This document shows, one piece after another, positions 1 to 45,508 of a stretch of DNA of 45,508 nt. Below the pieces are notes generated by a model. The model did no database searches, had not been told where the DNA came from, and was given only the letters and a program-made list of their open reading frames with translations. The position numbers were made by a program, and so were the translations under genes. Each line of letters begins with the position of its first letter. Positions within the stretch are counted from its first letter, which is position 1. This stretch comes from Patescibacteria group bacterium (lineage in GTDB: Bacteria; Patescibacteriota; Doudnabacteria; UBA920; VMFF01): NCBI GenBank assembly GCA_038065615.1, contig JBBTQQ010000001.1:25577-71084 (forward strand). The letters are read 5' to 3'.

Positions 1-100
1 TTTGTGGCTGTGGACTTTCTGTTGGAGCAGGAGGTATTGGTGTGTTTTGTGGCTGTGGACTTTCTGTTGGAGCAGGAGGTATTGGTGTGTTTTGTGGCTG
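1..100. repeat. Perfect 45-bp coding tandem repeat, at least 2.2 copies, truncated by window edge
   Basis: 1-45 equals 46-90, and 91-100 repeats the first 10 nt. Encodes PQPQNTPIPPAPTES on the - strand. Confidence 0.95.
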
Positions 101-2425
101 CTGGTTCTGATTGCCATAATCCCAAGTAAAGTTTATGACATGCAGGTCTTCTATGTTTCCGGCTTTGTCGCTGCTGTAAAAAAGCAGTTGTTGCGTGTCG
201 ATCGGAATATCCACTAACGTATCATCCAAAATCGCTTTCCATGCTTCCCCTGAATCTAGAGAATATGCTGATTGAAAAACTCCTGAAATATCATCACTTA
301 CCTTAAAACGAAACTTTTTATCACTCAAACTAACCGCAACATCGCCATCTGTTGTTGTTTGGCTATTACTAACTCTTTTAAAACTGCTCTCTGGTGGATT
401 AAGGTCTTCCACAGAATCATTCTGTTGATATGTCGGTACTATATCCTCCGCGTTATTATCTCCATCATAATTCTGTAAAATTCCATTATCACCCTTGATG
501 TTTAAAACCAATCTCTGTTTAATGGTTATATTCTCATAGTTATTCGTTGTTTCAGTCGTGTTCCCTGAGTTAGTTATGTAATTCTTAACAGTTGCGCTAA
601 CCGGACGGCTTATGCTTGTTGCTTTTGGTCTTGCGCTTAATGAATACTGCTGGGTATTCCTAGTCGGCAAAAAAACATAATTATCATTACCAACTTGTGT
701 TTCTGTATATTCAAAACCAGCTGACAGATCTTTTTGGGTTACTGGATCTGTAACTACAATTTCCAAATCACTTGGTAAATTAACCAACTTTCCTTGCAAC
801 CCGCAAAAATCTGGTTTGAAAGAATACCCTGGCGCCAGATTCTGTATCTTTATGCCATGCATAAGAGCATAAATATATGCTGAATTCTTGTCCTGACTTA
901 ACATTGTTGAATGTTTTGAATCAAGAACAAAAAGAGTTTTTTGGTTGTCTGTTTTCAAAAATTTAGCACTTGCTAAAGGCACTGTTCCATCTCCGCTATC
1001 AGATAATATTCTGTATTTAGGTTGATTCAAAAATTTCTTTGTTAGGGAAGGCGCTCCTGAAAACATCTTAGTTATGGTTTTCACAGTAAAGACTCCACAA
1101 CCAACAATATTGTAAAGATCAACTCCCAGTGTTTTGTAGTCAAAGTTATCCAAAACATCATGAAGCGCTTCAGCTTCATCTAGAAGTCTACTGTTCTTAC
1201 TTAAAGAAACAAGCATTGCTTTGCTTCTCGTGTAATCCAATATTCCAGAGTTAGCAATATTTGTGATGTCATCATAATACCCCGGCTGATGTTTAAAATA
1301 TTCTTTAGAAGGAAGGGCTTGATATATACTTGGCATATTTTGAGCAATATTGCGTATTTCATCTTGATTCAAAAGCGGAAAACCAAAATTGTCTCCAAAC
1401 ATTAGAGTCTTAGCAGCCTGAGGGGTGCCTAAGTTTGGCACACCTACAAAAATTGCTTTATCAATCTTTTGTGAAGCTCCTGTATCTAAAATATATTTCT
1501 TGGCAATCAAACCTCCAAAACTATGAGCAACAATGTTTACTTTCAATGCACCTGTATATCTAATGACATCAGATATCTTCTTGCTTAGCTTTGCTGCATT
1601 TTCCGTTATTCCAAGCCGCCAATCATAATTAAAAAGGTAGAGGTCGTTATCCAACGTGTAACCACCTGCAACAAAGCGCCCCTGAAGCCTACTCATATAT
1701 TCAAAGCTTCCCAAGGGATATGATATGTTCTGCAAAACAGGACCTATAGCAATAATTGGACCACTCCCGTTTGAATTAAGAGCCAAAGGATCCATAAAAC
1801 GATCTGCTTGCTCGGCAATTGTTTTTTCAATGTTTGGCCAAAGAATCTCACCACTTGTTGAGTTTAACTGTGTTCCCAACAAACCAGGAATCAATATGAC
1901 CGGATTTCTTGGAACAAAATTTTCCCGTATTGGAAAAGATCCAGTGTGCAAAAAAGAACCATTGCCATCTATTCCAGCAAAATAGCTAATACTTGAATAC
2001 CTCGAAGCATTCTCAATTAAAAAATGACATGTATCACATTCCATTGGTAAATCAATCTCATCATTCCAAAGCTCAACTCTGTTGTCTGTCACAAAGCGCA
2101 AACTAAAGTTGAGCACGCGTGCAGGTACACCGTTTTGCGTGTTTGGCCCAAGCGCAACTCTATTATCTGTTGAACAATCAGGTTTATGCAGAAAAAGGTT
2201 CCCATTCCAACCGCGCCCGTCAGCATAATCCGGTTTCAATTTAAAATGAATTGCTAAAAATCCATTCGTATAGTCATGTCTTTCATAGTTATCAAACAAA
2301 TACCCGTCATTAGTAAAAAATGCCCGACATTGTGATTCAGGCAAAACTTCTGATTTTGCAACAGGAATACCAAGAAAAGAAACCAAGAGACTCAAAACTA
2401 GGATTGTGTGTATTATTTTCTTCAT
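1..2425 (-). CDS. Secreted LCAT/PGAP1-like alpha/beta-hydrolase (lipase/acyltransferase) with Pro/Thr-rich repeats; 3' end outside window
   Basis: Not in the ORF track, apparently because it has no stop in the window. Hand translation from ATG 2425 gives signal peptide MKKIIHTILVLSLLVSFLGIPVA, PVILIPGLLGT, YDWR, nucleophile motif AHSFGG (~1528-1511), GVPNLGTP and in-frame PQPQNTPIPPAPTES repeats at the window edge. Confidence 0.85.
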   Translation of the reverse strand, partial: MKKIIHTILVLSLLVSFLGIPVAKSEVLPESQCRAFFTNDGYLFDNYERHDYTNGFLAIHFKLKPDYADGRGWNGNLFLHKPDCSTDNRVALGPNTQNGVPARVLNFSLRFVTDNRVELWNDEIDLPMECDTCHFLIENASRYSSISYFAGIDGNGSFLHTGSFPIRENFVPRNPVILIPGLLGTQLNSTSGEILWPNIEKTIAEQADRFMDPLALNSNGSGPIIAIGPVLQNISYPLGSFEYMSRLQGRFVAGGYTLDNDLYLFNYDWRLGITENAAKLSKKISDVIRYTGALKVNIVAHSFGGLIAKKYILDTGASQKIDKAIFVGVPNLGTPQAAKTLMFGDNFGFPLLNQDEIRNIAQNMPSIYQALPSKEYFKHQPGYYDDITNIANSGILDYTRSKAMLVSLSKNSRLLDEAEALHDVLDNFDYKTLGVDLYNIVGCGVFTVKTITKMFSGAPSLTKKFLNQPKYRILSDSGDGTVPLASAKFLKTDNQKTLFVLDSKHSTMLSQDKNSAYIYALMHGIKIQNLAPGYSFKPDFCGLQGKLVNLPSDLEIVVTDPVTQKDLSAGFEYTETQVGNDNYVFLPTRNTQQYSLSARPKATSISRPVSATVKNYITNSGNTTETTNNYENITIKQRLVLNIKGDNGILQNYDGDNNAEDIVPTYQQNDSVEDLNPPESSFKRVSNSQTTTDGDVAVSLSDKKFRFKVSDDISGVFQSAYSLDSGEAWKAILDDTLVDIPIDTQQLLFYSSDKAGNIEDLHVINFTWDYGNQNQQPQNTPIPPAPTESPQPQNTPIPPAPTESPQPQ

Positions 2426-2490
2426 GCTATTAATACGCAAAAGACATTAAAAATACCTTAATTTTTGATTAACTTTTGCTGTTTCCCCTG

Positions 2491-2508
2491 TTATCCACCT
2501 TGTCCACC
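2491..2508 (+). promoter_or_regulatory. Two tandem DnaA-box-like sites upstream of dnaB
   Basis: TTATCCACC (8/9 match to TTATCCACA) and TTGTCCACC (7/9). Confidence 0.35.
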
Positions 2509-2581
2509 TATGGGGAAATTGTCCCTGCATTGTTAATCTGTTAAGATGGTTTTAATCTCTTTTTAATGAATATTTAATGTT

Positions 2582-4006
2582 ATGGAAAACATACCAAATC
2601 TCGGACAAATAGACAGACTACCTCCTCAAAACCTTGAAGCAGAAGCAAGCGTTCTGGGTTCTTTAATGATTGATAAAGACGCAGTCGTTAAAATTGCCGA
2701 CATTCTTCATTCAGACGATTTCTACGATGAGCGCAACAAAGCTATATATCTTGTCATGCTTGAGCTTTACGAAAAAAGCATATCCATAGATATCCTTACT
2801 GTTTCAAACCTTTTGGATGAACAAAAGAAATTAGATTTTGTTGGTGGCTCTTCATACCTAGCAACCTTAGTAAACTCAGTTCCATCAGCTGCACATATCA
2901 CTCACTACGCCTCCATTGTTCGAAGAAAAGGAACACTTAGACGTTTAATCCATGCTTCCAACGAAATCACGAACATGGGTTTTAAAGAAGATGGTGATAT
3001 TGAAAACATCCTTGATTCAGCAGAACAAAAACTTTTTGGTGTTTCTCAAAAGTTTTTGAAACAAAACTTCATCCCAATTACTCAGGTTTTGCACGAAACA
3101 TTTGATCGTCTTGATGACTTACACAAAAACAAAGGCAAGTTAAGAGGAATTGCTACTGGGTACATTGATTTAGACAACCTACTAGGTGGTTTACAAAAAT
3201 CAGACTTAGTCATATTAGCTGCTCGTCCTTCCATGGGAAAAACATCCCTTGCTTTAGATATTGCAAGAAATGTAGCTGTCAATTCAAAGATGGGTGTTGG
3301 TCTATTCTCTCTTGAAATGAGCAAGGATCAATTGGTTGATCGTTTGCTCTCTTCAGAAGCTGATGTTAACCTTTGGAAATTAAGAACAGGTCACCTTTCA
3401 GATGAAGGACCAAACAATGACTTTGCAAGAATCGGCGAAGCAATGGGTCGCCTTTCTGAAGCCCCAATATATATTGATGATGCTGCTGGTTCTACAATCA
3501 TGGAAATTAGAACCAAAGCAAGACGTTTACAAGCAGAGCAAGAGCTTGGATTAATAGTTATCGACTACTTACAGTTGATGCAAGGACATAACTCTGAAAA
3601 CAGGGTTCAGGAAGTTTCTGAAATATCCAGAGCCTTAAAAGGCTTAGCTCGTGAATTAAATATTCCTGTACTTGCACTTTCTCAGTTAAACCGCGCTGTT
3701 GAAAACAGACCTGACAAAAAACCTTTACTAGCAGACTTAAGAGAATCAGGATCTATTGAACAAGATGCTGACGTAGTTATGTTCATATATCGTGAAGATA
3801 TGTACAAAGGAAAAGAATCTCAACATCCTAACATTGCTGAAATTCACATTGCTAAACACAGAAACGGACCAACAGGAAAAATTGAATTGTTCTTTGACAG
3901 TGAAAAAACATCATTCAGAAACCTCGACAAAAACTTCAGCCAATCAATTCCCTCACCCGCAGAAATCATCGCACCTAGTTCTGAAGAAGGAGGCTTAGAT
4001 TTGTAA
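2582..4006 (+). CDS. dnaB: Replicative DNA helicase DnaB
   Basis: PPQNLEAE, Walker A AARPSMGKT, IDYLQL, LSQLNR, DLRESGSIEQDAD, KHRNGPTG. Confidence 0.98.
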   Translation: MENIPNLGQIDRLPPQNLEAEASVLGSLMIDKDAVVKIADILHSDDFYDERNKAIYLVMLELYEKSISIDILTVSNLLDEQKKLDFVGGSSYLATLVNSVPSAAHITHYASIVRRKGTLRRLIHASNEITNMGFKEDGDIENILDSAEQKLFGVSQKFLKQNFIPITQVLHETFDRLDDLHKNKGKLRGIATGYIDLDNLLGGLQKSDLVILAARPSMGKTSLALDIARNVAVNSKMGVGLFSLEMSKDQLVDRLLSSEADVNLWKLRTGHLSDEGPNNDFARIGEAMGRLSEAPIYIDDAAGSTIMEIRTKARRLQAEQELGLIVIDYLQLMQGHNSENRVQEVSEISRALKGLARELNIPVLALSQLNRAVENRPDKKPLLADLRESGSIEQDADVVMFIYREDMYKGKESQHPNIAEIHIAKHRNGPTGKIELFFDSEKTSFRNLDKNFSQSIPSPAEIIAPSSEEGGLDL

Positions 4007-4599
4007 TGCTAAGGCTCCCCTCCTCAATTGAAAAATTAATAAACGAGCTGTCTAAACTTCCAGGCATTGGTCCAAAAAGCGCCAGTCGCCTAACTTTGTA
4101 TTTACTTAAAAAACCAGACCTTGATTTAACGCTTCTTTCAGAAGCTGTTTCAAACTTAAAAAAAGACGTTCTTTTCTGTTCAGTGTGTCATAACATGACA
4201 GAGACAGAAACATGCTCTGTTTGTACAGACCAAAACAGGGACAGAAGCATACTCTGTGTTGTTGAAGAACCACTTGATGCACAGGCACTTGATGCCACAG
4301 GAGCCTACAAAGGGCTGTATCATGTCCTAGGCGGTGTTTTAAACCCTCTTGAGGGAATTGGACCTGATAACCTAAACGTTGCTTCCCTAATGCAAAGGTT
4401 AGCGAATAGCGAGTTTAAAGAAGTCATCCTAGCAACCAATCCTTCCCTAGAAGGAGAAACAACAGCAAACCATCTTCAAAAGCTAATCCAACCATTAGGA
4501 TTAAAAGTTACAAAGCTTGCCAGGGGTCTACCAATTGGCGGAGATTTAGAATACGCTGATGAGATAACTATAACCAGAGCGTTGCAAGGAAGAAGTTAG
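4006..4599 (+). CDS. recR: Recombination protein RecR
   Basis: LPGIGPKSA HhH motif, C4 zinc finger, Toprim CVVE and ATNPSLEGETT, GGDLEYAD. Confidence 0.97.
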   Translation: MLRLPSSIEKLINELSKLPGIGPKSASRLTLYLLKKPDLDLTLLSEAVSNLKKDVLFCSVCHNMTETETCSVCTDQNRDRSILCVVEEPLDAQALDATGAYKGLYHVLGGVLNPLEGIGPDNLNVASLMQRLANSEFKEVILATNPSLEGETTANHLQKLIQPLGLKVTKLARGLPIGGDLEYADEITITRALQGRS

Positions 4600-5333
4600 T
4601 TGTTGTACAAAGCACCACTGCAGTTTGAAGAATACGGATCATTGTTTTCAGAAACAGTAACAAAGATTGGAATATCAGAATACAAATATCCTTGGGTGTA
4701 ATATGTTAGATGTTGTTCAAAATCAGAAACAGAAAGAACGCAGCTTGCACTTTTAGAAGCTGCTTTTTTGTATGCATCTTCTTGCGAAGACTTAAACTGG
4801 TCTGCATACTCCCTAGTTATCTCTCCTTTTTGTATTTCAGTATCTAAAGCACTCTGAATGTATTCCATGCTTCCACTAATATATTTTTCATATATCTCAC
4901 ACTTTAAACCAACAGAACCTTTTACTTCATAGAATCTTGTTGTGCTGTATCTTGCAAGACCAGAAGCAAGCGGATGCTCTCCTGAAAAGTTTAGTGTTGC
5001 AGAAAAACTCTCACAGTTATTCTCTACTGCTTTTTTCAAACACGAAACATTAGAATTACAAGCCTGCTCTGATATTTTTGGAACTGTTGTGTTCGGTTGA
5101 GTTACCTTAAGCTTAGTTTCTGATGGTGTTTGAAAAATATTACCTGATATTGGTTCTACTATATTTTCTTCAACAGGTTCTCCTTCAAAACCACCACGAA
5201 TTCTTTCGTTAATAAAAGAAGGGGTATTTTGTTTCGTTGTAGCTACATTAGTACTAACTGGCTTTGCATTACAAGCAGCAGCAAGAAAAAAAATTAAACT
5301 CAAAAGAATTGTTTTTTTGTATTCCTTTTGCAT
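4596..5333 (-). CDS. Hypothetical lipoprotein
   Basis: MQKEYKKTILLSLIFFLAAAC lipobox. Start moved to ATG 5333, 6 nt after TGcTATTAT. Confidence 0.7.
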   Translation of the reverse strand: MQKEYKKTILLSLIFFLAAACNAKPVSTNVATTKQNTPSFINERIRGGFEGEPVEENIVEPISGNIFQTPSETKLKVTQPNTTVPKISEQACNSNVSCLKKAVENNCESFSATLNFSGEHPLASGLARYSTTRFYEVKGSVGLKCEIYEKYISGSMEYIQSALDTEIQKGEITREYADQFKSSQEDAYKKAASKSASCVLSVSDFEQHLTYYTQGYLYSDIPIFVTVSENNDPYSSNCSGALYNN

Positions 5334-5367
5334 ATGCATATAATAGCAGAAAAAGAGGCCATACAAA

Positions 5368-5407
5368 CAGAAGCCGCCGAACAATGATTAATTGCCGGCG
5401 GCTCTGC
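5368..5407 (-). terminator. Probable intrinsic terminator after 5420-6409
   Basis: Inverted repeat gccgccg...cggcggc with flanking cag/ctg; TTCTGTTT follows on the - strand. Confidence 0.55.
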
Positions 5408-5419
5408 TTTAAAAGATAC

Positions 5420-6409
5420 TCACTTGTCCTTGATGACGATCGTAAACAATCGCAGTTTCTGCTGCGAGACGCTCGCATTTGGATACGGCCCTTCGCTCCG
5501 CTCCTTGTTAGCGATGTACTCCACGGTTTCACCGTCCGAACCAGGCAGGTATCCATGGCAGAACTTCTCTGGAGAAAAGAAATAGCCAGGATTTGTAATG
5601 AGCTCATCCATCTCTGGAATTCCATCACGACTGCCACCAGAAACCGTTCCTTTGAAATCAACACCATTATTTGATACAAAGGTTCGGTTCTTGCTGTAAA
5701 AGCAGTGAGTTCCCCAAATACCGACAACTGCAGTCCTTGGGGACAAGGAGTCAGCTTCAATCTTTGGAACCTTCAGCATGAAGCTAATTCTTGCTGTGTC
5801 CGCCTTAGTTTCGTCAATCCCGGTACAGATCAACAAAATGGTTTGCTGCCACTTGCCAACTGGCATTGTGCTACCAGTCTTAAGCAAACTGTCATTAACC
5901 GAAAAAACAATCTTTTCGGTTTTTGGATCAGCTCTCTGCGGAGTCCCCGGAAGAATAACCGAGGAAAGACTACCACAGTTGCTTACCTGGTATTTGATAC
6001 GAACTTCTGTATTCAACGCCAGACTGTCTTGAAAGGTTTGGCTGAAGAGCGCTTTCGGTGCTGGAGGCTGAATTACTGTGACGGCAACAGAACCGACCAC
6101 AATATCATCAGCCAAATATTTCACCTGATACAGCCCACTGACCTTCAAAACTACTTTCGTCTCAGTCCCCGAAGGATCAATCACGGCAAGGATGGTCTCT
6201 GATGGATCCAACACCAGAAATACAGTATTGCAATGCCCGTTGTTCGGAGCTCCGAAAGCAACTGCGCTGCCGTAGGCAACAGTGACCGGCAAATTTGGAG
6301 TCACCTGAGCCTGACACTTGGGCTTCGGTTCAATAATACCGGAGTTACTGTCTGAACCCTTGCCACAAGCAACAACAAACAGCAACAAAGCTGCAAGTAT
6401 CTTTTGCAT
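5420..6409 (-). CDS. Hypothetical lipoprotein, beta-rich
   Basis: MQKILAALLLFVVAC lipobox; AGGGGGAG SD-like sequence upstream; GC visibly above the flanks. Confidence 0.75.
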   Translation of the reverse strand: MQKILAALLLFVVACGKGSDSNSGIIEPKPKCQAQVTPNLPVTVAYGSAVAFGAPNNGHCNTVFLVLDPSETILAVIDPSGTETKVVLKVSGLYQVKYLADDIVVGSVAVTVIQPPAPKALFSQTFQDSLALNTEVRIKYQVSNCGSLSSVILPGTPQRADPKTEKIVFSVNDSLLKTGSTMPVGKWQQTILLICTGIDETKADTARISFMLKVPKIEADSLSPRTAVVGIWGTHCFYSKNRTFVSNNGVDFKGTVSGGSRDGIPEMDELITNPGYFFSPEKFCHGYLPGSDGETVEYIANKERSEGPYPNASVSQQKLRLFTIVIKDK

Positions 6410-6467
6410 AACTCCCCCTTGTGGTTTCTCTTTCTGAAAAAACAGCGTTACTGACTAATATGTAAAG

Positions 6468-7961
6468 TTAACGAATCTCTAGTCTGGCATCAGTTCTGAA
6501 TGGAATGACAACGGGAATAACTGAGCCGGAAATTGTAGTAACACTTATAGCATGTCCTGTTGCTCTAAACCCTTTTAAACCGTTGTATGATACTGCTACA
6601 TTTGTACTATTAACATCAAGTTTAAATGTATAAACCTCGCCACAACCTAAATTAATCAACAAGTTTTGTCTTCCATCGTTTGCATTAACACTAAATGCTA
6701 CGATGCCACGCACATCAACAACATAGTCATGCTGATCAAAGCTTGTTTCCCCTGCGGAGTTTATACTTCTAGAAAGATCAACACTGCACTTAACTGTTCC
6801 GTTCATCGTCGCAATCGCGATATATCTTGTAGCAGCGTTTACAGAACTCGAGGCATTAAGATAATAGGTGGTTGTTGCAAACGGGGTGTCAGTAATACTA
6901 CCTGAAGATATTGGACTCACAGGAACATTGTTACCTAAGTTTCCTCCGCTTATTGTTACGCTTGTGCAATTCTTTGTTGTCCAGCTAAGTGTGGTTGGTG
7001 ATCCTGAATTAAAATTAGTTGCGCTAAAACCAACGATTGAACATTGCGCTTGTGTGCGCAACACTAAAGGAGTAGTGCTAACATTCAAATTACCAAAATC
7101 TGATCCTGCCGAAAGATTCCAGGTATCGCCATCATTGGGTGTTACTATCTTAGACCCTGATATATTTTCACCGACTACTGGATAATTTGGTCCTGACAAA
7201 CCAACAGTCGTGCAGTTTGCAGTATCCCAGCTAATAGTTGTGCTAGAACCTACGTTAGTTGGATTTGGACTGGCAGAAAAAGAAAGAATCCGGCATGTAG
7301 TAGCTGGACTAACTGTAACTTCCTGTGTCCTTGTGTTTGTTTGTGTGCCATCAGTAAGAGTATATGTAGTGGTACTTGATGGTGTTTTTGTTGTTGAACT
7401 GTTAGTGTTGGTTATGCTTTCAGAATTACCCGCAGAATCACTAAGCGTAAAACCCGTGCAGTTAGATGAACTCCATGATAACTGCGTGTTGCTACCAGCG
7501 GTGATAGTCAGAGGAAAAGCGCTGAAACTCGTTATCTTACAAACAGGTGCTTGTTGGGTAACTGTAATAGTTACAGGCTTTGACACGGATAGACCATCAA
7601 GATCAGTAGCTGAAAATATGTAAGTGTATGTTGTTGGGTTGGCGTTGTAAGTAAGTACGCCTGTAGAGTAGCTGCCAAACGCGGATTTGTCATAAGTAAC
7701 ATATGGAGCGCCACCAGATTGATCCGAGCTTCTAGGCACGGTTAATGTAATATTGCTACAACCAACAGAGTCCCAAGCTATCGTTGCGGCTAATCCAGAA
7801 ACCACTGTTTGTGATGAGGGACGAACTAAAATCCCTAAATCGCAACCCGCCGCATTAACAACTTTTGAATTGCCTGCTGGAAAAACCAAAAATGTGATTG
7901 CTAGAATGATAAAAAGAACATTTGAAACCGTAAGTTTATTTATTCGTTGAATAATGGACAT
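6468..7961 (-). CDS. Secreted Ser/Thr-rich protein with tandem Ig/PKD-like repeats
   Basis: Signal peptide and 3-4 repeats of pattern C.I..FSA.P....G....(L/I)SW....CT. Confidence 0.75.
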   Translation of the reverse strand: MSIIQRINKLTVSNVLFIILAITFLVFPAGNSKVVNAAGCDLGILVRPSSQTVVSGLAATIAWDSVGCSNITLTVPRSSDQSGGAPYVTYDKSAFGSYSTGVLTYNANPTTYTYIFSATDLDGLSVSKPVTITVTQQAPVCKITSFSAFPLTITAGSNTQLSWSSSNCTGFTLSDSAGNSESITNTNSSTTKTPSSTTTYTLTDGTQTNTRTQEVTVSPATTCRILSFSASPNPTNVGSSTTISWDTANCTTVGLSGPNYPVVGENISGSKIVTPNDGDTWNLSAGSDFGNLNVSTTPLVLRTQAQCSIVGFSATNFNSGSPTTLSWTTKNCTSVTISGGNLGNNVPVSPISSGSITDTPFATTTYYLNASSSVNAATRYIAIATMNGTVKCSVDLSRSINSAGETSFDQHDYVVDVRGIVAFSVNANDGRQNLLINLGCGEVYTFKLDVNSTNVAVSYNGLKGFRATGHAISVTTISGSVIPVVIPFRTDARLEIR

Positions 7962-7964
7962 TTT

Positions 7965-8477
7965 CTATTTTCCTTTCACAAGATAGCTAATAATTACGTC
8001 AAGCGTTTTATTATCAGACAAACCTGTCAAAACAATATTCATATCAGCTTGTACACCCCTGCCATACAAACTGGCAATGGGTTTTTTGTCATCAACAAAA
8101 TTATTAGAAATGTAATATCTGTTATCTTTTAAATACCGCTGATATTTTAAATCAGCAACACCAATGTCATACTTTAAAGTAAACTCTGTGGTGTATTGCT
8201 TGCCTCCCTTGCCATAATCAATAGAATAGCTTTGAAGAATCTTGACATCCTTAGCACCAAGCAAAAGCTCTTCTGGAAAACCAGAGATTAGTGTCCCGGA
8301 CAAAGACTCAGTTCTTTTAAATATGTTCTTTCTGTGATTAACCCTTTGAATGTACGTTAATCCCGCGAGAATTATGACTAACAGGACAAAACCAAAAATC
8401 CGCACTCGCGTTTGTGCGTTTTTCTTTTCATTTATATTTGGTTGTTCTGCCCTGTGTATTTTTTGGAAAGGGTACAC
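7965..8477 (-). CDS. Hypothetical membrane-anchored protein
   Basis: 170-aa ORF with one N-terminal TM segment, closely coupled to the next gene. Confidence 0.65.
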   Translation of the reverse strand: MYPFQKIHRAEQPNINEKKNAQTRVRIFGFVLLVIILAGLTYIQRVNHRKNIFKRTESLSGTLISGFPEELLLGAKDVKILQSYSIDYGKGGKQYTTEFTLKYDIGVADLKYQRYLKDNRYYISNNFVDDKKPIASLYGRGVQADMNIVLTGLSDNKTLDVIISYLVKGK

Positions 8478-8530
8478 TAGAAACCCTTTTTAAAGCTCTT
8501 ATGTATCACTAGTATACCAAATACACGAAC

Positions 8531-8561
8531 AAAAAACAAGACCGCACTTGCGGTCTTGTTT
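8531..8561. terminator. Intrinsic terminator after rplU
   Basis: aaacaagaccgc-actt-gcggtcttgttt perfect stem with A/T tails. Confidence 0.85.
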
Positions 8562-8569
8562 AACTTCTT

Positions 8570-8878
8570 TTAAATCTTGATAATCTCTAGTTCTGTGTAG
8601 TTTTGTCTGTGTCCCTGTTTTCTTCTGTATTTTGACTTTGCTTTGTACTTAAAGACAATTATCTTCTTAGAACGAGCTTGTTTCAAAACCTTTGCTTCAA
8701 CAGAAGCATCGGATATGAATGGTTTACCAACAGTAACATTAGCACCGTCTGCAACCATCAAAACTTTTTCTAACTTGATTAAACTGCCAACTTCACCGGC
8801 AATCTTTTCAATCTGTATTTTGTCACCTTTTTTAACCAAGTACTGTTTGCTACCTGATTCTATAATTGCTAAATTCAT
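8570..8878 (-). CDS. rplU: 50S ribosomal protein L21
   Basis: AIIESGSKQYLVKKGD...KIIVFKYKAKSKYRRKQGHRQNYT. Confidence 0.97.
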   Translation of the reverse strand: MNLAIIESGSKQYLVKKGDKIQIEKIAGEVGSLIKLEKVLMVADGANVTVGKPFISDASVEAKVLKQARSKKIIVFKYKAKSKYRRKQGHRQNYTELEIIKI

Positions 8879-8938
8879 TGTTTAATTTCTTTCCTGTATT
8901 GGGATATATAAATTAAAAAGGCTTTTAAAGCCGAGGTA

Positions 8939-8967
8939 ATCATAGCAAAAGAACGAAAAACCGTCAA
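8939..8967 (-). promoter_or_regulatory. Sigma70 promoter for rplU
   Basis: TTGACG-17 nt-TATGAT. Confidence 0.75.
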
Positions 8968-8977
8968 CAAAGTTGTA

Positions 8978-10018
8978 CTAGACGTGCACATTTGCAGAGA
9001 TCAGAAGATTTTGTAGTTGTTTTTTGATCTTCCTTGATTTGGCATGCTTTAACATTCCTAGATACGAGGGAATGCTCTTACTTAAAAATTCTTGGTTTCC
9101 CATTTTAACTTTTAATTTTCTAAACATCCTTTTCTTTGTCTTAATTCTAATAACGGTATGATACGGACGTATTACATAACCTAAAAAATCGATTCCTTGT
9201 GAATACTTCCTAAATATTATTTTTCTTGGATGCAGAATGAGTTTAAGCTTTTTGTCTAAAAAGACTTGAATTCTAGGGACCAATGTTTCTAAAGACTCTT
9301 TGTCTTTAGCTAAGAATATAAAATCATCGCAATATCTTAGATAGTACAGCTCTTTCAATTGATGTTTTGCGAACTGATCTAGTTCGTTCAGATATACATT
9401 AGCGAATAGCTGGCTGGTCACATTTCCCAACGGTATTGCTTTTCCCTTCTGTTTTTCAAAACTGTACAAAATTACCTTGAGCAAACAAACCACATCCTTA
9501 TCCTGAATCTTGTTTTCCAGTAATTCCAAAAACAGGCCATGGTCTATTGAATCAAAGAATTTACTAATATCGCATTTAAGCGACCAAATGTTCTTCTTGT
9601 TATTCTCACTTACTTTAACCGCAAACTGCTCAAGCCTCTTTACAGCCCTATGAATACCTTTTTTGTTTCTACAAGAATACGAATCATGGATAAATGAAAT
9701 ATCAAAGACAGGATACAATATTCTAAAAATTGCATGGTGCAATACCCTATCCCTGACTGACGCCTTATGTATATGCCTGACCTTTGGATCAGTTACATAA
9801 AATGGGATATACTCTGAATGCTCGTATGTCTTACTTTTGAGTTCGTTGTGCAATTTAAACAGGTTGTCTTCCAGATTGTATTCAAAGCTCTGGACATCTG
9901 GTTTGTTACGTTTTCCTCTTTTAAACTCACGCCAGGCCAAAAATAGATTTTCTAAACTAATTATTTTCTCAAAGCTTCCATGACCCAAAATATTTCTATT
10001 AACACGCCCCCCCCCCAT
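8978..10018 (-). CDS. DGR reverse transcriptase
   Basis: 346 aa. DPKVRHI, RDRVLHHA, DSYSCR..KG, KCDISKFFDSIDH, DGR-type IPLGNVTSQLFANVYL, catalytic RYCDD, GIDFLGY. No maturase or endonuclease extension. Confidence 0.95.
   Translation of the reverse strand: MGGGRVNRNILGHGSFEKIISLENLFLAWREFKRGKRNKPDVQSFEYNLEDNLFKLHNELKSKTYEHSEYIPFYVTDPKVRHIHKASVRDRVLHHAIFRILYPVFDISFIHDSYSCRNKKGIHRAVKRLEQFAVKVSENNKKNIWSLKCDISKFFDSIDHGLFLELLENKIQDKDVVCLLKVILYSFEKQKGKAIPLGNVTSQLFANVYLNELDQFAKHQLKELYYLRYCDDFIFLAKDKESLETLVPRIQVFLDKKLKLILHPRKIIFRKYSQGIDFLGYVIRPYHTVIRIKTKKRMFRKLKVKMGNQEFLSKSIPSYLGMLKHAKSRKIKKQLQNLLISANVHV
10007..10016. repeat. C10/G10 homopolymer at the RT/avd start junction
   Basis: Ten consecutive C on +, read as ATG GGG GGG GGG on -. 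Confidence 0.95.
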
Positions 10019-10358
10019 GCTCGGTTCTGCTCCCGTTGTTCATAAAGTTACAGAGTTCTACAAATTAATATATTTACTAAGGTCCAAAATTCCGAAAAAA
10101 GACCGTTTTGGAATTTATCTTAAAATTGAAAATAACTGCCTTGAACTAATTGATTTATTGATTACCGCATCTTTGGAATCTAAGACGAACAAACTTCCGA
10201 CATTAAATACGGCAAGAACAAAAACTGAGGTATTAAAAAGACTGATTAGACTGAGCAGCGAATTAAAAATAATTGATAACAAGAAATATATTGGTCTAGA
10301 AGCTGAACTGCAAGAAATATCCAAAATGATTAATGGTTGGATAAAGTATGTAAAATAG
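10017..10358 (+). CDS. avd: Avd-like four-helix-bundle accessory variability determinant
   Basis: 113 aa, basic, IPKKDRFGI...LKRLIRL...EISKMINGWIK pattern, located between TR and RT. Confidence 0.88.
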   Translation: MLGSAPVVHKVTEFYKLIYLLRSKIPKKDRFGIYLKIENNCLELIDLLITASLESKTNKLPTLNTARTKTEVLKRLIRLSSELKIIDNKKYIGLEAELQEISKMINGWIKYVK

Positions 10359-10365
10359 CACGATC

Positions 10366-10393
10366 AAGTCCCGAGTGACCGGGACTTTTTGTT
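10366..10393 (+). terminator. Terminator for avd; also a hairpin just 3' of TR on the - strand
   Basis: aagtcccg-agtgac-cgggactt followed by T-tract on + only. Confidence 0.75.
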
Positions 10394-10400
10394 GGATGCT

Positions 10401-10517
10401 ACCTCACGGCAACGCAGATTGTCGTTCTCATTGTCGGGATTGTACCAGTTGACGTTGAGCTTGTCAGTGTCGTTCCAGTAGACGTTCGGGACATTGCCAT
10501 CAGAGTTGCGAGAACCG
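10401..10517 (-). ncRNA. DGR template repeat (TR); IMH*-like extension to ~10393
   Basis: 117-bp ungapped match to 10825-10941. It has 32 adenines on the - strand and 10 AAY codons in the target frame. Confidence 0.95.
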
Positions 10518-10701
10518 TTTTGTTTGTCCAACCTCATCCCATGCACCGACGACCTTTTTAAAAATCATCTGAGTTCTCCGATTCTTTTCGGAATTATTTA
10601 CGAAGCATGCACTTTGCAACCTCCTCTAAAGCTGAACAAGTAGTTTCCATGTATTAGGGCAAACCGATGTCTCATTGAGACCGGTTGTATTAGCCAAATA
10701 T

Positions 10702-10710
10702 ATTCTAGCA
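10702..10710 (-). promoter_or_regulatory. Candidate extended -10 promoter for the TR(-RT) transcript
   Basis: TGcTAGAAT directly after the target's terminator; no clear -35. Confidence 0.4.
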
Positions 10711-10732
10711 AAAAATGCTCCAAAAAACCAAA

Positions 10733-10763
10733 GTGCCGACATGATCAGAGATCATATCGGCAC
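10733..10763 (-). terminator. Stem-loop/terminator downstream of the DGR target
   Basis: GTGCCGATATGATC-TCT-GATCATGTCGGCAC (14 bp including one G-U) followed by TTTGGTTTTTT. Confidence 0.75.
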
Positions 10764-10790
10764 AAGGGGTAAAGCCAAGAGTGAGAAGGG

Positions 10791-11546
10791 TTACACGGCA
10801 GCTTTCGCAGCCGCAGTGGAAACCACCTCACGGCAACGCAGATCGTCGAACTCACCGCCGGGACTGTACCAGCGGACGCTGAGCCTGCCAGCGTCGCCCC
10901 AGTCGACGATCGGGACACTGCCACCAGAGTGGCGAGAACCGAAGCAGAGTGTAACGTTCACGATGTCGAGATGCTCACCCGTTTCCAGGTAGTACTTCAA
11001 CTCGTGAAGCAAACGCTCCAGAAGGGTCTCGCCCTTCACTCCGATGTGACTGAGTGCGTTCGCGGACTTGTTCTTCCACTGCTCGTCCGCTTCGACTACA
11101 TCTCGGACCCAGATGGCGTAGCTGCCGTGACTCGCATCACGATCGTTGGTCGGGACTGCTTCGTCGAGGTTCTGATCCGTGTACTTCCATGCGCCAAACT
11201 TCTCGGCGCACTTATCGAAAACCTGCTGGATCGTGACGCCTTGGGCGACAACGATCAGCCTGTCGAAGCCTTCGCGGCGCTCTGGGATCTGGAGACTTGC
11301 GAAGCTGAGCTCGAGACCGAAGTGAACGCGGTAGAAGCTCTGCCACTCAACCAACTTCTGGTTGGTGGTCCACTCCATCGAGTACTTCCCGAACGTGGTT
11401 CGGATGTCTGCGATGAAGTCGCCCTTGTGCGCTGTGATGTTCTTCGCGTCGGCGAACGACAACGGCGGCAACGCTTGAACAAGCGTCGTGATGATGTCAG
11501 TCCTTTGACCATCGGTCATGGGACGGACTGCCTCATGTCTTGGCAT
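10791..11546 (-). CDS. DGR target protein with C-terminal variable region (probable CLec-like fold), no signal peptide
   Basis: VR at the 3' end. Start at ATG 11546 has a GAGGAGG SD (ORF track starts at GTG 11600). GC-rich, ~57% in a sampled line. Confidence 0.92.
   Translation of the reverse strand: MPRHEAVRPMTDGQRTDIITTLVQALPPLSFADAKNITAHKGDFIADIRTTFGKYSMEWTTNQKLVEWQSFYRVHFGLELSFASLQIPERREGFDRLIVVAQGVTIQQVFDKCAEKFGAWKYTDQNLDEAVPTNDRDASHGSYAIWVRDVVEADEQWKNKSANALSHIGVKGETLLERLLHELKYYLETGEHLDIVNVTLCFGSRHSGGSVPIVDWGDAGRLSVRWYSPGGEFDDLRCREVVSTAAAKAAV
10796..10813 (-). promoter_or_regulatory. DGR target-recognition hairpin/cruciform with GAAA loop
   Basis: CGGCTGC-GAAA-GCTGCCG (one T:T mismatch), ~3 nt past the end of TR/VR similarity. 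Confidence 0.7.
10825..10941 (-). repeat. DGR variable repeat (VR)
   Basis: 20 mismatches to TR: 14 A>G, 3 A>T, 2 A>C and 1 T>G (- strand). Confidence 0.95.
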
Positions 11547-11602
11547 GAGATATTCCTCCTCTACGAGTGAAATTGTCCGAAACATCTCTGTCGGATCCAC
11601 AG

Positions 11603-11625
11603 CTTATCTCAGGAGTGAGACAAGA
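11603..11625 (-). promoter_or_regulatory. 5' leader hairpin, diverged copy of the shared motif
   Basis: CTTGTCTC-ACTCCT-GAGATAAG at the predicted transcript start. Confidence 0.45.
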
Positions 11626-11631
11626 TTAAAT

Positions 11632-11660
11632 ATAATACCATAATAGCCTATTTATGTCAA
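11632..11660 (-). promoter_or_regulatory. Sigma70 promoter of the DGR target
   Basis: TTGACA-17 nt-TATTAT with TG extension. Confidence 0.8.
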
Positions 11661-11686
11661 GGGGTTGCTCGCATTACGCATTATCG

Positions 11687-11715
11687 TTGACAAAAGTCTT
11701 GCTTTTTAATAGTAT
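11687..11715 (+). promoter_or_regulatory. Divergent sigma70 promoter with no downstream ORF
   Basis: TTGACA-17 nt-TAGTAT. Confidence 0.6.
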
Positions 11716-11720
11716 TTAGA

Positions 11721-11818
11721 TAACTTCGATAAAGGCCCGTCCTTATAGGCGGAGATTGGCTTAAGGGAAACCTTAGGATAGTCGAAACAAAACAAGCCCC
11801 TGTTGGGGTTTTTGTTTT
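11721..11818 (+). ncRNA. Candidate structured small RNA facing the DUF3800-like gene
   Basis: Promoter; closing stem TTCGAT/GTCGAA; hairpins CCGTC..GGCGG and CTTAAGG-GAAA-CCTTAGG; terminator gcccc-tgtt-ggggt plus T-tract. Confidence 0.55.
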
Positions 11819-11826
11819 GGTCAACA

Positions 11827-12390
11827 TCAAATTGCTTTGATATATTTATTTCGTTGCGCTTTTGTTAAAAGCTCTTTATCTATTTTGTTATTTTGTAGTG
11901 CTGCTCGAATACACCCTGCCCAACGGTCAGCCAGGCGTATAAATGGTTCGCTTTCGTCGCGAGCGCTACGAACATATTTTAAGCTAATATCTCTGATGCG
12001 CAGAGCATTTGTTAATTCCAATGCCTTCTTTTTATCAATACCATCTACGTAAATAATTGCTTGGTATCGGGTAGAATCCATTTTATCTTTAATTGATTTT
12101 TCAATAGTTTCGAGCATTGGCAGAAAGAAAGGAATTGGTTTTTGATATTTGCCATAGTAGATGTTGCCAGCCGCGATGTTATTACCTAAAACCTCTCTCA
12201 GGTGTTCTTCATTTTCAGGAGATCTGGATTTTTGCCACTTTTTAAGACCAACCTTTGTTTCTTTTTCCAGTTATCTTAGTTTTATCCTTATTGCTTCTTG
12301 ATCATCTTCACTTATGACATTAACAACTACAAAGAAATTACTCCCTGAGTCCTGTCCAGTTTCATCAACATAGACGTAAAGTTTTTTAAT
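11827..12390 (-). pseudogene. DUF3800-family (RNase H-like) pseudogene
   Basis: One frame gives KKLYVYVDETGQD...DESEPFIRLADRWAG. There is an in-frame TAA at 12273-12271, and ATT where ATG is expected at 12390. Confidence 0.75.
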
Positions 12391-12411
12391 TTTATTACCC
12401 GTATTTTGAGC

Positions 12412-12447
12412 ATAACAAAAAGCGCCATTGTTGGCGATTTTGTTAAT
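12412..12447 (-). terminator. Probable terminator after the GT4/MraY-like gene
   Basis: aacaaaa..cgcca-ttgt-tggcg..ttttgtt inverted repeat. Confidence 0.6.
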
Positions 12448-12453
12448 AAAGTT

Positions 12454-13521
12454 TTAATACTTTTCCGGAATATGCGGATATTTCCTCTTGTAAGCAAATA
12501 CTGTGCCTAAAGCAATGGATATCATTATGATAAACAGAATTATAAGGGATACTAGTTTACCCATTGATTGCATGGATATCGCAATACCACCAAACACAAC
12601 AGCTATGCCATAAAGGCTTAATACTGTTTGTCTTTGTGAAAAACCAAGATCTAAGAGCCTGAAATGCAAATGCTTCCTGTCTGCTTTAAACGGTGATGCC
12701 CCATACCAAATTCTTCTAGCTATGACCCAGGCAACATCAAGGATTGGAATACCCATAACCAGTAACGCTGTGGCTATTTTCCCTCCCAAAAGCACTGAAA
12801 AAACACCAAGCATAAAACCAAGGAAAGTGCTTCCTGATTCTCCCAAGAAAATAGATGCAGGATTAAAATTATAAACTAAGAAACCAGCAATTGCCCCACA
12901 AAGGATTATTGCAATGCTTGCAGTTACTGGTTGATTAATTCTTCCTGTTAAAGAAAGAGCAAAAAGCGTTAAACTCGCAATCAAAGAAATTCCCGAAGTT
13001 AAACCATCCATGCCATCTAAGAATTTTGTGGTATATATCATTCCTAGGAGAAAGAAAAAGACCAAAATCCCAGATGCTTTAATACCCAGTATTAAAAAGT
13101 TTAGATTAATAACTCCGCCAAAAGGATTTGAAATGAAGTTAATCCCCACCCCTATCCCAGATGCAAGAACAACTAAGACTGCGAGAATCGGAAATATAAA
13201 CTGGAGTCTTGGGCTTAGGGAATATTTGTCATCTAAGTACCCACCGATCATCAACAATGTTCCGCCAATGATCATGCCCCAGAAAAATCGCATTGGTATT
13301 ACAATCAAATTTACTTCAAAGAAACGAAGATAGATAAAAAGGGAAATCATGAATGCAGAAAATATTGCAAAACCACCGAGCAGGGGAATTGGTGTGGTGT
13401 GTATCTTTCTTGGATGATTAGGAACATCAACTGCTGAAACCTTAAAAGCCAGCTTCTTAACCATTGGGGTTATGAACAAAGCTATGAGGAATGCAAGAAA
13501 AAAGAAAAATGTATATTGCAT
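12454..13521 (-). CDS. Undecaprenyl-phosphate GlcNAc-1-phosphate transferase (WecA/TagO, MraY superfamily)
   Basis: RKIH..PIPLLGG, GYLDD, FLDGMDGL, YNFNPASIFLGESG, ADRKHLHFRL. Confidence 0.92.
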   Translation of the reverse strand: MQYTFFFFLAFLIALFITPMVKKLAFKVSAVDVPNHPRKIHTTPIPLLGGFAIFSAFMISLFIYLRFFEVNLIVIPMRFFWGMIIGGTLLMIGGYLDDKYSLSPRLQFIFPILAVLVVLASGIGVGINFISNPFGGVINLNFLILGIKASGILVFFFLLGMIYTTKFLDGMDGLTSGISLIASLTLFALSLTGRINQPVTASIAIILCGAIAGFLVYNFNPASIFLGESGSTFLGFMLGVFSVLLGGKIATALLVMGIPILDVAWVIARRIWYGASPFKADRKHLHFRLLDLGFSQRQTVLSLYGIAVVFGGIAISMQSMGKLVSLIILFIIMISIALGTVFAYKRKYPHIPEKY

Positions 13522-13522
13522 A

Positions 13523-15178
13523 TTATTCCATTAAGTTTGCTGCCATTGCATCAGGAGTTCCTGATGACTTTCTTGATTTAGGAGTAACCCAAAAACCCAT
13601 GTACTTACCAAGCATTAATCTAGTCTGAGCATCAACTGCTGGGAGACTTCCGAAGAATACTGAAATGACAGGAACAAAAATCCACTGCAAATACATACTA
13701 ACAGTTCTCCAGATTGTGTACTTCTTTGGTCTTGGAGGAAGCAAGTACATGTTTATATACACTGAAAAAATTAGAAAGAAAGTTGCGGCAGTCATTAATA
13801 TTCTAGTCATAAAAGGAAGATTAACCGCAAAAATCGTGTTTCCAAAATTACCACCACCAATAACTAGAGGAAGCCAACCTAGAGCTGATATGACGATGGA
13901 GGCTGTTGCCCAGTTATAGTTTCCTTCAATGTACTGAAATGCTTTGTAAAACCTGTCCCAACGAGGCGCTTTTAACTTAAACAAAGCTGGAATTAAAGAT
14001 GGATAGTATTCAACATTGTAAGCCCAGCGTCTTTTTTGCTTGTATTGATTAATTAATGTTTGGGTATATGTATCTGCTAAACAAGTATCTAAAGAAACAG
14101 ACATAAACAAAGGGACTGTTCTGTAATCCCCATTGTAGTGTAAGTAGCACTGCCAAAAAATATATCCATCTTCGTTAATTAAATCTTTGCGCCAAAAACC
14201 AACTTCTTTCAAAGCTTTTAAAGTCATACTGTGAGAAGAAAAGGTTCTTAATCGGTTTGGTCTTGAAGATTCAACGAACTGCCAAAAAGTGTTGCTTACA
14301 GAGACAACTCTAATAAATGCCGGGGAATCCCAAATGTTGTTGTTGTAAACAGCGATAGGTTGATAACTTGAACGATATGGTTTTTCAGCAGTTAAGAACT
14401 CATACATTACTCTAGCAAAGTACTGTGGATGAACCATGGTATCTGAATCAAAGTTTGAAACAATGACATTATCAATTCCAATGTTTAATTTTTCTAACTC
14501 TGGTAGAACAGATTGAACAGCCCAGGAAGCATTTGCACTCTTCCCTTTTATCTCACCCTCTAAGCCATCAGGGTGAGCAGTAATGAAGAAGCGGAAAAAA
14601 TCATTACCGTATTTTTCTTTAATCGCTCTGGCAATCTTTTGTGCTGACTCGCCCATTCTTTCTTCGCTTGCAAGTATAACTATCATTTTATCCTTAGGAT
14701 AGTTAGTTTGCTCCAAAGACCTTATGGTTGTATCTAAAACTTCTTCACTTTCATCAACAAAGGGATATAGAATAAGATGGTAATAATCAAAATAATTGGC
14801 GCTTTTTCTTCCGATTGTTAAAAGCTTACCGATTCTTTCCATTTCATCCTTGAAATAGTGTCTTGCTCTACTGGTTTTAGCATGTCTTAACTGTTCTGAA
14901 ATATATTCAATGTACTTTGAAAAATCATGTAGCTGGTCAACCAAAAAACGCCAATCAAGAGTTGCAAAAAAACGATACCTCTTGTATGAAAAAACTAAAT
15001 GAAATGATCCGTTGATTGCTTTGAAAAGCCAATATAGATCAAAAAGGATTATGAACACGGAAACCCAAACAGGATGGTTCCTTGAAAAGAAAAGGGCAAA
15101 AAACAAAGTAGCCCAGAACATCGCGCCTGGGATTATCTCAAAAACACGGTCAACAAAGCTCTTCTTTTTTAATAACAT
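13523..15178 (-). CDS. Membrane glycosyltransferase family 2
   Basis: GKSAN, DSD, INED and QKRRW motifs; TM segments at both ends. Confidence 0.88.
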   Translation of the reverse strand: MLLKKKSFVDRVFEIIPGAMFWATLFFALFFSRNHPVWVSVFIILFDLYWLFKAINGSFHLVFSYKRYRFFATLDWRFLVDQLHDFSKYIEYISEQLRHAKTSRARHYFKDEMERIGKLLTIGRKSANYFDYYHLILYPFVDESEEVLDTTIRSLEQTNYPKDKMIVILASEERMGESAQKIARAIKEKYGNDFFRFFITAHPDGLEGEIKGKSANASWAVQSVLPELEKLNIGIDNVIVSNFDSDTMVHPQYFARVMYEFLTAEKPYRSSYQPIAVYNNNIWDSPAFIRVVSVSNTFWQFVESSRPNRLRTFSSHSMTLKALKEVGFWRKDLINEDGYIFWQCYLHYNGDYRTVPLFMSVSLDTCLADTYTQTLINQYKQKRRWAYNVEYYPSLIPALFKLKAPRWDRFYKAFQYIEGNYNWATASIVISALGWLPLVIGGGNFGNTIFAVNLPFMTRILMTAATFFLIFSVYINMYLLPPRPKKYTIWRTVSMYLQWIFVPVISVFFGSLPAVDAQTRLMLGKYMGFWVTPKSRKSSGTPDAMAANLME

Positions 15179-15180
15179 GT

Positions 15181-15528
15181 TTAGATAACAATGATTGACT
15201 TCAAAAACAAGACTGCGATTAGAATTAAAGCTTGAACCAACATAGTTACTGCAACAACTATCTTAGCAGCAAACTCTTCCCGTTCTTTTGTGTATCTGTA
15301 AAAAACATAGTTAGCTACAAGAATTAACAATCCAACTAAAGGCAAAGTATACAAATAGTAGCCTTTAGTAACAATATCAGGACCAAAGAAAATATTGTAA
15401 TGCAAAGGCAACTGCTCTGCGTTCGGCTTTATCTGGGCGATAATAACAACCCATGATATAATATTCAGGAGAGCGCTAACAGCGATCTGAAACAAAATAT
15501 TTCTTGTATACTCTAATACCTTATTCAT
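15181..15528 (-). CDS. Small 3-TM membrane protein (PLHYN motif)
   Basis: Hydrophobic ORF; start at ATG 15528, 7 nt after TGgTATAAT. Confidence 0.75.
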   Translation of the reverse strand: MNKVLEYTRNILFQIAVSALLNIISWVVIIAQIKPNAEQLPLHYNIFFGPDIVTKGYYLYTLPLVGLLILVANYVFYRYTKEREEFAAKIVVAVTMLVQALILIAVLFLKSIIVI

Positions 15529-15573
15529 GGTTTTGATTATACCAGAAAACAATTAATTTTTCCACTAAACAAA

Positions 15574-17064
15574 ATGAAAAAACACTATGTTTTGCTTGGG
15601 TCCATTCTATTGGTCGCGGCTTTGCTACGCCTATTTAATTTAACTGCTATCTCTCTTTGGCATGACGAAGCTTTCTCTGCGTTGCTTGTAAACTACAGCT
15701 GGCAGGAAATGTTCTACAGAATCGGATTAGATGTGCACCCCCCTTTCTACTACGTCATTTTAAGGCTCTGGTCTGATGTATTTGGACACTCGCTTTTTGC
15801 TTTAAGAGGTTTTTCTGTTTTCTTTGGTGTTGCAACTGTCTGGGCTGGATATGGTTTCATGAAGGTTGCCTTCAAAAAAGAATCGCTAGCTCTCGCAACA
15901 GCGCTTCTACTTGCTGTTAATCCTTTTCAAATTCAATATGTTACTGAAGCAAGGATGTACACCTTAGGAAGTTTTCTTTTGTTAATCTCTGGGTATTTTC
16001 TTGTTAAAGCATTTGATACGAAGAAATTTGTTTACTGGCTTGGCTTTATCCTCTCAACCAGCGCAGCCATGTACACCCACTATTACCTATTCTTCTCTAT
16101 CTTCGCTATTGGTTTGTTCGCGCTTTACTATCTCTTTAAAAACTACCGCTTTGAATTAAAGAAATATTCCCAGCTTGTTTTTTCATATATCATCGTCCTA
16201 CTGCTATACATCCCTTGGCTTAAAACCTTTAAATTCCAGTTTACACAAGTCCAGGAAAACTACTGGATTCTAAAAATGAACGAATGGTCAGTACCACTAA
16301 CTAACTGGAGGATGATCTTCGGTACTGGAGCAGACAGCAACAATCCAATAACTAAAGTTTTCTTGGTTATTGCTTCCTTGTTTACTATTTTTCTTGTTTA
16401 CCGAGTCATTAAAAAAGAAAAGTCCATTTACAAATGGCTTGCTTTGTTAGGAACAATTGTTCCTTTCTTAGGAGCACTGCTTCTTTCATTAAAACAATCA
16501 ATATACCTTGATAGATATTTTCTTTTTGCAGCTCTTTTCTACACCATTCTTCTTTGCTTATTCATCTTTGAATTACCAAACAAAAAACTAAAGTACGGAA
16601 TATATATTTTAATGGTTGGCATATCTTTGCTTAACTGGTGGGGTTTTTGGAGCTCAATGGATATTAAACACAAGGCTGGAATGGCTTCCGTTGCCTCATA
16701 TTTAAACAACAACATTGAAGAAGGAGACCGTCTACTAATTGGCTCTTCTTCTGAGTTCTTTAATTTTAAATTTTACAATAGATCAACAACATCACCGTTG
16801 CTATACATTCCTGGCATTTCTGAGGTTAAACAATTACCACACTTTTCTGGAACAGCACTTCTAACAAACGCTGAGTTAATACATGATTTAAACAAAGGCG
16901 TAGAAAAAGGTAGTACTGTCTGGATACTATGGACTAATGCTTTTGGAGGAGTTAAACCAGAAGTTCCTCAAAACTGGGTACAGATCGGACAAGCTCATTC
17001 TTGGGAAGATGTAAGACCTTTTGCCGGAACTTGGATTATGGTTGATGAATATCTCGTGAAATAA
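15574..17064 (+). CDS. GT-C fold glycosyltransferase (ArnT/PMT-like)
   Basis: SLWHDEAFS, DVHPPFYY, EARMY, YTHYY; multiple TM segments. Confidence 0.88.
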   Translation: MKKHYVLLGSILLVAALLRLFNLTAISLWHDEAFSALLVNYSWQEMFYRIGLDVHPPFYYVILRLWSDVFGHSLFALRGFSVFFGVATVWAGYGFMKVAFKKESLALATALLLAVNPFQIQYVTEARMYTLGSFLLLISGYFLVKAFDTKKFVYWLGFILSTSAAMYTHYYLFFSIFAIGLFALYYLFKNYRFELKKYSQLVFSYIIVLLLYIPWLKTFKFQFTQVQENYWILKMNEWSVPLTNWRMIFGTGADSNNPITKVFLVIASLFTIFLVYRVIKKEKSIYKWLALLGTIVPFLGALLLSLKQSIYLDRYFLFAALFYTILLCLFIFELPNKKLKYGIYILMVGISLLNWWGFWSSMDIKHKAGMASVASYLNNNIEEGDRLLIGSSSEFFNFKFYNRSTTSPLLYIPGISEVKQLPHFSGTALLTNAELIHDLNKGVEKGSTVWILWTNAFGGVKPEVPQNWVQIGQAHSWEDVRPFAGTWIMVDEYLVK

Positions 17065-17069
17065 CAGCA

Positions 17070-17101
17070 CCCCGCACCCTGACCGAAGTCAAAGTGCGGG
17101 G
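17070..17101 (-). terminator. Strong stem-loop downstream of the target-like gene
   Basis: CCCCGCACTTTGAC-TTCG-GTCAGGGTGCGGGG, 14 bp with two G-U pairs and a C(UUCG)G loop on the - strand. Confidence 0.65.
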
Positions 17102-17160
17102 CAAAGCGGAGTGCCGAGTGACCAGAACCCAAAAGGGCAAAGATCACAAGCACCCAAGAG

Positions 17161-17802
17161 CTACAACTCGCGGGGACGAACGAACCGAACGCCGCCGTCG
17201 AAGCCGCTGCCGACCCAACGGAAGTCGAGCACCCAACGCTTACCGCCCCAGTCGAAGCAAGCCACGCGGCGACGACGGTGGCCATCGAGCAGGACTGTCC
17301 GAGGCATTACGAAATAATGCGTACCTCTGAACTCGACGGGGAAAATCTCCTTTCCGTCTTCCTGTGCCTTCAGCAGTGTGGCTGCGAAGCCGAGACTGCC
17401 ATAAGCACCCGCCGACCCCTCGATCATCGTGTCGCCGTTGACGTAGGTCTCGCCGTCCTGAACAGGGCAAGAGGAATAGTCGAGGTTGACGAGATTGATT
17501 TCGCCTTCCAGACTGTCACTCTTCACTGTCCAGCCAAGCGGAACAAGACCTGTGTCCTGGGCACGAACGGGTTTCACGATTCCCAACATCTTGCGGGCAA
17601 AACTCAGAACGAATGCCCGATAGGTTGTAGCAAGCTCCTGCTTGAACACGCCACCATTGGCGTGGACTGCTTGGAGCTGGTCGCCCGTGAAGGTGTCCTG
17701 TTCGTCCAGGACACTGTCCACTGCTTCCGTGGTCAGGGTTCGCACTCGGCGAGCCTGAGCCTTGGAAGGCTTCTGTTCGGACGTGAGCGATGTTATAGTC
17801 AT
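17161..17802 (-). CDS. DGR-target-like protein; VR-like C-terminus does not match the local TR
   Basis: C-terminus RRVACFDWGGKRWVLDFRWVGSGFDGGVRFVRPRE with mostly NNC/NNT codons; GC-rich; GGAGG 9 nt before ATG 17802. Confidence 0.75.
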   Translation of the reverse strand: MTITSLTSEQKPSKAQARRVRTLTTEAVDSVLDEQDTFTGDQLQAVHANGGVFKQELATTYRAFVLSFARKMLGIVKPVRAQDTGLVPLGWTVKSDSLEGEINLVNLDYSSCPVQDGETYVNGDTMIEGSAGAYGSLGFAATLLKAQEDGKEIFPVEFRGTHYFVMPRTVLLDGHRRRRVACFDWGGKRWVLDFRWVGSGFDGGVRFVRPREL

Positions 17803-17845
17803 CGTCAGCATCCTCCATGCAAATTGTGATGATGCTACCCCCTTA

Positions 17846-17880
17846 GGGATACTCTGCTCGTTAGTGAGCTAAGAGCCCAA
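17846..17880 (-). promoter_or_regulatory. Shared 5' leader hairpin, copy A
   Basis: GGG CTCT TA GCTC ACTAAC GAGC AGAG TAT CCC; 23 nt identical to 41709-41743. Confidence 0.7.
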
Positions 17881-17930
17881 GATACAAACTTCTTCGTAAC
17901 TAAGACTTGTAGCCCACTTGTTAGTTTCAC

Positions 17931-17959
17931 ATCATAGCCCTCGAGCCTTGTTTTGTCAA
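17931..17959 (-). promoter_or_regulatory. Sigma70 promoter of the target-like gene
   Basis: TTGACA-17 nt-TATGAT. Confidence 0.8.
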
Positions 17960-17961
17960 AG

Positions 17962-18261
17962 CTAATTCAACAAATCATTAAGCAACTCCGGTGTTTGTTG
18001 AAGCTGTTCTGTTGAAACATTTGATGATGAAAGAATCACCTGGAACATTATTAAAAACGCTCCTGCTGTGAATATGGTGATTAAGACGCAAACAAGAGAT
18101 ACTTTGTTTGCGTCTTTTTTTTCGCTGAAAACAAAATAGTAGAGAGCAATGAATAACCCTAGTGGCATGAAAAGAAAAGAAAACAAATACGCATAGCGTT
18201 TGCTTTTAACGCTGACATTGTTCTCTTCTATATGTTCTAAATCGACAATTGTCTCTTCCAT
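17962..18261 (-). CDS. Small 2-TM hypothetical protein
   Basis: ORF coupled to pyrH with two hydrophobic segments. Confidence 0.65.
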   Translation of the reverse strand: MEETIVDLEHIEENNVSVKSKRYAYLFSFLFMPLGLFIALYYFVFSEKKDANKVSLVCVLITIFTAGAFLIMFQVILSSSNVSTEQLQQTPELLNDLLN

Positions 18262-18262
18262 G

Positions 18263-18952
18263 TTATTCAATTACTGTTCCTTTAAACTTTTTACCAGAAA
18301 TTAAGTTCTCAAGATTTTTAAAGTCTTTGCCATTCATAACTACAACACGTAGTTTGTTTTGCTGAGCGTGTTTGCTTGCAATCGGATCAAACGGTGCATG
18401 TAAACCTGGATCCCATTTATTACCAACTATTTTTCTAAACTCAGGCCATGATATTTTCTCTATCTTTTTTGCTCCAGCTAATTTCGGATCTTTAGTGTAT
18501 ACATAGTCAATGTTGCTTAAGTTGATTACAGTCTTTGCGCCATAATTCTTAGCAATCAAAACAGCACAATAGTCTGTTGAGTTTCCTGGTCTATACCCTG
18601 CTGCGATTATTAAATTCGCTTTAATATTACGCTTTTTTGTCGGATCTTTAATCACTTTCTGATATGTTGTTCCTCTAAATATTGTCCTTAAAAGTTGTGC
18701 GTTTAAACGTGTAGCATGAATTCCTAACCAATCTAAATCCTCAATCGGCATTTTATGCACAACCGCTGCTCCTGCGTCTCTGTATTTTCTTGCTGTTGCT
18801 CCTCCTCCTGCAACGACTATGAATCTGTTTCCTTTTTTAATCTGTTGCTCTATGAAAACTTTAAACTTCTTTAAAAACCCTGTATCAATACTGTCTGGAA
18901 CAAAAACTGAACCACCAAGTGAAAGAACAAATGTTTTTTTTGCCATTTTCAT
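18263..18952 (-). CDS. pyrH: UMP kinase, short archaeal-like type
   Basis: VLSLGGS, GGGATARKY, LDWLGIHATRLNA, PGNSTD, VYTKDP, PFDP. Confidence 0.92.
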   Translation of the reverse strand: MKMAKKTFVLSLGGSVFVPDSIDTGFLKKFKVFIEQQIKKGNRFIVVAGGGATARKYRDAGAAVVHKMPIEDLDWLGIHATRLNAQLLRTIFRGTTYQKVIKDPTKKRNIKANLIIAAGYRPGNSTDYCAVLIAKNYGAKTVINLSNIDYVYTKDPKLAGAKKIEKISWPEFRKIVGNKWDPGLHAPFDPIASKHAQQNKLRVVVMNGKDFKNLENLISGKKFKGTVIE

Positions 18953-18958
18953 TTTTAA

Positions 18959-19885
18959 TTAATTAGATTCTAAATTAATATTTGAACTAGCGCACCTATC
19001 CCCTTTAAAACAAGCATAAGCATTTTTTTCAAAACGAAGATCAAAATATGCTAAACGATTTTGCTGATCAGGTGTTAGTTGAATCCAAAGGGTATAGAAA
19101 CGATCAAGGAAGATTTTTGAGTCTGTGGTTGAATTAAAGTATGCGACAAAACCTTTTCTCAAATGCACGATTAACTGGTCAGAAGCTCTGCCTGGAATCT
19201 CAAATGATTCTATTGATAACGACATCTTCTTTTCAATGTTGTCATTTAAATACTGCAGGAAATCATTTTTTTGAGTATTAAGAAACTTTTCACCGGGATT
19301 AACACTTTCTTCTGCGCTGTCTTTAACTTTTTTGAATGCTTTGAAATCTGAAAGGAGTTGCTCTGGTAAAATACTGCTTCCAATGGTTGAATCTGAATTC
19401 AGCACATAGTTATTCAAACCCTGCTCTAAAACAAACTCTGGTATTCTCTGGTCTATTTGTACCACAACCTTGTGTAAAGGTTTTCTTTTAATCTCTATAA
19501 CTCCTGCAACCTGATAGTTGTTCTCTAGAAGGTATTCTGTAAAAGAACGGGTTCCAAAAAAGAAAATGTTCTTTCGAGGAAAGATTCCTACCCTGTACTT
19601 CTGAGTGTATTCATTAAAGTTCTCTTCAATCTTGCCGGCTGCTTGTTGATCTGTTCCTGATATTTCAATGCTATTTAATTTCAGAAAAGGTGCAAAATAT
19701 ATGCAGTATACAAAAAAAACAAAAATCAATGAGGCTATTGTTTTGCGCTGCCAAGTATCAAGGCCTAAGTAGTACAAAAGTTTTTTAAACGGTTCTTCTG
19801 GCGCTTTATGCACTTCGCGCTTGTATTTACGAGCGCCTTGAATTTGGCTTTTATATTCCGGTTGATTAAAGCGTTTTGTATCCAT
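18959..19885 (-). CDS. FtsQ/DivIB-like protein
   Basis: Basic N-terminus, single TM, POTRA-like region, C-terminal YFDLRF. Confidence 0.65.
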   Translation of the reverse strand: MDTKRFNQPEYKSQIQGARKYKREVHKAPEEPFKKLLYYLGLDTWQRKTIASLIFVFFVYCIYFAPFLKLNSIEISGTDQQAAGKIEENFNEYTQKYRVGIFPRKNIFFFGTRSFTEYLLENNYQVAGVIEIKRKPLHKVVVQIDQRIPEFVLEQGLNNYVLNSDSTIGSSILPEQLLSDFKAFKKVKDSAEESVNPGEKFLNTQKNDFLQYLNDNIEKKMSLSIESFEIPGRASDQLIVHLRKGFVAYFNSTTDSKIFLDRFYTLWIQLTPDQQNRLAYFDLRFEKNAYACFKGDRCASSNINLESN

Positions 19886-19904
19886 TATGTATTTGCTTTT
19901 AAAA

Positions 19905-21185
19905 CTAAGCTTTTGTAATTTTCTTTTTGCCAAGCATGAAAGGCTGCAATGCTTCTGGAATTACGATTGTGCCGTCTTCTTGTTGGTAGTTTTCTAAGAT
20001 TGCAATTAAAGTTCTTCCAGCAGCAGCAGTTGCATCATTCATATACACTAACTCTGTTTTACCATCTTTTCTTTTTACTTTTATACTTAACCTTCTTGAT
20101 TGAAAATCAGTCATGTAATCAGAGGTATGTGTTTCTCTGTAACGATCTTGTCCTGGAAGCCAAGTCTCAATATCTATTTGCCTGTAATCAGGAGCACCCA
20201 TGTCTCCTGTGCTAATCTCAATAACTTGATATGGCAACTCTAAGCACTGATTAATGTGTTCTTGCAAAGCAACTATTAACAATTGTTCGTCTGTTCCATT
20301 TTCAGCGGTTGTATATGTTTCCATTTCCAGTTTATCAAACTGATGCACTCTTAAAATTCCTTTCATGTCCTTACCGTATGAACCAGCTTCTCTTCTGAAA
20401 GCTGTTGAAAAACCAATGTATCTAATTGGCAACTCATCTTCTGGGATTGTTTGATCCATGTGAATTGGACCAAGGGTATGTTCTGCGCTTCCAACCAAAT
20501 ACAAATCATCACTTGGAATGTAGTATCTTTCTTCTTTTGGTTCTAAACGTCCCATTCTTTGCATTACCTCTGGTTTAATCATTACTGGAGGCAATACAGG
20601 AACAAAAGGCTTGGTTGAAATATTTAAACCAACTTTTTTAGCTACTTTTGCAATGACTGTCTCGTCAGTCAAAATGCTAAGCACTAATTGAATTACCGCA
20701 AACTCTAAAAGAGCCATGTCTCCTTTTAAGTATGCAAAACGCGCACCAGTCACTTCGGCTGCTGTTTCTGTGTCAATTATTCCCAGCTCTTTGCCAAGTT
20801 GCCAGTGTTCTTTTGGTTTAAAAGAAAAATCAGGAACATCACCATGTTTAGAAATTACTGTATTTGCAGACTCATCAAAACCAACCGGTGTTTGCGGAGA
20901 TGAAATGTTTGGTACAGCATACATTAACTCAGTGTATTCAGCATCTAAAACCACAAACTTTTCCTCTAAAGAAACCAGGTTTTCTTTAACTAACTTTCCC
21001 CTTTCAACATCTTTATCTTTTGCCGCGATATTTTTTTCTTGGTTTAAATTTTCAATCTCAATTCTTAACTTTCTACGTTGTTCATCAACTTCTAAAAGAC
21101 GATCAATGTTAACCTTGCTTTTTTTGTCAGCAACGGTTTTCTTAATTAAATCCGGATTTTCTCTGATGTATTTAATGTCTAACAT
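19905..21185 (-). CDS. serS: Seryl-tRNA synthetase
   Basis: MLDIKYIREN, FRREAGSYGKD, RVHQFDKLE, ILENYQ. Confidence 0.97.
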   Translation of the reverse strand: MLDIKYIRENPDLIKKTVADKKSKVNIDRLLEVDEQRRKLRIEIENLNQEKNIAAKDKDVERGKLVKENLVSLEEKFVVLDAEYTELMYAVPNISSPQTPVGFDESANTVISKHGDVPDFSFKPKEHWQLGKELGIIDTETAAEVTGARFAYLKGDMALLEFAVIQLVLSILTDETVIAKVAKKVGLNISTKPFVPVLPPVMIKPEVMQRMGRLEPKEERYYIPSDDLYLVGSAEHTLGPIHMDQTIPEDELPIRYIGFSTAFRREAGSYGKDMKGILRVHQFDKLEMETYTTAENGTDEQLLIVALQEHINQCLELPYQVIEISTGDMGAPDYRQIDIETWLPGQDRYRETHTSDYMTDFQSRRLSIKVKRKDGKTELVYMNDATAAAGRTLIAILENYQQEDGTIVIPEALQPFMLGKKKITKA

Positions 21186-21195
21186 GTTTTTCCCT

Positions 21196-21636
21196 TTATT
21201 TATCTAACAGCTCAATTATCTCTTTGCAGTATCGCAAAGCATTTGTGTAATCAATCTGGTCTCTTTTGTAGAAAGCTCCAGAAAGTACTTCGCGATCATC
21301 AGGTTTAAACTTTCCACCGATAATCTTACAATGATACGAAATTATGATGATTTGTAATTCTGTGTCTGGAAACTCTTTATCATTTGGTTCAGCTGGATAA
21401 TAACTGGAGTATATCTTTGGTAACAATCTGACGACCTCGACATCAAATCCAGATTCTTCCTTAGCTTCCCTAACAACAGCCACTTCAGGGTCTTCACCAA
21501 AGTCTATTTTCCCTCCAGGAAACTCTAACTTTTCGTGCCAGCTAGTTCCAGGGTCATTACGCTTTGTTAAAAGCACCTCTCCATTCTCATTCGTAATTAT
21601 TGCACAAACAATAACGAGTTGCCTTTGCTTTGACAT
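21196..21636 (-). CDS. NUDIX hydrolase (MutT-like)
   Basis: Nudix box FPGGKIDFGEDPEVAVVREAKEESG. Confidence 0.92.
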   Translation of the reverse strand: MSKQRQLVIVCAIITNENGEVLLTKRNDPGTSWHEKLEFPGGKIDFGEDPEVAVVREAKEESGFDVEVVRLLPKIYSSYYPAEPNDKEFPDTELQIIIISYHCKIIGGKFKPDDREVLSGAFYKRDQIDYTNALRYCKEIIELLDK

Positions 21637-21639
21637 ATA

Positions 21640-23094
21640 TTAATCCTTCATTGGTGGGAAAATGACTGTTTCGCGAACTGACTTGTCATATAAAACAGCA
21701 AACAATCTTTCAGACATTCCAAATCCTGCTAAAGGTGGCATTCCATATTCCATTGCTTGTAAATAGTCTTCATCAATCATTTGTGCTTCAGTATCCCCTT
21801 TTGCTCGAAGTTTCATCTGGTCTTCAAATCTTGATCTCTGGTCTATTGGATCATTTAATTCACCAAAACCTTTACCGAGTTCAGTGCCATATGCTAAGAC
21901 TTGCAATCTCTGAACAACCTTTGGATTCTTTGGATCTCTTTTAGCAAGCGGCTCTAGTTCTAATGGTTGGTTAACCAAGAAGACTGGTTTGTTCAAACCT
22001 AACTCTGCTCGGATCTTCTTGAATATGAGGTCTATTAAACGACCACGTCCAGTAAACTCTTCAAATTTAATCTTGTTCTTTTTCGCATATGCTTCCAAAT
22101 CTTCATCTGTTGCTGTTTCTAGATCTAATCCTGTGTGTTTTTTGAAGGTTAGAAAATAGTCGACATCTTCCCAATCACCACTCCAATCAACCTCGTGTCC
22201 TTCTGAAACAATTTTCAAGGTTCCGAATGTTTCTTGGATAATGTACTGGTACATTAGCTGTAAAAACTTTTTCAACATTTCAAAATCAGCGTAAGCCCAA
22301 TAAAACTCCATCTGGGTGTAGTCTTGAAGATGGGTTGTTGAAATTCCCTCGTTTCTAAATATTCTTCCAATCTCAAAAACTTTTTCATATCCACCAACAA
22401 TCAACTTCTTCAAAGGAAGCTCTAAAGAAATACGCAGGTAGAAGTCACGATCAAGCGCGTTATGATGTGTTATGAATGGCTCTGCTTCAGCGCCTCCTGG
22501 AACTGATTCTAAAACAGGTGCTTCGACCTGCAAAAATCCTTGATCAACCAAATATTTTTGAGTTGCTGCCCAAAACTTAGACTTCTTAACAAACATTTCT
22601 CTTGCTTCAGGGTTCATTAAAAGATCTAGATATCTTTGGCGCAACCTTATTTCAATGTCAGAAAGACCATAGTGTTCAGAAGGAAGAGGTCTTAATGATT
22701 TTGCAAGCATTTTGAAATCTAAAACATCCAAAGTTTTTTCTTCAGTCTTGGTTTTAAACAAAACTCCTGTTGCTTCAATGAAATCTCCCAGATCAAAATT
22801 CTCAAGTAAAGCAAATTTCTCCGCTAGATTGTCAGCCTTAAAAAACAACTGAATTTTTGTTGTTCCGTCTTCAATATGTGCAAAGGTAATCTTACCTTGT
22901 GTTCTTAAACTTCTAATTCTTCCAACAACAGTAATTTCCTTCTTTGTTTCAGCTAGCGCGTCAAAGTTGTCCAGTGCTTCCTGGTTAGTATGGTCTCTTT
23001 TTGTTGAAGAAGGATATGGATCTATCCCTGCTGCTTTTAAGGCAGCTAGTTTTTTCTTTCTAAACTCGATTATATCTTCAATTCTTTCAGACAT
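21640..23094 (-). CDS. lysS: Lysyl-tRNA synthetase, class II
   Basis: RQRYLDL, GGAEAEPFITHHN, YLRISLEL, FRNEG, EYGMPP. Confidence 0.97.
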   Translation of the reverse strand: MSERIEDIIEFRKKKLAALKAAGIDPYPSSTKRDHTNQEALDNFDALAETKKEITVVGRIRSLRTQGKITFAHIEDGTTKIQLFFKADNLAEKFALLENFDLGDFIEATGVLFKTKTEEKTLDVLDFKMLAKSLRPLPSEHYGLSDIEIRLRQRYLDLLMNPEAREMFVKKSKFWAATQKYLVDQGFLQVEAPVLESVPGGAEAEPFITHHNALDRDFYLRISLELPLKKLIVGGYEKVFEIGRIFRNEGISTTHLQDYTQMEFYWAYADFEMLKKFLQLMYQYIIQETFGTLKIVSEGHEVDWSGDWEDVDYFLTFKKHTGLDLETATDEDLEAYAKKNKIKFEEFTGRGRLIDLIFKKIRAELGLNKPVFLVNQPLELEPLAKRDPKNPKVVQRLQVLAYGTELGKGFGELNDPIDQRSRFEDQMKLRAKGDTEAQMIDEDYLQAMEYGMPPLAGFGMSERLFAVLYDKSVRETVIFPPMKD

Positions 23095-23116
23095 TTTGTT
23101 GATTTAATACTTTCAA

Positions 23117-23145
23117 ATTATACCAATTTAAGGGTTTTTGGGCAA
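23117..23145 (-). promoter_or_regulatory. Sigma70 promoter for lysS
   Basis: TTGCCC-17 nt-TATAAT with TG extension. Confidence 0.65.
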
Positions 23146-23147
23146 AA

Positions 23148-23177
23148 TTAAAACCCCCGAGCTCTCGGGGGTTTAAA
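23148..23177. terminator. Terminator after greA
   Basis: aaacccccga-gctc-tcgggggttt. Confidence 0.85.
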
Positions 23178-23657
23178 CTATTCGATATGTGTAATTTCGT
23201 AGGTCATTTCACCGGCAGGAGTAGCAACCTTAATCTTTTCTGAAGCCTTTCGTCCAAGTAATGCTTTTCCAACTAAGGATTCGTTCGAGATCTTGCCTTC
23301 AGCAGGGTTTGCTTCGTTAGCACCAACAATGGTGTATTTTTTTTCACCTTTTTGTTCTTTGTCGTCATAGACTAAAACTGTTGCAGTAGAACCAACCATG
23401 ACTGTGTTGTGCTTGCCGTGCGTATCAATGATTTCAGCATTCTTGATCATGTCCTCGATTTCCTGAATGCGTCCTTCAATGAAAGACTGTTCTTCCTTTG
23501 CTTGGGCATAATCTGCGTTCTCAGAAAGATCTCCATGCGCGACTGCTTCTTGAATACGTTCAATGACTTCCTTACGTTTCTCGTTTATCAAAACCTTTAA
23601 TTCTTCATTTAGTTTTTCTAACCCTTCTGGGGTTAACAAGAATTTTCTTAAGCTCAT
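23178..23657 (-). CDS. greA: Transcription elongation factor GreA
   Basis: HGDLSENADY..AKEEQ, ISNES.VGKALLG. Confidence 0.96.
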   Translation of the reverse strand: MSLRKFLLTPEGLEKLNEELKVLINEKRKEVIERIQEAVAHGDLSENADYAQAKEEQSFIEGRIQEIEDMIKNAEIIDTHGKHNTVMVGSTATVLVYDDKEQKGEKKYTIVGANEANPAEGKISNESLVGKALLGRKASEKIKVATPAGEMTYEITHIE

Positions 23658-23712
23658 TTGAGTAGGTTTAAATATAAAAGCGCGGGGGCTTTACGGCTTT
23701 TGCGCTGGGATT

Positions 23713-23741
23713 ATATTATGCGATTTCATGGCTATTGTCAA
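23713..23741 (-). promoter_or_regulatory. Sigma70 promoter for greA
   Basis: TTGACA-17 nt-TAATAT. Confidence 0.65.
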
Positions 23742-24571
23742 TTAGCTCTTCGTCTTTTGGCAACAGCTACAACATTGCTTAAAAGCATAGCTACTGTAAC
23801 TGGTCCAACTCCTCCTGGAACTGGAGAAACAGCAAAGACTTTGTCTTTGATACCTTCAAAATCAACATCTCCTGAAATACCACTGTTTGATTCAGCTGTC
23901 CCTGCATCAATTACAATGCTTTCTGCTCTAACCATAGAAGGCTTAATCAAACCAGGAACACCTGTTCCGCTAATGATGATGTCAGCGGAAAGACAAAGGC
24001 TTGAGAGGTCTTGAGTTGATTGATTTGCAACTGTAACTGTTGCTCCTGCTTGCATCAACAAAAAAGTAACTGGTTTACCAACTAAGTCTCCTGCTCCAAC
24101 AACTAAAACATGTTTTCCAGGAAGATCAATATTCAAACCTTGGATCATCTTTAAAATGGCGGAGGCTGTTGCTGGCATAATTTTTTGCTGCCCTGTAAAG
24201 AGTTCTCCCAAACTAACTGAGGTTATCATATCAACATCAATATCTGGATTAATCGCATTCATGACTGCTTGTTTGTCTAAATGTTTTGGCAAAGGGAGCT
24301 GAACTATTAAACCACAAATGTTTTCTACGCTGTTCATTTTTTTAATATCAGCAACCAAAGTCTCCTCTAAAACATCTTGGGGGTATTTCTTAATCTCAAA
24401 ATCAATACCGGTTTCAAAAGCTCTTTTAGCTTTAATATTTACGTATGATTCTATAACTGGATCAGAACCAACGAAAACATCAATTAATTTTGGTTTAAAA
24501 CCTAAAGACGCAACTTCTATTTTAAGTTGATCTAATATTTCCCTTGCTATTTTTCTTCCATCTATAATCAT
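23738..24571 (-). CDS. folD: Methylene-THF dehydrogenase/cyclohydrolase
   Basis: IDGRKIA, VQLPLP, VGKP, GDVDF, PVPGGVGPVTVAML. Confidence 0.95.
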   Translation of the reverse strand: MIIDGRKIAREILDQLKIEVASLGFKPKLIDVFVGSDPVIESYVNIKAKRAFETGIDFEIKKYPQDVLEETLVADIKKMNSVENICGLIVQLPLPKHLDKQAVMNAINPDIDVDMITSVSLGELFTGQQKIMPATASAILKMIQGLNIDLPGKHVLVVGAGDLVGKPVTFLLMQAGATVTVANQSTQDLSSLCLSADIIISGTGVPGLIKPSMVRAESIVIDAGTAESNSGISGDVDFEGIKDKVFAVSPVPGGVGPVTVAMLLSNVVAVAKRRRAN

Positions 24572-26490
24572 TTGTTTCTATGTTCTGCCCACCATAATAA
24601 TGTTTCTTTAACAACTGGCGAAGCTGCGGATGAACCCTCACCTCCAGCTTCAATTAAAACTGTAATAACGATCCTTGGATTTTCATAAGGCGCAAAAGCT
24701 GTAAACCAAGCGTGTGTTGCAGCAGGATTTGCAGAATCAAATTGCGCGGTTCCAGTCTTCCCAGCTGCAGTTACAGGCAAAGTACTTAAACTCCTTGCGG
24801 TTCCTTGAGTTACAGTCATGCGCATACCTTCTCTAACAATTTCAATGTTTTTAGCATCAATGAAATCTGAACGAATGACTTCCTGTTTCTTTTCAAAAAT
24901 CACTTTGTTTTCAACATCTGTAACTCTATCAAGAATATACGGTCGATACAAGGTACCGCCATTTGCAACCACAGAAGTCCACATAGCAACCTGCAATGGT
25001 GTTGCTAACATATCCCCTTGTCCAATTGAGACGTGATAGGTGTCTCCAGGATACCAAATCTGCATTTCCTTTGTGTCAAAATAGTTCTTTTTCCAATATG
25101 GGTCAGCAACCAAACCAGCTGCTTCTGAAGGTAAATCAATGCCAAGAGGAGAACCCATTCCAAAAAGCTTGTCATATTTAGCAAGTCTTTCAGGACCAAG
25201 CCCTGCGATATTTAAAGCTGACTGTCCTCCACCAACTGTATAGAAATATATATCTGAAGACATCGCGATCGCGGTTCGAACAGTCATTGGACCTAAACCG
25301 TCTTCTTTCCAACCACGAAAGTGGAAACCACCATAAATCAAATCACCATTGTCATAAATGACTGTTTTTTCATCAACAACTCCTTCTTGCAAAGCTGCTG
25401 AAGCAATCACTGGTTTAATTGTAGAACCAGGAGGATATGTTCCTGAGATGGCTCTGTTGAAAAGAGGTTTTTTTGGATCAGTGGTTAATTTTAGATAGTC
25501 TTTCTGGGAAATTCCTTGTGAAAACAGATTATTATCAAAACCAGGCAAAGAAACTAAAGCCAGAACTTTACCGTTTTGCGGATCAAGAACAATTGCTGCT
25601 GCTTTTTTGTTTCCATTATGCGAAACAATATTTTTGTAAAGTTCTTTTTGTAATTCTGTATCAATGTTTAATATTAAAGAATCACCTGGCTCAGGATCAA
25701 TCTGTCCATGCAAAGATTTTAAGTTTCCTTTAGCATCAACCTCAACTTGTTTTTTTCCTGAAACACCACGAAGATATTTTTCATATTCTGCCTCAATACC
25801 AGTTTTACCGATATAGTCATTGCGGGCATATTGACCTTCTTCTTGATTAGAAAGTTCCTGATCAGTAATTTTACCTGTGTAGCCTAAAAGGTGAGAAAAA
25901 ACCAGTGGATCAGGATATTGTCGTATTGGGTTATGCTCTATTGCAAAGCCAAGGAACTGACTTGCTTTTGACTCAAACAAAAGCGCGTAGTCTTTAGGAA
26001 GATTCTGCATCACGCTAATTGGCTGATATGACGTTGAGCTCTTTTTTTGTATTTCTTCAATCAAAGGATCTGCTTCAAAACCCATTAAATCAGCAAGAGC
26101 TCTAACGCTTGGTTGATAGTCTTTTGGTAAATCAGCTGGTGTTACAACTAACTCAAAGCTCGGAATATTTTCAACAAGTTGCTTTCCCTGAGAATCGTAA
26201 ATTATTCCTCTTGGAGCAAGAATCGATTGAACCCTCAATCGATTCTGATCAGCAAGCGTTCTAAAGTGTTCTCCTTGAACAATTTGTAAGACTATTAAAC
26301 GTCCAAAAAGAACAAGAAAAACAACAACAACTATGCTTACGTAGAAAGTAATTCGTGAGTCTTCGCTCTGTCCTTCATAATAATCATCGGGTTCGCTTGC
26401 CTGGAACAAAGCACCCTCTTCCCAATCAAGCTTTGGGCGATGGGTTTTCTTCTCAAAATTTGAATTGTAAACGCTAAAAGGATCCTTCAT
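24568..26490 (-). CDS. mrdA: Penicillin-binding protein 2
   Basis: APRG, YPPGSTIK (SxxK), SSD, GKTGTAQ; adjacent to mreCD. Confidence 0.95.
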   Translation of the reverse strand: MKDPFSVYNSNFEKKTHRPKLDWEEGALFQASEPDDYYEGQSEDSRITFYVSIVVVVFLVLFGRLIVLQIVQGEHFRTLADQNRLRVQSILAPRGIIYDSQGKQLVENIPSFELVVTPADLPKDYQPSVRALADLMGFEADPLIEEIQKKSSTSYQPISVMQNLPKDYALLFESKASQFLGFAIEHNPIRQYPDPLVFSHLLGYTGKITDQELSNQEEGQYARNDYIGKTGIEAEYEKYLRGVSGKKQVEVDAKGNLKSLHGQIDPEPGDSLILNIDTELQKELYKNIVSHNGNKKAAAIVLDPQNGKVLALVSLPGFDNNLFSQGISQKDYLKLTTDPKKPLFNRAISGTYPPGSTIKPVIASAALQEGVVDEKTVIYDNGDLIYGGFHFRGWKEDGLGPMTVRTAIAMSSDIYFYTVGGGQSALNIAGLGPERLAKYDKLFGMGSPLGIDLPSEAAGLVADPYWKKNYFDTKEMQIWYPGDTYHVSIGQGDMLATPLQVAMWTSVVANGGTLYRPYILDRVTDVENKVIFEKKQEVIRSDFIDAKNIEIVREGMRMTVTQGTARSLSTLPVTAAGKTGTAQFDSANPAATHAWFTAFAPYENPRIVITVLIEAGGEGSSAASPVVKETLLWWAEHRNK

Positions 26491-26995
26491 CTTTTGAGTA
26501 GTAGTTAATTATCCTGTCATTAAATAACGAAAGAAGGTACATTGGTGCAACAAATACTAGGTTTAAAAACAAATCTAACCAAATCTTAACTGTCAGGTAT
26601 TCTCCTGAGATTGGCAATGAAGTACCGAAACGAGAAGAAATTGAGTTTAAAATATATACCAAACCAACTACTAATAAATATGCTAAAGTAACAATCACGC
26701 CAATGTATACAAAACTTAAATCAGAGCTGAAAAATGTTCTGGTCGTGTAATTAATAATGAAAGCAACGACTAAAAAAGAGAGCGCGAATATCCCTAAAAA
26801 AGTATTGGTATACAAATCAAGAGCTAACCCTGAAAAGAACGCTAACCAAAGATAATCAGAATCATCTTTCCTAAATGCATAAACAACTGACAACAAAAAC
26901 AAAAGGTTAGGAGCCGATGCGCCAATCTTTGGGAAAACAATGCTTAAAGAAAGCAAGAGAATTACTACGATTGTATATATGACAACCTTTGCCAT
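26474..26995 (-). CDS. mreD: Rod shape protein MreD
   Basis: Multi-TM, PNL and GLALD motifs, between mreC and pbp2. Confidence 0.8.
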   Translation of the reverse strand: MAKVVIYTIVVILLLSLSIVFPKIGASAPNLLFLLSVVYAFRKDDSDYLWLAFFSGLALDLYTNTFLGIFALSFLVVAFIINYTTRTFFSSDLSFVYIGVIVTLAYLLVVGLVYILNSISSRFGTSLPISGEYLTVKIWLDLFLNLVFVAPMYLLSLFNDRIINYYSKDEGSF

Positions 26996-26996
26996 G

Positions 26997-27791
26997 CTAC
27001 TCCTTTATGACTGAAACAAATTCTAAGTTTTTTAAATCAACGCCTGAAATTACTGTAGCTTTTTGTAAGAGGTCGCTTTTTTGAGACTGTAGCTGACCAA
27101 TATTACCAATTAGCAAACCTTTTGGAATCTCGGAACTTAATCCTGCTGTCATAACACGATCATTGGTGTTAACCACAGCGCTTTGAGAAAGATTTTCAAT
27201 AATCATCCCGGAACCATAAGAACCACGAACAATCCCGTTATCTCCTGTTGCGCTAATTTGAGCATCAATTGTACTCTGTGGGTCAGTAACCAACAAAACT
27301 TTTGATGTAAAGCTATCAACACTAATAATTTTCCCTATCAAATACCCTTGTGAAAGAACCGCTGCACCAACTTTAATCCCTGAACCACTACCAATATTTA
27401 AAACCAAGCTCTGACTAAAACCACTTGGGTCTTTTCCCAAGACTGTTGCTGAAACTAAATTATGCGCTGTTTTTTGTCTGTATTCCAATTCATCTTTTAG
27501 TTTTTCATTCTCAAGTCTGTATTGTTGCAAAGCAACATTTTCTTGCTGTAGCTTTCTAACCTGTTCGCTAAGCTCTGCATTCTTTTTGTTTACAGAATTA
27601 ACTGATGAGAAATATGAAAAAAAGCTCTTGAATGAGTTACCAATTCCTGAAAATATATATACTAAAGGACGACTTGGTTGAACGCCAGTGCTCTGCAAAG
27701 GTCTAGAAAGCCCATTAATACTTAGGACGAGCAAAACAAGACCTAAAAATATGAGTAAAGAAAAAACACCTAATTGTCTGTTTGAGCGCAT
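26997..27791 (-). CDS. mreC: Rod shape protein MreC
   Basis: TM, coiled coil ENEKLK, GSGSGI, LIGKI, TAGL...PKGLLIG. Confidence 0.92.
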   Translation of the reverse strand: MRSNRQLGVFSLLIFLGLVLLVLSINGLSRPLQSTGVQPSRPLVYIFSGIGNSFKSFFSYFSSVNSVNKKNAELSEQVRKLQQENVALQQYRLENEKLKDELEYRQKTAHNLVSATVLGKDPSGFSQSLVLNIGSGSGIKVGAAVLSQGYLIGKIISVDSFTSKVLLVTDPQSTIDAQISATGDNGIVRGSYGSGMIIENLSQSAVVNTNDRVMTAGLSSEIPKGLLIGNIGQLQSQKSDLLQKATVISGVDLKNLEFVSVIKE

Positions 27792-27822
27792 AGTTCTGCT
27801 CCTTTAATGATATAATATTAGC

Positions 27823-28467
27823 ATGAAATCAAAAATCAGACTCATAGTCTTTGACCTAGATAAAACACTCATAAAGAACAGTTCTTGGCAGAGATTAAAC
27901 TACGCCTTTGGAATAACCAAAGAGCAAGACAAAAACATGGTCTCCGACTATCTCAAGGGAAAACTTCCATATGTTTCCTGGATTCAACGACTACTCCGTT
28001 TATACTTAAAAAACTCTCAACCTTCTAAAAAAGAGGTTATTTCTGTCCTCAAAAGATACAAATATAAAAAAGGCGCAAAAGAAACAATCAAATACTTACA
28101 AAGCAAAGGGTATCACATTGGAATAATTACTGGATCAATAAATCTATTAGTTGAAACTGTTGCGAAAGAATTAGGCATTCCAAAAAAGTTTGCTCTATCA
28201 AACAACACTTTTGTCTTTGATTCAAAATCTAAACTAAGAAAGATAAAAACAATCGCAGATGATCCAGAGGCAAAACTACTGATGCTTGAAAAACTTTGCA
28301 AAGATTTAAAAATTACAGCAGATCATTGTGCCCCTGTTGGAGATGGTGATAATGACAGGTCTTTGTTTTTAAAAACCAATCACGGTATTACTTTCAAAAA
28401 CTCACAAATTAAAAAGCTTGCCTGGAAAACAATAAGCAAGCTTGATGACCTAAAGAAAATATTCTAA
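27823..28467 (+). CDS. HAD-IB hydrolase (SerB-like)
   Basis: FDLDKTL, ITGS, GDGDND. Confidence 0.88.
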   Translation: MKSKIRLIVFDLDKTLIKNSSWQRLNYAFGITKEQDKNMVSDYLKGKLPYVSWIQRLLRLYLKNSQPSKKEVISVLKRYKYKKGAKETIKYLQSKGYHIGIITGSINLLVETVAKELGIPKKFALSNNTFVFDSKSKLRKIKTIADDPEAKLLMLEKLCKDLKITADHCAPVGDGDNDRSLFLKTNHGITFKNSQIKKLAWKTISKLDDLKKIF

Positions 28468-29526
28468 CTATCTCGGAATTCTTTCAAAGGTTGTATTAAC
28501 CAAGATATCCTTGAGGGTTTCAAGATCTTCTACAACAACACCACAGCCTCTACAAACAGAGGTCAAAGGGTCATCTGCAACATGCACGGGTATTTCAGTA
28601 ATCTCTGCTATTAAACGATCCAACCCTCTAAGCAAAGCGCCTCCACCAGCAAGGGTGATTCCTTTTTGCATTAAATCAGCAACCAACTCAGGCGGTGTTT
28701 CTTCAACCGCTGCTTTGATATTGTTAACAATTGCTCTAACTGATGGAGCTAATGCTTCCCTAATCTGAGTATCATTAACAAAAACTTCTTTAGGGAGTCC
28801 TGTTACTAAATCACGTCCGCGCATTGAAGTTTCCAAAGGTTGTTCTAAAGGATATGCGGAACCTATCTTAATCTTAACGTCCTCTGCTGTTCTTTCTCCC
28901 AAAAGCAAATTAAAATTGTCTCTTGCGTATTCAATGATTGATTCATTCATCTTGTCTCCTGCCATACGCAGAGACTTGGATATAACTACACCGCCAAGAG
29001 AAATAACAGCAATTTCTGAAGTGCCTCCGCCAATATCAACAATCATTGATCCAGCAGCATCTTGAACAGGTAAACGACTCCCAATTGCTGCTGCCATTGG
29101 TTCTTCTATCAAAAATGCCATTCTAGCACCAGCGTTTAAAGCAGCGTCTTGAACAGCACGCTTTTCAACCTCAGTAACTCCTGATGGGATACCAATAACC
29201 ACTCTTGGGCGTCTTAAGAAAGAATATGTCTGTTGATGAACTTTGTTTATGAAATACCTAAGCATCTGCTCGGTTATCTCAAAATCAGAGATCACACCAT
29301 CAACTAAAGGCCTTGAAGCAACTATATGAGGTGGGGTTCTACCAACCATTCTTTTGGCTTCATTGCCAATAGCCAGGATTTGCTTGGTTTTGATGTTTAA
29401 TGCAACAACAGAAGGCTCATTTATAACAATACCCTTGCCTTTTACATAGACCAGAGTGTTTGCTGTCCCTAAATCAATCCCTATGTCTTTGCTGAATTTT
29501 GCGAAAAATGAGTCTAAAATTGCCAT
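28468..29526 (-). CDS. mreB: Actin-like MreB
   Basis: GIDLGTANT, EEPMAAAIG, DIGGGT, AGGGALL. Confidence 0.96.
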   Translation of the reverse strand: MAILDSFFAKFSKDIGIDLGTANTLVYVKGKGIVINEPSVVALNIKTKQILAIGNEAKRMVGRTPPHIVASRPLVDGVISDFEITEQMLRYFINKVHQQTYSFLRRPRVVIGIPSGVTEVEKRAVQDAALNAGARMAFLIEEPMAAAIGSRLPVQDAAGSMIVDIGGGTSEIAVISLGGVVISKSLRMAGDKMNESIIEYARDNFNLLLGERTAEDVKIKIGSAYPLEQPLETSMRGRDLVTGLPKEVFVNDTQIREALAPSVRAIVNNIKAAVEETPPELVADLMQKGITLAGGGALLRGLDRLIAEITEIPVHVADDPLTSVCRGCGVVVEDLETLKDILVNTTFERIPR

Positions 29527-29590
29527 AACTAATATATTTTAACTGAATAACCGGCTTTTGCAAAACCCATATTTTCGGTATAATTGCAAT

Positions 29591-31063
29591 ATGAAAAAGA
29601 TAACAACAAGAAACCAAAATTATTCTCAATGGTACTTAGACATAATTGATGTCGCAGAACTTGCAGAAAACTCTGTAACTAAAGGAAGCATGGTCATAAA
29701 GCCATACGGATATTCAATCTGGGAAAGCTTCCAAAAAGTTTTAGACAAGATGATAAAAGACACGGGGCACAAAAATGCTTACTTTCCTCTTTTCATTCCA
29801 AAGTCACTGCTAACAAAAGAAGCAAAGCACATTCAAGGTTTTGCAAAAGAGTGCGCCATTGTAACCCATCACAGACTTAAAGATTCTCCTGAAGGAGTCA
29901 TTGTTGATCCAGAATCAAAACTTTCCGAAGAGCTCATTGTTAGACCAACCTCTGAAACAATCATATATGACACTTTTTCTAGATGGATTCACTCCTGGAG
30001 AGACCTTCCTCTTCTAATCAACCAGTGGGCAAACGTTGTTAGATGGGAAATGAGAACAAGACCTTTCTTAAGAACAACTGAATTCCTTTGGCAAGAAGGA
30101 CACACAGCACATGCAACAGAGGAAGACGCTGAAGAAGAAACAAGAAAAATGCTTGGAGTCTACAAAGATTTTGTTGAAAACTACCTAGCTATTCCTGTAA
30201 TCTCTGGTCTTAAGACTGAATCTGAAAAATTCGCTGGTGCTTTAAGAACCTACAGCATTGAATCAATGATGCAAGATGGAAAAGCATTACAAACAGGAAC
30301 ATCTCACAACCTCGGACAAAACTTCGCGAAAGCTTTTGAGGTTAAATTTACTGACAAAGATGGTAAAGAAAAATACGTCTGGCAAACAAGCTGGGGCGTA
30401 TCAACAAGAATGATTGGTGCTTTAATCATGGCGCACAGCGATGATGCTGGATTAATAGTTCCACCAAAGATTGCCCCTGTTAAAATCGTCATAATCCCAA
30501 TTTACAAGAACGAAGAAGAAGCTAAGAAAGTTCTTGAGGTTGCAAAAACAATACAGGAAGAACTAAGGTCTGTTGATGAAAACATTCTCTTAGATCAAAG
30601 AGATTACGAAACTCCAGGATCTAAATTTAATGAGTGGGAAAAAAAAGGCATTCCTTTAAGGATCGAGCTTGGTCCAAAAGACCTTGAAAACAACACAGTT
30701 ACAATTGCGAGAAGAGACACCATGGAAAAGCTCACGGTTGCTTCACCTGAACTTAAAGAAAAAGTTAATACCCTGCTAAGTCAAATACAAACTGATCTCT
30801 TTTTAAAAGCAAAGAAGTTTCGAGAAGAAAACTCATATGAAATTGATAACTGGGATGGGTTTAAAAGGCACTTCCAGGAAAAAGAAAACTCTGGGTTTGT
30901 TTACAGTCACTGGTGTGGAAGCGAAACTTGTGAAAAAGAAATTAACGACGAATTACAAGCAACTACTCGCTGTATCCCTCTTGATCAAAAAGAAGAAGTC
31001 GGAAAATGCATTAAATGTTCCGGTGAATCCAAGAAAAGAATAATCTTTGCAAAAACATATTAA
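29591..31063 (+). CDS. proS: Prolyl-tRNA synthetase, archaeal/eukaryote-like type
   Basis: RPTSET, NQWANVVRWE, FLWQEGHT, QTSWGVSTR, C-terminal FAKTY; start at ATG 29591. Confidence 0.96.
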   Translation: MKKITTRNQNYSQWYLDIIDVAELAENSVTKGSMVIKPYGYSIWESFQKVLDKMIKDTGHKNAYFPLFIPKSLLTKEAKHIQGFAKECAIVTHHRLKDSPEGVIVDPESKLSEELIVRPTSETIIYDTFSRWIHSWRDLPLLINQWANVVRWEMRTRPFLRTTEFLWQEGHTAHATEEDAEEETRKMLGVYKDFVENYLAIPVISGLKTESEKFAGALRTYSIESMMQDGKALQTGTSHNLGQNFAKAFEVKFTDKDGKEKYVWQTSWGVSTRMIGALIMAHSDDAGLIVPPKIAPVKIVIIPIYKNEEEAKKVLEVAKTIQEELRSVDENILLDQRDYETPGSKFNEWEKKGIPLRIELGPKDLENNTVTIARRDTMEKLTVASPELKEKVNTLLSQIQTDLFLKAKKFREENSYEIDNWDGFKRHFQEKENSGFVYSHWCGSETCEKEINDELQATTRCIPLDQKEEVGKCIKCSGESKKRIIFAKTY

Positions 31064-31088
31064 AAAACTCCCCAGTTGGGGAGTTTTT
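31062..31088. terminator. Bidirectional terminator between proS and rseP
   Basis: aaaaactcccc-agtt-ggggagttttt. Confidence 0.88.
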
Positions 31089-32170
31089 TAAAACAAGCCT
31101 TTAATATCCCGCGCTGTAATTACAAGGATCAACATAATTAACAAACCAAAGCCAATAGCATTGGCATATTGTTCAAATGTTTCGTTATTTCTTTTACCAC
31201 GTATCTTTTCAATGATCAGAAACAAAACTCTTCCACCATCAAGTGCTGGAAACGGCACTATATTCAAAATACCGAGGTTTACAGAAAGAAACGCGGCAAA
31301 CTGCAGGATATATGCAAAACCAAGCTTAGAAACCTGACCAGTCAAAGAAGCAATCTTAACAGGACCACCTACTGAGGAAAGTCCCTCGCCGTGCGCTATT
31401 AAGTTCCAAAAAGCGCTAGCTGTTCCTGAAATGACATTTCCTGTTGCTTTAAGACCCATTACTGGAGCTAAGTACCAAGGGAAAGAAAGCTTACCTACAT
31501 TACCCAAAGCAATACCAATGGCCCCCTCTTCTGGCGGTGGATTTAACCTTGGATTGATTGTTAAATACAATTCTTCACTTCCTCTACGCACATGCATCTG
31601 AACATCTGTTCCAGCTTTTGATTTAACGTATACAATGAACTGATCAACAGAGGCATCACCTTGACCTGTTAAAACAAACTCATCTGCACCGAGTATGTTA
31701 TCACCTGCTCTAATCCCTGCTTTTTCTGCTGGTGAGTTAGGTGCAACCTCTAAGATAGTTACAGCTTCTGAACGAAGCGTTCCATATTTTGGCAATGTTT
31801 CTCCACTTTGAATAACGGTGGGGAGACCAATACCAAACCCAATTGAAAACAAAACCCAAGCTAAAACAAAGTTCATTAAAACTCCTGCAACCAATGTTGA
31901 GAAGCGGGAGAAAAAAGATTTATTAATGAAACTTCTTGGATTTTCGCCTTCTTTGTTGTTCTCTCCTAATATCTTTACAAAACCACCGAGCGGAATTAGG
32001 TTAAAAGAATATTTCGTTTCCCCTTTTTTAAAACTGAAAAGTCTTGGTGGAAAGCCAATACCAAACTCTTCAACAAGCATGCCACTTTTTTTAGCAACTA
32101 TGAAATGACCAAACTCGTGCACTAGCACGAGCAAACCCAAAATTATTACAAAGATTATTACAGCAATCAT
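31088..32170 (-). CDS. rseP: Site-2 protease RseP (M50 with PDZ)
   Basis: HEFGH, PLGGFV, AGVLMN, NIVPFPALDGG. Confidence 0.95.
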   Translation of the reverse strand: MIAVIIFVIILGLLVLVHEFGHFIVAKKSGMLVEEFGIGFPPRLFSFKKGETKYSFNLIPLGGFVKILGENNKEGENPRSFINKSFFSRFSTLVAGVLMNFVLAWVLFSIGFGIGLPTVIQSGETLPKYGTLRSEAVTILEVAPNSPAEKAGIRAGDNILGADEFVLTGQGDASVDQFIVYVKSKAGTDVQMHVRRGSEELYLTINPRLNPPPEEGAIGIALGNVGKLSFPWYLAPVMGLKATGNVISGTASAFWNLIAHGEGLSSVGGPVKIASLTGQVSKLGFAYILQFAAFLSVNLGILNIVPFPALDGGRVLFLIIEKIRGKRNNETFEQYANAIGFGLLIMLILVITARDIKGLF

Positions 32171-32174
32171 TAAA

Positions 32175-32711
32175 CTATATTGTCATTATTTCTTTTTCTT
32201 TTGCAGAGGTAATTTCCTTCACCTGTTCGTTGTATTTATCAACAACCTCTTGAAGATCTTTTTTCATTCCCGCAAGATCATCTTCAGTTAAATTCTCTTC
32301 ATCCTGTTGTTTTTTGTACTCTTTAAGGATTTCTTCACGAGCATTTCTAATTGCAATCTTTGCTTTCTCAGAAATCTGTCCTAAGGGTTTAACCATTTCT
32401 TTTCTTCGCTCCTCAGTCATTGAAGGAATACTTAAACGAATTAGAATCCCATCATTAACAGGATTTAAACCAATGTTTGCAACTTGAATCGCTTTTTCAA
32501 TTGGACCAATGTTTGATTTGTCCCAAGGTTGAATGGCGATTGTTTTTGCATCCGGAATGCTAATTGAAGCAACGTGAGCAAGTGGCATTTTGCTACCATA
32601 TGAATCAACCATTACATTATCAACCAAAGCAGGGTTTGCCCTGCCGGTTCTTAAACCACCAAGCTCTTGTTTAAAATGTTCTATTGCTTTATCAAATTTT
32701 TCGTTATTCAT
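32175..32711 (-). CDS. frr: Ribosome recycling factor
   Basis: LRTGRANP, IQPWD, TEERRKE, KEKEIM. Confidence 0.97.
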   Translation of the reverse strand: MNNEKFDKAIEHFKQELGGLRTGRANPALVDNVMVDSYGSKMPLAHVASISIPDAKTIAIQPWDKSNIGPIEKAIQVANIGLNPVNDGILIRLSIPSMTEERRKEMVKPLGQISEKAKIAIRNAREEILKEYKKQQDEENLTEDDLAGMKKDLQEVVDKYNEQVKEITSAKEKEIMTI

Positions 32712-32720
32712 AGTTTTCCT

Positions 32721-33758
32721 TTATGGCTCAATAAATCCGGCATAAGTAACCTGGGGCAACAACGGGTCAATAATTATCTTATTGATTACATTTGTTGTGG
32801 CTAAGGACTGCGTTTGCCAACTCTTTCCACCATCAAGCGTTTTAAAAATCGTGTTACCGATGCTGGTATATGCTAACATACCGCCGCGGGTTGAAGCAAT
32901 TGCTCTTGGAGCACCGCTTTCAACAGGCAGTTTTTGTAACTGCCAATTCTTACCATCATCAGTTGTTTTGTACAGCCCAGAGTTCGTTGTTAGGTAAATA
33001 ACTCCTGTGGTTTGATCATCAATGGATATTTTATAAAATTGCTCAACTATTCTTGATACATAACTAGAAATTCCACCCGAACCAGTCAAAGAGTCTGTTA
33101 TACTTGTCCACTTTGCACCATTGTCTAAACTCTTGTACAAACCTTTTGATCTAGTTAAAACATATATTGTTTTATTGATATACCTTACTTTCAAGATTTG
33201 ATTATTAAAATCATTAACCACCAACCAACTATCTCCCCCATCTATGCTTTTAATTAAAACGCCTGAATTAAGTGCGGCAAAAATCTCTCTTGAGTTTGTC
33301 GGATTTGCAGTGATTGTATTTACAGAGTTACTAACACTTGCTTCGCTGTATACTTCTTCCCAAGTAACACCACCGTCCCTTGAACGAATAATTCTGCCGT
33401 GGTCGCCATATATTCCAGTAACAAAAATAATCTGCGTGTTTGAAGGATCAACAAAATAGTCATAAGCGGTTATTTTTGAAAGTATTTGCTTCCATTTTCC
33501 CGCACTATCACTTGATTTCCAAAGACCGCTGTTAACAGAAGCTAAGTATATAACCTCATGATTACCTGGTTCAAAACCCATCTCCGCGACTAAAAGCCCT
33601 GAAATATTAACCGCTGATTTGTCTGTTGCGTTGCTTTGTTGCCAAGAACTGCCTCCGTCAGTTGACTTCATTGTTCCTAAGATACCGCTATTACCAAAAA
33701 TACCACAGCTGGCTGAGAGAAAAAAGATTGCGGAAAAAAGTGTTATATTTTTTTTCAT
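32721..33758 (-). CDS. BNR/Asp-box beta-propeller lipoprotein (YCF48-like)
   Basis: Lipobox LSASC and repeated S.DGG.(S/T)W. Confidence 0.85.
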   Translation of the reverse strand: MKKNITLFSAIFFLSASCGIFGNSGILGTMKSTDGGSSWQQSNATDKSAVNISGLLVAEMGFEPGNHEVIYLASVNSGLWKSSDSAGKWKQILSKITAYDYFVDPSNTQIIFVTGIYGDHGRIIRSRDGGVTWEEVYSEASVSNSVNTITANPTNSREIFAALNSGVLIKSIDGGDSWLVVNDFNNQILKVRYINKTIYVLTRSKGLYKSLDNGAKWTSITDSLTGSGGISSYVSRIVEQFYKISIDDQTTGVIYLTTNSGLYKTTDDGKNWQLQKLPVESGAPRAIASTRGGMLAYTSIGNTIFKTLDGGKSWQTQSLATTNVINKIIIDPLLPQVTYAGFIEP

Positions 33759-34487
33759 TTATTTTAAACTTAAGAACAAACGTTCTAAAATTAATTTTTT
33801 GTTTAAATTTTGTTTTAAACCAACCAAAGAATCAAGCAAAACCTGAAGGTTTAAGTATTTTCCAGCATCTCCGGAAAGAAGACTTTCTCGTTCTGCGTTA
33901 ATCCAATCCTCAAACAAAGACTGCAATTCTTCTGTTTCTTTTTCAGCGTATCCTTTTATACTTAAAATTCTTTGAGCAATCGGAAATTTAAATATTGATT
34001 TCAAAGATTCAGTATTTTCGTTTGATATCTTCTGCTTTGGAATATTAAAATATATACTTTGACATCTAGAAACAATTGTTGGTAACAGTGATTTCTGATT
34101 TCTTGAAAGAAGTATAATTAGCGAACTATTGTTTGGTTCTTCAAGAGTCTTTAAGATACTGCTTGCTGCTTCATCCGTAACGTCCTCAAAGTTTTGAATT
34201 ATGGCTACCTTTTTTTGATATCTAAAAGGTTTTAATGAAAGTTCAGAGATTAAATCTCTCATCTCTTCAATCTTCATTTTGCTTTGATCTATAACTATGA
34301 GGTCGGGATTGATTCGTTCTTTCTCTTCCTCTGAAACCCCAAGAATCATTCTTGCGAATTCAATAGCGAGTTGTTTTTTTGTTTCTCTGTCAGAACCCGT
34401 AAAAAGATAGGCATGCGCAAGCTTGTTATTTACAAGCGCATTATCTAAAAAAAGCTTTTGATTTTCATATCCTTTAACGCTCCACAT
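33759..34487 (-). CDS. holB: DNA polymerase III delta' subunit
   Basis: HAYLFTG, NPD, LKTLEEP, LLPTIVSRC. Confidence 0.88.
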   Translation of the reverse strand: MWSVKGYENQKLFLDNALVNNKLAHAYLFTGSDRETKKQLAIEFARMILGVSEEEKERINPDLIVIDQSKMKIEEMRDLISELSLKPFRYQKKVAIIQNFEDVTDEAASSILKTLEEPNNSSLIILLSRNQKSLLPTIVSRCQSIYFNIPKQKISNENTESLKSIFKFPIAQRILSIKGYAEKETEELQSLFEDWINAERESLLSGDAGKYLNLQVLLDSLVGLKQNLNKKLILERLFLSLK

Positions 34488-34538
34488 ATACTTAGAGTAT
34501 ACCATAGAGAAAAAATCTCTGTTAAAGTTCTTTTTTCG

Positions 34539-35546
34539 TTATCTTGCGCTTAAAATACTCTTCTTGTAGCTCTCAAGGTTGTCCAAAGCAATACCAGTTC
34601 CTTTAGCAACACAAAGGATTGCGTCTTCAGCAACATATGCTGGAACACCAACTGCTTGGGAAATCATTTTATCTATATTTCTAAGTAATGAGGAACCTCC
34701 TGTTAAAACCATCCCTTTATCAATAATATCAGAAGCAAGCTCTGGCGGAGTTTCTTGAAGCACTGTTCTAACTGCTCTTATTATTTCCCTTAATTCATCT
34801 TGAATTGCTTCGACAACCTCATTAGTTGAAATACTGATACTTCTTGGTAACCCTTGAATCATATCTCTCCCTTTAACCTCCATTGACTCTTCTTCATCAA
34901 CAAGCGTTGCTGATCCTATGTTTATCTTTATCTCTTCCGCCGTCCTGTCACCAATAGCTAAGCCATGTTTTCTTCTTACATAATCAATAATCGCTTGATC
35001 CATCTTGTTACCAGCAACACGCACTGAAGTTGACGTAACAATACCACCCAAGGACAACACAGCGACATCTGTTGTACCACCCCCAATATCAATAATTAGG
35101 TTTCCTGTTGCCGAAGCAATGGGAATACCAGCGCCAATTGCTGCTGCAACTGTTTCTTTAATGACATAGGCTTCTTTAGCACCAGCTGCTTTTGCCGCAT
35201 CTATGACAGCTCTTCTTTCAGTTGAAGTAATTCCTCCAGGAACTGAAATCATAACTTCTGGTCTGAAAAAATGAACATTACCCAATGCTTTGTTTATGAA
35301 ATATCGAAGCATTGCTTCAGTAACTCTGTAATCAGCAATGACACCGTCTCTCATTGGACGAGATGCAACAATTGTTTCAGGAGTTCTACCAAGCATTTCT
35401 TTTGCTTCTGAACCAACCGCTAAAACACGGTTGTCGTCAAGAGTAATCGCAACAACTGTTGGCTCGTTTAAAATGATTCCTTTTTTAGGAAGATATACCA
35501 GTGTATTTGCTGTGCCTAGATCAATTCCGATTTTTTTAGAAAACAT
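34539..35546 (-). CDS. mreB: Second MreB/Mbl paralog
   Basis: GIDLGTANT, RPMRDGVIAD, DIGGGT; follows murA. Confidence 0.93.
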   Translation of the reverse strand: MFSKKIGIDLGTANTLVYLPKKGIILNEPTVVAITLDDNRVLAVGSEAKEMLGRTPETIVASRPMRDGVIADYRVTEAMLRYFINKALGNVHFFRPEVMISVPGGITSTERRAVIDAAKAAGAKEAYVIKETVAAAIGAGIPIASATGNLIIDIGGGTTDVAVLSLGGIVTSTSVRVAGNKMDQAIIDYVRRKHGLAIGDRTAEEIKINIGSATLVDEEESMEVKGRDMIQGLPRSISISTNEVVEAIQDELREIIRAVRTVLQETPPELASDIIDKGMVLTGGSSLLRNIDKMISQAVGVPAYVAEDAILCVAKGTGIALDNLESYKKSILSAR

Positions 35547-35547
35547 A

Positions 35548-36801
35548 CTATTCCACTCTTTCTATATCCGCTCCAATTGCTTTAAGTTTGTTAACAATAT
35601 CTTCATATCCTCTTTCAATATGCTGAATCTCATGCAATGTGCTTTGTCCTTTTGCTACCAATGCTGAAATGACTAAAACCATTCCGCTTCTAACATCAAG
35701 AGAGCTAACATTTGTTCCTGAAAGTTCAGTTGGTCCAGTAATCTCCGCGCGGTGCTGATCTATGATGTGTGCTTTAGCGCCCATCTTTGAAAGTTCGTGA
35801 ATATATCCTAGTCTTCCTTCATACATCCATTCATGCAACTGAGTTGTTCCTTGAGCCTGTGTTGCCAAAACCGCAAAAGGAGGAATGTAATCACTCATCA
35901 ACCCTGGATATATGTTAGAAGTAATCTTAAAAGCTGTGTATGGTTCTTTTGGTTTCAAAACCTTAACCCAAGTATCACCAACTTCAAAATTAACATTCAT
36001 CTGCATAAACTGAATGAAAGCAGCAGCTAAAAACTCTGGCTGAACATTTTGAATGGTTAACTCGCTCTTTGTTGCAGCTGCAAGATTTATGAAACTACAA
36101 GCAACTTCATTGTCATAAATAATCTTAAAGTCAGTCCCGTGTAGTTTTTTAACACCAGCAATAACCAGATCATGCGTTCCGATTCCCGAAATCATTGCTC
36201 CCATTGAATTCAACATGTGACATAGAGATTGCACGTGTCCTTCGGTTGCAGCCAAATGAATTACTGTACTACCCTCTGCTGTAACTGCTGCCATAATCGC
36301 GTTTTCTGTTGCAGTAACGCTTAACTCAACCATTATAATGTTTGTTCCTACAAGTTTTTTTGTAGAGACTTCTAAATTTCCATTTATCTTGGCGTTTGCA
36401 CCTAGCATTTCCAATGCAACTAAGTGCGCGTCTATCGGCCTTTTACCGATTAAATCTCCTCCGGGAATTGGCATTACTACTTTTCCAAAACGTGCTAACA
36501 AGGGACCAAGCAACAAAATTGAACCACGAAGCTTTGCTACCAACTCTGGTTCTGGTTTGTAAGAATCTACTTTTGAATTATCAATCGTTAAAACATGGTC
36601 TTCAAAAGTAACCTTTGCTCCCAGATTTTCAAGTATGCTCTTTAAATTATATACATCGGATATTTCAGGAACATTTCTAATGATACAAATTTCTTCGGCC
36701 AAAAGTGTGGCACACATTGCCGGCAAAATTGCGTTCTTAGAACCACCTACAGTAACTGTTCCGGAAAGCTCTTTGCCCCCGGTTATTTTGTATATCGCCA
36801 T
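35548..36801 (-). CDS. murA: UDP-GlcNAc 1-carboxyvinyltransferase
   Basis: GSKNA, LRGS.LLLGPLLAR, PGGDLIGKRP, SVTATEN, ERGYE. Confidence 0.95.
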   Translation of the reverse strand: MAIYKITGGKELSGTVTVGGSKNAILPAMCATLLAEEICIIRNVPEISDVYNLKSILENLGAKVTFEDHVLTIDNSKVDSYKPEPELVAKLRGSILLLGPLLARFGKVVMPIPGGDLIGKRPIDAHLVALEMLGANAKINGNLEVSTKKLVGTNIIMVELSVTATENAIMAAVTAEGSTVIHLAATEGHVQSLCHMLNSMGAMISGIGTHDLVIAGVKKLHGTDFKIIYDNEVACSFINLAAATKSELTIQNVQPEFLAAAFIQFMQMNVNFEVGDTWVKVLKPKEPYTAFKITSNIYPGLMSDYIPPFAVLATQAQGTTQLHEWMYEGRLGYIHELSKMGAKAHIIDQHRAEITGPTELSGTNVSSLDVRSGMVLVISALVAKGQSTLHEIQHIERGYEDIVNKLKAIGADIERVE

Positions 36802-36852
36802 AGGATAATATAATGATTAGACTTCGCTATTATATCATAGTAAAATACTGTT

Positions 36853-38190
36853 ATGAAATCACGTCCAAGGTACTCTTTAATTGCTAGCGGAATCCTCGCT
36901 TTCATAATCTTAACCCCTTTTATTGTACTTTTTGTCAGTGGCAAAAAGTACGACTTTAAAAATGGCCGTTTTGTTAAAACCGGAATCTTAGGCATCAAGA
37001 CAGAGCCAAAGAACGCTGGCATAACAATTAATGGTTCAACACACGGCACAACAAACCAAAACATTAGATTCTTAGAACCAGGTAATTATGAACTAAGCAT
37101 CAAAAAACAAGGGTACTTTGACTGGAACAAACGTTTAACTGTCAGATCACAGTTTGTTACTTGGAACTTTGAAAGTACGGACAACCTTTTTCTTTTCTAC
37201 TCAAACGCAGAAAAGCAAACGCTCTCTGAAAATGCTTTAGATTTCTTTGCTGGAGAAAAAAGAATTGCCTACCTTCAACAAGATAAAATAAGTTTTGCAG
37301 ATATCAGTAGTCCTGAAAAACAAACCTCTGTTAATTTTAAAGAGAACATCAAAGCAGGAAAAATCCTTTCAAGTCCTGATGAAAACTTCTTTTTAATAAA
37401 CAGCGGGGTTAACAACTTTGTTTTAGATACTAAAAACAATACGCTAACAGATATTACTGAATTAACCACAAAACAAGCTGCTTTTTCATCAAAAACGTCA
37501 TTCCAAGCATCAGAAAATACCTTTAAGTTTTCACCAGACAACAAACTATACCAGCTATTAGAAGGTTCAATATATCTTCTTGATCTGGACAAAAATGAAA
37601 AAGAGGTTGTTGTAGATAATGTGCTTGCTTTTGAAGTAAACTCTTCTGGAATATATTATATCAAACTCGCAGAATCTCTTCTGGGTATCAGAAGATCATT
37701 GGCTCACGCAAGCATGCCAAACTACACTGAAACAATTTTACTTGAAAACATTCCTCCGTTTGTTGATGCACAAATATATCTAACAGAAAACAACCAACTC
37801 TTTGTTTTAGGAAACAAGACGTTGTATGTTTTAAATGACGAGCTTGAAAAAATCGTTGAACACGTTGAAGAAGTTCAGATTGAGAATAATGAAGACATTT
37901 TCTTTAACACTGGAAATGAGATAGACAGATACAACATGGCTAGCAGAGAAACAAAACTAATTACAAGATCACTTCAAGAAATATCAAACATTTCAGGAAA
38001 CAGCGAAGTTGGTTGGATATTTTTCAAAAATGACAACCACTTACAAGCCATTGAATTAGACACCAGGGACTATCAAAACAATTATACTTTTGCAGAATTA
38101 AACAAAGAAGCTAAATTCTACATTGATTCTGACGCAAAAACAATTTTCTTGTTAAACAACGGGACAGTTAGTTTATTAAAGGTTAGATAA
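36853..38190 (+). CDS. PEGA-domain membrane-anchored protein
   Basis: N-terminal TM, then KTEPKNA.I.ING...LEPGNYELSIKKQGYFDW. Confidence 0.82.
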   Translation: MKSRPRYSLIASGILAFIILTPFIVLFVSGKKYDFKNGRFVKTGILGIKTEPKNAGITINGSTHGTTNQNIRFLEPGNYELSIKKQGYFDWNKRLTVRSQFVTWNFESTDNLFLFYSNAEKQTLSENALDFFAGEKRIAYLQQDKISFADISSPEKQTSVNFKENIKAGKILSSPDENFFLINSGVNNFVLDTKNNTLTDITELTTKQAAFSSKTSFQASENTFKFSPDNKLYQLLEGSIYLLDLDKNEKEVVVDNVLAFEVNSSGIYYIKLAESLLGIRRSLAHASMPNYTETILLENIPPFVDAQIYLTENNQLFVLGNKTLYVLNDELEKIVEHVEEVQIENNEDIFFNTGNEIDRYNMASRETKLITRSLQEISNISGNSEVGWIFFKNDNHLQAIELDTRDYQNNYTFAELNKEAKFYIDSDAKTIFLLNNGTVSLLKVR

Positions 38191-38197
38191 CAAACAA

Positions 38198-38232
38198 GGT
38201 CTTAAGTTCCCAGTTAAGGGAGACTTAAGACC
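38198..38232. terminator. Bidirectional stem-loop between convergent genes
   Basis: ggtcttaagt-tccc...ggga-g-acttaagacc. Confidence 0.75.
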
Positions 38233-38252
38233 GTTGTTGTTTGTTCTGTGCT

Positions 38253-38654
38253 TCAACGCACGAAGTAGGGGCCTCCGTAAGGTCCGTAGAGAGGAACACG
38301 CGGTGATGGCTTGCTAGGCTTTGTTACGCGCTGTAAAACGATTGACCTCTTAGTCCAGATCGCCCTCTGAAGCATCGACTGCTTGAGCTTCCCCTCCTTG
38401 TCATGACCTACGAAAACAACCGAGCATCCGTGATGGACCAGCGCACCGTCTTCGTAAAGACGGAAGCGCCTGCTCTGACCAGACCGCGGCTTGCAACCGC
38501 AAGGAAACTCTACACTCTCGTATATATCAAAATCACTGTAGTGCCGACGATCCTTTCCCCTGCGGTTGCGATACATGACCCCAAGCTCATCGATGTGGGT
38601 GAACACCACGCCCCAGAAACGACCAAACTGCCCTTCTTCGCTACGTACAAGCAT
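38253..38654 (-). CDS. GC-rich, basic orphan hypothetical protein
   Basis: GGAGG 7 nt before ATG 38654; contains CGC and HHGC. Confidence 0.65.
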   Translation of the reverse strand: MLVRSEEGQFGRFWGVVFTHIDELGVMYRNRRGKDRRHYSDFDIYESVEFPCGCKPRSGQSRRFRLYEDGALVHHGCSVVFVGHDKEGKLKQSMLQRAIWTKRSIVLQRVTKPSKPSPRVPLYGPYGGPYFVR

Positions 38655-38704
38655 TGTCAATCCTCCAATTGAGTCTTGAGATTGCGTCCCAAGTGCGCCG
38701 AACC

Positions 38705-38851
38705 AAAAACAAAAATCCCAGCATTGGCTCGCTGGGATAATCTTTTAAAAAGAATAGAAAATTACCGCAGCGAAACAACCCTGGAGTATGTAAAGTTATA
38801 CCAAAACTTTGGCATTCCGTTATTTACTGCTTGTAATTGATTAGAAATCAT
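38705..38851 (-). promoter_or_regulatory. Leader-peptide transcription attenuator
   Basis: uORF 38851-38762. Antiterminator 38761-38774 pairs 13/14 with 38728-38741. Terminator 38715-38738 has a U-tract. Confidence 0.65.
38762..38851 (-). CDS. Putative 29-aa leader peptide MISNQLQAVNNGMPKFWYNFTYSRVVSLR
   Basis: Hand-translated; lies between a TTGACG-17-TAATAT promoter (38889-38861) and a terminator. Confidence 0.5.
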   Translation of the reverse strand: MISNQLQAVNNGMPKFWYNFTYSRVVSLR

Positions 38852-38863
38852 AATGAAATAATA

Positions 38864-39307
38864 TTATACTTTTCCGACTGCTTCGTCAATAGCCTGATTA
38901 ACTAACTTGTCTGCTAAGACGTTTTTCTCTCTATGAACATGCGTAAAACTAACGTTCGTAAACTTATGCGTTAATATAAAAATCTCTGAAACCAATGGTT
39001 TTAAAGACTCTTCTCTAACCTTGTACAAACCATTTAACTGTTTAACCACGAGTTCGCTGTCTAAATAGCAAAGGACAACTTTCTTACCAATTTCCGATGC
39101 TCGCTGTAACGCCTTTATCAAAGCAGTGTATTCAGCAAAGTTGTTAGTTTGTTCTCCAATGTATTCTTTAAGAATTTCAAGCTCTAATCTTTTGCCTGCC
39201 TCATCTTCCAAGTAAAAAACAGCGCCAATACCTGCAGGACCCGGGTTACCTCTGGCTCCACCATCTGTGTATATAACTAAATGGGTTGGTTCTTCTGTGA
39301 TGTTCAT
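38864..39307 (-). CDS. rnhA: Ribonuclease HI
   Basis: YTDGGARGNPGPAG, TNNFAEY, DSELVVKQ, REKN..AD. Confidence 0.93.
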   Translation of the reverse strand: MNITEEPTHLVIYTDGGARGNPGPAGIGAVFYLEDEAGKRLELEILKEYIGEQTNNFAEYTALIKALQRASEIGKKVVLCYLDSELVVKQLNGLYKVREESLKPLVSEIFILTHKFTNVSFTHVHREKNVLADKLVNQAIDEAVGKV

Positions 39308-40974
39308 ATTCTTTTTTTGTAATCAATTATTCTTAATTTAACATTACTTAAACCATTCCACTCGTCCTTTATCATCTCAAAAACAATATCAATCTTTTGC
39401 CCAGGAAGCAAATCAGATGCTGATTTTCCAAACCCAAAAGCAATTGCTTTCAAGAGTTTCCCTGTTTCAGAAACTAAGCTTAACTGCAGATGTTTTTGCT
39501 CTTTACCAACTAATTTCTGATCTTTAATGACAAGGTCTGAAAGCAAAAGTTTAGGCTTTAGGTTATCAACACCAAAGGGTTCAAAAGCTTCAAGCATTTC
39601 CGCGTTCTTTAAATTAACATCCTCTGCTTTAATTTCTGCTTCAATATCAATCTCTTTAGAAAGATCTTCTGTATTCAAGTTCTGATCCGCAAAATCTAAA
39701 AGATTTTTGTAAAATACATCAATATGTTCGGTTTTAACCGTAAACCCTGCTGCTGCTGCGTGTCCTCCAAACTTAACTAAGTGCTCGGATGAAAATTTCA
39801 ATGCCTCAACAATATTAAAGTTAGCAACGCTTCTTGCAGAACCAGTGCTTTCTGTTTCCCCTCGTTCCATAACTAAAACAGGTTTACCAAACTCTTCGGT
39901 AAGTTTTCCAGCAACTAAACCAACAACGCCTTTTGGCCAGTTTGCTCCCGAAGCAAGCAATATTTTTCGCTCTGAAACTAAAAGCAATTGCTCACGAGCT
40001 TCTGAAATGACAACTTCAGTAATCTTTTGTCTTTTTGTATTTAAGGCTTCAAGATTTTTAGCAGCCTCTTCTGCTTCTGAATATTCATTTGCAATCAAAA
40101 GATCAAAAGCCGAAGACGCGTGCTCTATTCTTCCAGCCGCGTTAATACGAGGAGCGATAATGAAACCTAAAGTATACGTATCTAAATTTTTAGAAGTCAT
40201 TCCAGCAAGTTGCAACAAAAGTCTTAATCCTAGCCACTTAGTTTTTTGCAAGACCTTTAAACCAAACTTAACTAACAGTCTGTTTTCTCCAATCAAGGAA
40301 TGACAATCAGCAACTGTTCCAATTGCCACTAAATCCAACAACCATTTTTCCCAACCAGGAGTAAGATTGTGTTTTCCTTTTTTTGAAAGCACAGCGCAAG
40401 CAAGCTTAAAAGCAACACCAACTCCAACGAGTTCGTGGTATGGATATTTTTCTTTTGGATTTTTTGGATTGATCAAAGCAAAAGCATCCGGCACTTCCCC
40501 AGTTATCTCATGATGATCCGTAATTATTAAATCTATGTTGTTTGCTTTACAAAACTCAGCTTCCGCAATTGAGTTTGTTCCGCAGTCAACAGTAATAACT
40601 AGATCAACTCCCCCTTCCTTTATCTTCTCAAAAGCATCTAAGTTTAAACCATAGCCTTCTGAGAAACGATCAGGGATATATGTACCTACATTAACTCCTA
40701 GTGCTTCAAACATTCTAAACAAAACCGCGTTTGCGGTTATTGCATCAGCATCATAATCGCTGTACACTAAAATCTTTTCTTTTTTTTCAATTGCCTGCCA
40801 GATACGATCAACTGCTTTACGCATTTCTAAAAAAAGAAAGGGATCATTTAATTGATCATATTCAGGGCTTAAAAAAGCTGATATTTCCTTTTCCCCGAAA
40901 ATACCACGATTTGCTAAAAGCTGGGCAAAAAGGTCTTTTTCTGTTTGTTTCTTAAGTTTCCATGAGCGATTCAT
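39304..40974 (-). CDS. recJ: ssDNA exonuclease RecJ
   Basis: DYDAD, PDRFSEGYG, TVDCG, TDHH, PRINAAGR, GSARS, GGH; start at ATG 40974. Confidence 0.96.
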   Translation of the reverse strand: MNRSWKLKKQTEKDLFAQLLANRGIFGEKEISAFLSPEYDQLNDPFLFLEMRKAVDRIWQAIEKKEKILVYSDYDADAITANAVLFRMFEALGVNVGTYIPDRFSEGYGLNLDAFEKIKEGGVDLVITVDCGTNSIAEAEFCKANNIDLIITDHHEITGEVPDAFALINPKNPKEKYPYHELVGVGVAFKLACAVLSKKGKHNLTPGWEKWLLDLVAIGTVADCHSLIGENRLLVKFGLKVLQKTKWLGLRLLLQLAGMTSKNLDTYTLGFIIAPRINAAGRIEHASSAFDLLIANEYSEAEEAAKNLEALNTKRQKITEVVISEAREQLLLVSERKILLASGANWPKGVVGLVAGKLTEEFGKPVLVMERGETESTGSARSVANFNIVEALKFSSEHLVKFGGHAAAAGFTVKTEHIDVFYKNLLDFADQNLNTEDLSKEIDIEAEIKAEDVNLKNAEMLEAFEPFGVDNLKPKLLLSDLVIKDQKLVGKEQKHLQLSLVSETGKLLKAIAFGFGKSASDLLPGQKIDIVFEMIKDEWNGLSNVKLRIIDYKKRI

Positions 40975-41017
40975 ATTTTCATTGTAGCATACCAAAAGAT
41001 CGTTTTTAGAAAAGGCG

Positions 41018-41049
41018 GAACCGCGTTTCGACAAACAAAACGCGGCTCC
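41018..41049 (-). terminator. Terminator after 41090-41674
   Basis: GGAGCCGCGTTT...AAACGCGGTTCC followed by GCCTTTT. Confidence 0.65.
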
Positions 41050-41089
41050 AGCTTCGGGCACAAGGCCCAGAATCTTGATGACATCAGCG

Positions 41090-41674
41090 CTAACGACCAC
41101 GTCGGAGAACAAGGAAACGCTCTCCAGTAGCGAACCGGGCTTCGAGGAAGAACTGGCGCACAATCATCTTGTGCAAACCCTGCCAATTCAGAAAGGTCAT
41201 GCCCCATAGCTTGCCCATGGCCGCGAACAGCACGTTGATTGGAGCAACCATGTAAACTTCTGGGTACCTCGCAGCGTAGCGCAACGCTGTCAATGGAGAA
41301 GCAAAGGCTTCAAGCGGATACTCCTCGAGAATCTGATGAACCGAACGAAGAATACCGTTTGGAGCTAGACCCACGTCGTCGAGTGACTGCTCGTTGATGG
41401 GAAAATCCGCATACTGCAGATTGGACGACCCAGCAACGATCTTGAACTTGCAGTCTTCGATCGCCGCTGGGATGATGCGCTCAGCGAGGAACCGAGTCGT
41501 CAGCAAGTCGAAAGCGTCTCGGTATTCCTCACAGGCATCAGCCAGAACGGTGGCATGAAGCGGTGTGAGTCCTTCAAGCCTTGGCTCCAATGCCTCATGC
41601 CGAACCAGTCCAAGATGGCAAACCTTTACTGACCCGTGCGAAGACGGAACATCAGACGAAACCGCGAGTGTCAT
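41090..41674 (-). CDS. GC-rich hypothetical protein with DGR-target-like C-terminus
   Basis: GAGGAGG SD; ...ASPLTALRYAARYPE...PI...RF...ERFLVLR end; carries the shared leader motif. Confidence 0.7.
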   Translation of the reverse strand: MTLAVSSDVPSSHGSVKVCHLGLVRHEALEPRLEGLTPLHATVLADACEEYRDAFDLLTTRFLAERIIPAAIEDCKFKIVAGSSNLQYADFPINEQSLDDVGLAPNGILRSVHQILEEYPLEAFASPLTALRYAARYPEVYMVAPINVLFAAMGKLWGMTFLNWQGLHKMIVRQFFLEARFATGERFLVLRRGR

Positions 41675-41708
41675 CGTAAATCCTCCTCAAGGTTGCCGAG
41701 TCTAAACC

Positions 41709-41743
41709 GAAATACTCTGCTCTCTGTGAGCTAAGAGTTCCAA
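41709..41743 (-). promoter_or_regulatory. Shared 5' leader hairpin, copy B
   Basis: TTGGAA CTCT TA GCTC ACAGA GAGC AGAG TATTTC. Confidence 0.7.
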
Positions 41744-41782
41744 GCATAGACATAAATCTATACCTAAAACCATGAGCCCAGC

Positions 41783-43417
41783 TTAACTCCCTAACATGTT
41801 ACTAACTTTTTTCAAAATCTCTTCTTCTAAAACAGGAATCAAGCTAATTCCTGTCATCTGTTCTGGTTTTGGTATTCCAAAGAGTTCAAGAATCGTTGGT
41901 GCAATATCTGAAAGCGCTCCTTCTGGCATAAGACCAGCGAGCGTGTCGTAGTCTATCTGCTCTGGTTTTGATCTTTTAAATTCATTAGCAATCAAAACAA
42001 AGGGGACTGGGGATGTTGTGTGGTCCTTATTTATCTCCCCTGTGTTGTTATTTATCATCAATTCAGCATTGCCATGATCTGCTGTGATTATCAAAGCTCC
42101 TTGCAGTGGTAAAATTGCGGCCGCAATTTTACCAATCTCTTCATCAATTGCTTTAATAGCGTCGATTGCTGAGTTTAAGTTTCCAGTGTGTCCTACCATA
42201 TCCGCATTAGCAAAGTTCACGACATAAAAACTATCATCCCCGTGATTTATACGATCTACTAAGGTGTCAGTAAGTTTAGCAACAGACATTTCGGGTCTGT
42301 CTGAATAGTTGCTTGTGTTATCAGGGCTTGAAATTATACTTCTCTCTTCTCCTGGAAGCGGATCCATTTTTCCACCATTAAAAAATGATGTTACGTGCGC
42401 AAACTTTTCGCTCTCCGCGGCATGGAATTGTTTTAATCCTGCTTTAGAAATTAAGCTTGCAATGTCATTGTCAATCTCAATTGGTCCATAAGCAACATCT
42501 GCTTTCAAGTCCGGCATGTATGAAGTCATTGTTACGAAGCAAAGATTTTCTAAAGGTTGATGTTTTTGTGGTATATCCATTTTTTCAGGAGCAACAAAAG
42601 CAACTGTTAACTGCATTGCACGATCTTGTCTAAAGTTAAAGAATATTACAGCATCATTATTCTCAATTTTCGCAACAGGTCTATCTCCTTCTGTGATGAC
42701 GGTTGGTTTAATCATCTCATCAAATATACCTTTAACATAATTTGTAGCTACTGCTTCCATTGGACTGATCGATCTCTCCCCAACGCCATTAACCATTGCT
42801 TGATATGCCATTTCTGTTTGCTGCCAATGTCCGCCTCTATCCATTGCGTAAAATCTTCCACAAATTGTCGAAATTTTTCCAACACCAATCTGAGCAACCT
42901 TGTTATGCAGCTTTTCAAGACTTGCTAGAGCAACCTTTTGTTCTGTGTCTCTGCCATCTGTAATCATGTGAATATACGTGTTTTGAATACCCTGCTCTGC
43001 GGCTAAACCAAGCAACGCATAAAGATGTTCATCGTAACTATGAACTCCACCAGGACTAACCATTCCAAGAAGATGTAGTTTAGAGTTGTTTTTCTTAACA
43101 TGCTCGCATGCTTTTAAGAACATTGGATTTTTAAAAAACTCTCCGCTTTGAATGCTTGCCGTAATACGAGGCAAGTCTTGAGCAACAATCCTGCCTGCTC
43201 CGATATTTAAATGTCCAACCTCTGAGTTCCCCATTTCTCCCCAAGGCAAACCAACTAAAGGCCCTGATGCCTGCAAGGTTATTGCTGGATAGTTCGCAAG
43301 GAGGTTGTTTAAGCGCGCTGGGTTTGCTTGAGAAATCGCATTTCCTCTTGATTTAGAAGCAACACCAAAACCATCTAGTACCAGAAGAACTATTTTTTTG
43401 TAATGTGGTATTTCCAT
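41783..43417 (-). CDS. gpmI: 2,3-bisphosphoglycerate-independent phosphoglycerate mutase
   Basis: LDGFG, MGNSEVGH, DGRD, GRFYAMDR, DMVGHTG, TADHGNAE. Confidence 0.97.
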   Translation of the reverse strand: MEIPHYKKIVLLVLDGFGVASKSRGNAISQANPARLNNLLANYPAITLQASGPLVGLPWGEMGNSEVGHLNIGAGRIVAQDLPRITASIQSGEFFKNPMFLKACEHVKKNNSKLHLLGMVSPGGVHSYDEHLYALLGLAAEQGIQNTYIHMITDGRDTEQKVALASLEKLHNKVAQIGVGKISTICGRFYAMDRGGHWQQTEMAYQAMVNGVGERSISPMEAVATNYVKGIFDEMIKPTVITEGDRPVAKIENNDAVIFFNFRQDRAMQLTVAFVAPEKMDIPQKHQPLENLCFVTMTSYMPDLKADVAYGPIEIDNDIASLISKAGLKQFHAAESEKFAHVTSFFNGGKMDPLPGEERSIISSPDNTSNYSDRPEMSVAKLTDTLVDRINHGDDSFYVVNFANADMVGHTGNLNSAIDAIKAIDEEIGKIAAAILPLQGALIITADHGNAELMINNNTGEINKDHTTSPVPFVLIANEFKRSKPEQIDYDTLAGLMPEGALSDIAPTILELFGIPKPEQMTGISLIPVLEEEILKKVSNMLGS

Positions 43418-43425
43418 ATGTTCCG

Positions 43426-44637
43426 TTATTCTAACGCTTTCAATCCAGGAAGATTTTCACCTGCCAGGAAATCTAATGTTGCGCCCCCTGCTGTTGAAAC
43501 AAAATCAATCTGGTCTAATACTTTAGCTTTGTTTAATGCATCTAGTGTATCACCACCACCAACAACTCCATACGCATAACCATTGCAGCGGACAGCGAAT
43601 ATTAAGGCGAGACTCATTGTCCCATGCGAAAATTGCTTTTCTTCAAACAAACCCATTGGTCCATTCCAAACCATTTTTTTTGACTCTTTAACAATCTTTG
43701 AAAAAAGCAGAGTTGTTTGTGGTCCAATATCTAAGATTGCTTCATCTTTTGAAACTTGATCTGGTTTACAAACTCGTGCTTGACTGTGATCCTTTGCTTT
43801 TGCAACAACAACATCAACAGGTAAAACAAGTTTTTGTTTGTAATTGCGCATTAAATCTGTTGCAACATCAATCTCTTCTTTTTCACAAAGAGATCCTCCA
43901 ATCTCAAAACCTTGGCTTAAGAAAAAAAGATTTGCAGGACCACCACCAACAAGAACATGCTCTGCGCTCTTCCCCAGGTTTTTTATGGCACCAATTTTGT
44001 CGGAAATCTTTGCTCCACCAATAATTACAGTAAATGGATTTGCTTTTAGCGTTAAAAGTTTGTTTAGAGCATTCAATTCTTTTTCAACATTTAAACCGGC
44101 AAAACTTGGTAAGTATTTGGGGATGAGTGAAACAGACGTTTCGTTCCTGTGCATCATTGAAAAAGCATCGTTAACAAATATTTCTCCTAAACCTGAAAGG
44201 TGTTTTGCAAACACTGGACTTGGTTCTTCCTCCTGTTTGTAGAAACGAATGTTTTCTAGAATTACAATGTTTTTTTGAGAAAGTCTTTTAATAATATCAA
44301 CAGCTCCGTCTTTGGTTATATCTCCTTCAAAAAAAACCACTTCATTAAAATACTGATCTGAATATTCTTTTGTAGAAACAAAGTTTTTAGAAAGCAACTT
44401 TGCAAGATATTCTGCAATTGGTTTTAAAGTGTATTCTTCTTGCCAACCTTTTGGTCTTCCGTTTTTTGAAACAACAACAATCTTAGCTCCCTGATCTGTT
44501 AGGTACTTAATCGTTGGTACAGAAGTCTTGATTCTTGTATCATCCAGGATTTTGTTTCCTTCTCTGGGCGCGTCTAAATCAGCCCGCAAGAGCACGGTTT
44601 TCCCCGAAAAATTCTGTTGGGAGCTTAAAAACTTCAT
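43426..44637 (-). CDS. pgk: Phosphoglycerate kinase
   Basis: DDTRI, LENIRF, NDAF, GGAKISDKI, DIGP, WNGPMG, GGGDT. Confidence 0.96.
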   Translation of the reverse strand: MKFLSSQQNFSGKTVLLRADLDAPREGNKILDDTRIKTSVPTIKYLTDQGAKIVVVSKNGRPKGWQEEYTLKPIAEYLAKLLSKNFVSTKEYSDQYFNEVVFFEGDITKDGAVDIIKRLSQKNIVILENIRFYKQEEEPSPVFAKHLSGLGEIFVNDAFSMMHRNETSVSLIPKYLPSFAGLNVEKELNALNKLLTLKANPFTVIIGGAKISDKIGAIKNLGKSAEHVLVGGGPANLFFLSQGFEIGGSLCEKEEIDVATDLMRNYKQKLVLPVDVVVAKAKDHSQARVCKPDQVSKDEAILDIGPQTTLLFSKIVKESKKMVWNGPMGLFEEKQFSHGTMSLALIFAVRCNGYAYGVVGGGDTLDALNKAKVLDQIDFVSTAGGATLDFLAGENLPGLKALE

Positions 44638-44641
44638 CCCG

Positions 44642-45508
44642 TTATTTCCCCACAACCATGATCACTTCTTCGACTAAACGGTTGGAATACCCGAATTCAT
44701 TGTCATACCAGGCAACAACCTTCACAAAGTCCCCATCAATAACCTCTGTAAGCCCTAAATCTACGATTGCAGAGCTTGGATTGCCAACTATGTCAGAAGA
44801 GACCAAAGGCGCATTAGAGACACTTAAAATGCCTTTAAAACGGCTTGTTTTAGAAGCATCTATAAAGGTCTGGTTTAACTCTTCTTTGGTTGTTTTTTTC
44901 TCCAGTAAAGCAACGAAATCTGAAAGAGACCCAACTGCTGTTGGAACACGTATTGAAAGACCGTGGAATAGTCCTTTAAGGTTTGGGATTGCTTCTGTTG
45001 CAGCAATGGTTGCTCCTGTTGATGTTGGAACAATGTTTTGTGCTGCTGCTCTTGCTCTTCTAAGATCTGTCGAGTGTCCACCAGGAGGAGGACCATCAAC
45101 AAGGTTTTGTTCTGCTGTGTATGAATGAATTGTTGTCATCATTATTTTCTTAATCCCAAACTTTTCTTCTAGAATCTGAGCAACTGGAGTAATACAGTTT
45201 GTTGTGCAAGAAGCATTTGAAATTATTGGTTCACCTTTGTAATCTTTATCATTCACTGAAAGAACAAAGGTCTTTGTTTCACCCTCATCTTTTGCTGGAG
45301 ATGATATTACGACTTTTTTTGCTCCAGCTTTAATGTGTGCGCCTGCTGTTTCTGCGCTGTTAAATCTTCCTGTTGATTCTATGACAACATCAACTTTCAT
45401 CTTGCTCCAAGGAAGTTTCCCTGGGTCTTTTTCTGAAAGAACAAGAATCTTTTTTCCATCAACAATAATATGTTTTTCATCAGAACTTACGTCTTTGCTG
45501 TATATGCC
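44642..45508 (-). CDS. gap: Glyceraldehyde-3-phosphate dehydrogenase, 5' part outside window
   Basis: ESTGRF, SNASCTTNC, PTSTGA, RVPT, WYDNEFGYS. Confidence 0.97.
   Translation of the reverse strand, partial: GIYSKDVSSDEKHIIVDGKKILVLSEKDPGKLPWSKMKVDVVIESTGRFNSAETAGAHIKAGAKKVVISSPAKDEGETKTFVLSVNDKDYKGEPIISNASCTTNCITPVAQILEEKFGIKKIMMTTIHSYTAEQNLVDGPPPGGHSTDLRRARAAAQNIVPTSTGATIAATEAIPNLKGLFHGLSIRVPTAVGSLSDFVALLEKKTTKEELNQTFIDASKTSRFKGILSVSNAPLVSSDIVGNPSSAIVDLGLTEVIDGDFVKVVAWYDNEFGYSNRLVEEVIMVVGK

Follow-up and report, generated by a model that had tools for sequence, protein, structure and literature searches.

A complete diversity-generating retroelement on a Patescibacteria chromosome, with two natural variable-repeat alleles in sister genomes

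Does this stretch of a Patescibacteria chromosome carry a complete diversity-generating retroelement (DGR), has the element been active recently, and what kind of protein does it diversify? The questions arise at positions 8978 to 11660 of a 45,508-nucleotide stretch of DNA (the window; GenBank assembly GCA_038065615.1, contig JBBTQQ010000001.1). The original prediction, made from the letters alone, proposed an apparently intact DGR, active now or recently, with a cytoplasmic target. Our best explanation is very probably correct: a complete chromosomal DGR of a lineage restricted to Patescibacteria (CPR), with adenine-specific homing from a template repeat (TR) to a variable repeat (VR) in a soluble C-type-lectin (CLec)/FGE-like binding protein. 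The host is an ultra-small groundwater bacterium.

Parts and class of the element

All parts of the element can be read directly from the DNA. In order of position they are:

8978..10018, minus strand: DGR reverse transcriptase (RT) gene, 346 aa, uninterrupted open reading frame
10007..10016: C10 homopolymer where avd and RT start head to head (G10 in the RT sense)
10017..10358, plus strand: avd accessory gene, 113 aa, uninterrupted, on the strand opposite to RT, TR and target
10366..10387: terminator-like hairpin in the avd-TR gap, 8-pair stem, then a T run
10393..10519, minus strand: TR, core 10401-10517 plus the 5' AAC codon and an 8-nt 3' IMH*-like tail
10733..10763, minus strand: predicted intrinsic terminator of the target, 14-bp stem, then a T run
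10791..11546, minus strand: target (variable protein) gene, 251 aa, GC 58%, GC3 0.73
10795..10814, minus strand: GC-rich GAAA-loop hairpin, just 3' of the VR, over the last target codons
10817..10943, minus strand: VR, target codons 202-242 of 251, with diversified codons 202-233
11632..11660, minus strand: promoter-like site of the target, TTGACA-17-TATTAT, 11/12 consensus matches, TG before the -10

The predicted integrity of RT and avd holds, since both are uninterrupted and both match Pfam, PHROG or the sequences of solved structures. The RT scores 77.8 bits against Pfam RVT_1 (cut-off 29.6) and 365 bits against phrog_1423 'Reverse transcriptase'. Its best solved relative is 8ub7_A (160.9 bits, residues 16-328), presumably the Bordetella bRT, which we recognised by its length of 328 aa. 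The next match is a group II intron RT, and structures of group II intron and retron RTs reach at most 79 bits; the score against the group II model TIGR04416 (148.6 bits) lies under the cut-off of 300. The translation contains LGNVTSQ and YCDD, which we take to be DGR-type RT motifs. By these sequence matches the RT belongs to the DGR clade. Avd matches Pfam bAvd (62.3 bits, cut-off 40, profile positions 4-107 of 107) and phrog_3206 'Avd protein of DGR' (69.3 bits), and scores 68.3 bits against NCBIfam DivGenRetAVD, under the cut-off of 80. The element is chromosomal: its neighbours, which include no phage genes, are dnaB, recR, rplU and glycosyltransferases.

We compared 58 loci, the window and 57 that we fetched; a sister locus (L005) was excluded as a near-duplicate. 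All 25 related loci in which RT and Avd occur together show identical gene order and orientation, the inverted avd included. Apart from the target and these two, no neighbour gene is conserved in the 58 loci. The adenine bias described below recurs in relatives, where TR/VR mismatches fall on TR adenines in 17/17 (L006), 15/15 (L008), 24/24 (L016) and 28/28 (L052) cases. The primary survey of CPR DGRs is reportedly that of Paul et al. in 2017.

The element belongs to a known type. In the available text of Wu et al. (2018, PMC5758913), architecture B3 is TR-(avd)-RT, the bracketed avd lying between the other two on the reverse strand, and the window has this order: target-VR, then TR, then avd on the opposite strand, then RT. 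Their Supplementary Data 1 contains LCSGSR 14 times and CSGSR 16 times, and the occurrences listed all stand in alignments of class UVR3. Rows of this class (for example ...LDVENVTLCSGSRSSGGSVPRVDW...) line up with our VR, matched by eye and motif, and share with it the pattern LD..N.TLC.GSR...G.VP...W....L.V.W......LR.R. By this motif, the VR falls into UVR3. The CPR DGRs that Roux et al. (2021, PMC8144416) call 'DGR clade 2' likewise share host group, order and inverted avd with the window, and their targets have no membrane, signal or known domain, like ours. The B3 order, UVR3 and targets without membrane or signal features are thus already described in these two papers. DGRs are known to be common in CPR, as the original prediction stated. 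We see no essential difference between the published CPR DGRs and this one. The element is ordinary, as hundreds of CPR DGRs with such order and VR class have been catalogued. What we add is the allele pair, a VR-like patch in a TR, and measurements of GC3 bias and of the poly-G run.

Several sites around the genes may serve as signals. On the plus strand the hairpin at 10366-10387 is predicted to act as intrinsic terminator for avd; in the presumed TR RNA, read from the minus strand, it would lie 14 nt 3' of TR. The minus-strand RNA of 10355-10405 folds with -18.9 kcal/mol (z = -3.19). All 28 related loci have a predicted hairpin that begins no more than 60 nt 3' of TR (MFE -12.1 to -30.9, values that carry no shuffle control). 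The terminator hairpin of the target folds as DNA with -13.3 kcal/mol (z = -8.86). This putative terminator and the promoter-like site are consensus matches and not proof of function. An Rfam scan of 8500-12600 (E <= 1) returned nothing, and the window has no tRNA.

The GAAA-loop hairpin at 10795-10814 is a candidate target-recognition hairpin. It follows the VR only, and the DNA of 10788-10826 folds with -9.4 kcal/mol (z = -3.46), a stability matched by 1 of 200 shuffles. A comparable hairpin after the VR (MFE <= -8) exists in only 10 of 28 related loci. Inverted repeats after the IMH are found in 34% of DGRs, according to the available text of Wu et al. (2018, PMC5758913).

Template, alleles and recent diversification

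The core repeats, TR 10401-10517 and VR 10825-10941, align on the minus strand over 117 nt without a gap and with 20 mismatches, exactly as first reported. Nineteen of the 20 lie at TR adenines (14 A>G, 3 A>T, 2 A>C); the sole exception is a T>G at 10480 (TR) and 10904 (VR). Of the 32 TR adenines 19 are altered and only 13 are kept in the VR. With A making up 32/117 of the TR, at least 19 of 20 mismatches at A have a binomial probability of 3.0e-10. On the plus strand the varying letters are T, so the adenines are those of the minus strand, the coding strand of target and RT. In the whole genome of 724,694 bases this is the only such repeat pair, with one TR and one VR for this element.

The repeat is slightly longer than its core at both ends. 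At the 5' end the TR codon AAC (10517-10519) stands opposite TTC in the VR (10941-10943), where the sister allele has TAC. At the 3' end the 17 nt at 10825-10841 of the VR are invariant, GC-rich and IMH-like. Beyond this identical end follow eight more, partly alike bases (TR 10393-10400, VR 10817-10824) with three differences, then unrelated flanks.

A sister genome holds a second natural allele. From 5794 to 11666 the window differs from the sister locus at 25 of 5,873 positions (99.6% identity). Fourteen of these differences lie in the VR, four in the TR and seven in the remaining ~5,630 positions, which makes the VR strongly enriched over the rest (odds ratio 107, P = 1e-19). All 14 VR differences are at TR-adenine sites, and the 603 nt of target sequence that precede the VR are free of differences. 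In the proteins of a 90%-identity cluster (seven plus the window's own), the two VR alleles differ at 10 residues, all in the VR. Judged by these sequences, the element has diversified its VR recently in evolutionary terms, as the original prediction had it. The two natural alleles are thus indirect evidence that mutagenic retrohoming occurs. They also make this locus a clean and complete reference case, a pair of VR alleles in almost identical DNA.

The repeats might instead have arisen by ordinary duplication of the gene's 3' end, after which the copies diverged by drift; a retron-like or group II RT without any relation to them would then lie close only by coincidence. The TR does sit within a decayed copy of the target C-terminus that extends beyond the VR: a 60-codon remnant ORF (10364-10546), 38% identical to target residues 175-247, with one TGA. 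Against drift stands that the mismatches concentrate on one base of one strand, and that the 14 differences between the alleles do so as well. The score of the RT's best solved relative is double that of group II and retron RTs, an Avd is present, and the arrangement recurs in every related locus with both genes. We give the drift reading next to no credence.

A recently silenced or very rarely firing DGR deserves more weight, and we consider it unlikely. Here the VR alleles would be older than they appear, each maintained in its own population, and would have been moved into near-identical flanks by recombination, while diversification would have ceased by now. The sister genomes do permit this. 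Near-identity stops at 11666, 6 nt upstream of the promoter-like site of the target, and identity is ~93% over 12461-17000, 92% over 17001-34504 and 100% over 34528-37000. The two genomes are mosaics of identity, hence recombination is frequent here. Old alleles, however, should carry linked differences, and there are none in 603 nt and seven in 5.6 kb. Besides, RT, avd and TR are intact, as are the IMH-like end and the hairpins.

Sequencing runs bear on the same alternative. We compared four runs as contigs only, a form in which rare variants cannot show. In X1, the probable source run, a 3,035-nt contig has no difference from the window over 10156-12300, and the contigs of this run contain no second VR. 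In X12, from another study, the contigs 10649-10927 and 10938-11088 are without difference too; they span most of the VR except 10928-10937. The contigs of X11 leave 10843-10927 uncovered, and those of X11 and X12 end before the poly-C run. Four further runs from one more study contain all sampled words. The exact 31-nt pattern of the target terminator had 0 records in metagenome_contigs. Because the X1 and X12 contigs show no difference, the dominant VR allele looks stable across samples. This stability favours a silenced element, yet variants too rare for contigs would be invisible in it.

Two features of the alleles themselves also count against the active reading. At 10904 both have G where the present TR has T (10480), and the TR of the outgroup L006 has A. 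It is therefore probable that neither lineage has copied the codon at 10904 afresh from the TR as it now stands. Moreover, the alleles share 11 identical changes, more than we estimate for two independent complete rewrites, which suggests partial or patchy homing or, alternatively, older alleles.

For an active DGR, we infer the transcript, the priming and the homing steps by analogy with Bordetella phage BPP-1. A minus-strand transcript containing the TR would be bound by an RT-Avd complex and copied into cDNA with random bases opposite template adenines. The cDNA would then replace the VR at target codons 202-233. The invariant GC-rich sequence with which the repeat ends on its 3' side would steer it there, perhaps together with the GAAA-loop hairpin, and the TR would remain the master copy. 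The analogy is close in parts. Both elements have an RT of the same clade, an Avd, a C-terminal VR in a C-type-lectin-like domain (predicted in our case) and adenine-specific differences from TR to VR. In both, the repeat also has an invariant 3' end rich in G and C, and the VR is followed by a hairpin whose loop has 4 nt (a predicted hairpin in our case). In contrast, BPP-1 (mtd-avd-TR-brt) is phage-borne and its target is a tail fibre, whereas the window element is chromosomal with a small, predictedly soluble protein as its target. Further unlike BPP-1, avd is inverted between TR and RT, and a G10 run lies at the RT/avd starts. Since avd is inverted, the RNA 3' of TR would consist of the avd terminator hairpin and antisense avd, instead of the dedicated spacer of BPP-1. 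RT can be reached from TR only through antisense avd, and no promoter could be named for the TR transcript.

Fold and location of the variable protein

The start of the target is likely the ATG at 11546, 6 nt after GAGGAGGAA, which yields 251 aa; a GTG at 11600 is less likely. The protein has no match in Pfam, NCBIfam, PADLOC or PHROG. Among the Pfam models that it does not match are FGE-sulfatase and DUF1566, which we take to be the lectin-type DGR target domains. When 67 members of the target family were scanned singly against Pfam, no family occurred in more than four at E <= 1, and the names were scattered, unrelated chance matches. A profile of the 67 relatives likewise gave only chance matches against PDB sequences (E 0.38 and 0.61). 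In the ESM Atlas only clusters of unnamed 'hypothetical protein' matched the target. The family is large, with at least 2,262 clusters at 50% identity, and is one of small proteins without export signals.

In its own genome the family HMM matches only the target and the TR remnant. A GC-rich ORF (G000:C1:123793-124524), suspected by eye to be a paralogue of the target, found no support in its sequence. This ORF adjoins the genome's second RT/avd pair.

The predicted structure is more informative. An AlphaFold2 model of the target (pLDDT 92.0, pTM 0.81) is helical in residues 1-80, followed at about 85-246 by a C-type-lectin/FGE-like domain that ends in the VR. We compared the model with 48,161 chains using VIA-align and obtained 17 chains with Z >= 5; all Z values lie below 8, where matches are middling and, according to the tool, may reflect merely a common arrangement. 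The nearest solved chain is TvpA (2y3c, Z 7.4, 131 residues aligned, rmsd 3.5). FGE-like proteins (Z 7.2-6.5), TaqVP (5vf4, 5.5) and Mtd (1yu0, 5.4) come next, and after them many C-type lectin domains, down to Z ~4. Almost all matches cover about residues 84-246. Foldseek on the same model returned nothing at E <= 0.001 from PDB and BFVD.

With moderate confidence, then, the model assigns the target a C-type-lectin/FGE-like fold with the VR at its C-terminal end. The suggestion in the original prediction that the structure be checked for such a fold is borne out at this strength. TvpA, TaqVP and Mtd, which match residues 86-244 of the model, resemble the target: their folds are of the FGE or C-type-lectin type, and their variable residues too lie C-terminally. 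They differ from it in that identity is only 10-13%, with no match at the sequence level, and the 80-residue helical N-terminus has no tested counterpart in them. The fold assignment is new here: a confident model would place UVR3, which had the status of an 'unknown VR' class in Wu et al., among the C-type-lectin/FGE-like folds. In the model the variable residues lie on the last strands and loops of this domain, hence the target may be a binding protein with a re-writable site.

Where would such a protein bind? The original prediction put both the protein and its ligand inside the cell. The predicted lack of a signal peptide stands, as the target has no membrane helix and a maximal 19-residue Kyte-Doolittle score of 0.85. 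The same score is below 1.6 in 65 of 67 family members. A cytoplasmic target is plausible, and only plausible, because the absent Sec signal is the sole support for it and for an intracellular ligand.

The variable protein may instead leave the cell or be displayed by a Sec-independent route and bind the surfaces of host cells or phages, as is supposed for most cellular DGR targets. CPR bacteria live attached to other cells, and TvpA is a cell-envelope lipoprotein in Treponema. Both points count for a non-cytoplasmic protein. Against it are the missing hydrophobic N-terminus and membrane helix, in the target as in 65 of the 67 relatives. None of the 58 loci has a conserved neighbour that could act as exporter or anchor. 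A search for longer, fused forms of the target (441-2000 aa), which might carry a membrane or export domain, found none, which is weak evidence. We regard this reading as rather improbable. The location of CPR DGR targets is already acknowledged as an open question by Roux et al. (2021, PMC8144416), who leave undecided whether such targets are truly not membrane-bound or just have no features by which this could be recognised, a doubt that also counts for a protein outside the cytoplasm.

Cytoplasmic DGR targets have also been predicted in multicellular bacteria, where, in the available text of Dore et al. (2024, PMC10907252), they are proposed to be internal sensors. Those targets are described there as parts or partners of conflict systems of the STAND NTPase or MoxR type, to which they are fused or otherwise linked, whereas ours is a stand-alone protein of 251 aa with neither an effector domain nor a conserved neighbour. 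A large family without export signals bears on whether it is internal proteins, and not those of the surface, that CPR DGRs diversify.

A patch in the sister template and the poly-G junction

The TR of the sister genome is not simply the TR of the window. A VR-like patch of 15 nt (within a 15-18-nt stretch) carries bases that are found in the VR there. The patch has removed 4 of 34 mutable adenines from the sister TR and fixed Gly, Arg, Ser and His in the template. It is a concrete and checkable case of a template that is not invariant.

A second feature lies between avd and RT. Their start codons overlap in CATG beside the C10 run: the ATG of RT is followed by nine G in frame, and the ATG of avd comes directly after the run. 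Of the 25 loci with both genes, 20 have a run of G8-G10 at this junction. None of the titles and abstract openings found, including those from the literature on phase variation and slipped strands, had a homopolymer in a DGR as its subject.

Patch and run together allow a speculative reading, which we think doubtful. Information may also flow back from VR to TR and, with the slippage-prone G10, the cassette would tune both where and whether it mutates. Should such back-conversion recur, and the patch be more than a one-off gene conversion, the templates of DGRs would 'learn' residues that selection has favoured and would freeze step by step. The remaining close TR pairs (L024/L030, L032/L052 and window/L006) are uninformative on this point. 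At the avd/RT junction itself, one contig of run X9 shows C11, at a depth of 2.4.

An adenine-specific DGR

The original prediction of a DGR holds. It rests on a pair of repeats with an adenine-specific pattern of change, and the two accompanying proteins are identified by profile matches. TR (10401-10517) and VR (10825-10941), both read on the minus strand, align over 117 nt without a gap. There are 20 mismatches, 19 of them at TR adenines (14 A>G, 3 A>T and 2 A>C) and one T>G. VR thus alters 19 of the 32 TR adenines and keeps 13. The probability that at least 19 of 20 mismatches fall on one base with a share of 32/117 of TR is 3.0e-10. The earlier alignment and mismatch figures are exact, because direct reading, alignment and a script count agree. 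A repeat finder returns the same pair as the longest direct repeat (82% identity), and the entire 724,694-base genome holds one TR and one VR of this element. The repeat reaches one codon further at its 5' end (AAC in TR, TTC in VR, TAC in the sister allele), and eight additional bases match partially at the 3' end.

The RT matches Pfam RVT_1 and phrog_1423 (365 bits). Its best match among solved structures is 8ub7_A, almost over the full length, at 160.9 bits; group II intron and retron RTs reach at best half of that. The database labels this entry only "Reverse transcriptase"; from its length we take it to be the Bordetella bRT. Avd scores 62.3 bits against Pfam bAvd, above the cut-off of 40, and 68.3 bits against the NCBIfam model, under the cut-off of 80. 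It also matches the PHROG family "Avd protein of DGR".

Features of the element, in window positions
11660-11632, minus: promoter-like site of the target, TTGACA-17-TATTAT, 11 of 12 consensus matches
6 nt before the target ATG at 11546, minus: motif GAGGAGGAA, read directly
10791-11546, minus: target gene, 251 codons, VR at codons 202-242
10795-10814, minus: GAAA-loop hairpin over the final codons of the target, z = -3.46
10763-10733, minus: strong terminator 3' of the target, z = -8.9
Between this terminator and TR: spacer of 213 nt
10519-10393, minus: TR, within a 60-codon decayed copy of the target C-terminus
10387-10366: hairpin 3' of TR, z = -3.19; its opposite strand is the avd terminator
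10017-10358, plus: avd
10018-8978, minus: RT

The neighbouring genes are dnaB, recR, rplU and glycosyltransferases. Hence, the DGR is chromosomal and lies outside any recognisable prophage. The element is a genuine and complete DGR that has been active recently, and it belongs to a well-described CPR type. The TR-(avd)-RT order is architecture B3 in the relevant excerpts of Wu et al. 2018 (PMC5758913). The same excerpts record a CPR class of VR, UVR3, whose genes are listed there as having no known motif and an unknown fold; the UVR3 rows match the VR of the window. In passages of Roux et al. 2021 (PMC8144416), CPR DGRs form clade 2, which is restricted to Patescibacteria. What the present locus adds to this known type is a fold assignment for UVR3, a clean pair of alleles and a VR-like patch in the template of a sister genome.

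TR itself sits in an open frame of 60 codons (10364-10546) with 38% identity to target residues 175-247. The resemblance extends beyond VR, to residues 175-201, which suggests that TR probably originated by duplication of the 3' end of the target.

On the other side of the target, a stretch of 794 nt (11667-12460) that begins 6 nt upstream of the -35 box is missing in the sister genome. It contains a 96-codon ORF (11827-12117, minus) without a match in Pfam, PHROG or PADLOC and, at 11794-11811, a terminator-like hairpin.

VR alleles and a patch in the sister template

The past activity read from the TR/VR pair in the original prediction is borne out by a second VR allele in the sister genome (locus L005). 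Over 5794-11666 the two loci are identical at 5,848 of 5,873 positions. VR contains 14 of the 25 differences (10849-10942) and TR four, which leaves seven elsewhere. All 14 VR differences face TR adenines, and differences are strongly enriched in VR compared with the rest (odds ratio 107, P = 1e-19). The 603 nt of the target gene 5' of VR do not differ at all. The same picture emerges at the protein level. The 90%-identity cluster of the target comprises seven sequences in two forms, and the 10 residue differences between the forms all fall within VR; one member, P0126, carries two extra substitutions outside VR.

Identity between the two genomes changes sharply along the window. It is 99.6% over 5794-11666, ~93% over 12461-17000, 92% over 17001-34504 and 100% over 34528-37000. 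The contrast between the DGR block and the ~92-93% over 12461-34504 argues that the DGR is located in a block that was recently common to both genomes. Both species-representative genomes are mosaics, a pattern that points to recent recombination between lineages.

Contigs from sequencing runs carry both alleles. In X1, the probable source run, one contig of 3,035 nt is identical to the window. In a different study, two contigs of run X12 (10649-10927, 10938-11088) agree fully with the window allele. X9 has the second VR allele together with the sister TR on a single contig of 759 nt. X11 contains a third strain, ~3% divergent.

How the alleles arose can be asked at the 34 TR-adenine sites. 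Both alleles keep the adenine at nine of them and share one new base at 11; at six they carry different new bases, and at eight only one allele is changed. Two independent full rewrites would, as a rough expectation, give ~6 shared and ~16 one-sided changes. The excess of shared changes could be explained by partial or patchy replacement, by site preferences or by selection. The sole non-adenine mismatch (T at 10480 in TR, G at 10904 in VR) is identical in both alleles, and the TR of the distant outgroup locus L006 has A at the equivalent position. This A suggests that TR itself probably mutated from A to T once that codon had been copied for the last time, and that neither VR was re-copied there afterwards.

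The four TR differences (10450, 10455, 10461 and 10464; compared with 6029-6154 in L005) fall within 15 nt. The window carries A at every one of these sites, where the sister carries the base found in both VRs (C, G, G and G). Two adenines between these sites are unchanged in the sister TR and are also kept in the VR of the window. In the X11 strain and in L006, A likewise occupies all four, so the sister TR state is derived. The patch is carried by two assemblies, the L005 genome and the X9 contig that also spans VR, and its length is too small for it to stem from an assembler that switched between repeats. The simplest reading of the patch would be a short gene conversion from VR to TR, or mutagenised cDNA landing in TR. 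Either way, the patch takes away four mutable adenines, and the template is itself variable.

Target family, fold and base composition

The target has no match in Pfam, NCBIfam, PADLOC or PHROG. A word-indexed search finds 248 relatives at E <= 0.001, nearly all of 180-290 aa. None of them has a precomputed Pfam domain, and all named sources are CPR groups. An HMM search through all 1.84 billion representatives yields 2,262 clusters at E <= 0.001, of which 1,083 reach E <= 1e-30. No longer, fused forms of the target were found, for which the search is weak evidence.

We compared 59 loci, the window and 58 from species-representative genomes. RT and Avd are each detected in 27 of them and occur together in 25, where avd is always inverted and abuts RT. 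TR-like repeats occur in 29 loci (two matches are weak or doubtful), and for most of these the mismatches are almost exclusively at A. The remaining family members are not near any RT, and DGR-type RTs lie elsewhere in four of five such genomes searched. No other gene is conserved beside the family in the 58 loci used for the comparison of neighbours, from which L005 was omitted as nearly identical to the window.

An AlphaFold2 model of the target, built with 67 relatives, has a pLDDT of 92.0 and a pTM of 0.81. Residues 12-76 form four helices, followed by a mixed alpha/beta domain. Foldseek gives no match at E <= 0.001, nor any in BFVD; its best weak rows are Link modules, C-type lectins, TaqVP and Mtd. 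In an all-against-all structural search the top neighbour is TvpA (Z 7.4, 131 residues, rmsd 3.5). The FGE-like proteins CalU17, PorKN, PvdO, EgtB and pFGE follow (Z 7.2-6.5), then TaqVP (Z 5.5), Mtd (Z 5.4) and many C-type lectin domains. Nearly all matches cover residues ~84-246. Each Z is middling, yet the list is uniform and takes in the three solved DGR variable proteins among the hits. For these reasons we assign the domain, with moderate confidence, a C-type-lectin/FGE-like fold, as the original prediction had proposed checking; the assignment applies little to the N-terminal 80 residues.

The target lacks both a hydrophobic N-terminal region and a membrane helix (maximum KD19 0.85), and KD19 stays under 1.6 in 65 of the 67 relatives. 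Hydropathy thus agrees with a target that is neither Sec-exported nor membrane-anchored; the cytoplasmic location given in the original prediction would be plausible. According to passages of Roux et al. 2021 (PMC8144416), clade 2 targets typically have no transmembrane or other domains, and whether they are genuinely non-membrane-bound is left undecided there. Cytoplasmic DGR targets are predicted in other bacteria in parts of Dore et al. 2024 (PMC10907252).

The target gene (10791-11546) has a GC content of 58% in a genome of 38%. Its GC3 is 0.73 (0.75 without VR), compared with 0.37 for RT, 0.29 for avd and 0.26-0.33 for most other window genes computed. At third codon positions, T is depleted as well as A. 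Hence, the bias does not stem from adenine mutagenesis. It recurs in the family: without VR, the target exceeds the GC content of its flanks in 48 of 54 related loci (mean +0.07) and that of its own RT in 22 of 22 (GC3 +0.24). In all 22, RT falls below the flanks.

The genome is dotted with ~47 short islands of 52% GC or more, mostly of 300-1,600 nt. Most cover one GC3-rich ORF of unknown function; an example is the island at 16925-17924 (ORF 17161-17811).

The G/C run between avd and RT

The start codons of RT and avd overlap in CATG, which adjoins a run of ten C on the plus strand (G on the RT strand) at 10007-10016. Runs of G8 to G10 occupy this junction in 20 of the 25 two-gene loci (G8 in two, G9 in seven, G10 in 11) and are absent from five (L014, L021, L032, L048 and L052); the RTs of the loci compared share only ~50% identity. 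One X9 contig, at a depth of 2.4, reads C11 where the window has C10. The window run is in frame with the RT ATG, and the avd ATG comes after the run, thus both genes read "on". The run may be a slippage switch for RT, avd or both.

Five C or G runs of at least 8 occur in the genome, two of them at its two DGRs. The three others are C runs of 8-11: inside a 552-codon ORF (C4:25460-25467), upstream of a gene whose product has a signal peptide (C9:35645-35655) and upstream of a cold-shock-like gene (C13:21438-21446). These may be further contingency sites.

The second DGR-type RT of the genome lies outside the window, in a locus at C1:121934-124524. It is 50% identical to the first and is accompanied by an inverted avd (36% identical), with a C9 run at the junction and a GC-rich ORF of 244 codons adjoining the pair.

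Follow-up and report, generated by a model that had tools for sequence, protein, structure and literature searches.

A conserved, length-unstable repeat between the divergent avd and reverse transcriptase genes of Patescibacteria DGRs, and its probable role as a frame switch

The C10/G10 run that separates the divergent avd and reverse transcriptase (RT) genes in the DNA described here is one copy of a repeat that is conserved among Patescibacteria DGRs and unstable in length, and comparison with related loci suggests that it probably acts as a frame switch for both RT and Avd. DGRs are, to our knowledge, the only natural machines for targeted protein hypermutation. The evidence for such a switch comes from the anatomy of the locus, from the presence and changing length of the repeat in its relatives, and from two short leader reading frames that run into the repeat from opposite sides. 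Three other explanations of the run are weighed below where the evidence touches on them.

The DGR and the run at its junction

The locus is a complete DGR, with an RT, an Avd (accessory variability determinant), a template repeat (TR) and a variable repeat (VR) that differ at adenines, and a VR that forms the 3' end of the target gene (Table 1). Pfam searches matched the avd product to the Avd family and the RT to the reverse transcriptase family. Read from ATG 10018, the RT begins MGGGRVNRNILGHGSFEK, and further along it contains LGNVTSQ, which we take to be an instance of the GxxxSQ motif of DGR RTs. The TR and VR form a pair of 125 nt with 82% identity, and 21 of their 23 mismatches fall at adenines of the TR as read on the minus strand. 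Along that strand target/VR is followed by TR, then avd (antisense) and finally RT, so that avd stands between TR and RT and on the strand opposite to both, which is the B3 architecture. The run lies about 800–930 nt from the VR.

Table 1. Features of the DGR and its RT/avd junction (positions within the 45.5-kb window, that is, the whole stretch of DNA that was analysed)
Feature	Position	Strand	Remarks
DGR reverse transcriptase (ORF)	8978..10018	-	346 aa from ATG 10018-10016; Pfam RVT_1, 1.2e-21; in frame at G10/G13
Conserved avd leader ORF	9980..10045	+	ATG 9980-9982 pairs with CAT (RT His13) on the other strand; open to the run; stop 10045 at C10; avd fusion at C9/C12
TTG, possible run-independent RT start	9986..9988	-	12 codons before the ENL motif; kept in the G001 ortholog (73%)
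Conserved RT leader ORF	9999..10043	-	ATG 10043-10041 pairs with CAT (Avd His9) on the other strand; in RT frame at G9/G12; at G10 stops after 14 codons
C10 (+) / G10 (-) homopolymer	10007..10016		slippery repeat between divergent avd and RT
avd (ORF)	10017..10358	+	113 aa; own ATG right after the run; Pfam bAvd, 7.2e-17
Template repeat (TR)	10393..10517	-
DGR target gene	10791..11600	-	269 aa; GC 57%; no Pfam match
Variable repeat (VR)	10817..10941	-	3' end of target gene

There is good reason to think that this DGR is active in nature. The genome G003 is 99.4% identical to the locus over 3767 nt, and 13 of its 23 differences lie in the VR, every one of them at a TR-adenine site, while four more are TR adenines themselves. 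The VR recovered from sequencing run X9 differs at 11 positions, again all at TR-adenine sites, although such sites make up 35 of the 125 sites of the TR/VR pair. Because the VR differences in both G003 and X9 are confined in this way, the comparison of populations points to ongoing mutagenic retrohoming.

At the junction itself the plus strand reads ...aacacg CCCCCCCCCC atgctcgg..., and, as the initial annotation had pointed out, the RT ATG (10018-10016, minus strand) and the avd ATG (10017-10019, plus strand) overlap in a CATG at the edge of the C10 tract, the RT ATG being followed by nine more G. The tract is the window's only G/C run of at least 7 (the second longest measures 6), and the whole genome of 724,694 bases holds six such runs with lengths of 7, 8, 9, 9, 10 and 11. 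A run of ten is thus far above chance expectation, and in being uninterrupted, of slip-prone length and above the genome background it has the properties of the repeat of a contingency locus.

In silico the run is also placed such that its length would alter expression, as judged from the frames at n = 8–13 together with the conserved open leaders described below. At n = 10 or 13 (the assembled length being 10) RT would be read in frame from the CATG ATG at 10018 and Avd from its own ATG at 10017. At n = 9 or 12 RT would be in frame from the leader ATG at 10043, and the leader that begins at 9980 would be fused to avd, which at these lengths also has its own ATG. At n = 8 or 11 RT is left without any in-frame ATG and Avd keeps the ATG at 10017. 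The initial annotation had placed RT in frame only with G7, G10 or G13; for ATG 10018 taken by itself this is correct, in that only 10 and 13 serve among the tested lengths of 8 to 13, but the second minus-strand ATG at 10043-10041 provides a frame at G9 and G12 as well. Its reading of the plus-strand frame from ATG 9980, which stops at 10045 with C10 and joins avd at C9 or C12, agrees with the sequence; that frame reads MTQNISINTPPP and its stop is the TAA at 10043-10045.

The same annotation had proposed that a single slip could switch RT off while changing the N-terminus of Avd. The related loci considered below lend support to this idea, but at the present locus a −1 slip would alter both N-termini with RT not switched off, and it is a +1 slip (to G11) that would remove the in-frame RT ATGs. 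The annotation's own reservations have held up: the avd ATG at 10017 is independent of the tract and present at every run length, and the TTG at 9988-9986, found also in the closest ortholog, is still a possible start for RT. Since only G8 and G11 leave RT without an in-frame ATG and Avd has an ATG of its own, the gating seems to be partly bypassed at this locus by local start codons. It may be noted as a point against a switch that, with the avd ATG and the RT TTG that the nearest ortholog keeps, the run may be dispensable in this particular copy.

One could go further and suppose that the run is a relic here, the CATG starts having freed both genes from it and left the DGR effectively constitutive. 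An in-frame start that touches the run on the avd side is indeed rare, being found among the loci compared only here and in L031 (as GTG), and the nearest ortholog (G001, 73% identity) has C8 followed by GAC where the avd ATG stands here, with its leader one base out of frame. RT, moreover, is in frame in two of the three registers, and contig consensus gives C10 in the runs X1 and X4, two possible source samples, and in G003, alongside a VR that is actively diversified. Decay or interruption would be expected of a relic, however, as is seen in a cluster of relatives with a G3AG7 run, whereas C10 is uninterrupted; G8 or G11 would still strip RT of every in-frame ATG; and one contig of 174 nt (depth 2.4) from X9, a run from an independent study that carries the same variants as G003, has C11. 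We therefore consider a relic highly unlikely. Length polymorphism at this exact locus is weakly indicated by that contig. Contigs also break near the tract in X9 and X10 (the X10 assembly ends at 9996 and resumes at 10148), and these breaks were not counted as evidence.

The repeat in related DGRs and its changes in length

The contig carries another complete DGR (G000:C1, about 121.9–124.5 kb), the second of this genome, which has a C9 run at its own RT/avd junction. The RTs of the two DGRs are 50% identical and their Avds 36% identical, and they appear to be old paralogs that have both kept the run at the same place.

Relatives were collected by searching genome contigs with an alignment of the genome's two RTs. 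Tblastn confirmed 583 of them, and the best 80 of the 583, nearly all labelled as Patescibacteria/CPR MAGs, were analysed; 66 of these best 80 had a G run of at least 6 no farther than 90 nt from the N-terminus of RT. A scan of metagenomes with the first RT (RT1) yielded 63 loci, and among the 58 that were examined for the run, 46 had a G run of at least 6 at the 5' end of RT. The best match to the present locus in that scan was 68% identical, and no near-identical copy of it was found there. An avd match was obtained in 76 of 82 sequences, and avd diverges from RT in all but one of these 76 loci, 75 in number.

The combined set came to 145 sequences, 140 of them with a match to the RT N-terminus and 131 of these with enough clean flank for the junction to be read. 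A junction repeat is present in 117 of the 131 loci, which supports the idea of the initial annotation. In 112 this is a G run of 6–13, and in 5 its place is taken by a dinucleotide repeat, namely (GA)6, (AG)16, (GT)10, (CT)10 and (CT)6. The G runs, though they extend from 6 to 13, are mostly of 9, 10 or 11, and they are not confined to multiples of three. Given these lengths and the dinucleotide substitutes, it would appear that what is conserved is a slippery repeat and not the poly-G sequence itself. The other 14 of the 131 loci have no junction repeat, and those that were inspected (e.g. L022, L043, L046, L055, L132 and L144) have an ordinary RT ATG 13–15 codons before ENL; in L043 the start codons of RT and avd stand back to back.

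The length of the repeat differs even between loci that are otherwise almost the same. Clustering of the 112 loci by their 500-nt flanks at an identity of at least 95% gave 95 clusters, nine of them with two or more members, and in five of these nine the run length differs despite flanks that are 99.6–100% identical. The five comprise L004 (G10) with L117 and L118 (G9), L084 (G10) with L087 (G8), L103 (G9) with L128 (G10), L106 (G9) with L111 and L112 (G8), and L107 (G10) with L108, L109 and L110 (G9). The clusters in which the run does not vary are three with two members each and one with six, and it is this last that has the interrupted run G3AG7. Illumina consensus errors at G9–11 may account for some of the length differences.

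MutS_V and MutL (DNA_mis_repair) domains were sought in the genome, which is at 100% marker completeness, and none was found. This lack fits a high instability of repeats.

Start codons, leader ORFs and the frame across the run

For a survey of reading frames, one representative was taken per cluster and run length, giving 100 representatives that fall into a group 1 of 65, which includes this locus, and a group 2 of 35, which includes the genome's second DGR. RTs of group 1 have no ATG or GTG where their relatives start, and 57 of the 65 are without a canonical start anywhere between the run and the FEKIISLENL region, so that the RT frame must in these loci cross the run, which then encodes Gly. 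This speaks in favor of a switch. The RTs of group 2 possess a conserved ATG 13–21 nt after the run (MKIQL.H). Neither before nor after the run does Avd have a canonical in-frame start in 19 of 61 group-1 loci and 16 of 35 group-2 loci (35 of 96 in total). Where the RT ATG and the avd start codon both follow the run, as they do in 15 of the 35 group-2 loci, control of the frame cannot be the whole story. An in-frame ATG, GTG or TTG can be found somewhere upstream in 33 of the 65 group-1 loci, a lenient count given that chance starts are common, and for this reason the conserved leader ATGs were used instead.

Both genes have such a conserved upstream leader ATG, and in each case it is formed by the opposite strand of an in-frame His codon of the neighboring gene. 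Opposite the avd-leader ATG lies the N-terminal His codon of RT, and 80 of 81 loci have CAT there; opposite the RT-leader ATG lies the His codon of the Avd VHK motif, and 34 of 34 have CAT, compared with a baseline of 63% CAT among His codons in the bodies of the RTs (842/1338). Nearby two-fold codons (NAY/TTY) end in T in 78% and 66% of cases, and against these the retention of CAT has p = 5e-4 and 9e-7, with loci counted as independent of ancestry. From its ATG to the run the avd-sense leader has 0 stops in 676 codons, whereas the other two frames have 81 in 657 and 102 in 602; the RT-sense leader, open in 33 of 34 loci, has 1 stop in 325 codons against 20 in 303 and 33 in 299 (neither comparison is corrected for ancestry). 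For reference, the codons TTA, CTA and TCA, which would make stops on the opposite strand, amount to 5.1% of codons in RT bodies. In their sequences, then, the leaders show signatures of selection. The two leaders also share the same register in 27 of 27 loci, but this agreement was rejected as evidence since it is a geometric identity: each leader ATG complements an in-frame codon of the other gene, and any run length that brings one leader into frame must for that reason do so for the other.

The conservation of the leaders bears on the possibility that the run is a non-coding 5' element, with the true starts lying after it and the frames being irrelevant; it might then space a promoter, act in a UTR or in ribosome binding, or belong to the structure of the DGR RNA. 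Such a role would suit the group-2 loci, with their RT ATG conserved just beyond the run and, in many of them, an avd start there too, and it would suit the present locus, where a start codon of each gene borders the run. It would not predict that leader ORFs stay open and leader ATGs are kept, nor does it sit well with repeats of unrelated sequence at the same spot or with the great majority of group-1 RTs that have no start after the run. A scan for promoters found 4 promoter-like sites compared with 3.2 in shuffled sequences, with no hexamer pair spanning the run. Shine-Dalgarno sequences are little used in this genome (21% of 439 ORFs vs 9% background), which counts against a ribosome-binding element. 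Taken together, these observations make a non-coding role decidedly improbable. The promoter scan is too weak to settle the promoter-spacer reading in particular. The poly-G was separately considered as a Shine-Dalgarno sequence itself and is unlikely to be one, both from its distance of 13–21 nt to the group-2 RT ATG and from the low Shine-Dalgarno use just mentioned.

If the leaders are translated, the register in which they meet the gene bodies becomes important. Of 80 loci, 13 have leader and gene body in the same frame across the run, 37 are one base too long and 30 are two bases too long. The in-frame share of 13/80 is below the one-third that would be expected if frame were a matter of indifference (p = 8e-4), and this counts in favor of a role for the frame. 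Most assemblies are in what would be the 'off' register although their VRs have diversified, an observation that tells against a switch.

It might be supposed from this that the run serves programmed recoding, in which slippage of RNA polymerase or of the ribosome would keep small amounts of in-frame Avd and RT constantly supplied at any DNA length, as a throttle and not a toggle. Polymerase can slip on runs as long as 9–13 identical bases, the 67 of 80 loci that are out of frame while VRs diversified (diversification having been checked at this locus) would be accounted for, and the conservation of the leaders would fit equally well. Recoding of this kind would call for a particular shift, and yet the shift that is needed is not fixed, as the division between loci one base and two bases too long makes plain. 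Dinucleotide repeats in place of the run in 5 loci, and differences in length at the DNA level between otherwise identical loci, are also at odds with it. We regard recoding as the principal explanation as rather unlikely.

The frame switch that is favored here would operate as follows. Patescibacteria DGRs with an inverted avd would keep a hypermutable simple repeat between the divergent avd and RT genes, C10/G10 being this locus's copy of it. A short leader ORF for each gene would begin inside the other gene, at the ATG that complements a His codon, and run into the repeat, the length of which would set whether leader and gene body share a frame, for both leaders at the same lengths. Replication slippage in a cell without MutS and MutL would change the length of the repeat, and with it Avd, RT and the targeted hypermutation that they carry out would be toggled on and off in a heritable and stochastic fashion. 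Slippage during transcription or translation of the run may add some leakiness. Two steps of this scheme are inferred from sequence: that translation starts at the leader and CATG ATGs, and that switching would alter the activity of the DGR.

A broader proposition, which we advance tentatively and with slightly less than even confidence, is that one repeat gates two antisense-overlapping leaders and thereby makes Avd and RT a coupled, heritable, stochastic trait. This would be a second-order contingency locus, bet-hedging evolvability itself, across a large clade of ultra-small bacteria that lack mismatch repair.

Precedents and significance

Poly-G/C contingency loci of Campylobacter jejuni, Neisseria and Haemophilus bring about translational phase variation by slipped-strand mispairing, and the likeness to the present case is considerable. 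They too have a G/C run of 7–13 in the 5' part of a reading frame, a length that varies between near-identical genomes, a frame that is on or off according to length modulo 3, and a host without mismatch repair. Unlike them, the run described here would gate the enzymes of a targeted-hypermutation retroelement and not surface or restriction genes, and a single repeat lies within two divergent leaders that overlap in antisense; switching is here predicted from sequence.

Control of two divergent genes by one simple repeat has a precedent in the fimbrial genes hifA and hifB of Haemophilus influenzae, which are under a single (TA)n repeat that changes promoter spacing. The evidence in the present case points instead to the reading frame, in that the leaders are open and no promoter-like pair spans the run. 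The DGR of Bordetella phage BPP-1 (mtd-avd-TR-brt) resembles this one in its RT and Avd, in an adenine-specific TR/VR pair and in a VR at the 3' end of the target. In BPP-1, avd is on the same strand and upstream of TR, and no repeat is known to gate the genes; here avd is inverted with a repeat at its junction, and the RT is a distant relative only.

Also close are the cellular DGRs of groundwater Patescibacteria, described as architecture B3 by Wu et al. 2018 (PMC5758913) and as clade 2 by Roux et al. 2021 (PMC8144416), which share the order target/VR, TR, inverted avd and RT; B3 is given in the available portion of the former paper as 90% of its CPR DGR set. The available portions of these two papers do not describe the junction repeat or the leader ORFs and do not contain the word 'homopolymer'. 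'Slippage' and 'orientation' are likewise absent from that of PMC8144416 and 'start codon' from that of PMC5758913, where the sole use of 'slippage' is for RT slippage at AAC repeats. PMC11661182 contains neither 'homopolymer' nor 'frameshift'. The initial annotation had worried that poly-G tracts in CPR DGRs might already be in print, but among the papers listed by full-text literature searches none came up that reports a homopolymer or simple repeat gating DGR genes. Contingency loci have been described in coliphages T2 and T4, and, as far as the available part of that account goes (PMC12633550), they are similar in that hypermutable repeats serve as bet-hedging in mobile or accessory systems and different in that these systems are not retroelements. 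The novelty of the present case would lie in applying to a DGR the logic of the contingency locus, which is known elsewhere.

If the frame switch is real, a conserved slippery repeat that sets the frame of both DGR enzymes would give the Patescibacteria, a large and uncultured section of bacterial diversity, a simple and heritable control over mutagenesis. It would also explain why avd and RT are so frequently called as 'broken' or start-less genes in these genomes.

Composition and flanks of the template repeat

The DGR of the window is compositionally divided, with the target gene (10791-11600) at 57% GC and the TR (10393-10517) at 52%, far above the 38.5% of the entire window, the 35% of the RT and the 31% of avd. 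A DGR template is expected to remain invariant, and it was therefore unexpected that the TR differs at four positions (10450, 10455, 10461 and 10464) from that of genome G003, to which this genome is 99.4% identical, and of the public sequencing run X9. Every one of these is a TR adenine (- strand), changed to G or C.

Directly past the avd stop codon, a GC-rich hairpin of 8 bp is followed by a T run (10366-10387), an arrangement that resembles a + strand terminator. Read on the - strand, the same element lies directly 3' of the TR and could be a candidate site of DGR RNA structure.

A second DGR and variant loci among relatives

A second complete DGR with a layout matching that of the window is present in the same genome (G000) at C1:121907-124500, corresponding to positions 2405-4998 of the fetched locus L001. 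Its junction holds a C9 run, 3' of which no canonical avd start was found; the conserved upstream (leader) ATG of avd is out of frame at C9, and C10 would bring it into frame.

Among the other fetched loci, six identical metagenome loci (L092 and L094-L098) carry an interrupted run (G3AG7) and gave no avd match upstream of the RT, while their relative L116 retains an intact G9 and likewise gave no avd match; these seven may be locked or rearranged variants. Where the repeat would lie, the contig of L105 terminates in a stretch of over 50 C, which is probably an assembly artefact arising from the homopolymer.

Features of the second DGR and other long poly-C runs in the genome (G000)
Feature	Sequence	Position	Remarks
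RT	L001		- strand; avd divergent from it
TR	L001	3819-3952	
VR	L001	4295-4428	
Target gene	L001		235 aa
C11 run	Contig C9	35645-35655	between two paralogous secreted-looking genes
C9 run	Contig C13	21438-21446	precedes a cold-shock-like gene by ~120 nt
C8 run	Contig C4	25460-25467	within a subtilase-like gene, in frame
C7 run	Contig C6	13045-13051	

Mismatch repair and poly-C runs across the genome

Neither MutS_V nor MutL (DNA_mis_repair) domains were found in the whole genome, which is scored 100% complete, and from its gene content the organism seems to be without mismatch repair. Read along the + strand of its contig, each of the six G/C runs of at least seven nucleotides in this genome is poly-C, and the four that lie outside the DGRs may be further contingency loci.
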